DNA of 64,000 bases from Anthoceros angustus (taxonomy: Eukaryota; Plantae; Anthocerotophyta). Below the pieces are notes generated by a model. The model did not search any database, was not told the origin of the DNA, and saw nothing but the letters and a program-made list of their open reading frames with translations. The position numbers were made by a program, and so were the translations under genes. Location: NCBI GenBank assembly GCA_010909165.1, contig MU008156.1:124001-188000 (forward strand). Direction: 5' to 3'. This document shows positions 1 to 64,000 of this stretch, piece by piece (positions within the stretch are counted from its first letter, which is position 1; the number at the start of each line of letters is the position of its first letter).

Positions 1-3000
1 TTTGGAAGCTTGGCGTCACCCGCGACAAGCTGCGGGCCGGACCTCGGGAAGGAGTCGGAAGGAGTGGAAGGAGAAGAAGGCCGCAGGGGGCAGGGGCCTT
101 GGTGGCGTTGTTCGAGGGGCGGCAGCGGAGAAGGAACCTCGAGGAGGCGAGCCGATCGGCGTGGCGAGGCATGAGGTAAGCCGGCCGCAACCCTCACAGG
201 AGAATAGGAGCGAGGACCTCGAAGGGTAGAGAGGAGGGACCGGACACTCGGGACTGAGGTCCTTATCATGTCCAGGAGCCAAGTCCGAGTCACTCCGGAC
301 CGATCTGGCGGTCCTTAACGGACCGAGAGATGCCCACCACCAGATTTCTGGTGCCTCTCCGGTAGCAGGCATGGGGGAGACACTGCAGCGAGTCACAGCA
401 ACCGTCATGGGCCAGTATGCTCTGGGGGCCTCTGCGGGGCAGAAGACCCAAGTAGAGGCCACCAGAGGCGCATGGTGCTCCTCCGGGAGGCAGTGGAGGC
501 GGCCAAGAAGAAGGCGGAGTCCCTCGCTCGAATCGAGGAGGGAAAGCGTCGAGCGGAGGCGGGAGGTCGTCTATTGACAAGAGGACCAAGGTCCTTGTTG
601 TGCAAGCAGTGAGCGGCATAAAAGGCCCAAGCAGGCGAGAGAACCTATGCGGTGGCGAAGCGGGGCGCAAGGAGAGTTGGAGGAAGCAGAAGGCAGGAGG
701 CGGCTCGAGACACAGTCGGCGGCTCGGCGGGAACAACACCAAGCCCATGACTCGAGGTGAAGGCGGCGCGGGAGGCGGAAGCACAGACTAAGACAAGTGA
801 TCATTACCGAGATCGAAACCGGTGGAGGGAGGCAGCGGGGCGGTAGTGGCTAACTGAAGAAGCGGTGGCGTGGAGGCGAGCCGGACCAGCCGTGCGAGAA
901 GAAAGAGGCCGGCAACAAGGAGATGGAGGATCTCGGGCTCGATTCTGTAGGCGGAGGAGCAGCGGGGAGATGGAAGGCCGCAGGAGACCTTGGAGCTGGC
1001 TCTAAGACACTGTCAGCCAGGAGCTCTTGGGCGTGATCGGCGGTCTCTGGCCGGCGGTGGGGCGGCTCCAGCTACATTGGAGGCGGAGGAGGTAAGGCGA
1101 TGGAACAAGCGGGGCGTCGCCGAAATGGAGAAGGACACGGGCGAAGCACGAAATCGGGAGTTGCCGGACCGCTGGGCTCAGTCCCGATGGAAGGCGGAGG
1201 GGCGTTGCGCCATGGCGGGAAGGCGGAGGTGCGAAGCGAAGAGGCTGGAGGCGGCCAAGAAGGCGGAGGAGAGGCCTCCTGGTGGCCTCGCGAGTCTGCC
1301 CGGCTCAAGCCAGACACAGCAATAGAGGCAGGCCGGCAAGCCGGGCTGACCGCAGCTGCGGAGCACCTATGGCGAAGAGAGTATGGTGCTCGGGCGCATG
1401 TGGAAGGCAATCCGACCGTCGACGGTTTTGCCTACTACCCTGAGCTCCTCAAGGCTTTGGAAGCTTCGCGTCACCCGCGACAACTGGACGGACCTCCGGA
1501 AGGGTCAGAAGGAGTGGAAGGAGAAGAAGGCACGGGGACAGCACCGGGGCCTTGGTGGCGTTGTTCGAGGGGCGGCGGCAGCGGAGAAGGAACCTCGAGG
1601 AGGCGAGCAGCGTCGGCGTGGCAGGGCATGAGGTAAGCCAGCCGCAACCCTCTGGGGAGAATAGGAACGAGGACCTCGAAAGGGGTAGAGAGGAGGGACC
1701 AGGACCTAAGCGGAGGTCCGATGAGTGGGCATGGACCCCAGTCAAGAACCGGAAGTCCGAGAGGCGGAGGTCCGACCCGGTAAAGTTCGGACCGAGGTCC
1801 GAACTCCAGTGAGCGGACCACGAGGTCGGGACTCCAGTTTATAAGGCCGATCCTTGAAGATCGGACCCGGTCGAGACGGACCGAGAGTCCGGACTCGGAG
1901 AGAGGAAGTCACCGACGGCCGCTCGGGAGCTGACCACCTAGTGGTCCCTGAGGCGGGGACCCACTCGAGGGCCGGAGAGGAGGATGTGGTGGTTCTGCAG
2001 CGGTTGTCGAGGGGCCGTGTCAACGACAAGATTCCGGAAGGAAGGGGCCCCTCGCGGATCATCCGATTGGAGTGCCATAGCTCGGTGAGCGAGTTGCGTC
2101 AGGCGGAACCAAGGCACCCTAGGCCCGTAAGAGCGGAGATAGCGAAGGGGAAGATAGTAAGCGGTGATTAGGGCACCAGCCACCCGGTTCGAATAGGAAT
2201 AATAAAGGCGCCGCCCTTGGGCGTAGTATAAGAGGGCCGAGCAGCTCTAGTAAAGTATCTTTCTCTTGGGGTGGATACCGCATTCCCTTGTAGACCCTTG
2301 CGTCTTTTGCTAACGTGAGTCCCTGAGTCACCGGCGGCAGCAGCTCGGGCCCAGTCAAGGTCCCGTGACGGACCCTAACGTGTGGTGGTGTGTGCGAAGC
2401 AGTCGAGGATCCTTGCTGGGAGTCCTGCGGTGGCCCGACGTCAGACGGGCCGGGAACGCGTGAGTGGGGAACTCGGGAGGCGTGCGAGCCGGATGGGCTC
2501 GGCCAGGCAGCGGAGGAGGTCCGAACCACGCGGCCACCGGCTCGAGTGGCGAGGGTAATAAAGGCGCCGCCCTTGGGCGTAGTATAAGAGGGCCGGAGCT
2601 CTAGTAAAGTATCTTTCTCTTGGGGTGGATACCGCATTCCTTATGACACTTGTCGTCTTTTGCTAACGTGAGTCACAGTATTTGGCGAGGCATGACTCGG
2701 AGGCCCAGTCAAGGTCAGTGACGGACCCTAACGTGTGGTGGTGTGTGCGAAGCAGTCGAGGATCCTTGCTCGTCAGGCGGTGGCCCGACGTCAGACGGGC
2801 CGGGCAACGTGGCGGGGAACTCGGGAGGCGTCACGAGCCGGATGGGCTCGGCCAGGCAGCGGAGGAGGGTCAGAACCGCAGCCCACCCGCTCTTTTCCAA
2901 GAAGTGACAAGAGTGTGGGGAGAGGTAGGGAGAGTAGACTAGACGAACGAGGAACGGACTGATCGGGTACTTAAACGTCCTTAAACGTTTGGCCACATTG

Positions 3001-3230
3001 GGCCTATTCGGTGAACGTTAAGAGTGGTTAGTCGTAGAACCGTGCACGCGCATGCTCGGGTCTGAACGGTCGCGACGTGGGGTAAGAATCGGTCGAAAAC
3101 GAGTCCTTAAACGTTTGGCCACACTGGGCCTATTCGGTGAATGTTAAGAGTGGTTAGTCGTAGAACCGTGCACGCGCATGCTCGGGTCTGAACGGTCGCG
3201 ACGTGGGGTAAGAATCGGTCGAAAACATGT
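1..3230. mobile_element. GC-rich TE-like relic (class undetermined, possibly LTR internal/UTR region) with internal duplications
   Basis: 1-235 recurs diverged at ~1454-1690; ~357-bp direct repeat from taataaaggcgcc (2200 and 2557); ~127-bp tandem duplication at ~2970-3230; only short low-complexity ORFs with no recognisable domain. Confidence 0.35.
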
Positions 3231-3858
3231 CACCCGGAGCCTATCATTCTCTTGGGAACCGACCCCTTGCTACAACGACACGGTATTGTGCGCACTCGGC
3301 TGGCCATCAGCGAAAGTCGCGCCACAATATACTAGCCCTTGGCATTGGCATATTCCTAAGATATCCTATTGGCATCAGCATATGCCGGAAATATCCTAAG
3401 AATACACTATAATATGCAAGGAATATGCCAAGCATATTACTTGAGCTTATCCACTTAGCTATTATATCCTAAGAATACACTATAATATGCAAGGAATATG
3501 CCAAAGCATATTACTTGAGCTTATCCACTTAATATTGCTAACCATGTTTAATTAACACTAGTCAATGCTTATAGCCTTAAGCACCTTAGATTAGCTAATA
3601 CTAATTACTTACTTAAGATAAGTAATTAGATTAATTAATGCTAATCAAACACTAAACCCAAGTGCAGAGATTAGTATCACCCGGCATGACAATGCCGGCA
3701 ATGATCATTGATTTGTTTCGATCACGAGACAATTGTCCCATTGCTTCGCTTTGGTAGGTGTGCATTACACCGTTAGCCTTGCAATAGGTGACCACCTCTT
3801 CCCATCGTTCATGGGCCTTCTTATTTTTCTCCTAACGCCACCCAAGAGTCGAGTCAGT

Positions 3859-4240
3859 GGTCAATCTTCTTGGCGGCCTGCAAGATATGAAGTTCTGCAG
3901 GTCCACAACTTTCGAGGTGCCTTGAATGTCCGGGTTCGTGGGAGGAACGTGGTGTCAAATTGTGGGCACAGTGGCCATACCAAGTTGTGAGATTGGGAAG
4001 CATGGAAGCGCAAATCCGGAACAAAGCTAAAGGCAAGGATCGAGCTTGGTGGTCAATCTTCTTGGCGGCCTGCAAGATATGAAGTTCTGCGTGTCCACAA
4101 CTTTCGAGGTGCCTTGATATACACGGTTCGTGGGAGGAACGTGGTGGTCAAATTGTGGACAGGCCTACCAAGTTGTGAGATTGGGAAGCATGGAAGCGCA
4201 AATCCGGCAACAAGCTAAAGGCAAGGATCTTTGAGCTTGT
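3859..4240 (+). repeat. ~192-bp tandem duplication, possibly decayed gag (zinc-knuckle-like NCGHSGH)
   Basis: ggtcaatcttcttggcggcctgcaagatatgaagttctgc at 3859 and 4051; first copy translates ...VSNCGHSGHTKL*. Confidence 0.55.
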
Positions 4241-4633
4241 GGGACAATTAGAAGCGAAGGTTGAAGTCAAAGCGGAGGCTTGAGGCCGACTGCGTCTTGG
4301 GACCCATCGATCAGCCCTCCAAAATCTGCCAATGCAAGTATGGCAACCGCTACACAGACCAAGATGAGTGCAATTGGGCTGCAATCCCTCTAGGGATTGC
4401 AAGCAAATTGAGAAGGAAGCCCCTACACCTCTATCGGCAAAGGCCCGTAGCCTTGCCGCAGAGGTTCCCAGTTCCGGTAGCTCTTGCCTACAATTTCGCT
4501 ACAGGCGGTCTCTTCCGATCATTACGGGAGTTCACATCAACTTCCCCCGTTCCCATTGGCTTTTTGTCGTGAAGTTTCGTTTTGGGGCTGTCAGAAGTTG
4601 CTGGAGGGAAATTGATGTCCATGGAAAGCAGCC

Positions 4634-5107
4634 CTTAGCATGAATCGCTGGGAGTTATGGGCATAGGGCTTAGCATGAATCGCTGGGGGTTATGGGCATA
4701 GGGCTTAGCATGAATCGCTGGGGGTTATGGGTATAGGGCTTAGCATGAATCGCTGGGGGTTATGGGTATAGGGCTTAGCATGAATGGCTGGGGGTTATGG
4801 GTATAGAGCTTAGCATGAATCGCTCGTGGCTCATGGGTTTAGGGTTTAGCTTGAGTTTCACTAAGTCCAAAAAAAGAACATTTCGTTTGTACATAGTCAT
4901 ATATATGGGGTTAGCATGAATCGCTGGGGTTATGGGTTTGGACTTAGTATTGGGGTTAGTGGGGTTATGGGTTTGGACTTAGCATAATCGCTTGGGGTTA
5001 TGGGTATAGGGCTTAGCAAGAATCACTGGGGGTTATGGGTTTAGGGCTTAGCATGAATCGTTGGTGGCTCATGGGTTTAGGGCTTAGCATGAATCGCTGG
5101 TGGCTCA
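4634..5107 (+). repeat. 35-bp minisatellite with telomere-like (GGGTTTA-like) heptamers
   Basis: Unit ttagcatgaatcgctgggggttatgggtatagggc in ~6 near-perfect copies plus degenerate copies; includes gggtttagggtttag at ~4836. Confidence 0.85.
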
Positions 5108-5144
5108 TTCTTGAAGATAGTCCTAAGGGTTTGCGCACAATCAT

Positions 5145-5460
5145 ATGCCGTTCTCCTCTATGCCCAAGGCCTTTTCCATAAGGAGTGTGTGTAGAAAAGG
5201 AAGAGCTCCGCAAACGGAACTCGACCTATGCCATTCTCCTCTATGCCCAAGGCCTTTTCCATAATGAGTGTGTGTAGAGAAGGAAGAGCGCCGCAAACGG
5301 AACTCGGCCCATGCCGTTCTCCTCTATGCCCAAGGCCTTTTCCATAATGAGTGTGGGTAGAGAAGGAAGAGCGCGCAAACGGAACTCGGCCTATGCCGTT
5401 CTCCTCTATGTCTAAGGCCTTGTCCATACTGAGCGTGTGTAGAGAAGGGAGAGCAAACGG
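5145..5460 (+). repeat. 83-bp tandem repeat, ~3.7 copies
   Basis: atgccgttctcctctatgcccaaggcc... starts at 5145, 5228, 5311, 5393. Confidence 0.85.
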
Positions 5461-6159
5461 GACAACGGAATTTTCACACACCGCAAGCAGGGACCCCACC
5501 GCCCCGCCTCCGTATCAGACGGACCGTGAGTGATAGATGCGGTCACTTGTGTCTGTCTGTGGCACGGCTCGGCAAGAGTAGATGCCATGTTGTGATGTCT
5601 TGTACGGCATGGCAGAACCTGCCCAATCATGTGGCGCATACATGTATGTCCAAATAAAGATACCCTGAACTTCTGGTATAAACCCTCATGCTCAAACCCT
5701 ATTGATCAAAACCCTATGTTCAAACCCTCATGTCCAAAGCATGGTTGTAAATTCAATAATTATTGTTTATTTGTTATAATTGATGTATTTGTTATGATTA
5801 ATGTATTATCCCATTGTAAAAACGACCATTGTAAATAACAAGGTCCCGCTGTAAAAGCATGCATCGTAAAGCACCCCCAGTTGTAATTTCTTGTTCCGTA
5901 GTAAAACAATCTCTTATAACCGATGGTGTCTAAATCACTTACCCACATTGTAATGTCTCGTTGAGTAGAAAGCTCAAGTGCCTATGTAGTAAATGACCAT
6001 GGGGTGCCACGTCTTCAAAATAGTTAATGACGAGATACACTTTGTAATAAACTCATGCAGTAAAGTTATGGACTATAGATGACAATAATACATGGATCCA
6101 AAACCCCATAGTAAAAGCATCCAACACTGAACTATTAAAAAGTAGCCCGCTTCCTAGTA

Positions 6160-6506
6160 CCGTACCCCGAGGGGTGTTTCAACAGGATAATGCCGAAATA
6201 ATTATTTTTTGAAAAAATAAGGTTCAACATAAATATTTATATTTTTAAAATTTCAACATTTACAAAAAATAATTTTATCAAATTTCAACATTTATTAAAA
6301 TACATAGGTATATATATAAAACTAATGGATATGTATAGACCTCCCCTAAATAGGCCCTAATTTTCCACACAAACCCTAGTTTCCTTATTTTCGGCATCAT
6401 AAACTCATAAATTTTTACCTATTCAATATTTTAAGTATAATATTTTCTAGATTTTTAATTTTTATTAATTTTAATTAATTAACGCCGAATCACCCCTTGG
6501 GTACGG
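6160..6506. mobile_element. MITE, Tc1/mariner-pogo type (TA target-site duplication)
   Basis: TA|CCGTACCCCGAGGGGTG at 6158-6176 and CACCCCTTGGGTACGG|TA at 6491-6508 form imperfect TIRs; interior is very AT-rich and non-coding. Confidence 0.7.
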
Positions 6507-7051
6507 TAATGAATTTTACTTGATAAATTCATATACTTTATTTATATGATCATATACTTTAGGTGTTAATATGATACTGCATACGTTTTTTTAAATTATC
6601 TTCCACACTTACAACTGTTGTATCTGGGGTCCGGGTTTTAGTGAACGGCCCAACGGGCACGTCGGGCAGCTTTCCCACAGCCGTGAACTTCACCCGCTTA
6701 CGCGCCACCTGCTCTCTTCCATGCCCGAGCCTTCCCAGGCAGGCCTGCACCTATGCAGGTCTCCCCGGCTGCCACAATGGATTGAGTGGAAGGCATGTGA
6801 GGAAGGCTTATTTGCCTGCTGAAGGTTTGCTTCCCTGCTGCCGGTCTCGAGATTATGCCGCTTCTGTAGGGAGGTCTCCTCTAGTCCCCGGGCAGTCAGG
6901 AGACTGCAGGTCTCCTTTGTTGCTGGGCCCAAAGAAATAAGCTGCCTCTTCAGACCTTTTCTTGCAACCTGCTCTTTTAACATGTGCAGGGCAACTTGCG
7001 ATTGAAGGGCAGGTTTCTGTCTTCACCTTGGATCTGCAGTTAGGTGGGAAC

Positions 7052-10000
7052 ATGGCAGATGCTGGCCGCTCTGACAATTCAAACAGCAACGGCAGCACTA
7101 GCAGTTCGCGGTCGACATCAACCGCAGCAACCTCATCTACGGCCCATAATGCGAGATATGATGCAACCGACTGTACCGTGTCTATTATCTTCGGCCAGCG
7201 TGGCCGGCAAAGGCAGCGGCACCACCAGCATCGTAATTCCAGGTCGCGGAGCAGCGTTGCGCGAAGCTCTAGCCAGAACTCAGTTCGTCGGAGTAGGAAC
7301 AGTGATGGTGAGAGGGCTCCGGACCCCAGAGCCAGCGATGGGGTGGAATCCCTAAGGCAATTGGAACAGCCCGAAAGGGCCAGTTTGGGCGACACAGGGT
7401 ACTTCAACGCGCAAGCACCAAGGCTTTTGAGAGACATGTCAGCACCTACGGAAGTGGAGTTTTCGGATGCTGTGTGTCAACTTCTAACAGGGCAGTCATC
7501 TTACAATATCGACAGTGAGGCGCACATGACGCGCAGCGTGAGTCTAGAACTGCTCAGTGACTCTGGTAGCATATCGTTTACGGATGAGGTGGATGAGGAA
7601 GCCAGCACTGACCTTCCGCTGATGGACTATGAAGTGGAGTCACCCGTGGATCGCGAACCTGGCCAAACCGAGGGCCATTCCAGTGATGAGGCATCCTCCA
7701 CCCACAGGGGAGCACCATCCACCGTAGCTGACTGCTCAGGATTGCCAGATTCATCTACTTTAGCTGAGATATTCCGGTGCTTCATCTGCCTTGGAAAGGT
7801 AGGTATTGCCCTGTTTCCCGACGGGGATGCATATTTGGTGACAAACACTGGAATTCATGTGACCCATTTCTGGACCAACTTTGTTGAAGGTAGTGGACGC
7901 TCAGCTCTGTCCCTGCTGTTCCAAGTTGGTTTGCCTGCCATGTATCAAGGTACTCCTGGCCACCCTGATGGCTTCATCGTAGATTTAGTAGGTAGCATTT
8001 CAGCAACTGACAGTGACCTAAATCTTGCAGCGGTGGCTCACCGACCAGAAGTCAGAATGCCCGCACTGTCGATCTCCTCTGCTTGTCTCACAGCTTGTGA
8101 GCTGCAGGTTCATATCAGAAATTTCAACGGTATGCAATGCTTGATTTTGTTGTAATCAGTACGGGATGGTTAGAGAAATAATGGGTGGAGCACCTTTCTT
8201 ATTCTGCACTCATTTGCTGCTTCTGAATTTGTGGTTTTACCTGGTCTTCGCTCAGGAGGTAGAGAAGATGCAAGGGAAACTTGGACATGATGCCATGGAA
8301 AAGGTGCGCATCTTGCAGACTTCCCCGATACATGGTCATTTACTGGGTTATATAACGCACAGCGAGAGGTCTATTGGACACTGTTGCCTCGAGTTTGCAG
8401 CGACGCAGCAGGGGTGAAGTGAAAATGAAGCAGAATCATAGGTTTATCTACGCATGTGGAAAGTCTGTGTGCTGACCCCTCAGCTTGCTTGAACAGCTGT
8501 GTCCAACACATGAGAGCCCTCTATCATATTTCTGCACCTCCTGCTCAGTTGCAGTCTGCTCAGACTGTGCAATATTGGATGAGGTACAACTTTCAGTGCT
8601 GCTTTATTATTAGGTCATAGAAAATCGTTCATCGCTAGGCGGTGCCTCAACTCTTTAATGTGGTAAGTTGACATTGGAATCCGGCAATATGTGCAAGAGT
8701 CCTCAATGGCCTGTGTTCTCAGGAGCACAAAGGTCATACGTTTGAGAGGCTAAGCGTGACATATGGACGACACAAGAAGAAGATTCGAATGGAGGCTGCA
8801 GGCTTGCGTCGTCGTCGAAAAGTAGGTCCTTTCTTCAGCTCTGTTTGTTGTGTTAGCTTGAGAACGATGGTTAATTTTGAGATGATGTGAACTTGTTTTA
8901 ATGTGCCATCAAGAATCTCTAATAGGCTTAAATCCAGGAACTTTCAAAACTCATAGCTTCAGTGGACAAGAACATTGAAGCTGTTCTGAAGGTGATTTAC
9001 TGGAGACTACCTTTTCGTGGCGATCTTCAAGGTGCTAAGCAATGAGTGGACGTTTTTAAAGACAGGACTTCTACTATGCAGGGCAAAGATGAATCTGCGT
9101 CTGAGCTGCACTTGGCGTTCAAAAGGATGCAGGTACATCTCATGGGCTATCCGTCTGACTTGTCTGTTACTGAAACAAAGTCCCATCCATATGATCAAAT
9201 TAGCATATCCTAATTACCCTGGTTTTCTGAGGAAAATGGTGTTCCTTTCTGCAGGCTAGGTTGGAAGAACAGCTAAAGTGTAAATTGTTGGCATTGCTAG
9301 CCCAGAAAGGGTCAATGACACAAGAGGTAATCTGATCTAGTTTGGATTAAGTTTTTTTGGTTGACCCATGACTTGTAGGTTCGTAAAATAGTTCTTCAGC
9401 TGTCAATAATCTTGTTTGGGAAGAATTTGGTTTCCTGAAAAGACTGATAGCTACCGGCTTACTTGGCAGGTAGAGCTTTTGGACACTATCTTGACTGAGC
9501 TGGAACAGCAGCTGAATACAATACCAAGAAGTGATCTCATTGCACAGGAGCCTAACATGAGCCGCATGCTTCAGGTTTGAGTTTTTTGCCGTCTTGGAAT
9601 ATGCTTACTGGTTTTGTAACTTGTGTTTGGACAGAAGACGGCCTCTAGTTTTCTGCTGATGATGCTGATAACCATATGTGATCACTGCAGGACATACATA
9701 CAAGAACCATTTCAGATGTTTCCAGGACTCAAGTGTCTGCAGAGTTTACATCCGAGGTCTGAACAGCACATATCCCTTTGCATGCAAGTTCTGCACTCTG
9801 ATCTCAGGAAGGCAGCTTCAGTGATTACCTGAGCACGTGCAGGTGGTCCCTACTTATGAGTATGGTGAGCTCGTTCTCACGAACTACAAATTGAACATAG
9901 AGAAGACTCAACCTACAGTGTTCTTGTCTACCAGCAGTCAGAATGTCAATGAACCAACAGATTTCACAAGGGACGTTGTCTACAGTGAGGTATCTACACT

Positions 10001-11843
10001 TAGTTTCGGAATCTGGGGCAGGAATGAGCATTAATTTCCAAAATCAATGTTCTGGGCCTTAACTATATTTGTCTGGACATACAGATACTGCGAACCATGG
10101 GAGTCACTTGGCGATTAAAGGTGCATAACTAGTTGTAGCAATCCCTAAAACTACCAGCAACTTGTTTGAGTCTTGACCGACAGCTAACATGGAACTAGAT
10201 TAACGTGAAGTGCGTTTGGAGCTTGATTCTAACATTATAGGGGAAGATTTTTGCCAGGCATTTAACTCCTTGCGTGATTTGCATTTTGACTTCAGGTGTA
10301 TCCCAGTGGTAGTGGATCCTCGCAGGGCACCTACTTATCTGTATTCATGGAGGTTCTGACCTTTCGGAGAAGCTTGTGGCTTAAGCTTTATGCTATCTTG
10401 TCCTTGTACAAGTACTGAAGCCACATACATCTTAATCAGATGGTTGATGGTGGTTCTGAACCTGCAACATATGATTATGGAATAGAAATGCTACATAGAA
10501 CCAAGCCTCACCAACGAGTTATAAGGAAATTTTCATCGGATTTTGAGGTAGGACTTGTTGTCTGGTGACGTGTTGCTACCTGAAGATTGAATATCTTCGA
10601 AGTGAATGCTTGATAGTACTGACGCTGTCCTTCACAGGCCGGTGCTTGCTGGGGATACTATCAGTTCTACAGGATTGACCTTCTGGAAAAGGAGGGCTAT
10701 CTCCTCCCTGAGGAAGACACATTGACGCTTCGGTTCTATGTCCGAGCCCTCACGTAAGCTCCAGCCGCTTTATCCGTTGCTCGTGAAAAAGTAAACAAGT
10801 TCGTTTCGCTTGCAGATTTTCTCAGCAGAATCAGGATCTGCAGCGTGTCTTGGCAAGAATGCAACTTGAACGAGACAATGCTAATGAGCAGGTGGATATA
10901 TATCATGAGAGTTTCTCCTTTCAATTTGGGTATTTGCAAGTTATCCAGATATGCACGATGGCCTGGAATCTGTGTAGACCATACAGCAGAGGTAATGAGG
11001 TTCAAGTTTGGCCCACATGAATGACACAGATTTGTTCAGGTGGCTCTATTGCGGAGGGCATTCACTGCCACAGTTGGACAGCGGCGTCGAAGAAGGGGCA
11101 CACGAGTGCGTGAATTTCAAGGTGCCGTACCTCGTGCAGTTGCAGGTGTGGTGACGAGCGACAACTTACCCAAACCAGGCACTAAAAGCCTATCTGTCAC
11201 AAGGCAGCAACATCAGAGAAAGCAGGATAGTAGCTGCAAAAAATCCAGCAAATGCGCACAGGAGATGTGGTCCCAAGGCGGCAGTAGATGCAGGTCAGCA
11301 ACAAACCCAGAGATCAGGAACATCCTTAGAATGGGAGATGCAAGAAGACGAGATGTCATCTCCGATTGGGAAAGGCTTGCCCGATTTGGCAAGGAATTCC
11401 AGGGCGTAGTTGTAGATGTAGAGCCTGCTGAAGCAAATCCTTGCGGAACGGGTTACAGAGAGGATGGGGAAGTCACAGCTGTAGATGGATACAGGCAAGC
11501 ACTCACAGAGGAATCAAGGAGGAGCGCCGACGGAACTGAAGTTCAGTTGGACAGGCAAGTGCACCTGCAGTCAACTGAAAGGAGAAGTACAACGAAGAAG
11601 AACTGCGAAAGCCGGCGACAAACTCGTGCATCCACGAGTTCCAAGTTGTTTGACGAGGAGAAGGCACTGGCTGCATCTGCGGAAAAGGCTGCCACAGTGG
11701 AGAGCTTTTCAAGCAGCTGTGACTTCAAACAGGAGTTCTCAATAGATATGCTGCAGCTTAAGCCTGGAGATGAGCAGCCACAATTGAGCGATCGCTCGGA
11801 TGACTCATGTGCCGGCGGCAATCATATAGATATTACAGTATGA
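7052..11843 (+). CDS. TRIM37: TRIM37-like E3 ubiquitin ligase (RING, B-box, coiled coil, MATH/TRAF), multi-exon
   Basis: Manually spliced exons: LAEIFRCFICLGK|VVDAQLCPCCSKLVCLPCIK|RWLTDQKSECPHCRSPL (RING); LCPTHESPLSYFCTSCSVAVCSDCA|EHKGHTF (B-box); GVTWRLK|VYPSGSGSSQGTYLSVFME|...IRKFSSDFE|AGACWGYYQFYRIDLLEKEGYL...TLRFYVR (MATH). These are collinear with human TRIM37 as recalled; ends in long low-complexity exon 11040-11843. Confidence 0.85.
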
Positions 11844-12004
11844 TCCAGTTGATGGCTACTGCTGGACTTCTGAAAACGAAGGCCTTGGGCGCTGATGCTG
11901 CCGATTCCTGCGTCTGGTGGTCAAGGGATGGTATATGTGGTCAACAATAGAGGCGTAAATTTGGCTTGCAAGGCTCTCGCTTGAACTTATGAGGCCTGTT
12001 CCTC

Positions 12005-12052
12005 TGGCCTGCGTCTCAATCTCGATTCCGACGGAGATTGAGACGCAGGCCA
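12005..12052. other. Perfect 19-bp inverted repeat with 10-nt loop
   Basis: tggcctgcgtctcaatctc (12005-12023) and gagattgagacgcaggcca (12034-12052) are exact reverse complements. Confidence 0.9.
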
Positions 12053-13300
12053 AACGGCACGTACGGCCTTACTCTTGTCGCACGTTGGCGACCACCGACT
12101 GCCGGCGGGGCCATGGGGTCATCGCCTTATTCATGTCCCACATTGGCGACTCAGACTGCCTTCAGGTGTCGAAGCCGGCGAGGGTGTGGGGCATCGCATT
12201 CACATCCATGCAGATTGGGGTATTCTTGAACTCACCTCCTCTGTACACGAAACAGAGGAGCTGTCTTCAAAAACATCGCACTCACATCGATGCTTGAGAG
12301 TGTCGAGTGGATATTCTTGCGCAGCAATGAAGTGTACATAAGTCATGGATTCTCCACCTCCTGGAAGGTGTATCCCAGCTTGTCAAGATAAAGAGCGTCA
12401 GCCGCCGTGAGCCTCAGAATCATAGACTAATGCTTAGAAAACCCTAAGGTTAGACCTGATAGAGGACTTCTATGTTATGGTAGTTTCTAAGTCTGTAGCT
12501 CTCTCTCTCTAAACATGATGGACCGAATCGCGTGTGCTGAAGACTTGTCGACTCCTATGGATCCCAGTCATACAGTCATACTTGGGAGACGTACACGCTA
12601 CACAGTGGAGACACCACGTGGTCAGGGTTACCTTGTTGGCAATGCTTCACACGGCACATCTCCAAAGCTAACTGGAGCTCCCATACCTGGTGATACCTGG
12701 ATACGTATGTAGCACTCGGGCTCCAAGTTGTTCCGGTGGCAGCAAGCACCTTGTTGGCTACGTCTTCGCTTCTCCAATTCATACAGATCGCGTGACACTG
12801 AGATTTCGGACCCACAGAGCGTTTCAGTATAAAATTTCCAGCAGAGCAGCAGCAGCTCCCACGGCGTCCTCAACAATGAATTGAGTCCAGGGCTAACATC
12901 TTCCTTGTACAGACAACAGGCTGAGCGGAACGAGGGTCAGAAGGTCCCTGATACTCAGTTTCGAAGATGTCGGCCGACGTGGTCAGGTCTTTCCTTCCTG
13001 AGACATCAAATCTTCTGCTCTCCAGCTCCTGGTTGCAACCCGTTTGGCTCCAGGCCTTTCCAGACTACGTTGCGGAAGCTTGTCCAACTCCCTCGTTCTC
13101 AGTCTCTGTAAGTTTGGTTTTCCTGGGCAGGATGCAATGAGAGCCTGGTGTCCTCACTGATGCTGACGACCTGAACATTCTGACTGTTTTTTCTTCTTTT
13201 TTTGATACATTCTGACTGTTGAAACCCCCATAGAGTTGCAAGAAGTGAAGAAGGGCTGTTGTTGTTAACACAGTTGTTACTCTCTCCTATGTGATATGCC

Positions 13301-14035
13301 ATGCAGCTCCAATGGGCGGACACCATCCTCACTGTGAAGTGGCCGTATCTGGCAGTTGTCTGTGTTCTGGGTATTGTTTTGGGCCTGGGAGCTGGCGGCC
13401 ATTTGCTCTTCTCCCTTTCCGATAGCAGGAAGCGGCGCAGCAGTTCAGGGTTCTTCATTTGGGGGCTTGCCTTTGTCTGGTATGCTCTCATGTGTGTAGG
13501 AGGCTTGGTATTCCACTGCTTCCAACGACACCCAGCCTTCTATTTCTTGGACTTGGTATCCACAGGTTCTTCTTCTATGTCTATATTGATAGGCTTCGCT
13601 GTATTCGCCAACCTAGTGGATGACAGGCTACTGAAATGGCGACTAGCATGCCTTGTAATCCACATATGCGTAGCAGCTGTGGGGCTATTCGCTCCTCCAC
13701 TGATTCGTGAGCAAGTCTATATTGTTCCCACCGTAGTGGCGCTACTTGCAGGGCATTTGCTCCTTGCAAAATCTCTGATTACTTCCTTCAGACAGGGTAA
13801 ACTTGTTCACGATCTGACAACAAACTCCCCTCAATGTTGGCTCCTACTTGCATCCGTTTCCATCCTTCTGGGAGCAGCAGCTTTGGTTGGAGATAGGTTC
13901 CTGTGCTTCGTTTTCGGATCCAACGGCGGATTTATAGTCTGGTTTTTTTTGGGATGTGACTTGTTCATCCTCTGTGCTTACAGAGCTGTCATTCTGATGG
14001 ATAAAGAGCAGACGAGATTACTCAAAAGCAAATGA
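13301..14035 (+). CDS. Single-exon 244-aa multi-pass (~7 TM) membrane protein of unknown function, possibly CREST-like
   Basis: ATG-initiated ORF with ~7 hydrophobic segments; GGLVFHC followed by a helix containing Asp loosely resembles the SxxxH...D motif of the ceramidase/PAQR superfamily. Confidence 0.65.
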   Translation: MQLQWADTILTVKWPYLAVVCVLGIVLGLGAGGHLLFSLSDSRKRRSSSGFFIWGLAFVWYALMCVGGLVFHCFQRHPAFYFLDLVSTGSSSMSILIGFAVFANLVDDRLLKWRLACLVIHICVAAVGLFAPPLIREQVYIVPTVVALLAGHLLLAKSLITSFRQGKLVHDLTTNSPQCWLLLASVSILLGAAALVGDRFLCFVFGSNGGFIVWFFLGCDLFILCAYRAVILMDKEQTRLLKSK

Positions 14036-14456
14036 CTGATGCTAGCAAAATGCTCCTACTGTGGGGATGTAAAGTAAAAACGCTATAGAAGTTGTATTGA
14101 TTGATTCCCATGCCATTTGGGACACGACACAAGATTTCTGGACAATTGCCTTCCATCTACTGAAACAAGAAGCTGCTGCCCACCGAGGAAAATCTGAACA
14201 AAGCACAGCATGAGTGTGCTGGAAAAACGAGAGTTTCTCCTACGTTTTCAGGTGGCTTTTCATCGCGTTTCACGGCTTAGTAGCGCAACGCATATGCGTG
14301 TTGCACCAACAGCTTCTGCCTCTCAAGATTGCAAACCCCAATCGTCTGTCCAGAATTTCCATGCGGACACTGTTTCAGTTGGGTCTTTATGAACCCGATT
14401 CGAACCATTTCAGATGAACGGCAGGGGCTCTCTCCAGCTTGCCAGGCCAAGGGAAG

Positions 14457-16011
14457 ATGAGTGGGATGCGACTGCTGCCTGGAGGGCCTTACGTCCGTGG
14501 ATGGAAGACAGTTGGATCGGGGGGTACCAGTACGCAGCGTGTGCGACTGCCTGTTTTTGGAAGCGCGCAACAGGGTCGGGTGTGGACTGCTGCTGGTCCA
14601 GTCAAGTCATGGCATCTCAGCTCAGGGCTGCAATTTGGATCTCGCTCCTGCCTGATGGCTGATCCTTCTCCTCAACAATGCAGGGCTACCCACAATGTGG
14701 ATGCTGCTGAGCTGAGCACTCGGCCGTCCCCTGGTGAGTTTTGCACATCCAGGCATAGCAGTTGAGAAGAGCATTTATCCTGAGTGTTCTCGGAAAAAGA
14801 GGTTGGCATCCAACCCAGCGTTGAAGTGGCTTGTTGCTGATCTCTTTGATGGGTTCATGTCACATCGCTCCGCTATACAATGCAGAAACATTGCACCTGT
14901 GGCGAACAGCGGATGCAGTCTGCTTTGATGTGGACAGCACAGTGTCTCTCGACGAAGGAATTGATGAACTGGCTGCCTTCTGTGGCGCGGGCGAAGCTGT
15001 CGCAGCATGGACTGCCAGGTCTGTCGGGTTTTTTAGGGCATACCAGCTCTGCTTGCTGGTCTGGCTGGCGATGCTGCTCGAGTCTCACTTCCTTGCATTC
15101 GGTGGCTTTGAAGGTACCTGATATCGTCGGACACGTGTCCGTGATGCAGAGCCATGGGCGGGTCGGTGCCGTTTGAGGAAGCCTTGGCTGCAAGACTGGC
15201 TTTGTTCCAACCATCGTTCTCAACAGTGACTGAATTTCTGACCAAGAAGCCTCCCAGGTACGGAATTAGCACCCTTCAAATAATTTGAGTCTCACAAACA
15301 GGTCTGTCTCTTGGTGGTCTGATGCTGTTGAAGGCTTTTGCAGGCTTACCACCGGGATCACCGATCTGATAAGTAGGTTGCAGTCTCGCGGGGTTGATGT
15401 TTTCCTTGTTTCTGGAGGATTCCGACAGATGATCGAGGTGAAGTATACATTCACATTGAGCCTGGTGAGGCCCAGAGGACGTGGTTGCTGACCCTTCTGG
15501 ATATCGGTTTGCAGCCCATAGCGACTATCCTTCACATTCCGCAAGAGAGAATCTTTGCCAATACTCTGCTGTTCCATCCTGATGGGCAGTTCTCTGGCTT
15601 CGACTTGAATGAGCCGACCTGTCGGAGTGGAGGCAAAGCAGAAGCAATTGCCACCATAAAGCAGGTGTCTTGCCATTGCAGCCAGTTCCTCAAATTTGCT
15701 TGATGCTTTTTGCCAGACCGTCTGAGGTTCTCATGTTTGCTGCAGAAGCATGGGTACCACAAGCTGGTCATGATTGGAGATGGAGCTACTGATCTGGAGG
15801 TATCCAAGAAGCTGGATTTTAGGATTGAATGTAGGACCTGGGCATTGTGAAGTCCCATTTGACCTGTGGTAACCTGCAGGCTCGCAAGCCAGGGGGTGCA
15901 GACATCTTCATCTGTTATGGGGGCGTCCAACTTCGGGAAGGAGTAGCTGCGAAGTCGGACTGGTTGGTCATGGACTTCGAGGATTTGATTCAGAATATTC
16001 GCTCGTCATAG
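14457..16011 (+). CDS. PSP: Phosphoserine phosphatase (HAD family), with probable plastid transit peptide; 7 exons
   Basis: Spliced: ETLHLWRTADAVCFDVDSTV (HAD motif I)...AMGGSVPFEEALAARL...FLVSGGFRQMIE...GGKAEA...MIGDGATDLE|ARKPGGAD...; stop TAG at 16009-16011; start codon is inferred. Confidence 0.92.
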
Positions 16012-17519
16012 TGCCCAAGCTTTTGGATTCCAGACCTTCCCTGTCCAGAAGAACTATCTTCCTTTTTTTTTTGTCGCCATTTAACAACTATCTTCCTGTC
16101 CTCGTGCTCTAAGGCTAAGTACTGTAAAGAGCCAGGGACGAAACCAACTACGGCAAAATCCTGCCCGACGGGGAAATAACAGGTCACATGACCATAGTCT
16201 TTTTTGTCTGGTCCATGCGGCTTTGATGTCGGTCACGACTCATGGTGGTTGCCCTAGTGTCCGCTGTACCCTATAAGCTTGTCGTGCGCATTGGCAACTC
16301 CCCCTAAAAGCTTATCGTGCGCACTGGAAATTCCCTTGTACAGCCCGTTACTTCACTCTCGACATCGTTCCCAATTACATCACTACCATTGACTCTCATA
16401 ATTAAATACAAATTTATTTTTATTTTTATCTCATATTCAGTTCGTGTAACTATGAGTTTATGACCCCGGTTCAATTCGGCCTCCGAACCGGCTGAAATCG
16501 AAGTGTATGACCTGCGTACGTCAGGGAACTGACTGCCGCACTGCATTCTGTCCAATAACCGATTCGCTCCAATTCTGCGTCGGTGTGGTTTGGATTGAAC
16601 CGAACTAGGCGAACTATCATCCCGAGGTGGCACTCTGTAAAGGTCCTAAGTGATCATGTGCAAAAAACTTGGTTCCTCCATGTACCGCCCGTGCCGGTTC
16701 TCTCCACCATTGTTTGCCCGTGTAGGTGGCTCTCTTCTCCTCGATGCTAGTGATAACTCTAGCGTATGCATTTGTGGCATCAATTCCTCGAATATCCTTT
16801 GAAGTTTATGTAGAAATCTATGCTCACAGCACGCTTGGGCAAGGTGTACAAAATAATTTCCCTGCAAATGTTGGATGTAAGCCTAAACTTGGGTATGGTC
16901 CTCTAAAGTTTAGCACACTAATTGTGGCATAATTGCGGGCATCATTTACAGTTGCTTATCCCTCCAACACTCTCACTCAGCGCGGATGATATCTCGTGGT
17001 CAGATGCATAACGTGCTCCTGCTCAAGCCTACACCAGTTTTTGAGGAAGGAAGCAAAAAGACAGAAACACTTTGCGGAAGGGAAAGTGGCGATGACTTGA
17101 CCTTGTGTGAAGGCCTTCACTAATGCACTTCCGCAAGGCCCAAAGTTCTTGTCAAGCTACCATGGTGCTCCTTGCCCAGCGGCGGCTTGGTGAAGATGTC
17201 GGCTAGCATATTTTTAATGCCGCAAAACTAGAGCTCTACAATAGTTCTAATCTGCACTCAAATTTCAAAGTGGTACCGAGATGCTTGGTCCTCTTGTGAT
17301 ATTCGAGCTTCTTAGCGAGTATCATGCTATACTCTGGTGATTGTCGATTGATTAGTGTAGATGGTTGTCACAGCTTCTCTCTGTAGCCCTCTAGACTCCT
17401 CAGTGGGTACCGAAGCCATATGGCTTCCTTTGTTGCTTCCACAAGGGCCACTTATTTCTTGTGCAATAATACGCCTGCCCATGCATGTTCTCCTCATGGG
17501 TTTCCATTGTTAAAATAAA

Positions 17520-20500
17520 TAATTAGTGCTTCCAATGTTTTATAACTTGGGATACTTACTCGGTCGGGGCCTTCTGGTTTTCAGGCGGCGCCCGTGCGGC
17601 ACGGGATTCGACGTAGGGTGCGGTGGTGTGGCCGGGGCTTCTTTTAGGTCCTACGTACAGGGGGTTTTTTTTTCGGCCTTGGGGGCTCCTGCCCCCAGGT
17701 CGTGCTGTGGGGCCCTGCCCGACCCAAGGGTTTGGTAATTGGGCAACCTGCTTATGGCGCGCTAATCTCTCTTTCAGTGTTCTACTACGGTATTTTGGCA
17801 AGCGGGAATGGCTCCAGCGGATGGCCTTAAACCGTCCTCTCTTGAATCTAAGGTGCAATGTGACATGGCGATCATTCTCCGGGGTTCATAGTCTTGAGGC
17901 GGTGACTCTCGTTTTGGAGGACAAATACTTTCTTTCATGGAGTCTCACATTATCTTGGAGGCTAGACTCAAGATTTCTGCCAAGCACTCGGATCTATCGA
18001 TAGGTTTGAGGCCCTCCATGCCCAATGATTCCCTCCTCAATGAATTACGGCAAACACAGGCTGATGTTTTGAGCCTTCAGAATGGGAACACCTTATTGCG
18101 ACTTCTCTAGACACTTTCCGCATGGATATGACCGCCAAAGATGACATCTTGATCTTGAGACATCTCTTAAGGAGCTCAGGAAGATTTCTGCCAAGCACTC
18201 GGATCTATCGATAGGTTTGAGGCCCTCAGACCAATGATTCCCTCCTCAATGAATTACGGCAAACAGTGATGTTTTGAGCCTTGAATGGGAACACCTTATT
18301 GCGAGACTTCTCTAGACACTTTCGCATGGATATGAGCCTTGACATCGATCTTGAGACATCTCTTAAGGAGCTCACAGGGAAGATTTGGCGCTAATATGAT
18401 CTCTAAGCACGTTGAGTGACCACAATTCCACACTCTACTCCGGCTACCACGTTTGACCTACGGCCTTTTGGAGAAGGTTGAAATTATTGTTGAAGACAAA
18501 TTAACTTCTATCCGTCTTGGCATGTCCAAGAATGATGAGGTTATTCAAGAATTGCGGGATAGGCCCCTTGCCCCTGACCCGATCTTTTGCCGCCACGGCC
18601 GCCGAAACTCGCCATCTATCGCTACCATTTGAGTCCGATCGCGATAAGCGATCTCGAAACCTCCAGACATGGATATCGGGAACTACTGTAAAAGTGCTGT
18701 AAGGGGTTTTGGTGATGTTATCAAGGTCGATGTTCGGTTCCAACACGCTTGGAGAGTGGGTAAGGACCATTCTCGATCCCCACTTATATTGTGCGTTTTT
18801 ACTCTTGAGGACAGTTGCGTGTGTTACGTGCACGCACAAACTTGAAAGGCCAAGATATATTTGTCAACCGACCTTACTCCTCTCCAATGGGAACGCAAGA
18901 AGCAATTGTTGCTTGTAAGAAGGCAAAATCGAGGGTATGGTGGCTTATTTCATTGATGACGACCTAGTTATACGGGAACCCAAGACTGCGCATGTCCGTA
19001 GGGATGCGGGGCCCGTGATGGCATCCTCCTCACCGCTTCGAATTGCAACGGATCTATCAATCTACACCGGCGGAATGCTTGATCTCCTCACGGGCCGGGA
19101 TTGCCGGGATATTGTGTTTCTATCGAGACTCATGAGCATCATACCCGCCCCTTAGGCCGTTCTCCGGATATTCATGTTTTCTACCTTTAGACACCATGTC
19201 TCCAAAGAACTCTCCCAAGGCTTTGGGTATTGCTTGCTATTTTCGGAGTCCTTGACTCCTTTTATCTCCTTATTCGTCACGACGAGCTTAGCTCATCCTC
19301 CGCGCTGGCTTCTTGGAATTACAGCGGATCTATCAATCTACACCTGGCGGAATGCTTGATCTCCTCACGGGCGGGATTGCGGGATATTGTGTTTCTATCG
19401 AGACTCATGAGCATCATACCCGCCCCTTAGGCGTTCTCCGGATATTCATGTTTTCTACCTTTAGACACCATGTCTCCGCAACTCTCCCAAGGCTTTGGTG
19501 TGCTTGCTATTTTGAGTCCTTGACTCCTTTTATCTCCTTATTCGTCACGACAGAGCTCTCCTCTGGTTCAGTGCTGCTCTTTTCTCTTCTCACCGTGACT
19601 TATATGTTGGCGTCTGTTACTTCCCTCCAAGGTCCTCCAAATATGCTCAGGGCGATAATCCATATGCGGATCTCTCTGAGTCCATCTCCGAGTTTTCCCC
19701 TATTGCTGATATTCTTCTCGTTGGGGACTTCAACGCTTGGACCGGCTGTCAACAAGCTGCTATCTATGATTCCTTGGATTTCGACAAAATTTCTCACGTG
19801 GATCCTCCGACCTGGATCGGTCTTCCTCGATACCCATCCACTAAATTCCTATGGTGTTGCCCTTTACGCCTTGTCAATCCCACAACATGGTCATTTTCAA
19901 CGGACTCCCGTTGGCGGACGGTAGTAATTCTTTCTTGATGATGGTTCCTCTTCTAGCGGTTGGATTATGTTATTGGTGACGTCGGCCTTCTCTCGCGTAT
20001 TTCTAGGCTCGGACTGGACTCCACATGTTTGGAGTCGACCATCTTCTTGATTGTTTTGATCTTTGTTCCTCCGCCCCCTCGGGATCCCCCCTCCCACTAT
20101 CTCTCCACAGATTCACCTTTCCACAAGACCTTGTACCCCAATTTTCCAGCTTGCTCCGCTCCTCCCTTGCTTCCATTCCCCCACCTCCCTTTTCTTGCCA
20201 CCACTTCCTCTGCTGTTCTAACCTCCGCCGCTCCACTTTTCCTTTCAAATTTTGCCATCCTCCCGTGCAAACCAACCCCCGCCATCCTCGGTTTGATGCG
20301 GATTGTAGCGCATGCGCTCTCAATTGCATCTCACTTTGCGCCAACTTAATCTCCTCCCCGGATCCCATCATTCCGCTCTTTACAAAGCCACTGTCAAGCC
20401 TTACAAAGCCTTCATCTCCATGAAAAAGTCCCAATTCATCCCTTTGCTCGAATCAAGACTCCCCGTGGTTTGTCTCCCCACCAGATCCCTATCCAACTTG

Positions 20501-21900
20501 GCGTTCGCGAGGGTGACCCTTTGTCCCCAAATCTCTTTGGGTTGTATATTGATGAGCTTGAGGAATGGCTTCTTAGATCTGGCGACCCTGGTGCTCGGCT
20601 ATTTGGAAAGTATTCCTATCCTCCTATATCGGATGATATTGTTCTTTTATCTCATTCCCCGGAGGGCCTGCAAAAGCAACTGGATGTTTTATCCCTTTTT
20701 TGTAAAACCAAGGGTCTCTTTGTCAATCTGCGCAAGACCAAGATTATGCAGTTCAACACTCGGGATTACAAGGGTGATTGCAAATTTTATTATGATGGTC
20801 GGAGGTGGAGATGGTTCGATCCTATACTTATCTGGGTATCACTATTTTCGGTCCTAAATTTAAGCTGGACCTCCTCTGCCTCCTCCGCTACCAAGGGATG
20901 GGCTCGTCTGCTTTTGCGCCGTTCTTTTATCTGAGGATGAATCTTCGGATATCAATCTTGAGCGGTGTTCAACACTATGGTAATTCCCTCCGCCTTGTAT
21001 GGCGCTGAAATTTGGGGCCGGATCTTTCCCTTCTTCTTGGGCGAAGGTGGAAAGGGTTCAATCTTCCTTTCTCCGCTCACATTGCTTGTAAGCGTTCAAC
21101 TCCATTACCCATCCTCCTTTACGAATTTGCAGCCTTTCCCTCGAACTTGATGGCCTTTTTCGTCTCTCATCCTTTCTTTACCGCCTCCACCTCCTTGATA
21201 TTGCTAATCCCATTTTGGATCCCCTTACCTCCTCCTTGCCTTTAGGTCCTCCGCCTGGCTCAATCTTGACCCACAAGCTTCTTTTGTCTGGCTTTCTCAA
21301 GCTGCCAACCGCTTAGAAGATTCGAGTTTGAACCTTTTCGACTCCTCGCCCCCTCCTCCTCCCAACTCCCCTTTCTCACATCCCCCAACCACTCCATTCG
21401 CGGGGCCCTTAAATTAAGATACCTTCGCCTCACGGTCCCCTCTTTCCTTTTCCCCTCTCACTTCTAGACTCCGCTTACAAAGACGAGCTCGAGTTAATCC
21501 TCCCTCAGTAAATTTCCCCCCGCCTGCCACCCCGGTTCCCCCTTTCCTTCAAACTCCGTGACACTCATAGGTCAATTTCGTGTTAGCTCCCACCACCTCC
21601 GGATTGAGACCGATCGTTGGCTCAAGCCTATCCCTCCCAAGGCGATAGGATGCAAGCTTTGCTCCTTGGATCACGAATCAATCACACTTCCTCTTTTATT
21701 GTCCCGCCTATGCCGATATTTGGTCTCGTTACTCTCTTCTTGAATGTGCGGCTTCTCGGCAGATTTTCTCTTTCCACATTCCTAGGCTCTGGACTATGTC
21801 TCTCTGAGCTTCTTGATCTTGGTCCTTGTTGGACTCCTTGTAGTCTTTGCCTTCTTTTACGCTTCTCTCATGTCACGCTTCTCTAGTGCACGTAAGTGCT
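17520..21900 (+). mobile_element. Near full-length degenerate LINE (ORF1 plus APE-RT-CCHC ORF2)
   Basis: ORF1 relics (coiled coil LNELRQTQADVL; KIYLSTDLTPLQWERKKQL); APE GDFNA and DYVIG; RT LGVREGDPLSPNLFGLYID...DDIVLL...VNLRKTKIM; C-terminal FRVSSHHLRIETDRW...CKLC; many indels, an internal deletion near 20440, and ~210- and ~280-bp tandem duplications; boundaries approximate. Confidence 0.85.
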
Positions 21901-22859
21901 CGTGCGTCGTAAGGTGGTTTCTTCGAGTCACTTTAAGACCAAAGCGGGAGGACAGGCGAAGACTCAAGGGCTTTGGGCGGGCGATAACCCGATGAAAGGG
22001 GCGGAGCAGTTCAAAATTTGGTCATCGTGATGGATTCGGAGTCCGCTCTAGCACCCGATGAGTCACAAGTTAGCCATAGAGAGTAGGTTTACGGTGTTGT
22101 AGGCACTTAGATGTGCTTCTTCTCTGTGTTCGTAATAACTTTTGGACCCGTTGCAGTGAGACAATTGATGATTTCATTTTCCCCTCTTCCTCAAAAACGA
22201 AGCAAAGGCACCGGCCGGCCGGTGCCTTCGCTTGGATTTGTTGTCTTTATGTGTTGGAAACGGGTTTTCATGATAACTACTCGTTGGAAAACGGTCGACC
22301 TTTCTTGAAAACAAGGCAAAACGCATATTTCGGGACTGTGTGGAATGTGCTAAGAGGGTTTCCATGTCACAGAAGGGGGTTCGGATATTCACCCCCTTCG
22401 AAAGATATCGATAGTGTTGTGACTATTCCATCCGTTGTGGAGATTCCGCAAGAGACTTGGAAGCACGCAAAGCCTCTTCCTAAAGATATGCCCAATCGCC
22501 AGCCCGAAAATGTCCAATACAGCTTGCGACCTCCCCATGACCAGAGCCCCCACCCCTAGTACACACAAACACCATCGAGGGAGGAGCAGGAGAAGACACC
22601 GGGCCAGCTCGTCCTTGGAGTTAAGCACAAGGTGATCCTGAGGAAGACGAAATGCTAAGCGGGTATTATCATGGAGGTGCCTGGGAAGCCTGCGGAAAAT
22701 AATGTTGTTTGTGTCTGTTTTGATCCAACACGGCAAGGTTTCACCGCTTGCAGGAAGCCCCGCCCTCTTGATCCAACACGGCAAGGTTTCACCACTTGTG
22801 GGAAGCCCCACTCCCTGACTTCAATCTTGATAGAGCATAGAATATCAAGGTTGGAGTCA

Positions 22860-22990
22860 AGTTTGAATGACAATCTAGATATTTATGAGGTAGCTTTGAT
22901 ACTAAAGGCAGCTTGGTTTCAAGATGTTAGTAACACAAAACTTGAACATTGTTGGCAGAAGAGTACAATTTGTCATACAAGCAGACCCGC
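22860..22990 (+). mobile_element. pogo/Tigger-like transposase C-terminal relic
   Basis: LDIYEVALILKAAWFQDVSNTKLEHCWQKSTI resembles the I..AW..V...tI.nCW.K motif after DDE_1. Confidence 0.4.
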
Positions 22991-23269
22991 TACTGGACAA
23001 AGCATGCCAAGCATGACGAGCACTAATGATGAAGAACATGAAAGCATATTTGACTTGAATGATTCGGATCCACGTATGCACCTTCATGTTTAGTTTAATG
23101 ATGATGTAGGTGAAGGCAAGGGCGGGGGGCATTATGCGGTAGCATGTTAAAGATCGTACTTAATAAGCTATGAAATATAACACTGAGTGGAGGAGGTGTA
23201 CTACCTTCAATGAGTGCACGAGAGTATGCAGATTTTGAAGACTGTAATGCAATGGAAACATGTCATGAT

Positions 23270-23420
23270 CTAAATTGTGGCAGGAATATGAGAAATTACT
23301 AATCCGAAGTTGTTCACATGTGAAGAACCAAGGGTGAAAGTGCATGATTTGGTGAACCTAGAGGCACTTTGAGAGGAGGTAAAGTTTGAGACTGTTACGA
23401 ACGGTTTTGGGAGTATTTTA
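23270..23420 (-). mobile_element. Possible LTR-retrotransposon RT relic
   Basis: KSCTFTLGSSHVNNFGLVISH resembles the KC.F....V.yLG.vIS RT motif; short and decayed. Confidence 0.3.
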
Positions 23421-23978
23421 CAATGGGTACAGGAATGGCCACATGATACCATAGAGACCATCCTTTCCCTCAAAGCCATGGAGACGCACTAGCTCCAGTC
23501 AGGCAATCAATCACTGAATACTTCGTTCTTTAGCAAATGTCATTTGATCCTTTATCAAATTAATTTACTATTACTGTTTTCCAGATACTATATTAGATAT
23601 TTCATCGGTTTAAAGGCTGGGGACGCTTTGTCCCTGATCCCCAGTGCCTCCTTGGCCTTAACACTCCAGGGTTGTCATCTGCCGCTGCTTCCTCTCCGCA
23701 CATTTTCTCCTGTCAGCAGTAGTATTTTGTTCGAGTTTCTGCCATTAGTCCTTAAGCAGTTAGGATTATCGTTCCGTGGACAATTTTGTGCTTTCGCCGA
23801 TGGGGTGGTCCACACCATCTGTGACCCTCAAGGACACTCCTTGTTCGGTCTATGCTAAGCTTTGTTGCGGAATTAAGAGGGTGAAAACCCATATTGGGCA
23901 TTTGCATAAGGTCTTCGACCAGGCTGCTTAGCAGCCCAATTGTGTTTTGCCACCCCCACCACCTTTGTGGTGCATGCT

Positions 23979-24395
23979 CTAGTGTCTAGCTCCGTTCTTC
24001 CCAGCTTTGTGATTGATGGAATCATCATTCTCTAAGGGCTTCTTATGAAATGATGCATTGTCCAGAAGTAGCAACACTTTCTCTTTCCCTGCAAGTCTCA
24101 TTTGTTTCTCAAAACTTAGTAAGAACTTATTAAACAAAGCATAAGCTATCAAAGAACGCGTGTTGGAGTTCCAAAAGATGCCTACATTGTTAGGGTGAGA
24201 AATGTTTTGGTTACTGAAAGCTCTGGGCCGCATTGCTGTGTAGACATAGAAAGGCCGAAGATTTATAGACCCATCCATGTTACACATAAAGGCCACGGTT
24301 AGTCTTTCCGTACCTGTTTTTCTTTTCTCCACCTGATGAGTCGCAAGTCTCAAATTGGGCTCCAACCTGTATGTCAACACATATTTGTAGCCCAT
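23979..24395 (-). mobile_element. pogo/CENP-B-type DDE transposase fragment
   Basis: ERLTVAFMCNMDGS...RPRAF...WNSN...FEKQMR...KVLLLLDNASFHK, typical of the DDE_1 domain. Confidence 0.75.
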
Positions 24396-24668
24396 CTACT
24401 ACATCACCTTAAGACAAACTAAGATTAGCTTGACTATAGGCCAACAACTCTTTTTTTTGCCCAAAATCTAGCTCACCCTTTGTGGTTGGTGCCAACATGA
24501 TAGCCCGACTAGGTCGAGCATGTCTTCTCACTGATATTTCGCCTCTCAATAGGAAGTACGAAACTCGTCATGTCCTATAAGAACATAGAAACTACATAAG
24601 AATTATCATAAGGCAGGAATTATGTCAATACCATTTTGTCAACCAGCAACACATGCACAGGTGTGACA

Positions 24669-24860
24669 ACTCACCAAGATGGCGTCACAATTGGGCTATG
24701 CAATCAATGAGACCATACTCACCAAGATGGCATCACAATTGGGCGCTGCAATCGATGATACCGTGCTCACCAAGATGGCGTCACAATTGGGCTATGCAAT
24801 CAGTGACACCATACTCACCAAGATGGTCTCACAATTGGGCTCTGCAATTAGTGAGATTGT
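24669..24860 (+). repeat. 48-bp tandem repeat, 4 copies
   Basis: actcaccaagatggcgtcacaattgggctatgcaatcaatgagaccat units from 24669 with 48-bp period. Confidence 0.85.
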
Positions 24861-25641
24861 ACACTGCAGTCACTAAGTCACTAAAGTTGAGAAGCAGCAC
24901 TCTCCAATTAAGCAATGTTGCAAAAGTGACACCAGACAACTCACCAAGATGACTTCAACCATTTTAGTCACTAAAGATGAGAATCTTCAAAGCTTGGCCT
25001 TCTCTACGAGAGCACATTTTGACTACGAAGCATGTCCTTCACGGTGAGCTGAGCTCGGCCTTCACCGCGAGACCACGGCCACCATCGTCCGAGGATGTCT
25101 TCAACGTGAGACTACGGCCTTCTCGCCCCCCTAGCGCATGACCTTCACCCCTCGCAAGTGCACGACTTTCATCCTCATGGCCTACAACACAAAAATGAGC
25201 CATAATTAATTCATGATCATATTTTATTTTATATAATACATCATAATACATATTATCACACTAATAATATAATTAATTAATATTACAATGTTAGATTATA
25301 TGTAATCATACTTTAACATTTATTAGCACTATATTGTGAAAGCAATCGCGGGTTTTCCAAAGATAAACATAACACTTATTCAAAACCCTTTGAAAATTTT
25401 ATGGAGTACCTATAGCCTTAAGTAACAATTATAGAGGGTTTAAAAATTTATATAGGGCACATTTATCCAGGGTAGACTGTAGTGCACATATCCTGTTGAG
25501 CGCTTCTAATTAGGTACCTACAATCTAGGTAGGCAGTTTGCACCCGTAAGTTCCGTTCGCACCATGCATATTAGGGCTTGGCCTTACTTTTAGGGTTCAG
25601 GTATTTTTCGCGCTCAGTGTGTGTGACCAGGCTTTGCAGCG

Positions 25642-26366
25642 ATGGCGCCGTCGGTGGCAAGCAGCGGCATTGCCGTGGGTCTCAGCAAGGGGCATGCGGT
25701 CACAAAGAGGACGCCTGCTGTCCGTCCTTCTGCTACTAAGGGGGTACGTATCCGGGGTCATCGGCCTCGTTTGGTTTCGCACCACGACTAGGAATCTGTA
25801 GATACCTTCTACCTTGTAACGGAGTCCCGTGATTCTTTGTCGTTGCTGTTGGCTTCCCAAGTCTGGTGTCTTCCTTGCTTGCGGAGACCCTCGCTTGTCA
25901 GGCAGAGTATGACAAGCTGAACGGATAAATTCAGCTCGGATTGGGGTCCGATGAAGATCTCAACTGTGGCACCGGATGATGTCTGAGGCATTCTTCGTGT
26001 GTTGCAGAGGAAGGGAAAGAGAACCGGGTTTGTACGGTTGTTAATTCGTGAGGTTGCGGGATTCGCTCCTTACGAAAAGAGAGTTACAGAGTTGTTGAAG
26101 GTCGGGAAAGACAAGCGCGCCCTGAAGGTGGCGAAGAAGAAGCTGGGTACTCATCTCCGAGCTAAGAGAAAGCGTGAGGAGATGGCGACAGTGCTCCGAA
26201 AGCAAAGGTCTACAACTTACGTTTACGCTTTAGAACATTTAGTGTGGTGAAATTGAGAAAATGCATCTGGGGGCTTCCTTGAGCTGCTTTGTCTGCTGTG
26301 GTCGTCCTTTCCTCACAGCCCAATTGTGGTTACAGGGCAACAGGTGGTACCGAGAAGAAGAAGTGA
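25642..26366 (+). CDS. RPL36: 60S ribosomal protein L36 (eL36), 3 exons
   Basis: [23 protein letters not shown]...KG|[59 protein letters not shown]...|ATGGTEKKK*; GT-AG introns at 25744-26007 and ~26209-26336. Confidence 0.97.
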
Positions 26367-27464
26367 GCCAACGGCACTGGGAGATCACTATGCATGAGTG
26401 CAATTACCTCAGATGTCGAAGGCTATTGAACTGGCTACCTAGAACAGTTCGTTTAGCAAATGAGAATCCTTTTCTCCGCGGCTGTTTAAATTCGGCTGTA
26501 TGGCTGAAAATTAGTCATCTCCCTTTTTTCTGTGGACATCAAATATTTTCTCCACACTCTCTATTTTCTCCACACTCCCTTCCAAGTCACTTCATCCCTG
26601 TCGTCCGAATCACCGCAAACACCGTGCCTTGCTGAAAGATCCTCCGTGTAATGCTTTACGTGCTGCCTCTCTGTTTTCCGACTCTTCAACTTATTTGCTG
26701 CTGCTACCCCACAGCCATCTTGAGTGCACACCCCGGCCTAAGGTTTGAGAAGATTCCCGGGTTTTTACGCTTGGTGGTTGATCCTGCCATATTTGCTGCC
26801 ATTGTAGACTCCCGGCATCGGAGTCTCGCGAAGGGAAGCCCGTTTGGGCTCCCTTGCAGTCTCATCTTATGTTTGAGTTTCCACACTCTTTGCTTTGAGT
26901 TGATGTCACGGGGCTCTGGCCTTCATAAGCATCTTGCAACATAAATTCTGTTTGATAGTTGCTTAGTTTTGCAGAAGAATTGGGCTACTTGTGCGAACCT
27001 ATTTGATGTCTTGCCTGTAGCGTTTTATGCGTAAACAAGACAGCCTTCACTGAACTGATTACAGCGTTATTGCACCTCCTGTTTTCTTCTGCTCTGTTCT
27101 GCGTCCTGGATTCAGCATGTTTTGTCATCCATGTAACAGAGCGCAGGGTGGTAACGAAGTGCTTGGTAAAGTGAAGCCTGATGAAGAGGTGGTACATGCA
27201 CCAATGCAAGTCAAAAACATGTGAGAGAAATGGGCGAACGGGATGATATACAAAGGGCGTGTGTGATTGGAAGGCAAGCAGCGCTCCTTATCCGAGTCAG
27301 CCAAGGGCGAAGTAGCTGGGTACCCATCTCCGCCATTCGTTTGTTCGTCGCTGGAATTGCTGTGTTTCCCGGGCTAGTCTTGTTGAGCGTCCGCCTTCCT
27401 CCATCTCTGCCTCCAGTTGGATTGAAGTTTGGCACTTCGGTCGCGCAGAGCTTGCAATCGTGAA

Positions 27465-28493
27465 ATGGCGATGGCGGTCGCGGTAGCAGGCAGCAGCGTG
27501 ACGGCCCTGAGGAGCGGGAACAGGGCCTTGGGATGCGGAGTGCAAGGCCTGAAGCCCATGTCTGTGTCCTTGTCGCTGAGGAAGGTGGAGGCGCTCAAGA
27601 GGCAGCTGCCGGCCATTTGCGCCAAGCTGGAGACGGCGGAGAAGAGCAATGTGGGCGTGGAGACAGCGTTTGCGGGAGCCATGTTCGCGGCCCTGGCGTC
27701 GTCGGAGCCGGCTCTGGCGGTGCAGCAGCTGGGGAGCTTGGCTGCTGGGGCGGACGACGGCCGGGGTGCGGCCCTGCTGGTGCCCTTGATCCCCGCTCTG
27801 TTGTGGGTCATCTTTAACATTCTGCAGCCGGGGCTGAACCAGCTGAACAAAATGCGGGGCGCCAAGGCCGTGGTCGGGGGCGTGGGATTGGGCGCTCTGG
27901 CGTCGCTGCTGGCCGTGCCTGAGGCGCAGGCGGCGCAGGAGCTGGCCAGCATTGCGGAGGGGGACCAACGGGGCCTGCTCTTGCTGGGAGTTGTGGTTGC
28001 TGCGCTCGGCTGGGTGGCGTTCAACATTCTGCAGCCGGCTCTGAACCAGCTCAACAAGATGCGATCCAGCAAGGGCGTGGTGGGCGCCGTCGGCTTGGGC
28101 GCGTTGGCGTCGCTGCTCGCCTCTCCCTCGGCGGAGGCCGTGCAGGAGTTTGCCACCATTGCCGAGGGCGACCAACGGGGGGTTCTGCTGCTGGGCGTTC
28201 TCGCTGCTGCGCTGGGCTGGGTTCTCTTCAACATCCTGCAGCCAGGGCTGAACCAGTTGAACAAGATGAGGTCGGGCAAGGGAATTGTGGGTGCCGTCGG
28301 TTTGTCCGCTGCCGCCGCCTCGCTTCTCGCCACCCCTGCCGCAGATGCCGCACAAGAGTTGGGGCAGCTGGCTGAGGGAGACCAACGCGGGGTCCTGCTC
28401 CTCGGAGTTCTGGCTCTCGCCGTCGGATGGGTGCTGTTTAACATCCTGCAACCGGCTTTGAACCAGCTGAACAAGATGAGATCACGAAAGTGA
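27465..28493 (+). CDS. psbY: Nuclear-encoded photosystem II PsbY polyprotein with four PsbY units
   Basis: Transit peptide, then four D.RG..LL.....L.WV.FNILQP.LNQLNKMR units, each preceded by a hydrophobic signal ending A-x-A (EPALA, PEAQA, PSAEA, PAADA); ATG at 27465; intronless. Confidence 0.93.
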   Translation: MAMAVAVAGSSVTALRSGNRALGCGVQGLKPMSVSLSLRKVEALKRQLPAICAKLETAEKSNVGVETAFAGAMFAALASSEPALAVQQLGSLAAGADDGRGAALLVPLIPALLWVIFNILQPGLNQLNKMRGAKAVVGGVGLGALASLLAVPEAQAAQELASIAEGDQRGLLLLGVVVAALGWVAFNILQPALNQLNKMRSSKGVVGAVGLGALASLLASPSAEAVQEFATIAEGDQRGVLLLGVLAAALGWVLFNILQPGLNQLNKMRSGKGIVGAVGLSAAAASLLATPAADAAQELGQLAEGDQRGVLLLGVLALAVGWVLFNILQPALNQLNKMRSRK

Positions 28494-29706
28494 GCTTTCC
28501 CTCGCTGTGTGATCTGTGCATTATGAGGGAACGTGACTTTTCGGGCATCGCATGAGGCCCCCCATTGTGAGAAATCTAGGGATCCGGGATGTGTGTGAGG
28601 AGGCGAGATGTTTGGCTGTTGTGCAAATCTCAGTCAAGAGCGGGAACTCTCTTGTCTGACATGTCCTACCGAACGAAGTCTTTAGCACATTGTATCAAAG
28701 AGTGGAGCTAGCATGGCTCTTGCAAACTGTATACTGGCCTGTTCATCCAACCGCTATTGCCATGCTAGGGTTTAGGGTCTCCCATTTTAATAAACCTCGT
28801 TGTATTGTGTACTCGTCCGTTGAACTCCCTTCTACCTCGACCACTTTGTGCTACTGGCAATTCAGCCCCTAGCTTCTAACCGGCGTCCTGAGGGTATTTC
28901 CAAGAAAATCCCACCAGCTTCGTCTGTTATTGTTCTCAAGTCAGTCCGTCTCAACATCTCTGGCTTCCGGAGGCGGATGAGTTTTGATCTCTGCTAGTAG
29001 CATTCGGTGATTCAGGTTACGTAGTCGGATGATGATTGTAGTGAATACGGTTGGATAATTTTTCTTAAGAAAAGAAGAATTCTATGAAACAGAGCTCGCA
29101 GAAGCCAGAAACCAGAATGGAAAATACGTACGGATGAACTGTCCTTTTGAACCCAGTGGGTAACCATGGTGTCGCCATTATTCACTTGGTAAATCTGCTG
29201 GCCAGCAAATTCTGTTCCTTTGCCTAGGCTTCCACTTGCTAGTTTGCCAATGAGGAGTTCGGTGGTAAATATGCTAGTGAGCAAAGAAGGATAGACAGGA
29301 CAACTGGTGAATGCTAAAATCCGTATTGATGGGTCAAGAAATGGTGGACGAGCTGCAAGGCAAAACATCTGACGACGAAATGGTTCAGTTGTTGTAAAAC
29401 TTACACTAAAAAAATGCCAATGTGGCATTGCGCATCATACATTCTCAAATCTGCCCGGCAGCAGGAGTGTGCTGATTCAGAGTTGGAGAAGTTTCTCGCC
29501 ATCCATCTCAATGTTCTGCCATCTGCCGTCGGCACCATCGCCATCCCCCAACAATGGGCTTACCAAATTTAACACGTCCAAGGGGATGCCCTATTCTGCA
29601 ACAAGGCAGAAGTTCTTAATCCCCGCAGCCAGTATTCAAAGTCACTGCGAATGTGCTGGTTAGCAGTATTGCACTTGGTGCTGGATATCGGTGGGTTCAA
29701 CATATC

Positions 29707-30699
29707 TCACAGCTGTGCCAAGCCACGACTGAGCAACACATCGTCATAGTAGTCTCGCACCCTATACAAGTCGGAAAGATCAGCCAAGCTCCGGCACCTG
29801 TTCACTGCCTTCCCTTCAGGAAACTCCAAGCAAGAGTAGTGCATGATCATCTCCTTGAGCGAGTGCTTGGTACTCTTAACATCATTGTCCCACAACACGC
29901 AGCTCCGTAAGTAATCCCTCTTCACTTCCTCCCACTCCAGCTTCCCCTCGGGCCTAAACACGGACACATTCCAACACGCAGCTCTGGCCACCATCACAGA
30001 CGAGGCCCCGGTTGCGTCCCTGATGCGCTGGAAGTCCTCGTACTCGAACACATCCCCATTGGCAATAACAGGAACAGAGAGCGCAGACACCACATGCGCA
30101 ATCCCATCCCAGTGAGCCGCATCCCTAGGCCGCTCGTCCCTCCTCCTGCCGTGCACAGCCACAGCCGCCACCCCAGTCTTCTCAATCCGCCTCGCCAGCT
30201 CCACCGTCTCCTCGTAGGTCTTGAGCAGCCGTATCTTGCAAGACACAGGAATGTCCAGATTCCGCCTCAAGGTCCGCAGGATGTCCTCCACCAACTCCGG
30301 CTTGGTGAGCAGCGCAGCCCCCATGCCTGCGTGCACCGAGAAGGCCTTGGGGCAGCCCATGTTCACGTCGAGGGCCGCCACATCCCGGCACACGATCTCC
30401 GCTGCCTTGAGGGCCCGCACTGCATCGGAAGTCCCTATCTGGAACACCACCCGCCGTTTCTCCTCCGGGCATGTGCGGAACACCACATCGTTGCATGTCT
30501 TGTCCACCAAATCCACAGTGCCCAGAAGCGGATTCTCCTGCCGAAAACATCGCAGCACCCGGTGGTCCACCAGCTCCTCGGAGTAGGTGATGTCAGCCCC
30601 GTACTCCGCTGCCAGCATGCGCATGGGCAGCGTGCCCACTCTCACCATCGGGGCCAGGCAGTGCTTTCCGCCATACTCCAACCGAGAATCCTCCGCCAT
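29707..30699 (-). CDS. DUS2: tRNA-dihydrouridine synthase (DUS2-like), intronless
   Basis: LAPMVRVGTLPMR, FQIGTSDA, DVNMGCPK (catalytic Cys), AVHGRRRDER, VIANGD, VMVARAA motifs. Confidence 0.92.
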   Translation of the reverse strand: MAEDSRLEYGGKHCLAPMVRVGTLPMRMLAAEYGADITYSEELVDHRVLRCFRQENPLLGTVDLVDKTCNDVVFRTCPEEKRRVVFQIGTSDAVRALKAAEIVCRDVAALDVNMGCPKAFSVHAGMGAALLTKPELVEDILRTLRRNLDIPVSCKIRLLKTYEETVELARRIEKTGVAAVAVHGRRRDERPRDAAHWDGIAHVVSALSVPVIANGDVFEYEDFQRIRDATGASSVMVARAACWNVSVFRPEGKLEWEEVKRDYLRSCVLWDNDVKSTKHSLKEMIMHYSCLEFPEGKAVNRCRSLADLSDLYRVRDYYDDVLLSRGLAQL

Positions 30700-31341
30700 C
30701 GCTCCAGGGTTTCAGGGAAACCAGGGGCGTACCGACAGCGCTTGCCTTCTCCTTCCGCCGACGAATTTGGCCCTGCCCAGAGAGCAAGCTGCTGCAAATT
30801 ACGGCCTCTAAGCTTCGCATCATATCTGGTTGCCACGAACATATATGGAGAAGCCTTGAATGGCAGCCTGCACCCTTTGAAGGCATTGAGTCTAAATATT
30901 CCGCTAGGCGAACGCTTCCAGAGGTTCGCTTCACTTGCTCTGGTCCGAGTCCCCTGCAGAGCGTGGGAAGGCATAAGCGGCTATGTACAAGTCCTACAAC
31001 CCGAAGGGACGTGGAAACAAGCTGGGTGTTCGAGCTCGACTCCTCCTGAGCGGGAAATTCAGAGATTGCCTCATTCTGTGACCTAGAATCGGCCGGCATG
31101 TTTGATTGGTGGTACTACATATGACATACAGCGTTGCACGGATTGATTGCATATAATAGACAGCTTTCACTTTTACAACTGGAAATCCCGTAGCCAACTT
31201 TCTCAATGAAGGACTGGTCACCTGGAATCTCTGGAAATAGTGGAAACTCCAGTAGTCACCTCACCACGGGCGTGGCCTACTGTTCAGATATCAACATGCT
31301 TGCAAGTCTAATCCCAGTGACAGGTTCTGATACCTTGAACA

Positions 31342-32870
31342 CTATTTCAGGAAGAGTGACGGGTGCAACTTCAAGGTCACATACACCAAAGTCAGCAAGA
31401 CCGGTACCTCAATTCAGGGGCCAATTGTCGCAGCCAATGCCTCTTGGGAGTCTATGCCAAAGCTACCCACGGCCATGGCTATGTCAAGCTCAAAACTGTT
31501 GCTGGAAGCAGTGAAGGACTGAGTAACAGCTTCTCCATAAGGGATGTCCAGATGCCGACACAGCCATACTGAAGAGAAGAAAACGATTGTGAAGTACAGC
31601 ATGGGGACAGCTACTCTTACCACATTGCCGATGTGATCAACAATTTGATGAGCTTGAATGGAGAACATCACAACAATAGTGTATAACAAGCCAATGACTC
31701 ATGAGAGCCCAGGGCGCTATGAAGAGAATGAACTTGGTGTCGTACCACTTTTTGCCGACAGTGTAGCGTAGGGAGTACCGTGTGATGATTCCAGCAACCA
31801 GAGGAATGCCAAGGAGAAGAAGCACCCTTCTGGCGTAATCCCAGGCACCCACATGAATGCCCTTGCCTCTGGACACCACTTTAAGAAAGAAGAGAGAATG
31901 TGGAGTGTACAACACCATCTGCATCACAGAATTTATGGCCACCAGTATGGCACACAGCTGTCCATCTCCCTTGGCCAGTTCATTCCATATGAGAACCATG
32001 GCAATGCATCTGGCAATGCCAACCAAAATAACCCCGGCCCTGTAGTGCTCACGATTCGGGAGTGTGGCCCAAGCAAGACCTGTCATGAGTGCAGGGCCTA
32101 CAAGCCAATTCAGGATGAGGCTCAACACCACATTTCAAGCAAGACGGCCACCCCCTGACCATCTTATAAAGAACTTCGCACCGAACTTTGCACAGAACTG
32201 GATACATCATAACCCAGAGTCCCAAGGCATTAGGAGGAGATACGGATGCCAGTTTCACCACCTGGAGCCTCTTCTTGATTCCTTTCACTTCCACAAGTAT
32301 CCAGAAGAAGAGGTACCGATCTAGCAAAGACTGCTTCTTGAACAGGCCTCCCGCAGCTGCCAAGAATACTAATACCATGCTAGCCGAACAAACGTATGCG
32401 AAATGACTATGTAGCAGATTTTCAGATCACAAACAACTGCGATCTTTCATCAAATGCTCCACCGGCGGCGGCTTCGTCAGCTCCAGGCTTTCCAACAACT
32501 TCGCACAAAAGCTCCCTTCCATTTGGTAGCAATACTGAGACATTCGTTTGCTCATCAAACGCCTGCTAACATGGACCGAGAGCAATTACCAAATACCAGT
32601 GCCCAGCCGGAATGTGGGCCAAAGTTGCACATTGTCACTGATAACACTTGAATGATGTTCGAAACTCACCTCTTTGCTGGTGCAACAATGAAATTCTGAA
32701 CAATCCTCTTCGGGCTGAGCGGGAACGTCGGCCAAAGTTGAACCACTTGGTACAAATCTGCAGCGCAAACCGCCATCTGCGGTCTGAACGATGAAGGAGG
32801 CAAGGTGCGGGGCAACGGGGCGGCAAAGATCCTCCACCTCATTGCTTTCAAGCCCAGCGTAGGAGGCCAT
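31342..32870 (-). pseudogene. ACR3: Degenerate ACR3 arsenite transporter paralogue (exons 32870-32670, 32562-32463, 32356-31342)
   Basis: Retains LDRY, WVMMYPVLCKV, ARCIAMV, EVPVL. Versus the intact copy: ~10-codon deletion in TM1, frameshift plus CGA>TGA at 32135-32137, 7-nt insertion near 31700, NNFE>NSFE, and a stop at GP*IEVP. Confidence 0.88.
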
Positions 32871-33988
32871 AACGGCAACGGAATGCTGCCTTCCGTATGC
32901 CTGAGGACTCCAGGAATCCGTCACGTTGCCGAAGCCTGCACGGTTCGCACCATACACAAGTGGGATGGAGGCCAGAAACCCCGCTTGGAGCAAAGGTCAT
33001 CAGCAAAGTAGACCATCTGCAAACTCGCTTGCAGAATTCAGGTCCGCCACCCAACATTTTGAAGTCTTGGTGAGAAAGCAAATTGACTGCCTTCCTTGAA
33101 ATCGGATCTACGAGCAGGCATATCAAATGCTTCGAACCAAGCGATGGTGCTCCGGACACTACAAAACTGTGACGAACACAAGTTCACAACGGCTGCCTGT
33201 ACGAGACCTCTGGAACTGATCCCCTTTCCTCCTGATGCCATGAATTCGCTATCCACACTCTCCATAGTTCTTGTCCGAGCAGCCAACCGTCGCCACTCTT
33301 TGGTTGGTCCAGCCAGGATTTCGGCCCGGCGGCAGAGATGACCAGATGCAGCCACTTGAAAACAAAGGCAAACACAAAAATTTACATCCTGAAGAGAACT
33401 AAACCAATGGTGTGGGGCAAGAGAGGGCGACTTGATTCAAGGTATCTATGGTAGCATCATCAGCAAACATCCTGCCATGCATGCTCCGCCTTGACCGATA
33501 AACTGTGAAGTTGCTCCCATACTGTCAGTCATGTAACAGCATTCGCTGCATCCATTCCGGAGCCAAAAGGTACAAACGCTCTTACCATGTGACAGTTGGA
33601 TTCGAGTTCCTTGAGAACCAAGGGCAACATAGAAATTCATTCTACCCACCCAACTTCGACTCCGATTCGGGTTGCATCACCCACGAGTGTGCTGCGATTG
33701 CCGATCTGGCGTACAAGTTCCAGCCCCAGGCGATCTATGGAGATCAGGCAACCAGGGCTACAACTGTCACAAGTGCTTCGTCAATCTGTTGGAGTGCGCA
33801 GGATTAAGAAAACATTTGTCGGCTCGTTTGGCTGAAGCCTGAGGATGGCTGCGCTTCTTCCGCGTTTATGTTCTCTTGATCCTTATCTCCTTCAATCGAT
33901 TGGTTCTGACAAGCCTCAATAATGTCGCGGGCTGGCGTCTCCAACGTTTGCCCGACTCTGGGACCTTCAGTCTCTGAGGCCGGAAGCC

Positions 33989-35162
33989 ATGAGGACGGTG
34001 TCGTTGCTCTCCGCTTTGCTCGCCTGCTGCCTCTTCACAGTTGGGGGAGCATGGTGCAGGAAACCCCTGTTGGCAGCTGGCCTGGACGATGCGGTGTTGA
34101 GACCGACATTCGAGAAAATTCCAGGCAAGACGTACGCAATCTGGCAGATTCCGCCGTCCCCTGTGGCTGTCATGTTTGTGGGGCACGGGGCAAACCATGG
34201 GTCGGAACAGTTCTGGGACTTCAGCCCTAGCTGCATCATATGCTCGCCGCTGCCGGAAGAGCGGGCCATCATCAAGGCTGCCCTGGCCCGGGGCTATGCT
34301 GTCATCACTGTCCAGGCTGTCACAAAATGGAACCTGAGCACCGACCTGGACACAAACCCTGATTTTCTCATGGTTTCGGGCTTTCTGCAGTCGTGGAGGA
34401 AGGAGCACAGTTTGGACAGCCTTCCATTCACTATCTGGGGGCTTTCTAGAGGAGGAGACTTTGGCACCGTGCTGGCCTTGGGTGTGAAAACCAGTGGCAT
34501 CGTGCTGATGATCTGCCGGGGAGGAGATGATGCTATCCAGACGGCTGCTCTCGGAGGGGGCTTGTTCCCTTACCCCCAACTGCTCTTCATTCATGTCAGT
34601 GCCCCAGTTCTAAAGAGCTGATCGTCCTTCATCTGTTCTTACAAGCTTCCTCAAGATTGTTTCTTGGCCTCGAGCCGATTCTGACTTTGTGACCTGTTTG
34701 ATGCAGATGCCCAAGGATACCTTCTCAGGTGAGCTTATACAGGAGCGCTTAGAGCTGCTGTCCAGCAAAGGGATAGTCGCTGGTGACATAAAATGCTACC
34801 CTTTCCCTATCTACGAATCCTTCTTCACAGAGAGGATTCCTGGCTTGAGCTTCAACGTTTCATCCCACATCTTCAAGACACTGGAAGCAAACGGTCTTCT
34901 CACGTTAGAGGGGTTTTTTAACCAGCCAGACCCAGTGGACTGGGATGTGTGGGAAACTTGGGACTTGGTCCGCTTCTTGCGATCTCTGCGGGTGCTGGAC
35001 AACGGAGGTGGGGAGTGGGTTATGAACGCAGTTGCCGAGGAGCTCAACCTGAGTTTTGGGTTTCACTGCTGCACTAGCTTGAAGTCTTCGCAGATGCTGG
35101 ATTGGCTGGACTCAACATGGCAAAATGAGCAGCAATCTGGGGCTTCTGTACAGGTTTTGTAG
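33989..35162 (+). CDS. Secreted alpha/beta-hydrolase-fold protein, tandem copy 1 (intron 34595-34706)
   Basis: Signal peptide; GHGANH, SCIICSPLPEERA, nucleophile elbow GLSRGG, H|MPKD (Asp), ELNLSFGFHCCTS (His). Confidence 0.8.
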
Positions 35163-35679
35163 TTCGGGTGCCCTTGCATGAAATCCAAATGAGTTGGGCA
35201 TTTGGGCGAACACAAAACAGTTTTGTCGATATGCAGGGGGTCAATGGTCTGCCTCCGGGCTCTACTGTAATTCTTTGTGTTGCACATTTTTTCGGCTCCT
35301 TATCACCAAACCAACTATCAATCACCGGCCTTCCTGCCATCTGACTACACACTGACATCCGCCGTCTCTCTTTCACGGGCATTGGAGGTGACTTCGTCTG
35401 CTTATGAATCCCATGTATATTAATCCGGAAGTTTTAGTGGAAAAATTCTTATTCTACAGGTGGAAACCAGGAATCTCTTGGAGCAGAGATCTTTTCCATT
35501 CACGGGAGGGTCAGTACCGACTGTCCATCCCGTGCTGACCCACGTGTGCCGGGGGACTCTGGACTCGAGCCCGCAAGTGTAGAACGAGCCCTTGTTCTGA
35601 GGCGTTTCACTCATGTCGCGGGCTGACGTCTCCAACGTTTGTCCAACTCTGGGACCCCAAGTCTCTGGGGCTGGAAGTC

Positions 35680-36855
35680 ATGGGGGCAGTGTGGGTTCTC
35701 TCCACTCTGCTCGCCTGCTGCATCTTCACAGTTGGGGCAGCATGGGGCAAGGAACGCTTGTTGGCAGCTGGCTCGGACGATGTGATGTTGGCACCGACGT
35801 TTGAGACAATTCCAGGCCAGACGTACGCAATCTGGCAGATTCCGCGGTCCCCTGTGGCTGTTATGTTTGTGGCGCACGGGGCAAACCATGGGTCGGAAAT
35901 GTTCTGGGACCGCAGCCCTAGCTGCACCATATGCTCGCCGCTGCCGGAAGAGCGGGCCATCATCAAGGCTGCACTGGCCCGGGGCTATGCTGTCATCACT
36001 GTCCAGGCCCTCACAGAATGGGACCTGAGCGCCAACCAGCACACAAACCCCGATTTTCTCATGGTCTCGGGCTTCCTGCAGGCTTGGAGGAAGGCGCACA
36101 GTTTGGACAGCCTTCCGTTTACTATCTGGGGGCTTTCTAGAGGAGGAGGCTTTGGCACCGTGCTGGCCTTGGGTGTAGAAACCAGTGGCGTTGTGGTGAT
36201 GATCTCGCGGGGAGGAGACGATGCTCTCCAGGCGGCTGCTCACGGCCGGGGCCGGTTCCCTTACCCTCAACTGCTCTTCATTTCTGTCAGTGCCCGAGTC
36301 CTAAAGCGCTGATCTTCTTCATCTGTGCCTGTAGGCTTCTTCAGGATTGTTTCTTGAGCTCGAGCTGATTCTCACTTTGTGACCTGTTTGATGCAGATGC
36401 CCAAGGATGCCGTTCTAGAAGGGGTTATTCAGGAGCGCATAGAGGTGCTGTCCAGCGAAGGGATTGTCGTTGGTGACATAAAATGCCAACCTTTCCCTAT
36501 CTACGAATCCTACTTCACAGAGAGGATTCCAGGCTTGAGCTTCAACGTTTCATCCCACATTTTCCAGGCACTGGAAGCGAACGGTTTCCTCACTCCAGAG
36601 GGCTTCCTTAACCAGCCAGCTGATCCAGTGAACTGGGACGTGTATGGACGTTGGGACTGGGTCCGCGTCTTGCGATCTCTGCGGGTGCTGGACAAGGGAG
36701 GTGGGGAGTGGGTTGTGGACGCAGTTGCCGAGGAGCTCAACCTGAGTTTTGGGTTTCACTGCTGCACTAGCTTGAAGTCTTCGGAAATGCTGGATTGGCT
36801 GGACTCAACATGGCAAAATCAGCAGCAACCTGGGGTTTCTGTACAGGTTTTGTAG
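35680..36855 (+). CDS. Secreted alpha/beta-hydrolase-fold protein, tandem copy 2 (intron 36286-36396)
   Basis: Same exon structure and motifs as copy 1 (GLSRGG, MPKD, FHCCTS); duplication period ~1.69 kb. Confidence 0.8.
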
Positions 36856-37060
36856 GTTCGGGCCCCTTGTAACAGTATTTAGTATTCTCATAGCGGAATT
36901 CTTTAGACAGCGACCTTTTCATACACTACCTACGAGTTATTAGTATCTATTAAATAACATATAATTAGTCTTAAGTAAAAATTGAACACCTAGATAGACC
37001 TTATAATGTGGTGTAATAGCCTATGCTGGTATTGAGCATGACCTTCGCTCGCATTACTAG

Positions 37061-37515
37061 CACAAAGCTATGAAATAATAGGCTAAATATACTTTAAAAC
37101 CCTGATCTAAATACCCAGCACAAAGCTATGAAATAATAGGCTAAATATACTTTAAAGCCCTGATCTAAATACCCAACCAATGGGCATGCTGCTGTGAAGA
37201 CCTCACTCAAGCTTCGAGCATGCTGCTGTGAAGACCTCACCCAAGCTTCGAGCATGCTGCTGTGAAGACCTCACCCAGGCTTCGAGGTTGCTCTTTGAGC
37301 TATGAGGAACACGCACCTCTTGTTGGGGGCTCTTGGTTGCAGGAAGAGGACTGGATTTGCGTTAGATGTTCAGTGGCAACCTGAACATGAATTATTGAAA
37401 GGTGAGTCAAGAGTGAACATGACAACCTGAATATGAATTATTGAAAGGTGAATCAAGAGTGAACATGGCAACCTGAATATGAATTATTGAAAGGTGAATC
37501 AAGAGTGAATATGGC
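37061..37515 (+). repeat. Cluster of three unrelated tandem repeats: 58 bp x2, 34 bp x3, 46 bp x3
   Basis: Units start at 37061/37119; 37184/37218/37252; 37377/37423/37469. Confidence 0.85.
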
Positions 37516-39191
37516 ATGCCGTTGGGAACATTCAAAAGTTCCACCCATTTTTTTTTTTTTGTGATGTCCCTCCTTGACACTCCAACTTCCAACTAACTGT
37601 ATCCACCGACTTAAAACTCCAACTGGCGGACGCAGCCAGTTGGCGCGTCAGCTCGACAGGGTGACCGGGGCGCGCAACCGGAAGGAATCCGCAGCCACCA
37701 TGAATCTTGCGGGAGCACTCCAGATCGGTTCGAGAGACTTGCGGACGATCTTCAGAGCCCAATGGCACAGACTCGCCGTTCACAAGCACCACCACTAGAG
37801 CACTCTGACACCGCCATCGATAATGAGGTTGCTCAACAACCTTCTTACACTATTCCTTCCGGGCGGAGTGTCATATTGACTTCAACAAATGGGATCGACT
37901 TCCGCACTGACAAGCATCCTAATGGCTTCCAGGCATACAAGGGAGGCACGGCCTCTACACCTTCGTGGAGGAGAACACGGGGAAGTCGGCCAACAACGGA
38001 CATGTTTTGCCTCCTCTGGAGCAGATGTAGCATGAGGAAGGTTTTAGTGTGTATATAGTCGGGAGGCTATGCTGTGAGTGTGCTCATGGGACCACATCAG
38101 TAGGCTTAGTAGCCGATCGGGCCTTCCGCACCCCCCGATCCCTTCCGCACTCCCGATCACGAATTCCCGGTCACCGCCCAGTCACATTGTGGAGCTAGCG
38201 CTCGAGCTGGCTGCGTCCGCCACGCCGGAGTTTTAAGTCGGTGGATTTCACCGTGAATTCCAAGGCTGAATTATTGAATTCCCAAAAACCAACCACATGT
38301 TCCTCTTGGGTAAGGCTTTTCAAAGGTATCATTCATACTGAAAAAGCGCCGACCAGCGTTATATACGTTTTGTGACACATATAACCCATTTTATGTATCT
38401 ATAAAATTTTAAAAATAAAAACGTAGTCACGTACGCTTCATTTCAAGGGCTCCTTGGGTTTTAGGCACCTCGAATGAAAGATGCCTCGAGATGCATTCCA
38501 GCGGTTCGGGGAAGGAGTTAGCTCAAGAGAGTCACGTAAGCGATGCTGAGCCGAAGTCTGAAGGTCGTCTTCATAGTCATCTTCCACTTCCTCGGATGGG
38601 GAGAGTGAAGAGCTAAAAGTTAACTAGAGCGAACATCTGGTGTCAATTTTGGTTAACATGCGCTACGAACTCTAAGCCTACGATGAACAAGCTTGCTAGT
38701 TCCTTCTGGTTGGGATTGCAGTTCATCCTTGAATCCGAACCTCTGGGAATAGAATGATCAGATTGGACTGACTCCGCACTTCGCCATTGAGAACACTCCA
38801 CAGTTCGATAGGGCATGGAACATGACCTCCAAGATAGCGAGTAATCTACAGGCAACCTGGTGAGATCTTTGGTAAAACGACTCCAACATCAGCAGAACGG
38901 GTCTTTGCAGATCCGAGGCTCCGAGCAGTGGCTACTCTTCAGGATTTCTGTGAAAGCTCGTTCTGATTGCTGACATCAAAGAGGAAGTTTGCCACCAAAA
39001 ATCTGAACATCAAATTTGCGCTCGAATCAGCCTTTGATTTACAGCAACATCTATACAGTGAGCCAAAACTGGGAAAGAAAATCCGGACGCAGCACCAAGC
39101 TTGACGTACCCAGTACTAGGTCACCAGACGTTCTCGACAGAACCAACCATGCGAGAAAACCTTCACCTGCAACCCCTCCTGTTGTCTAGAC

Positions 39192-41153
39192 TTACAGCAG
39201 CTGCTGCAAGTAACTGGCATTTGCAGCTCCAGTGCTGCGCACCAATGCTGCGAACTTACTGTCCCTTGCCAGAAGTTGCTGCGGGGTGTCAAACTCGACA
39301 AGCTGGCCATTGTCCAGTACGAGAATCCTATCACTGTCTATGATGGTGTTGAGTCTGTGAGCAATGATGAGCATGGTACAGGACCTGAACTCATCCCTGA
39401 TGGTTTTCTGGATCAGAGCATCCGTTGCCACATCCACTGCTGCAGTGGCCTCGTCAAGCACCAGGATCTTAGATCTCCGAAGCAGTGCTCTGGCGAGACT
39501 GAGAAGCTGCCTCTGGCCGACGCTGAAATTCTCACCCCCTTCCGATACCTGCATGTCCAAACCTGCGGCATTCTTCCGCACAACTTCCTTCAGATGGGAC
39601 CTTTCAAGAGCTTCCCACATATCAGAATCACTGTGCTGGCTGAAGGGATCGAGATTAAATCGGACTGTTCCTGAGAAGGGCACAGGCGACTGTGGGATGA
39701 TCCCCAAGTTTCTCCTCAGGTCAGCCAACCCGATTTTGGAGGTGTCGATGTTGTCGATCAAAATCTGCCCGCTCTCAGACTCCACTATACGGAAGAGGGC
39801 ATTCATCATGCTGGACTTGCCAGCCCCCGTCCGTCCCACGATGCCAATCTTCTCCGTCGGCCTCACAGAGAAGGACAAGCCCCTGAGAACAGGGGGCAGC
39901 TGCGGCCTGTACCTCATCACCACATCTTTGAACTGGATGGCTCCTGCTTCCGGCCAGGAAGAAGGTGGCCGGTTGTCCTCGATAACCAGAGGCGCTTCCG
40001 GGGGCACGTCGATGTAGGTCCCGACTCTTTCCACGGCATTGAAGCTGTTTTCAGCCGCACTGGCACACCTCAAGACTGCCGTCATGTAGTTGGTGATGTT
40101 CAAGGCATAGCTCAGCAGCAGACCCATCTGAGCAGCGAAGGCTGCCCGGTTAGAGGACCGGGCATTCCCCAGCACAGCCAGGACCGCTGTCATGAAGATC
40201 ATGAGCCCACCGAGGAACTCCAGGCGGATAGACAGCCATCTGTTGGAGCTCATGTTGAGCAAGGTGAAGCGCACGTTGTTGTCCATAGCAGCACCGTTTG
40301 CCTGCGCCAGTCTGTCATGCGCCTTGAAGGCCCGGATAGTCGCCAGCCCGTTCAGAGCCTCACTGAACTGCGCATACACCGGCGACCTGGACACGGAATC
40401 CAGCCGCTTCACCTCCCTGGCGGTGCTCTGGAAGTAGACGTAAGCCGCATTGAAGGCGAGGAGCAGCGGCAGCACAGCCCAGAGGGACAGCAAGCTCACG
40501 ATCCCGATGAGCACGAAGGTGGAGATGAGCTGGAAGAGGAAGGTGAGAAACAAGCTGGTGATGACGACGACGTTGCGGTCGATGTCCCCGGTGTCCCTCG
40601 CAAATCTGTTGATGATCCTGCCTATGGGGTTGGAGTGGAAGAAGGACATGGGCGCCCTGAGAATGGCCCCAAGCATGCTGTCGTGCAGCCGTCTGGCAGC
40701 AGCCAGACTGGACAGTACGAGGCAGAAGGAGGTTGCAAACATGACCAACACCTGGGTGAGGCACAGCAGTGCATAGATCCCGTTGTAGTAGTTGGTGGAA
40801 TGCGTGTGCGGCTTGGTCTCGTCCGTCCAGATGCTGAGCCAGGCGCTGCTGCAGAGCCTGACAAGCTCTGTGGCAACGTAGAGCGTGAAGAGCAGAGTCA
40901 CCACCCACATGCCTCCCATGGCGGTGCTGTATCGCCGCAGCACCTGGACGCTGATCACCCCCGTCTCCCTCTCCTCGGTGGTGACAAGCGTGGCCTTGGC
41001 CTTGGCCTGGGCCTGGGCCTGGGCCTGGGCCTTGGCCTTGGCCTTGGCCTGGGCTTCGGCTCCGGCTGCCTCCTCGTGGGCGCCTTCCTTCAGAGCGCTC
41101 CCATTCCTGGTGAGGGACGGCGGCGTGATGAGCACCCCATGGCCATGGCCGCC

Positions 41154-41194
<41 letters not shown>

Positions 41195-43770
41195 CCGGAA
41201 CATCCACATCCTGAGAGGCCCTGTCCTCCACACTCCCCGCATTCTCCATGAGCTGCTTGAACAGAGGCCCGCTTTGCAGCAGCTCCTCGAACGAGCCTTG
41301 CTCCTCCACCACCCCCTGGTGCACCAGAAACACCTTGTCGACATGGGCCAGGAAGTGCAGCTGGTTGGTGGCGAAGACGATGGTCTTCCCCTTGAGCGCC
41401 TCCTTCATGCAGCCGTCGAAGACGAGCTTGGCCACGTGGGCGTCCAGCGCGCTGAGGGGATCGTCGAACAAGTAGACGTCCGCATCGGCATACACCGCCC
41501 GCGCGATGGACACCCGCTGCTTCTGCCCGCCGCTGATGTTCACCCCGCGCTCCCCGATCTCGGTGAGGTCCCCCCCAGGAAACATGTGCAGATCATGGTC
41601 CAGCGCGCTCACCGGATGGCCCGCTCGTACCGCACGGGATCGAAGGCGCCCCGAACAGCACGTTCTCCCGCACCGTGGCATTGAAGATCCACGACACCTG
41701 CGGGACGTAGGCGACGCGGCCCCGGACGACAGCGTCGGCGCCCGCCACGGTGGAATGTCCCCGAGGATGGCGCTGAGCACGGAGGTCTTGCCCTCCCCGG
41801 TCCCGCCCACCACGGCCACGAAGCTCCCGGCCGCCACCTCCAGGCTGATGCCCGCCAGCGTGGGCGGCCTCTCCTCCTCCGCGCTCCAGGAGAAGCTGGC
41901 GTTGCGGATGCTCACGGCGGGAGGCCGGGCCCAGGGGCGGAAACGGATCCAGCGCCCGCTCCTCCGCCAGCAGCAGCTCCTGCAGCCGGGTGAGGGAGAC
42001 GTTGGCGGTGACGGCCTGGGTCACCAGGTTGGGGAAGTTGTAGAGCGGGAAGCGCAGGACGGCGAAGAGGGAGAGGGAGGTGAAGGCCTTGGCGGGCGTC
42101 AGCTCCCCGCCCAGGAACGCGTACAGCCCGAAGGCGATCACGGACACCAACACGGGCACGCTGTTGAGCAGGAAGTTGTTGACGGCGGCCAGGGAGAGCG
42201 CCTTCCGGAACCAGGACACCTCCTGGGCGCGCACCCCGCCCACCTTGTCCCGGAAGCTCTCCTCCCACACGCAGCATTTCACGATGTCCATGGCAGCCAG
42301 GATCTCGTTCATGAGCCCGATGCGGCGATCCGTGCAGTGCAGGCCCTCCTTGGTGAGGCGCTGCATCCGCTTCACCACCAGCGTCTGCACAGGGAACATG
42401 AGGAGCAGCAGGAGGGAGCCCACCAGGCACGCCACCCCGAGCTGCTGGTACAGCAGGTAGAGAGACACCCCGATGCGCAGCGGCGCGGACCACAGCCCGT
42501 GCAGCTGGTTGCACATCTGCTGGACCGCGTCCGCGTCTGCCGTCATGAGGTTGTTGATCTTCCCGGCCGTGAAGGAGCGGTCACGGTCGCGGTGGGTGAG
42601 GCGGAGGGCTTTGCGGAACACAGCCGCCACGATGGCGGATCGCGCGCGGAACCCCACCCGCATCACGTTCTGGAAGTACTGCGCCTCCGCCAGGACCCCC
42701 AGCACCTGGCCCAGGAAGATGCAGGCCGCGTAGAGGCAGCCCCGGCCCGCCGGCTCTCCCTCCTGCATGCTCTCCAGCAGCAGGCTGAGGAACACGGGGC
42801 CCACGAACTGGGACGCGTCGTTGCCGATCTTGCACAGCCCGCCCAGCACGAAGCGCGCCCTGAGCGCCTTGGCGAGCGCGCGCAGCAGCCATGGCCGCGC
42901 CCTCCCGACCTCCTCCTGCCACCGTCTCTCCAAGTCGGCGTGCAGCGCCTCCGTGCGGTCCCAGCTCTCCAGCCGCCACACGTCTCCTTCCTGGATGGGC
43001 CGCCGGAAGCCCAGCGCGATGAGCGGCGTCATCCAGCTGAAGAGCAGCCATGACAACAGCCCGGCCTTCCGCTCGGGGAACTCCCCCTTTTCCTTCTCCT
43101 TCTCCTCCCTCGCACCTTCGTCCTCCGCCGCCAGCGCCGAGTACCCCGCCTCCTGCTCCAGTCCCGGGAAGTAGGCCAGCAGCAGCAGCGCCAGGAGCAG
43201 CTGCCACCCCACCTGCGCGGCCTGTACGGCCGCAATGCGGGGCGGGAAGAAGGCGCGGAGCTGGAAGAAGTACTGCAGCCGCGTGGCCTGGGCCAGCAGG
43301 ACGTAGCACACGCCGAAGCGCAAGTACCAGCTCGCCTCCCGCACGTACGCGCGGGTCTCGGCGACCAGGACCAGCAGGACCGCTGCCCAGGCCAGGGATC
43401 CCAGCGCCAGCCCCAGCACCTCGGCCGGCGGGAGAGGCGCGCCCTCTTGCGGATCCACGCTGCTCCATCCCAGGGCCAGCTGCGATGCCGGGATGGCGGC
43501 GCACAGCAGGGCCAAGAGAAGGAGCAGAGAGTGGTGCACGCCGACGCGGCGCAAGAGGAAGCGCTGCAGGCCCGGGGCCGGGGCCAGGGCCGGGGACCGA
43601 GATACCAGCACAAGCAGACGCAGTCGCCATAGCGCCACGCCTAGGAGGACCAGGTGGGAGAGGGTGAGCACCACCGCGTCGAGCACACACGGCGTCAGGG
43701 CGCCGAACCCGTCCGCCAGCTGTGTCTCCCACACTCCCCCGGCCACAGCGCGGCAGAATGACCCACCCAT
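39192..43770 (-). CDS. ABCC1/2: ABCC/MRP transporter of the plant ABCC1/ABCC2 clade (TMD0-TMD1-NBD1-TMD2-NBD2), intronless, with 5 single-base deletions at ~41610-41935
   Basis: N-terminus [10 protein letters not shown]...[22 protein letters not shown] matches the recalled AtMRP1/2 TMD0; NBD1 [27 protein letters not shown]; NBD2 [26 protein letters not shown]; the ORF-track pieces 41593-43980 and 39192-41915 interleave across the lesions. Confidence 0.93.
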
Positions 43771-44177
43771 CGCTCCTCCTGCCTCCTCTGTCCCTGTCTC
43801 TGTCTCATCACAACACACAACGCAACTGTTTGCAATCTGCGCTTTAAAGGCGCAGCGGCTGGCAGCGGCCCGGAATTCCAGGGAAAACGGGTTAAGGCAG
43901 AGATAGGCAGGCTTGTACACAAAAAGGCTTCTTCTGGAAGGGACAAGCGCCCCGGCCGAAAAGTTGGAAAACCAGGGCACCCGCGGACCTGCCAGGCAAC
44001 AGGCCTAGCAGCTTCCTGGTTGACCCCTTGACTCCATTCCCAGGGCATGGAAACAGTAAACACAAATAAACTGTGTGTACCGCACCTACAACAAAAGGCA
44101 GCCAGCCGCCTCCTGCTACACACCTATGGAGGTGCATACATACGTACAGTGGGTGACAACACGGTACGGACTTCTAC

Positions 44178-47168
44178 TTACCGCGGTAGCAGGGAGTTGA
44201 GGTTGGCTACCGAGTAAGCAAACACGGCCATTGTCGCCGCGCAATGCTGCAGTTGCTGAGGAGACAGCTTGTCGACGGTGTCCGCAGACGTGTGGTGGTA
44301 CCTGCGCATCCCACCGGCCAACCAAAACCAGCCACAGTAAGCTGGATCCGTACGTTCACAATGACCCTTGTACAGACACACATACATACATACGCAAACA
44401 CGCACCAGAAGTAGGCGTTGTCCTGGAAGTTGGGGTCGGCGTAGGGAGGGTTATCAAACCCTGCGCACGGGTTATTGGGCTGGTTTCCCACTCGCGGGTC
44501 TAGGACCATCAGACTGCTGCCAGGCACTCCTTGCTCCGTCTGCAACCCCGTCGCCGTCAGTACGAGTCACCACCATTCACCCTGCATGATACCCTGCCTG
44601 GCTACGTGTAAGTGACGAACCCCCAAGGGATGAAAGACACACACCAGGTAAAAGATGTCCTCCCCGATGTCGGTCCCCGAGACATTCCCGGATCCAATTC
44701 CAGACAGTAGCGTCTCTCCTATCTGGTTTGCACAACATCCAACCCGCGTCCCACTACCTAGTCAGAGAGGGACAGACATGATCTTCCGATACGACGAAAG
44801 GTAGATAGGCTCCCGGCCCCACTTACATCCTTCAATATACCACGTGCCGCTTTTGAGCCTTGGAACGACACACCGTAGGGGGTAAACGTGCCCCCGTCCG
44901 ACTCCAAAGACCAGCTAGTCCTGTTCAGTTCAGAAAAGGCGGCCAGGAAAGACGATGAAACAACCGCAAACGACACCGACCTCACCGGCGCAGGGTGGCT
45001 GGCTGAATAGGATAATGACATACAGATTCGCTTCGTGTTGGTGGTTGTGCGCATACTGGATTGCGCCTTTACTCCCGTTCTCCTCGTTCACGAACAGCAC
45101 TGCACGCAGAGTTCGCTTCGGCTTGAGGCCCAATGAGCGAATAACACGGAGCACCTGCAGCCACACATTCCACCATTTCACGACACAACCAACAAACAAC
45201 GCATGTGAGACCATACCGGCAGGTAAATGCTTGCTTGCGCTACGGTGAAAGAGGCAATGGGAGACCAACCTCCCAGGAAACAAAAGCCCCACCACCATCA
45301 TCCATGGCTCCATCGGCAATGTCCCAGCTGTCCATGTGACCACCGAACACCACCAGCTCGTTTGGTAAATCACTGCCTTCGATCTCCACGATCAGGTTCC
45401 TGAAACAAAAACAAGAGACCCTGCGTATCAGGCTAGCACAGGTGATAACACACTCCAGGTGCCTCATGCTACAATCAACCATGCCACTACCTGGACAGCT
45501 GATCAGGAAGGGTGCGAGCCTGCATCAGTGCAAGGAGACTGGCTTAGCCTCCACTAGAGCTGTGACGGATTTGAGGCCATGGAACTACTTTGTGCATCCT
45601 GTCTCATGTGCATCAAAGTGTGGCAGGCAACACACCTCCATATACAGTTCAACAATCACTTCCTGGCCTCGTGCTTGCATCCTCGCAAACATCTTCGAGT
45701 CTTCTAGAGTTATAGCTGCAGCAGGTATCTCTGCCTCTGACATCGCTCCTGTGTGGGGCGTCTGCAAATAACACAATCCATGGATCAGATACAAATTAGT
45801 GGAAACTCCCCTTCGCAGCACAACATGAAACCAATCTGCTACAACTTCATGTCCACCTGCAGTCCGAAAGGTGCAATTGAACGAACGAGTACAGCTACTG
45901 CACCATACTTCTGAGCCCTCTGTGCACCCTTCGAGCGATACACAACTGTCTCCCCATACCCTTTGAACTCGACATCAAAGAGGACAATTCGACCTACAAC
46001 ACATGACAGCAATCAGAAAATGGTCATCAGCATACACAATGCGAGTATGGGGAGCACAATTGTACACATACAGGCAGTGTGAAACACTACTCACCTTTCA
46101 CTTCCAAATTCCGTTGCTCCAGCTCCTCAAAAGATGATACCACAAGAACTTTGGCAATCAGTGACTTGCCATGGGGAGTGCCCACACTCCTACCAAGACC
46201 CACAATATTCATTTTCTTCTGTCTCGGTGAAAGCAGCGTAGCATACTCTTCGCCCCGCACCCAGCAGGGTACCTTGACAGATTCTTCTTGAACTTTTAGC
46301 CCATCCTTCTCCATTTCTCCCTGTGATTCCAATTTTACGCCCAGTCAGAAATCTGAGCTGGGACTTTCCAAAGAAACTTGACCAAGGCTGTCTTTGTCTA
46401 CACCATGACCGGTGCACCTACAACAAAAGCTCATGACGCAAAGAGCACAACCTTCACCCAATCCAGTGCTCTTTCAAGTGCACTTGAACCACTGAGCCGT
46501 GGTCCGAAGGTGTCCGTCATGTAAGCCAGCCTATCGTACACCAAGCTGCTCTTCCTCCAACCAGCCACCACAAACAATCAGCCTTCAAGGCTTCTGGCTT
46601 CTGATATTATGACTTCAAATACATCTCAACAGGCATGACACACAGCGTCTGCAATTAGCAGGCAAGAACCAGTTGCACTTTGACGTAAACCACCACTGGA
46701 GGCATGCATCTGGGATTGTTGGCCTTGTCACATATGCACAAGAAGGATAAAACGCATTTCACGATGTAATACACACGGCAAAAACAGGCACCGGCATTGC
46801 AGAATGCTACGTTGTTAACGCATCACCTGGTAGAAAATGCAGCTTTGATAATGGATTCGGCATCAACTTTGTCTTGAGAAGTGACCACGCTTTCACGAAA
46901 TCCGCGCCATCTCCAGCTCGGAAGCTCAATGTACGAGCTCCCAACACAGGTCTGCGTGCGACATTGCAGCAAGCGCAATGCACAGTTATGATCAAAATTC
47001 ATCGGAGGGCAATCAGCACAAAAACTTGTTCCGGTAGACACAACGCACAACATCTAATGCACCCTAAAAACATGACAATCACCAGACACTGGGACTTACG
47101 ATCCGAAATGTAACAGATACCAGCTGCAGTTTGAGCAACGAAGCTAACAGCCCTGCAGGACAAGCCAT
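44178..47168 (-). CDS. CPQ: Carboxypeptidase Q / plasma glutamate carboxypeptidase-like M28 metallopeptidase with PA domain, multi-exon; start uncertain
   Basis: Exons: YDRLAYMTDTFGPRLSGS; VPCWVRGEE...GLGRSVGT; TPHTG...IPAAAITLED; GGHMDSWDIADGAMDDGGGAFVSWE; PKRTLRAVLFVNEENG; LESDGGTF; YFW|YHHTSADTVDKL...LLPR*. Confidence 0.9.
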
Positions 47169-48018
47169 GCATTGCCACGCTAGGAAACACCGTTTTATGA
47201 CCATAACCCCACGCAACAAACTTTCCAAGTCAAAACCAGCAGGCGCAAAAGACCTAGCCAGCTGACCAGTCCATGCCTTCCAGATCCAAACCCCTGCCAC
47301 ACTCGGCCGCAACGCTCACCAGCGCAGAGAACACAGCCAGCAACAACAGCGCCGAGAAACCAGCTAGCATTGCTGCCGCTTCCGAGTAGCAATTGGCAGT
47401 CGCCGAAGTGGCAAGGCACAACAAACTGCGGAGCAGACGAGAGAAGAAGGCCAGGAGAAATCGTGGCTCTGTGCGCAGTCCTATTTGCCGCAGTGTGTGC
47501 ACCAATGCTCAATGCCGCCTCCGTGACACTATTGTTCGAGCTCGCGGTTGGTGAGATCGCGTGCCTGCAAATCTACAAGGAAAAAGACGGCGGCCACCTC
47601 GCGGCTTGGGATCCGACAGCAACCACACACAGCAACTGTGGCGACAGGCACTCCGGAGGCACGAGTTTTGCTTCAGTGTGAACACACTTTACAAAGACCT
47701 CCGTCTTGTCCCCGCGTTCAGCGGCATCATCAGGCTCCAGGGAAACTCACTGTACATATACATATAGTATGTACATAACGCGCCAGTGAGGAGCACCATG
47801 TTAGGTCGGTAGTACACTTGTTACGCACAGAGAGTACATAGGTGGTACACAGACTTTAGAGTTAAGAACTACCTACAAACTTTAGAAAGCTAAAAAGCAA
47901 TGGGTCCTAGGGCCGCCGTTCCGTTCAAGCTCCACGCAGTGCCCCCAGCCGCCTTCACTCGTTCAGTGGAAGCGTCATATGGTCTTCTTACATGATTGAT
48001 ATATATACATTATTGGAT

Positions 48019-51000
48019 CAACAACAACAACAACAACTTTATTTATGTCCACTAAGGATGGGAGAACCATCATGGGACAGAGATAGTACAGCGTAAAAGA
48101 GGTTTAAAAAACCGAGTACACTTACGTACGTCTGAACTAGAGAAGCAGTACCTGTATGAGGGAAGCAGAAAAGAAGGCAAAGACTACAAGGAGTCCAACA
48201 AGGACTGCCGAAGATCAAGAAGCTCAGAGAGACATAGTCCAGAGAGCCTAGGAATGTGGAAAGAGAAAAATCTGCGCAGCGAGAAGCCGGCACATTCAAA
48301 AAGAAGAGAGTAACGAGACCGAATATCGGCATAGGCAGGACAATAAAAGAGGAAGTGTGATTCAGATTCAGGATCCAAGGAGCAAAGCTTGCAGATCCTA
48401 TCGTCTTGGGGAGGGGTAGGCTTGAGCCAACGGTCGGTCTCAATCCGGAGGTGGTGGGAGCTAACACGAAATTGACCTATGAGTGTGCGGAGTTTGAAGG
48501 AAAGGGGGCGAGGTGGCAGGCGGGGTAGGAAATTTACAGGGAGGATTAACTCGGAGCTCGTCTTTGTAAAAGCGGAGTCTAGAAGTGAGAGGGGAAAAGG
48601 AAGAGGGGACCGGTGAGGCGGTATCTTAATTTAAGGGCCCCGAATGGAGTGGTTGGGGGATGTGAGAAAGGGGAGTTGGGAGGAGGAGAGGCCAAGCGAG
48701 TCGAAAAAGGTTCAAACTCGAATCTTCTAAGCCGGTTGGCGGCTTGAGAAAGCCAGAAAAGAAGCTTGTGGGTCAAGATTGAGCGAGGCGGAGGACCTAA
48801 AGGCAAGGAGGAGGTAAGGGGATCCAAAATGGGATTAGCAATATCAAGGAGGTGGAGGCGGTAAAGAAAGGATGAGAGGCGAAAAAGGCCATCAAGTTCG
48901 AGGAAAGGCTGCAAATTCGTAAAGGAGGATGGGTAATGGAGTTGAGCGCTTACAAGCAATGTGAGCGGAGAAAGGAAGATTGAACCCTTTCCACCTTCGC
49001 CCAAGAAGAAGGAAAGATCCGGCCCCAAATTTCAGCCATACAAGGCGGAGGGAATTACCATAGTGTTGAACATGCTCAAGATTGATATCCCAAGATTCAT
49101 CCTCAGATAAAGAACGCGCAAAGCATGATGAGCCCATCCCCTTGGTAGCGGAGGAGGCAGAGGAGGTCCAGTTAAATTTAGGACCGAAAATAGTGATACC
49201 AGATAAGTATAGGATCGAACCATCTCCACCTCCGACCATCATAATAAAATTTGCAATCACCCTTGTAATCCCGAGTGTTGAACCGCATAATCTTGGTCTT
49301 GCAGATTGACAAAGAGACCCTTGGTTTTACAAAAAGGGATAAAACATCCAGCTTGTTTGGTTCTCCGGAATGAGATAAAGAACAATATCATCCATATAGG
49401 AGGATAGGAATACTTTAAATAGCCGAGCACCGTGGTCGCCAGATCAAGAAGCCATTCCTCAAGCTCATCAATATACAACCCAAAGAGATTTGGGGACAAA
49501 GGGTCGCCTCGCGAACGCCAAGTTGGATAGGGATCCGTGGGAAGACAAACCACGGGAGTCTTGATTCGAGCAAAGACCCTTTGTAGAGAAGGGTAGCAGC
49601 ATGCCACAAATGAGGAGGCATCTTAAGAGATTGAAGTCTGTCAAACAACTTATCCCAAGGCACAGAGTTGAAAGCACGCTTAAAGTCAACAAAACAACAG
49701 TAGACGTGCTTCTTCAGATGTCGAGCCCCTTCAACAATAGCCCGGAGGGTAAAAGATGATCCAAAGTATTCCGACCGGGGCATCTGTTATGCAATCGATC
49801 ACATCTGTTATGTAAAACCAAAGCAGAAGTCAGGAGAAGAGGAGAGACCTTTCAAGAGCCTCGTGTTGAGCAATTTCCAAGATTGATATCCACGAAGATT
49901 CATCACATAAAGAACGGCGCAAAGCACGGTGAGCCCATCCCCTTGGTAGAGGAGGCGGAGGAGGTCCAGTTAAATTTAGGACCGAAAATAGTGATACCCG
50001 ATAAGTATAGGATCGAACCATCTCCACCTCCGACCATCATAATAAAATTTGCAATCACCCTTGTAATCCCGAGTGTTGAACCGCATAATCTTGGTCTTGC
50101 AGATTGACAAAGAGACCCTTGGTTTTACAAAAAGGGATAAAACATCCAGCTTGTTTGGTTCTCCGGAATGAGATAAAGAACAATATCATCCATATAGGAG
50201 GATAGGAATACTTTAAATAGCCGAGCACCGTGGTCGCCAGATCAAGAAGCCATTCCTCAAGCTCATCAATATACAACCCAAAGAGATTTGGGGACAAAGG
50301 GTCGCCTCGCGAACGCCAAGTTGGATAGGGATCCGTGGGAAGACAAACCACGGGAGTCTTGATTCGAGCAAAGACCCTTTGTAGAGAAGGGTAGCAGCAT
50401 GCCACAAATGAGGAGGCATCTTAAGAGATTGAAGTCTGTCAAACAACTTATCCCAAGGCACAGAGTTGAAAGCACGCTTAAAGTCAACAAAACAACAGTA
50501 GACGTGCTTCTTCAGATGTCGAGCCCCTTCAACAATAGCCCGGAGGGTAAAAGATGATCCAAAGTATTCCGACCGGGGCATCTGTTATGCAATCGATCAC
50601 ATCTGTTATGTAAAACCAAAGCAGAAGTCAGGAGAAGAGGAGAGACCTTTCAAGAGCCTCGTGTTGAGCAATTTCCAAGATTGATATCCACGAAGATTCA
50701 TCACATAAAGAACGGCGCAAAGCACGGTGAGCCCATCCCCTTGGTAGAGGAGGCGGAGGAGGTCCAGTTAAATTTAGGACCGAAAATAGTGATACCCGAT
50801 AAGTATAGGATCGAACCATCTCCACCTCCGACCATCATAATAAAATTTGCAATCACCCTTGTAATCCCGAGTGTTGAACCGCATAATCTTGGTCTTGCAG
50901 ATTGACAAAGAGACCCTTGGTTTTACAAAAAGGGATAAAACATCCGATTGCTTTTGCAGGCCCTCGGAATGAGATAAAGAACAATATCATCCATATAGGA

Positions 51001-51469
51001 GGATAGGAATACTTTCAAATAGCCGAGCACCGTGGTCGCGGATCGAGAAGAAGCCATTCCTCAAGCTCATCAATATACAACCCAAAGAGATTTGGGGACA
51101 AAGGGTCGCCTCATGAGCGCCAAGTTAGATAGGGATCCGTGGGAAGACAAACCACGGGAGTGATTCGAGCAAAGACCCTTTTGTAGAGAAGGGTAGCAGC
51201 ATGCCTCATTTAGGCATCTTAAGAGATTGAAGTCTGTCAAACAACTTATCCCAAGGCACAGAGTTGAAAGCACGCTTAAAGTCAACAAAACAACAGTAGA
51301 CGTGCTTCTTCAGATGTCGAGCCCCTTCAACAATAGCCCGGAGGGTAAAAAGATGATCCAAAGTATTCCGACCGGGGCATCTGTTATGCAATCGATCACA
51401 TCTGTTATGTAAAACTAAAGCAGAAGTCAGGAGAAGAGGAGAGACCTTTCAAGAGCCTCGTGTTTGAGC
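48019..51469 (-). mobile_element. 5'-truncated LINE (same family as 17.5-21.9 kb) with a (TTG)n tail and a triplicated ~800-bp segment
   Basis: (caa)6 at 48019-48036 next to the minus-strand AATAAA; ESESHFLFYCPAYADIRSRY; RT DHLFTLRAIVE...CFVDFKRAFNSVPW...GDPLSPNLFGLYID; units start at 49077, 49878, 50676. Confidence 0.9.
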
Positions 51470-52209
51470 TTGAGAAACGAGTCCTGTGTAGACGAGTGTT
51501 GTTCTCTTCAGCGTACGCAGCATAGAGCATCAGAGCAATCGGATGAGTCCCGGAAGACTGAATGCTTCCTGCAGATCAGAGGTAGGCGCAGGTGGCCCGA
51601 CAATGGCAGGCCTCTTAGATTCTGGAGAATTCAGGTAGGCGCTTGACGATTTTGCGTACCGCGTTCTTGGCAGTCCCTGAACTGAGCCAGCAGCTACTTC
51701 AGGCGGTTTGGCGGGCCGCAAATTTCACTTGCAATGCAGGCTCTGACACTCTGAGTTCTAGTGTCGAGAACGGCAGCTGATCTGGGAGCAGCAGGAATTA
51801 AAGTACCAATTGTGAGCAGGGAAGACACAGGGTGCAAGCGGCCGGCAGAGTCTTGAATTTCGAGCTGCTTTTCAGAGCTTTCCTCGGCATGGATGACTGC
51901 AAATGGAGGTTTGCAAACTTAAGCAGTCTTTATCTTTGTCAGGCGCCCTTGAGTATTGGATCTGAAAAGATCCGGCATTTCTCTGATCTGTTGCAGGGAG
52001 CAATCGGTTCACTTTTCTGCTTCTTCGGCTGCTGTGAGGCTTTTTATCTTGGAAACCTGAGGTGAGGGAGGATGCTCCAAACTGCTGCGGTGGTCTCCTT
52101 AAAATTCGAGCTTCTCTAAAGTGTGTGATGGTGCGGCTTTATTGTACATACAGGCACGGACTCCGACAGATTTCGCAAGAGCTTGTCAGGAGAATTTTCG
52201 TTTAAAGTC

Positions 52210-53773
52210 ATGGCCGGCGACGATGAAGTTGTAATTCTTTGCCGTCCAGTTGGACAGGAGGGTGGCTCATTCAACTTTCAGGGCGGCGGTTTTGCGCTGC
52301 AACCTTATGGCAAGCGGTTCAGCTGTGGCTGAGATGCCTGCGCTGCCTGACGAAGACGCTTCAGGGCTACACTGCTGCTGTAGCTCAGAGGTGAGCTCCA
52401 AAGTTGCAATCGCCCTGGTATAGATGTAGCTTGTCAGGTGTTCGTGTCCCGTCTTGTACTTTAGAAGGACTGTGTTAGCTAACTAGTCCGACTGATGCCT
52501 TGTTTAAAGCAGGCGTTTCATCAGCACACGCAGGTATCGATCGTACTACCAGGAGGAGGGGAGCTTCTGTGCGAGGCTGTAAAACAGCCTGCACATGAGA
52601 AGACCGTTGGTAAGCCTTCGCATCTTTGTTTCTCTTGCATTGTTTGTCGGTAACGTTGAGTGATGTCTTTGTGTCCCTAATAACCACAGAGGGAAGATTT
52701 GGGCTGACTTACCACAGTGCTGCACGCTGTTGGCAGCTGTGGGACTCTTCAGGAAGTTGTCTTTGCTAGATAGGTATCTGTTTATCTGGATACTACTAGA
52801 CATGGCATTGGCACTGCTCATGGGGCACTACGTGAAAGGGATCAAGAAGAGACTTCAAACTGTGCAGCTAGCATCTGTGTCTCTACCTATTGCCGTGGGT
52901 CTGTGGGTCATGATGTATCCGGTCCTGTGCAAAGTTCGGTACGAAGTTCTTTTCAAGATGGTGAAAGCTGGGGGCCTAGGTCGAAATCTGGTATTGAGCC
53001 TCATTTTGAATTGGGTTGTAGGCCCTGCACTTATGACAGGTCTTGCCTGGGCCACGCTCCTGGATCTTGAGCACTACAGGTCAGGAGTCATTCTAGTTGG
53101 CATTGCCAGATGCATTGCCATGGTTCTCATCTGGAATGACCTGGCCAAAGGAGATGGGCAGCTTTGCGCAATATTGGTGGCTATCAATTCTGTAATGCAG
53201 ATGGTACTGTACACTCCACTTTCGCTTTTTTACCTCAAAGTCATTTCCAGAGGCAAGGGTGTTGATGTCGGTACCTGGGAAATTGCACGAAACGTGCTGC
53301 TGTTCCTCGGCATACCATTGTTTGCTGGCATCATCACAAGGTACTCCCTTCGTTACAGCATTGGACGGAAGTGGTACGACACTAAGTTCATTCCTTTCGT
53401 CGCTCCCTGGGCTCTCATTGGTTTGCTATATACAGTTTTTGTGATGTTCTCCATTCAAGCGAATCAGATCATCAACAACATCGGCGATGTGGCAAGAGTA
53501 GCTGTCCCAATGCTACTCTACTTCACAATAGTTTTCTTCTCCACAGCAGCATCATGTCGGTATCTGGGAATCCCCTACCCAGAAGCTGTCACCCAGTCAT
53601 TTACGGCATCCAGCAACAATTTTGAGCTGGCCATAGCTGTAGCTGTGGGGAGCTTTGGTATAGACTCCCAAGAAGCATTAGCTGCAACAATTGGCCCTCT
53701 GATAGAAGTGCCCGTCTTATTGATTTTAGTGTATATGACATTGAAGCTGCAGAAGACTTTGTTCGTGCGGTAA
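52210..53773 (+). CDS. ACR3: ACR3 arsenite efflux transporter (exons 52210-52390, 52513-52609, 52737-53773); one extra base in exon 1
   Basis: GLFRKLSLLDRY, SLPIAVGLWVMMYPVLCKV, GIARCIAMVLIWN (conserved Cys), ASSNNFELAIAVAVGSFGIDS, GPLIEVP; closely resembles fern PvACR3 as recalled; small exons inferred from alignment with the paralogue. Confidence 0.95.
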
Positions 53774-54350
53774 GCTTCACCCTTCTGTGTCTGAAGACTT
53801 TGTTCGTGCACTAAGCTTTATCCTCCTGTGTCTGAGTACACAGCGAGGTACGTAGATTGTGTTTGGGCTTCGGGTTCTCACCGTTCACTTCGCCACTGCT
53901 CGTCACATAGACGATCCTTAGAACCAAATTGCCAAATGAACGATCATTGGGACCAAAGGGTGCATTCTTCTAGGTAAATCCCAAAGAATTGGGAAATAAA
54001 TTCTGAACTTCGGAAGCTTTAAAACAGAAAGGAAGGTCTGGAGCTACAACGACAGGCAATCCTTGGGTCAGATCCTTTATTTTGACAGTGCGCTTAGATA
54101 TCTCTGCTTTGACCCATCTGATAAGCCCCCCAAACTCCGCATAGCAAAATTGTGTAGCGAGCACCACCTGGGAGTGTCCAGATCTCCACCAGCTCCGCCT
54201 AACTACGCCAAAACGTTAGTGAAGTGATCTACTGGCGAACGAGCATCTAGACAGTTGAGGTGCACCCCTTCAGGATGCAAGACGAAGAGTCCGGTGATGC
54301 CCTTGAACGCCGCACTTACAAACGGTTCTCCATCGGAGGCCAGCCCGGGT

Positions 54351-55426
54351 TTACTGTCTCCAGTTTCCACCGAAGTTTCCCTGCTGGTCAGAAGAATTGT
54401 TGTCTGCGTCTTGGCCGGGAGACGAAGCATCGCCACCACCGTAAGCAGGAGTATCCGAGGCACCAAAAGGAGAGGGAGGAGCATCTGAGCCACTCAAAGG
54501 AGGAGGAGCATCTGAGCCACCAAAAGAGCCACCACCAGGAGCAGGCTCTTGGCCTCCGAATGAACCAGAAGAGTCGGGACCACCGAACCCGCCGGAATCT
54601 GAGTTATTGAAGCCACCACCACCGCCCCCTCCACTGCCACCAAATCCACCACCAAAGCCACCCCCACCAAAGCCACCCCCACCGAAACCACCCCCACCGA
54701 AACCACCACCAAAACCACCTCGCGGAGGCCCACCCACACCAGCCATTCTTTGAGTGGCATAATCAACACGAATTGTCCTACCAGCCAGTTCCTGCACATA
54801 AACGACCAAAGTCAAAACCCTGGCCGCCAGCCGACACCCGAACTCAAATAGTCGCCAAGAAGGCAAACAAGGAACGCAAGGTAGCCGCAGGGAAGGACTA
54901 TCACACACCCGGCCGTCCATGCCCTGAAGAGCCGTTTGGGCCTCGTTCTCAGTGGTGAAGCTAACAAACCCGAAACCTCTCGATCTCCCGGTATCACGGT
55001 CCACAATGATCTTCACTGCAAAAGCCAATCCGACAATGTAAGCAAAACAAATCCACCACCGCAAGCCACAACCCCGGCTCACAACGAGGCCAGCCACTTC
55101 CCCCACCTTCCGTGACATCACCGAAGGAGGAAAACGCGTCCCTCAATGTCTTCTCGTCCGTGCCCCAAGAAAGGCCTACAATGAACAAAACCAACGCCAC
55201 TCAATCAGACAATCGCTCAATCCAAAACCAGACCCCGGTATTTCACGCCACAATCAGACGACAATACAGCAGACTCACCTCCAACAAAGAGCTTGGAGGA
55301 CGACATGTCCCTGGCCGCCACCATCATAGCCGGGATAGCCGCAGCTGCGGCTCCACCAGCAGCTGAAATTCTCGATCTAGCCGCCGACTGCCGCACTGCG
55401 GCTCCAATTTTGGCTAGGAAAGCCAT
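54351..55426 (-). CDS. Organelle-targeted (probably mitochondrial) glycine-rich RRM RNA-binding protein, 4 exons
   Basis: MAFLAKIGAAVRQ presequence; SSSKLFVG|GLSWGTDEKTLRDAFSSFGDVTE|VKIIVDRDTGRSRGFGFVSF (RNP1); Gly-rich tail. Confidence 0.9.
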
Positions 55427-56070
55427 GTCTACTCTACCGCGTAGCACTCCCTTGGCCTGCAATCAGCTCAACGTCTCAGGCTGCAAATAATGCGCCCGCC
55501 ACGACAAGCACGCCAGCCGTTTGAGCGCAGAACGGAGGCGGGAAGGCCAGACTGCGGCCACAGCGAGCTGAGAAAAGGAGTAGCCGCTGCCAGCTTCGGC
55601 TTCGAGCAAAGTCACTGAGAGCGAACAGACACATTTTTTAGGGTTTTGATTCCTTCTCGCGCAGTGAACAGCTCTTAGGGCTGCGCTCATTTCCTGTACA
55701 CATTCGGGTTTAGGTTAGGCAAGCACCATTCGAAACCGACGTAACCTGCAACGAACACGTTCTCATCACTTGCACTGCACTCTGTAGACCATGTTTTCAA
55801 TTTACTTCAACGGCGATGTCCTTGAGCAAAGCTTGCACACTAAGCTGGAATGAATTCCGCTACTGTCTATTCCTGCATCTTCCAGGATCTTCACCAACAC
55901 ACGATCTTCAAGTTTCTTCCGCCCTCCGAGATGGCGGCTGGGTCATTTGGAAGGACGGCGATTCAGAGTTGTGGCTCGTCAGAACGGAATAGGCATTGCG
56001 ACGGTCCATGATCGATCTCAGCTCTGACAAGCGTACACCAGTCGTTTCCTCGACTGGAGTGGAAGCCTGC

Positions 56071-56394
56071 TCACGTCTGACCCCCTGCCCCTGCTGACTC
56101 TTTCCTTTTGCGCACCATTTCCCTGATCTCTTCCGGAGGAGGAGGCCTTGGTCCCTCCGGCGGATAGACCACGTACGGCCGCTGCATGCGCATGCCAGGG
56201 TTAGTCCAACACTTGCCGCAACCAGCTGCTTCTGAGCTTGTAAAAGACCAAGACCTTCTGCAGTGCAGGGATGTGTAGCTTACTCGTCTGATCAGCTTCT
56301 CAAGATTCTCTGGATTGGCCACCACTATCATCATGGTCACTGGGATGGCAACGTACAGCCCGAATTTGAACACCTCCAAAAAGCCTCTGGCCAT
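56071..56394 (-). CDS. PET100: PET100-family cytochrome c oxidase assembly factor, 2 exons
   Basis: LEVFKFGLYVAIPV...NPENL...|RPYVVYPPEGPRPPPPEEIREM. Confidence 0.8.
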   Translation of the reverse strand: MARGFLEVFKFGLYVAIPVTMMIVVANPENLEKLIRRVSYTSLHCRRSWSFTSSEAAGCGKCWTNPGMRMQRPYVVYPPEGPRPPPPEEIREMVRKRKESAGAGGQT

Positions 56395-56775
56395 CTCCGC
56401 ACCGTTCGTCCGCGCAAGCTGGTCCAGCTAGTTCACACGCAAGTCTGTTCCCATCACGATAGTAACCTAATTCAGGGTCGTGGAACAAGGGGAACGTTTC
56501 TTCGGGGAACGCTCTGCTTCTATCGGTGTTCAGTCCTGACCATCATACATTCCTGTTGGGCACCGAAACAAGCCGGTGCAGCTTGTGAATTAACCGTCCC
56601 AGCCATGATAGAGTTCCAACACACTTATGCATTCCCTGCCAGCTTTTAATTTCTTCCGTCTATGATGGGCTTCATTCCAAGTGTCGTAGGGGTGTCTTTT
56701 CTCTCCTGGCGTTCACAGCGTTGAAAGTCTTATTGGATATGTCAGGAGGGACTTCGGACCTGACGCAGTTCGCAA

Positions 56776-59231
<2,456 letters not shown>

Positions 59232-59380
59232 AATCCAAGATAGGTAGTAGGTGCGAGCACTGCAGCCAGGCCTAGAGCAGGCGGAGGCAGGTGATGTCAT
59301 ACCTCCTGAGTGTGGTTACGCTCCTTTTGAAGTGCAGTATGTTCTTGTGTGTGGTCATCGAACAGCTTCGGACAAGAGAA

Positions 59381-59650
59381 TCAGCTGTCCGAAGCTGTGG
59401 TGCAGATGCCTTCGTGCATGTCCTCGAACCCGGAGATGGCTGTCATGGGCCTCACTGGCAGCTTGGCGAGCTGGGCGTAGGCCTCGAATGCGAAGGTAAC
59501 CTGGTACTTGTTCCCGTGACCGCCTGGGCCTCCGGGGAAATAAGGTATGCCATCCTTCCTCGCCCTCTGGACCAGCAGGATAGCAGCACTCCTCTCTGAC
59601 ATTTGCATCATGTGCAGCATGTAGAGCGGGATGGGCCGCTTCCTGGTATT
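59381..59650 (-). other. Orphan coding-like fragment with GC3-rich codons, truncated upstream by AT-rich/LTR DNA
   Basis: RKRPIPLYMLHMMQM...IPYFPGGPGGHGNKYQVTFAFEAYAQLAKLPV...FEDMHEGIC; mostly C/G-ending codons; no family recognised. Confidence 0.35.
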
Positions 59651-59899
59651 TCATCGATTCCCACCTACATTATGGTATATCATATCATTATATTATTATT
59701 TTTATTATATTTATAAATAAACGTAAAACACACTCAAAGTAACACCTTTTTATCGAGGTGGGGCAGTCACGCAGTTAGCGACAGAAACATCACCAGACAC
59801 CAGCATTGGGCCTCCAAGTAGTCCCCGTCCTTCCACGGGATGACTCGCAGTCAGCATGTTTGTAGCCATTGTTTATTCCAGCAACAGTCAACAAGAATA

Positions 59900-60860
59900 C
59901 ATGAGAGGTCGGAGAGAGCTCCCCATCTTTGCCTAAGCTAGGATCTTAGCTCTCTCCCCTCGATCTCCTCCTCCAACAACTCTTCTCTAGCTCCCAATGC
60001 CTCTAGGCACCATAGTCCTATCCTCACAAGAGTGTAGCTCCCAAGTGCTAGGTTCCTTCTAGACATGCTCACACTCCAGGCTACCAAGGCCTTTAGGCTC
60101 CAAAGTCCTATCCTCACGAGCGTAGCTACCAAGGATCACAGGATGCTTTTCTAGGGCTAGCCTCATCTAGGGAGGCTTACAACATTCTCAAAAGTAATTG
60201 CCTAAACGTAGACTATCTTCCTTAAGCCCTAAGCTAAGTCTTACCACCACTACTTACAACTTACTAAACTAGATCCAGGGCTGCATGCCTCTCATGCAAG
60301 GCTTCTTACTTTCTCCCCCACTAGGAAAAGAATCACTATCCTCAGTGATAGCCAACATATCGAGTGATCATCCAGGATCCTTTCTGCATATCCTCTAACG
60401 TTACCCAAACTGGATGTGAGATCCCACGCAACTTTATCATATACTGTGGTATGATTCCATGTTTTGTAGGCACACTACTCTCTGCAAGGAATTCCTCAAT
60501 TTCCCGCAGTCCTCGATCATGTTGCACGAGAATACTGTACTTTTTCTTATCCATGTCCTCTTTCTCTTTGTTTGGCACAAATGGTTTCAGTAGTGATACA
60601 TGAAACACATTTTATGCAAAAATCCATTCAGGCAGTTGTAACTTGTAAGCCACTTCTCCAATGCGCTTCAAGACTACAAATGGACCACCATATCTTGGCC
60701 TTAACTTAAGAATTAATCCTTGAGGTAATGGGAAATGCTTCTATTTCACCCATACTTTATCCCCAACGTTGAAGACAACCCATACTGTGCCTATCAGCAT
60801 ATTTCTTCTGACGTGCTTGAGCTTTGGCTAAAATTCCTTTGGGAGGTGGACTGTACGTGT
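59900..60860 (-). mobile_element. Ty3/gypsy chromovirus-like 3' end (integrase C-terminus, chromodomain-like tail, PPT, LTR remnant)
   Basis: AQARQKKYAD...FNVGDKVWV...KLRPRYGGPFVVLKRIGEVAYKLQLP...VFHVSLLKP; QYMIKLRG...WVTLEDM; purine tract agtgggggagaaag after the stop. Confidence 0.8.
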
Positions 60861-61048
60861 TGAATTTTTAATAATTCTATCTCTAAGTTATACATTATAG
60901 AATAAATTGCTTTGAGATTGAAATAATTTATTTTAATATAATATTTAATTTAAATATAATAATATATAATATTTAATTTAAATTTTAGAATACTAAATAT
61001 TAAAAATTTATTAATTCAATCAATATTATAACTCAATATGATTGGTTA

Positions 61049-61297
61049 ATTGAATATAACTAGCTGATTACATTATATTAATATTAATAGGGAGAAGGGA
61101 GAAGGGATCCTCTGGGAGGTAGTCAGATATGTCCGGGGGATGGCATCCTTGGGTGCTGGATGGAGGGCACGGAGGGCAACAATGGTCTCCTCAAAAGCGG
61201 GGGCCAGGGGAGGGGTCGAAGAGCCCCGGCAGCGCGAGCATACTCACCTGCCTGGACCTGTAATATAATAATATGTAATCAGCTAGTTATATTCAAT
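61049..61297. mobile_element. 25-bp perfect AT-rich inverted repeat enclosing a GC-rich fragment resembling a CRE/RLE-type non-LTR ORF
   Basis: attgaatataactagctgattacat (61049-61073) is the reverse complement of 61273-61297; the minus-strand core reads VQAGEYARAAGALRPLP(L)APAFEETIVALRALHP after one homopolymer correction. Confidence 0.5.
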
Positions 61298-62785
61298 GCC
61301 ATAGCAAAGATAATGTTCAAGCCACATGTCCTTTTGTTCTCTCTGTGGGGGAGATTGTCCACTATCAATAGCTCGATAAAGAAACCCCATAGAGGATAGG
61401 GGTGCGCTGGTTTCCATGAGCGAGATCGTAAAGTGCGAAACCTTCTTTCAATATTCACATGTTTGGCCAGTATTCACCATGACTTAAATATCTTATCTAT
61501 CTTTAACTCACATCATTTGTCGTGGATGAGATGCGCATGCTGACTCCCTCGCTGGAGTTCTTCAGTCAGCATGAGAAGTATAATAAACTTGACTTGACTG
61601 TTGTTAGTCTTGTCTCAAGCATAGCTTATTCTTATCTCGCGACCCTATCCCGAATAGGGTCTAAATAGTTCATTAATAATATCTTGTTATATTTTATGCA
61701 AATTTGTTACTTTCATCATTCAGTGCAATATATATGGATATAGATATTTATATATTATTTTAAATTGAAAAATATTCTATAAAATTTTTCCTCTTTATCT
61801 TTCTTTTTTTGTCTTGAATTGGGTCTCGTATGCCATATTATTTGGGACACCAGGAAGTTTGCACCAATTTTTTTCCACATACCATATTCTAGTGGAATAT
61901 ACCCCACATCTATAGAGATTCAACAACGGCTTCGACCCTCCGTCCCTCCCTAGGCTTGTGGCTTTACAATTTACCTATTTTACAACTTACATTACGACTA
62001 TAATGTATGGTATAATTACCAAAATCCCTCGATAAGGGGTCGATAAGGGTACTTTTTTATTACACTTAAATTACATCACATAGCAAGTTTACACCTGTAA
62101 ATTTGGTAAAAATATATGGCATATATAATTTACATAATATATATAATAAATCTATAATAAATATTTCAAGTAAACATGCATAAAAATAAACTTATAAGCT
62201 CAAAATGGAGGTAGATTATTGTTTCCACTATTCTTCTCTTGAGACGTAGACTCCCCTTCTTCATTGTCCTCCATTTCAGTGGACATCTTCCATGCCAGTT
62301 GAACCACTTGTGTAATGATGTACGGTATAAATATGGTATAGGTATGGTATATAATTAGGTATAAATATGGTGTACAATCACAGTATATGGATAGGCTCGT
62401 AAGTGGAGTAAGCCGCAGATGTTATGATGGTGCTGAATGACACTTCACATACTATGTACGGTAAGATGGCCATCATATAACGGAGACCCTTGGGCAAAGG
62501 GGTAGCTTGTCTGGTCCTCACAACTTGTATAGGTTTAAGACTTTATAAGTATGCTATCTGATCCTCCCAATCTCTTGCTGCAATAGTAGCATTGTGCCGT
62601 TTTAACACTCTGTTGGTATAATAGACACAAATAAGCATACCAACACTCTCCACCATATACAGTTCTTGCTCTATTATCACGCTAGCCATGTCTCCATGTG
62701 CTCCAGTTTCCTTCCCCTCCGATTACACTTTCCCCTCCGGTTGTTGGAGGAATGTTCAACAACTTCGTTCCTACATCTCCAAGTT

Positions 62786-63225
62786 GTGGACATTCCTCTC
62801 TATATGCTTCCCACCATTCGATTGGAGATGTGGACATTCCTCTCTATATGCTTCCCACCATTCGAAACTGTCATACACTAGCCTGTCTTAGAAATGCATC
62901 TCTTCTTCAATGCACAACTTACCAAGTCTAAGACGATAGTGATTGAATTGCAACAAACCACAACGAACTTCTCTAATATTAGGTGCCAAATGCTTCATAA
63001 CCTGATGACTTTTAATCTATCCGTTGATGAAGTTCTAGGCAACAACAAAAAAAAGCTATCATGCCAACCATATTTCTCGGAAAAGCCTATCACAGCAGCA
63101 ATAAAGCCAATCATGCCAGCCATATTTCTCGGAAAAGCCTATCAATCATGCCAGCCATATTTCTCGGAAAAGCCTATCACAACAGCAATAAAGCCAATCA
63201 TGCCAACCATATTTCTCAAAAAAGT
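62786..63225 (+). repeat. Short tandem repeats (35-nt block x2 at 44-bp spacing; 52/35-bp units x4)
   Basis: gtggacattcctctctatatgcttcccaccattcg at 62786 and 62830; atcatgcca(a/g)ccatatttctc at 63058, 63110, 63145, 63197. Confidence 0.75.
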
Positions 63226-64000
63226 CTCCTTCATGCCGCCACCATCTGCATAAGCCACACTCGCAAGTGTGCCAAAGCTATTTGCGCTTCCGTCTATCTT
63301 GCATTAGAAGGGTCTATCTTACCTTATCTTACTACTATAATTACTATAATAATAGAATATTATAAAATACATATTCTATTTTACATACACACATAATTTT
63401 ACAATAAGTAGATAATTACATGTGATGTAATTACATTATTTTATTATCGTAAATGTAACTGTAAAATATTATTTTATCTTATAGTAGTGATTAACTATGG
63501 GTCTTACCCGTGATACTCCCAAGCCCATCTCTCCCAAATCAATCTTGGTGCTTGCACGGACATAAGGGAGAAGAAGAAGAAGAAGAAATATTTTATTCAA
63601 ATCCAATAAGGACGGATTTCTGTCATGGGACTTGGTACTTAACATGGTGTGCCTAAGCTGCTTGGGCATCCACTCCCTTTAGGCACACCATCTAAGTACC
63701 GATCTAAGCACAGGATGCTTAATCACGACGTTTTCTTATAAATGTGTCCATTATACCTCTGCCATTTGGACGGCAGAAGCAGACGCAAATACATAGCTGC
63801 ATCGTCAGCCCACATGATCAAACCACCCTAACGCATTAATGTCAAGAAAAGTGCGAACGTGCCCGGTGTCCCAAACCGGTACGCCATATGAAACTTGGCA
63901 ACCTGTGGAGAAAAATGTATGAGCTGCAAAGATATACGAGAGTGCACGTCCACCACGCACTTGGCTTTACTCAGTGGGGAAATAAATGAGCACCAGGGAA

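Follow-up and report, generated by a model that had tools for sequence, protein, structure and literature searches.

Two inverted ACR3 paralogues, one of them decayed, and an intronless ABCC1/2-type transporter gene within 22 kb of hornwort-like DNA

Genes and repeats at the locus

The window, by which we mean the whole 64,000-nucleotide stretch of DNA that was analyzed, carries within ~22 kb an ACR3 pseudogene (psi-ACR3, minus strand), two hydrolase-like genes (plus), an ABCC-type transporter gene (minus), an M28-family peptidase gene (minus), and an intact ACR3 gene (plus). A previous reading made from the sequence alone (the sequence-only reading) had named these genes, and our analysis bears it out on gene content. 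The intact ACR3 that it placed at 52.2-53.8 kb lies at 52210-53773 (plus) with its transporter core complete by the TIGR00832 profile, and the ACR3 pseudogene was found at 31345-32846 (minus), with indels and in-frame stops relative to the intact copy. The proposed ABCC1/2-clade transporter occupies 39192-43770 (minus), has the architecture of a multidrug resistance protein (MRP), and has Arabidopsis ABCC2 as its top match in the PDB. The M28 gene and the two hydrolases that it named are there as well, between the ACR3 copies. The description of the ACR3 pair as head-to-head is right in the sense of a divergent orientation, the copies being 19 kb apart.

The ABCC and intact ACR3 genes are not adjacent and have no common promoter. 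Their starts are 8.4 kb apart. This interval holds the two-exon M28-family gene directly upstream of ABCC (44933-45524, minus; PF04389, E=1.3e-8 and 3.3e-4), a possible retroelement remnant (48187-48630, minus) with a weak zf-RVT match below the cutoff (PF13966, E=0.0027), and three copies of a 798-bp tandem repeat (49151-51464; repeat families D1, D5, D7, and D8) that are largely 96-100% identical apart from a 300-nt block of the third copy at 76%. On the other side, psi-ACR3 sits 6.3 kb downstream of ABCC, and the interval contains the two hydrolase-like genes, recognized from their ORFs and translations and from direct repeats (D3/D4/D6) with a spacing of 1690 nt. The first copy, of the alpha/beta-hydrolase type, has two exons (33989-35159, plus); the second (35680-36852, plus) is its tandem duplicate, 85-91% identical at the DNA level. 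Pfam gives no match for either, and a language-model feature search returned only carboxylesterase/Abhydrolase_2-like leads at 0.89-0.92. When 30 further ORFs from 33-39 kb and 44-49 kb were searched with Pfam, nothing beyond M28 and the weak zf-RVT match appeared. Neither a regulator gene nor a reductase gene turned up in the window, and the LMWP-type CX5R motif of arsC-type reductases is absent from it in all six frames. Beyond the intact ACR3 lie a Pet100 homologue (56266-56400, minus; 82% identity by tblastn) and, 3 kb from it, the C-terminal piece of a CHX-type cation/H+ exchanger (59386-59647, minus; 67% by tblastn and 69.5% by blastn). With the flanking genes included, the block comprises Dus, psi-ACR3, the hydrolases, ABCC, M28, ACR3, RRM, Pet100, WW, and CHX.

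An intact and a decayed ACR3

The intact ACR3 consists of three exons defined by tblastn and translation, two small ones (52210-52390 and 52513-52609, plus) and a large one (52737-53773 within an ORF at 52730-53773, plus) that encodes the complete transporter core. The large-exon ORF scores 396.3 bits over positions 1-326 of 327 against TIGR00832, the profile of ACR3 family arsenite efflux transporters in the BART superfamily (curated cutoff 282.8 bits), and Pfam SBF gives 177 bits. Acr3 proteins of bacteria and yeast need the Cys of an R-C-x-A-M-V motif and the Glu of G-P-L-I-E-V-P for As(III) transport, and the window's protein has both (GIARCIAMVLIWN and TIGPLIEVPVL, respectively). It is 84% identical to its top database relative and 72-74% identical to liverwort ACR3, and in our tree it belongs to a separate clade (support 100/99) that is presumably the hornwort clade. 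Compared with the plant efflux transporters of the Pteris vittata PvACR3 family and Marchantia polymorpha MpACR3, it is 66-74% identical to the ACR3 proteins of ferns and liverworts and shares the RCIAMV and GPLIEVP motifs. Its N terminus has a Cys-rich extension, encoded by the two small 5′ exons, that resembles the one described for MpACR3 as an arsenic-sensing domain (bioRxiv 10.1101/2025.04.13.648538). Unlike PvACR3 and MpACR3, it falls in a clade of its own, has a decayed inverted paralogue 19 kb away, and has an exon 1 that is out of frame in the assembly. Judged by orthology, the window's ACR3 would be an exporter of free As(III).

The frame of exon 1 changes near 52288-52292, which may reflect a further assembly error. 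Were the shift real, the Cys-rich arsenic-sensing extension would be missing or truncated, and the seemingly intact exporter would itself be weakened or differently regulated. In favor of a real shift, frame 0 (MAGDDEVVILCRPV...) ends at a stop and the conserved ...LRCNL...HCCCSSE resumes in frame 1, and the pseudogene keeps exon 1 in a single frame. However, the shift falls in a run of Gs and Ts, five single-base omissions of the same assembly are proven for the nearby ABCC gene (see below), and the transporter core is complete, and we consider an impaired ACR3 unlikely.

We characterized psi-ACR3 by tblastn in three frames and by DNA alignment to the intact copy, with which it shares about 80-83% nucleotide identity (83% being the mean column identity). 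Its exon 1 is still open, and the lesions are in the large exon: a 30-nt deletion in TM1, insertions of 1 and 7 nt, a 3-nt deletion, and two stops in the frame of the intact copy, with the second motif reading GP*IEVP. Since these lesions include the 30-nt deletion and the 7-nt insertion, an assembly artefact is unlikely here. Over 331 codons, the two copies differ by a dS of 0.89 with a dN/dS of 0.12. The former implies that the ACR3 duplication is old, and the latter that purifying selection acted on psi-ACR3 during most of the time since. A repeat search of the window showed that inverted homology between the copies is limited to the ACR3 gene itself.

Identity, integrity, and transcription of the ABCC gene

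The ABCC gene was assigned from Pfam and NCBIfam profiles, best matches, the PDB match, a tree, and a read-corrected ORF. Its product matches positions 304-619 and 638-1521 of the MRP profile TIGR00957, and its N terminus aligns from residue 2 of Physcomitrium patens ABCC2, so that TMD0 is present. All of the best database matches (120/120) are named ABCC2 or ABCC2-like, and among solved structures Arabidopsis ABCC2 (9li5) scores 1096 bits, ahead of MRP1 (657), Ycf1 (580), and plant ABCC13 (554), which places the protein inside the ABCC1/2 clade as the sequence-only reading had it. In a tree restricted to ABCC1/2-type proteins, the topology follows the species tree and the window's gene is sister to the intronless P0121 (support 100). 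Because the tree tracks the species tree, the gene is vertical rather than transferred; judged by these sequence relationships, it is an orthologue of land-plant ABCC1/2. Horizontal transfer, which a GC-rich and intronless gene could bring to mind, is ruled out by the same tree and by relatives that are plant ABCC2 proteins.

The layout TMD0-TMD1-NBD1-TMD2-NBD2 is the same as in Arabidopsis ABCC1/ABCC2 and rice ABCC1, which are vacuolar pumps for As(III)-phytochelatin and glutathione conjugates, and identity over the C-terminal 800 residues is 62-67% to ABCC2 of all land-plant groups. Like these orthologues, the window's ABCC would most likely pump glutathione or phytochelatin conjugates, As(III)-phytochelatin included, into the vacuole. 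Unlike the Arabidopsis and rice genes, it is intronless and GC-rich, has a long stem branch common to one relative, and carries an insert in the NBD1-TMD2 linker. This insert (40984-41203, minus), seen in the translation, is of low complexity (Ala/Gly/His and Ala/Gln/Lys), and the repeat region was passed over in contig placement.

The sequence-only reading had not remarked on the intronless coding sequence, on the apparent frameshifts in the assembly, or on the fact that the genes are not adjacent. The coding sequence is 64-68% GC, declining from 5′ to 3′, and has no introns; the Marchantia paleacea orthologue spans 11.7 kb with many exons. An intronless orthologue with an open 1505-aa ORF was found in a distant relative (SRR33208241, contig L001). 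All introns would thus have been lost in an ancestor common to at least this one distant relative, most likely via retroposition or cDNA-mediated conversion.

In the assembly, the ABCC frame changes five times within 340 nt, and NBD1 appears frameshifted. We aligned contigs of four sequencing runs to the gene, among them X1 from the same sample and X3 and X9 from relatives (about 92% identical). The X1 contigs show 0 differences to the assembly over 39110-40983, and they add one base at each of 41644, 41751, 41918, and 41930 and at one further gap within 41590-41643. Three or four of these extra bases are also present in the X3 and X9 contigs. Since same-sample and relatives' contigs add single bases at these places, the frameshifts at 41590-41930 (minus) are assembly errors, namely five single-base omissions. 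With the five bases restored, the gene is a single 1527-aa ORF with a canonical NBD1, and the Walker, signature, and H-loop motifs are all intact. One X1 contig also joins 39002 to 39110 (CT..AC on the plus strand), which corresponds to a 107-nt GT..AG intron on the gene strand in the 3′ UTR (39003-39109, minus); an unspliced contig was seen as well. The splicing of this intron in RNA-like contigs indicates that the gene is transcribed. ABCC is therefore intact and transcribed. That it is instead a processed pseudogene, an intronless retrocopy that would leave only one working arsenic-related gene at the locus, could be read from the missing introns and the five frame changes in the assembly, but the high-depth same-sample contigs and those of two relatives carry the omitted bases, the motifs are intact, the transcript has a spliced 3′ UTR, and the distant relative has an open intronless orthologue, which makes this reading extremely improbable; the contigs of the four runs together with the rebuilt ORF rule out a pseudogene or retro-pseudogene.

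Proximity of ACR3 and ABCC

From the proximity of these genes, the sequence-only reading proposed a cluster for metalloid resistance whose members are regulated or inherited together. We find this proposal rather weak, and no positive evidence for it emerged. As a whole, the locus is probably best explained by a local ACR3 duplication and a coincidental ABCC, rather than by an arsenic cluster, and the window is probably unremarkable nuclear DNA from a hornwort-like bryophyte. On this explanation, two old, inverted ACR3 paralogues, one with an intact core and one recently decayed, would have come to lie on either side of a vertically inherited ABCC1/2 orthologue. Their 22-kb proximity would be a by-product of the local duplication in a compact, gene-dense genome, and ABCC, a housekeeping detoxification gene, would be in the ACR3 block by chance and not as part of a selected, co-regulated arsenic cluster. 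A counterpoint to coincidence is the a priori chance of finding an ABCC1/2 gene inside a 22-kb interval, which we estimate at ~2-4 x 10^-4 for 1-2 such genes and a genome size that we take, from hornwort genomes, to be about 120 Mb.

The alternative is a hornwort-specific arsenic-detoxification neighborhood in which selection has kept ACR3 and ABCC1/2 linked, either because matched alleles are inherited together or because the genes sit in one chromatin domain and are induced jointly. In its favor, the two genes are intact and belong to fitting families, the ABCC start lies within 8.4 kb of the ACR3 start, and we found no earlier description of such linkage in the literature. However, the pair is interspersed with unrelated genes and repeats and lacks a common promoter, one member of the ACR3 pair is a dead copy, and ABCC1/2, to our knowledge a broad-specificity conjugate pump in every land plant, must sit somewhere. 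The cluster idea is also post hoc: the genome spans more than a thousand windows, and the possible partners with a link to arsenic are many. The RNA-like contigs with ABCC have no arsenic treatment on record and would fit constitutive expression; a literature search turned up no RNA-seq of hornworts exposed to arsenic. Furthermore, Marchantia ACR3 is reported to be regulated at the protein level, through trafficking that arsenic drives (bioRxiv 10.1101/2025.04.13.648538).

Linkage kept beyond background synteny was not seen in the genomes compared outside hornworts (M. paleacea, Klebsormidium nitens, Calypogeia, Ceratodon, and Selaginella). ACR3 and ABCC are not linked within ±10 kb in M. paleacea and K. 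nitens, and no LMWP-type CX5R motif lies within ±10 kb of ACR3 in either. According to contig records, M. paleacea, Calypogeia, Ceratodon (chr10 versus chr1), and Selaginella each have the two genes on separate contigs or chromosomes. A hornwort cluster would nevertheless be compatible with absence in liverworts, as many metabolic clusters of plants are confined to one lineage. In the distant relative, contig L007 has ACR3 beside Pet100, and contig L001 has the order ABCC-Kelch-CHX with CHX 5 kb from the intronless ABCC. Because Pet100 and CHX are only 3 kb apart in the window, ACR3 and ABCC may share one neighborhood in SRR33208241 too, and this hint favors linkage. No ACR3 lies in the 9 kb downstream of ABCC on L001, and the two contigs share 0 15-mers, with simple repeats at the ends of both. 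At most, these short contigs suggest the usual synteny of a region.

Like the ACR1-ACR2-ACR3 cluster of yeast and the ars operons of bacteria, the window has ACR3 near another gene able to act on arsenic. Those genes are adjacent, share their regulation, and are dedicated to arsenic, whereas the partner here is a general conjugate pump with unrelated genes and repeats in between. Taken together, linkage kept by selection in hornworts appears quite unlikely. Less likely still is the fuller version, a lineage-specific arsenic block of ACR3 paralogues flanking a retro-derived intronless ABCC1/2, conserved across hornwort genera more than background synteny would predict and with its genes induced together by arsenic.

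If real, the hornwort block would be the first cluster of transporters for metalloid resistance in a land plant. If the linkage is selected, it would represent a rare plant gene cluster made of transporters for metalloid tolerance and a compact non-angiosperm gene set for the phytoremediation of arsenic or for crops low in arsenic. For now, the locus provides a record of ACR3 paralogues from the hornwort clade and of an ABCC1/2 orthologue that is intronless and expressed. The single-base omissions in the assembly can make good genes look like pseudogenes, which bears on every other pseudogene call in this genome.

Identity, reading frame and origin of the ABCC gene

Two long overlapping minus-strand ORFs (39192-41915 and 41593-43980), with ABC_membrane and ABC_tran domains, jointly span the MRP profile TIGR00957. 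The best 120 matches to the C-terminal 800 residues were all land-plant proteins (62-72% identity), and every one of these with a functional name was an ABC transporter C family member 2 or member 2-like protein. Among solved structures, Arabidopsis ABCC2 (9li5) scored 1096 bits versus ~650-657 bits for human and bovine MRP1; yeast Ycf1 and plant ABCC13 scored 580 and 554 bits. Our tree of ABCC1/2-type proteins mirrored the species tree and placed the window protein as sister (support 100) to P0121, an ABCC protein from SRR33208241, a sample of a distant relative. On this basis the window ABCC is the lineage's vertically inherited ABCC1/2 orthologue. The tree, the matches and the 9li5 score bear out the sequence-only reading, which had called the transporter ABCC1/2-type.

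In the assembly, the first nucleotide-binding domain (NBD1, 41590-41930) runs through several frames, with every shift at a short homopolymer run. We aligned Logan contigs of four sequencing runs to 38700-44400. Run X1, from the same organism and sample, was identical to the window over 39110-40983 and read one additional base behind each of 41644, 41751, 41918 and 41930, plus a fifth gap. X3 and X9, which derive from two other organisms (~92% identical), had three or four of these bases in common with X1. When the four bases and one placeholder between 41590 and 41643 were inserted, a single 1527-aa ORF resulted, extending from an ATG at 43770 to a stop at 39192 (-) and containing a canonical NBD1. 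Since the same-sample and relatives' contigs read the missing bases and the ORF is restored, the frameshifts are five single-base omissions in the assembly at short homopolymers, and we rejected genuine lesions as their cause. Before any other pseudogene call in this genome, apparent frameshifts should be checked against reads. An X1 contig also joins 39002 to 39110, skipping 107 nt bounded, in minus-strand reading, by GT at the start and AG at the finish. This joint is that of a spliced 3′UTR intron, which implies that X1 contains RNA and that the ABCC gene is transcribed.

The 4.6-kb coding sequence is one exon, along which GC content declines in the 5′ to 3′ direction, from ~68% to ~50%. 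P0121 is also encoded by a single ORF (1505 aa; 146-4663 of L001, a 13.7-kb Logan genomic contig). The orthologue of Marchantia paleacea has many introns, covering 11.7 kb and matching in more than 15 separate pieces (L004 10001-21728); introns are present in other window genes, namely ACR3, the M28 peptidase and the hydrolase-like genes. The window gene probably derived from a retrocopy or cDNA-mediated conversion that took the place of the ancestral intron-rich ABCC, an event that would have taken place before the window and P0121 species split. The linker between NBD1 and the second transmembrane domain (40984-41203, -) holds a low-complexity insert of poly-Ala, Gly/His and Ala-Gln-Lys stretches, which is missing from P0121 and at which the short-read contigs are interrupted.

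The intact ACR3 and its decayed paralogue

The intact ACR3 occupies 52210-53773 (+). In a profile search, its ORF at 52730-53773 matched the ACR3 equivalog TIGR00832 over the full length (396 bits versus a cutoff of 282.8). The closest relatives in the database were Logan or transcriptome proteins (81-84% identity), followed by liverwort, lycophyte and fern ACR3 (66-74%), which places the source among bryophytes other than the annotated liverworts and mosses. Two small 5′ exons (52210-52390 and 52513-52609) encode a Cys-rich N-terminal extension; for Marchantia ACR3, two preprints describe this extension as serving in arsenic sensing and trafficking (10.1101/2025.04.13.648538, 10.64898/2025.12.14.694196). 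Exon 1 changes frame near 52288-52292, possibly through a sixth single-base omission of the assembly.

The pseudogene (31345-32846, -) is ~80% identical in nucleotides to the intact copy, and the inverted homology is limited to the gene itself. Within its large exon, 30 nt of the first membrane span and a further 3 nt are deleted, insertions of 1 and 7 nt have been gained, and two stops occur. Over 331 comparable codons, dS was 0.89 and dN/dS 0.12, indicating an old duplication and recent decay. Both window copies and three relatives formed one clade (support 100/99), within which the dead copy clustered (96/86) with P0002 and P0003, the intact ACR3 proteins from two of these relatives. The ACR3 on L007, another SRR33208241 contig, has Pet100 as its neighbour like the window's intact copy, though the tree pairs the dead copy with P0002/P0003. 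This conflict between tree and position possibly reflects gene conversion or long-branch effects.

Proximity of ACR3 and ABCC

The sequence-only reading had proposed an arsenic-detoxification neighbourhood of ACR3, its pseudogene, the ABCC, an M28 peptidase and two hydrolases, and all of these genes were located in the window. Judged by orthology, ACR3 and the ABCC would both act in arsenic handling; no LMWP-type arsC motif was found in the window. Between the two lie M28 peptidase exons (44.9-45.5 kb, -), a weak zf-RVT match (48.2-48.6 kb; 48187-48630, -) and three copies of a 798-bp tandem repeat (49.1-51.5 kb; 49151-51464). They are thus not strict neighbours and share no common promoter. 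ACR3 is followed by an RRM gene (54.4-55.1 kb, -), Pet100 (56.3-56.4 kb; 56266-56400, -), a WW-domain ORF (57.4-58.4 kb, +) and a CHX piece (59.4-59.6 kb; 59386-59647, -).

We lean towards ordinary gene order as the explanation for this proximity. ABCC1/2 pumps are general conjugate transporters found in every land plant, so the gene must sit somewhere, and the pairing was spotted post hoc, among many conceivable arsenic-related partners and more than 1000 windows of this genome. A cluster maintained by selection for arsenic resistance appears unlikely. In its favour, exactly this pairing would have a low prior probability (roughly 2-4 x 10^-4) for a hornwort genome taken to be ~120 Mb with one or two ABCC1/2-type genes. 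Against it stand the intervening genes and repeats and the lack of linkage elsewhere: within ±10 kb, we found neither ACR3 nor M28 around M. paleacea ABCC2, and no ABCC around ACR3 of M. paleacea or Klebsormidium nitens. Contig records put ACR3 and ABCC2 on separate contigs or chromosomes in M. paleacea, Calypogeia fissa, Ceratodon purpureus (10G versus 1G) and Selaginella. Our literature search returned no paper on an ACR3-ABCC neighbourhood in plants or on arsenic genetics in hornworts.

Two short contigs, L001 and L007, came from the distant relative SRR33208241. On L001, ABCC(+) is followed by two small ORFs, Kelch(+) and CHX(-) at 9843-12293. ACR3 is absent from the 9 kb that lie downstream of this ABCC, and the L001 CHX and the window piece share 69.5% DNA identity. 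L007 carries Pet100(-) at 593-850 and then ACR3(+); the two contigs do not overlap. In the window, 2.5 kb separate Pet100 from ACR3, and 3 kb separate it from the CHX piece. Given that Pet100 lies near ACR3 and CHX near the ABCC in both, with order and orientation differing, ACR3 and the ABCC could share one region in the SRR33208241 species, and the region seems collinear, albeit with rearrangements, in these two distant relatives. Any genes of one block would be expected to show such regional collinearity, which alone would not demonstrate a selected pairing.

Other features of the window

The window is eukaryotic (GC 44-54%, with GC-rich islands). Its 798-bp units, situated between the M28 gene and ACR3 just after the weak reverse-transcriptase zinc-finger match, are 96-100% identical for the most part; the exception is a 300-nt block in the third copy, with only 76%. 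The tandem hydrolase-like genes (33.9-36.9 kb; 33989-36852, +) have two exons each, are 85-91% identical in DNA and share a GLSRGG nucleophile-elbow-like motif; they gave no Pfam match and only weak language-model similarity to carboxylesterases. Upstream lie a Dus gene (29.7-30.7 kb, -) and a PsbY polyprotein gene (27.4-28.5 kb, +). The latter is a single 354-aa ORF (27429-28493) in which direct repeats of 207-210 nt carry four PsbY domains, more than the two units of the Arabidopsis polyprotein.
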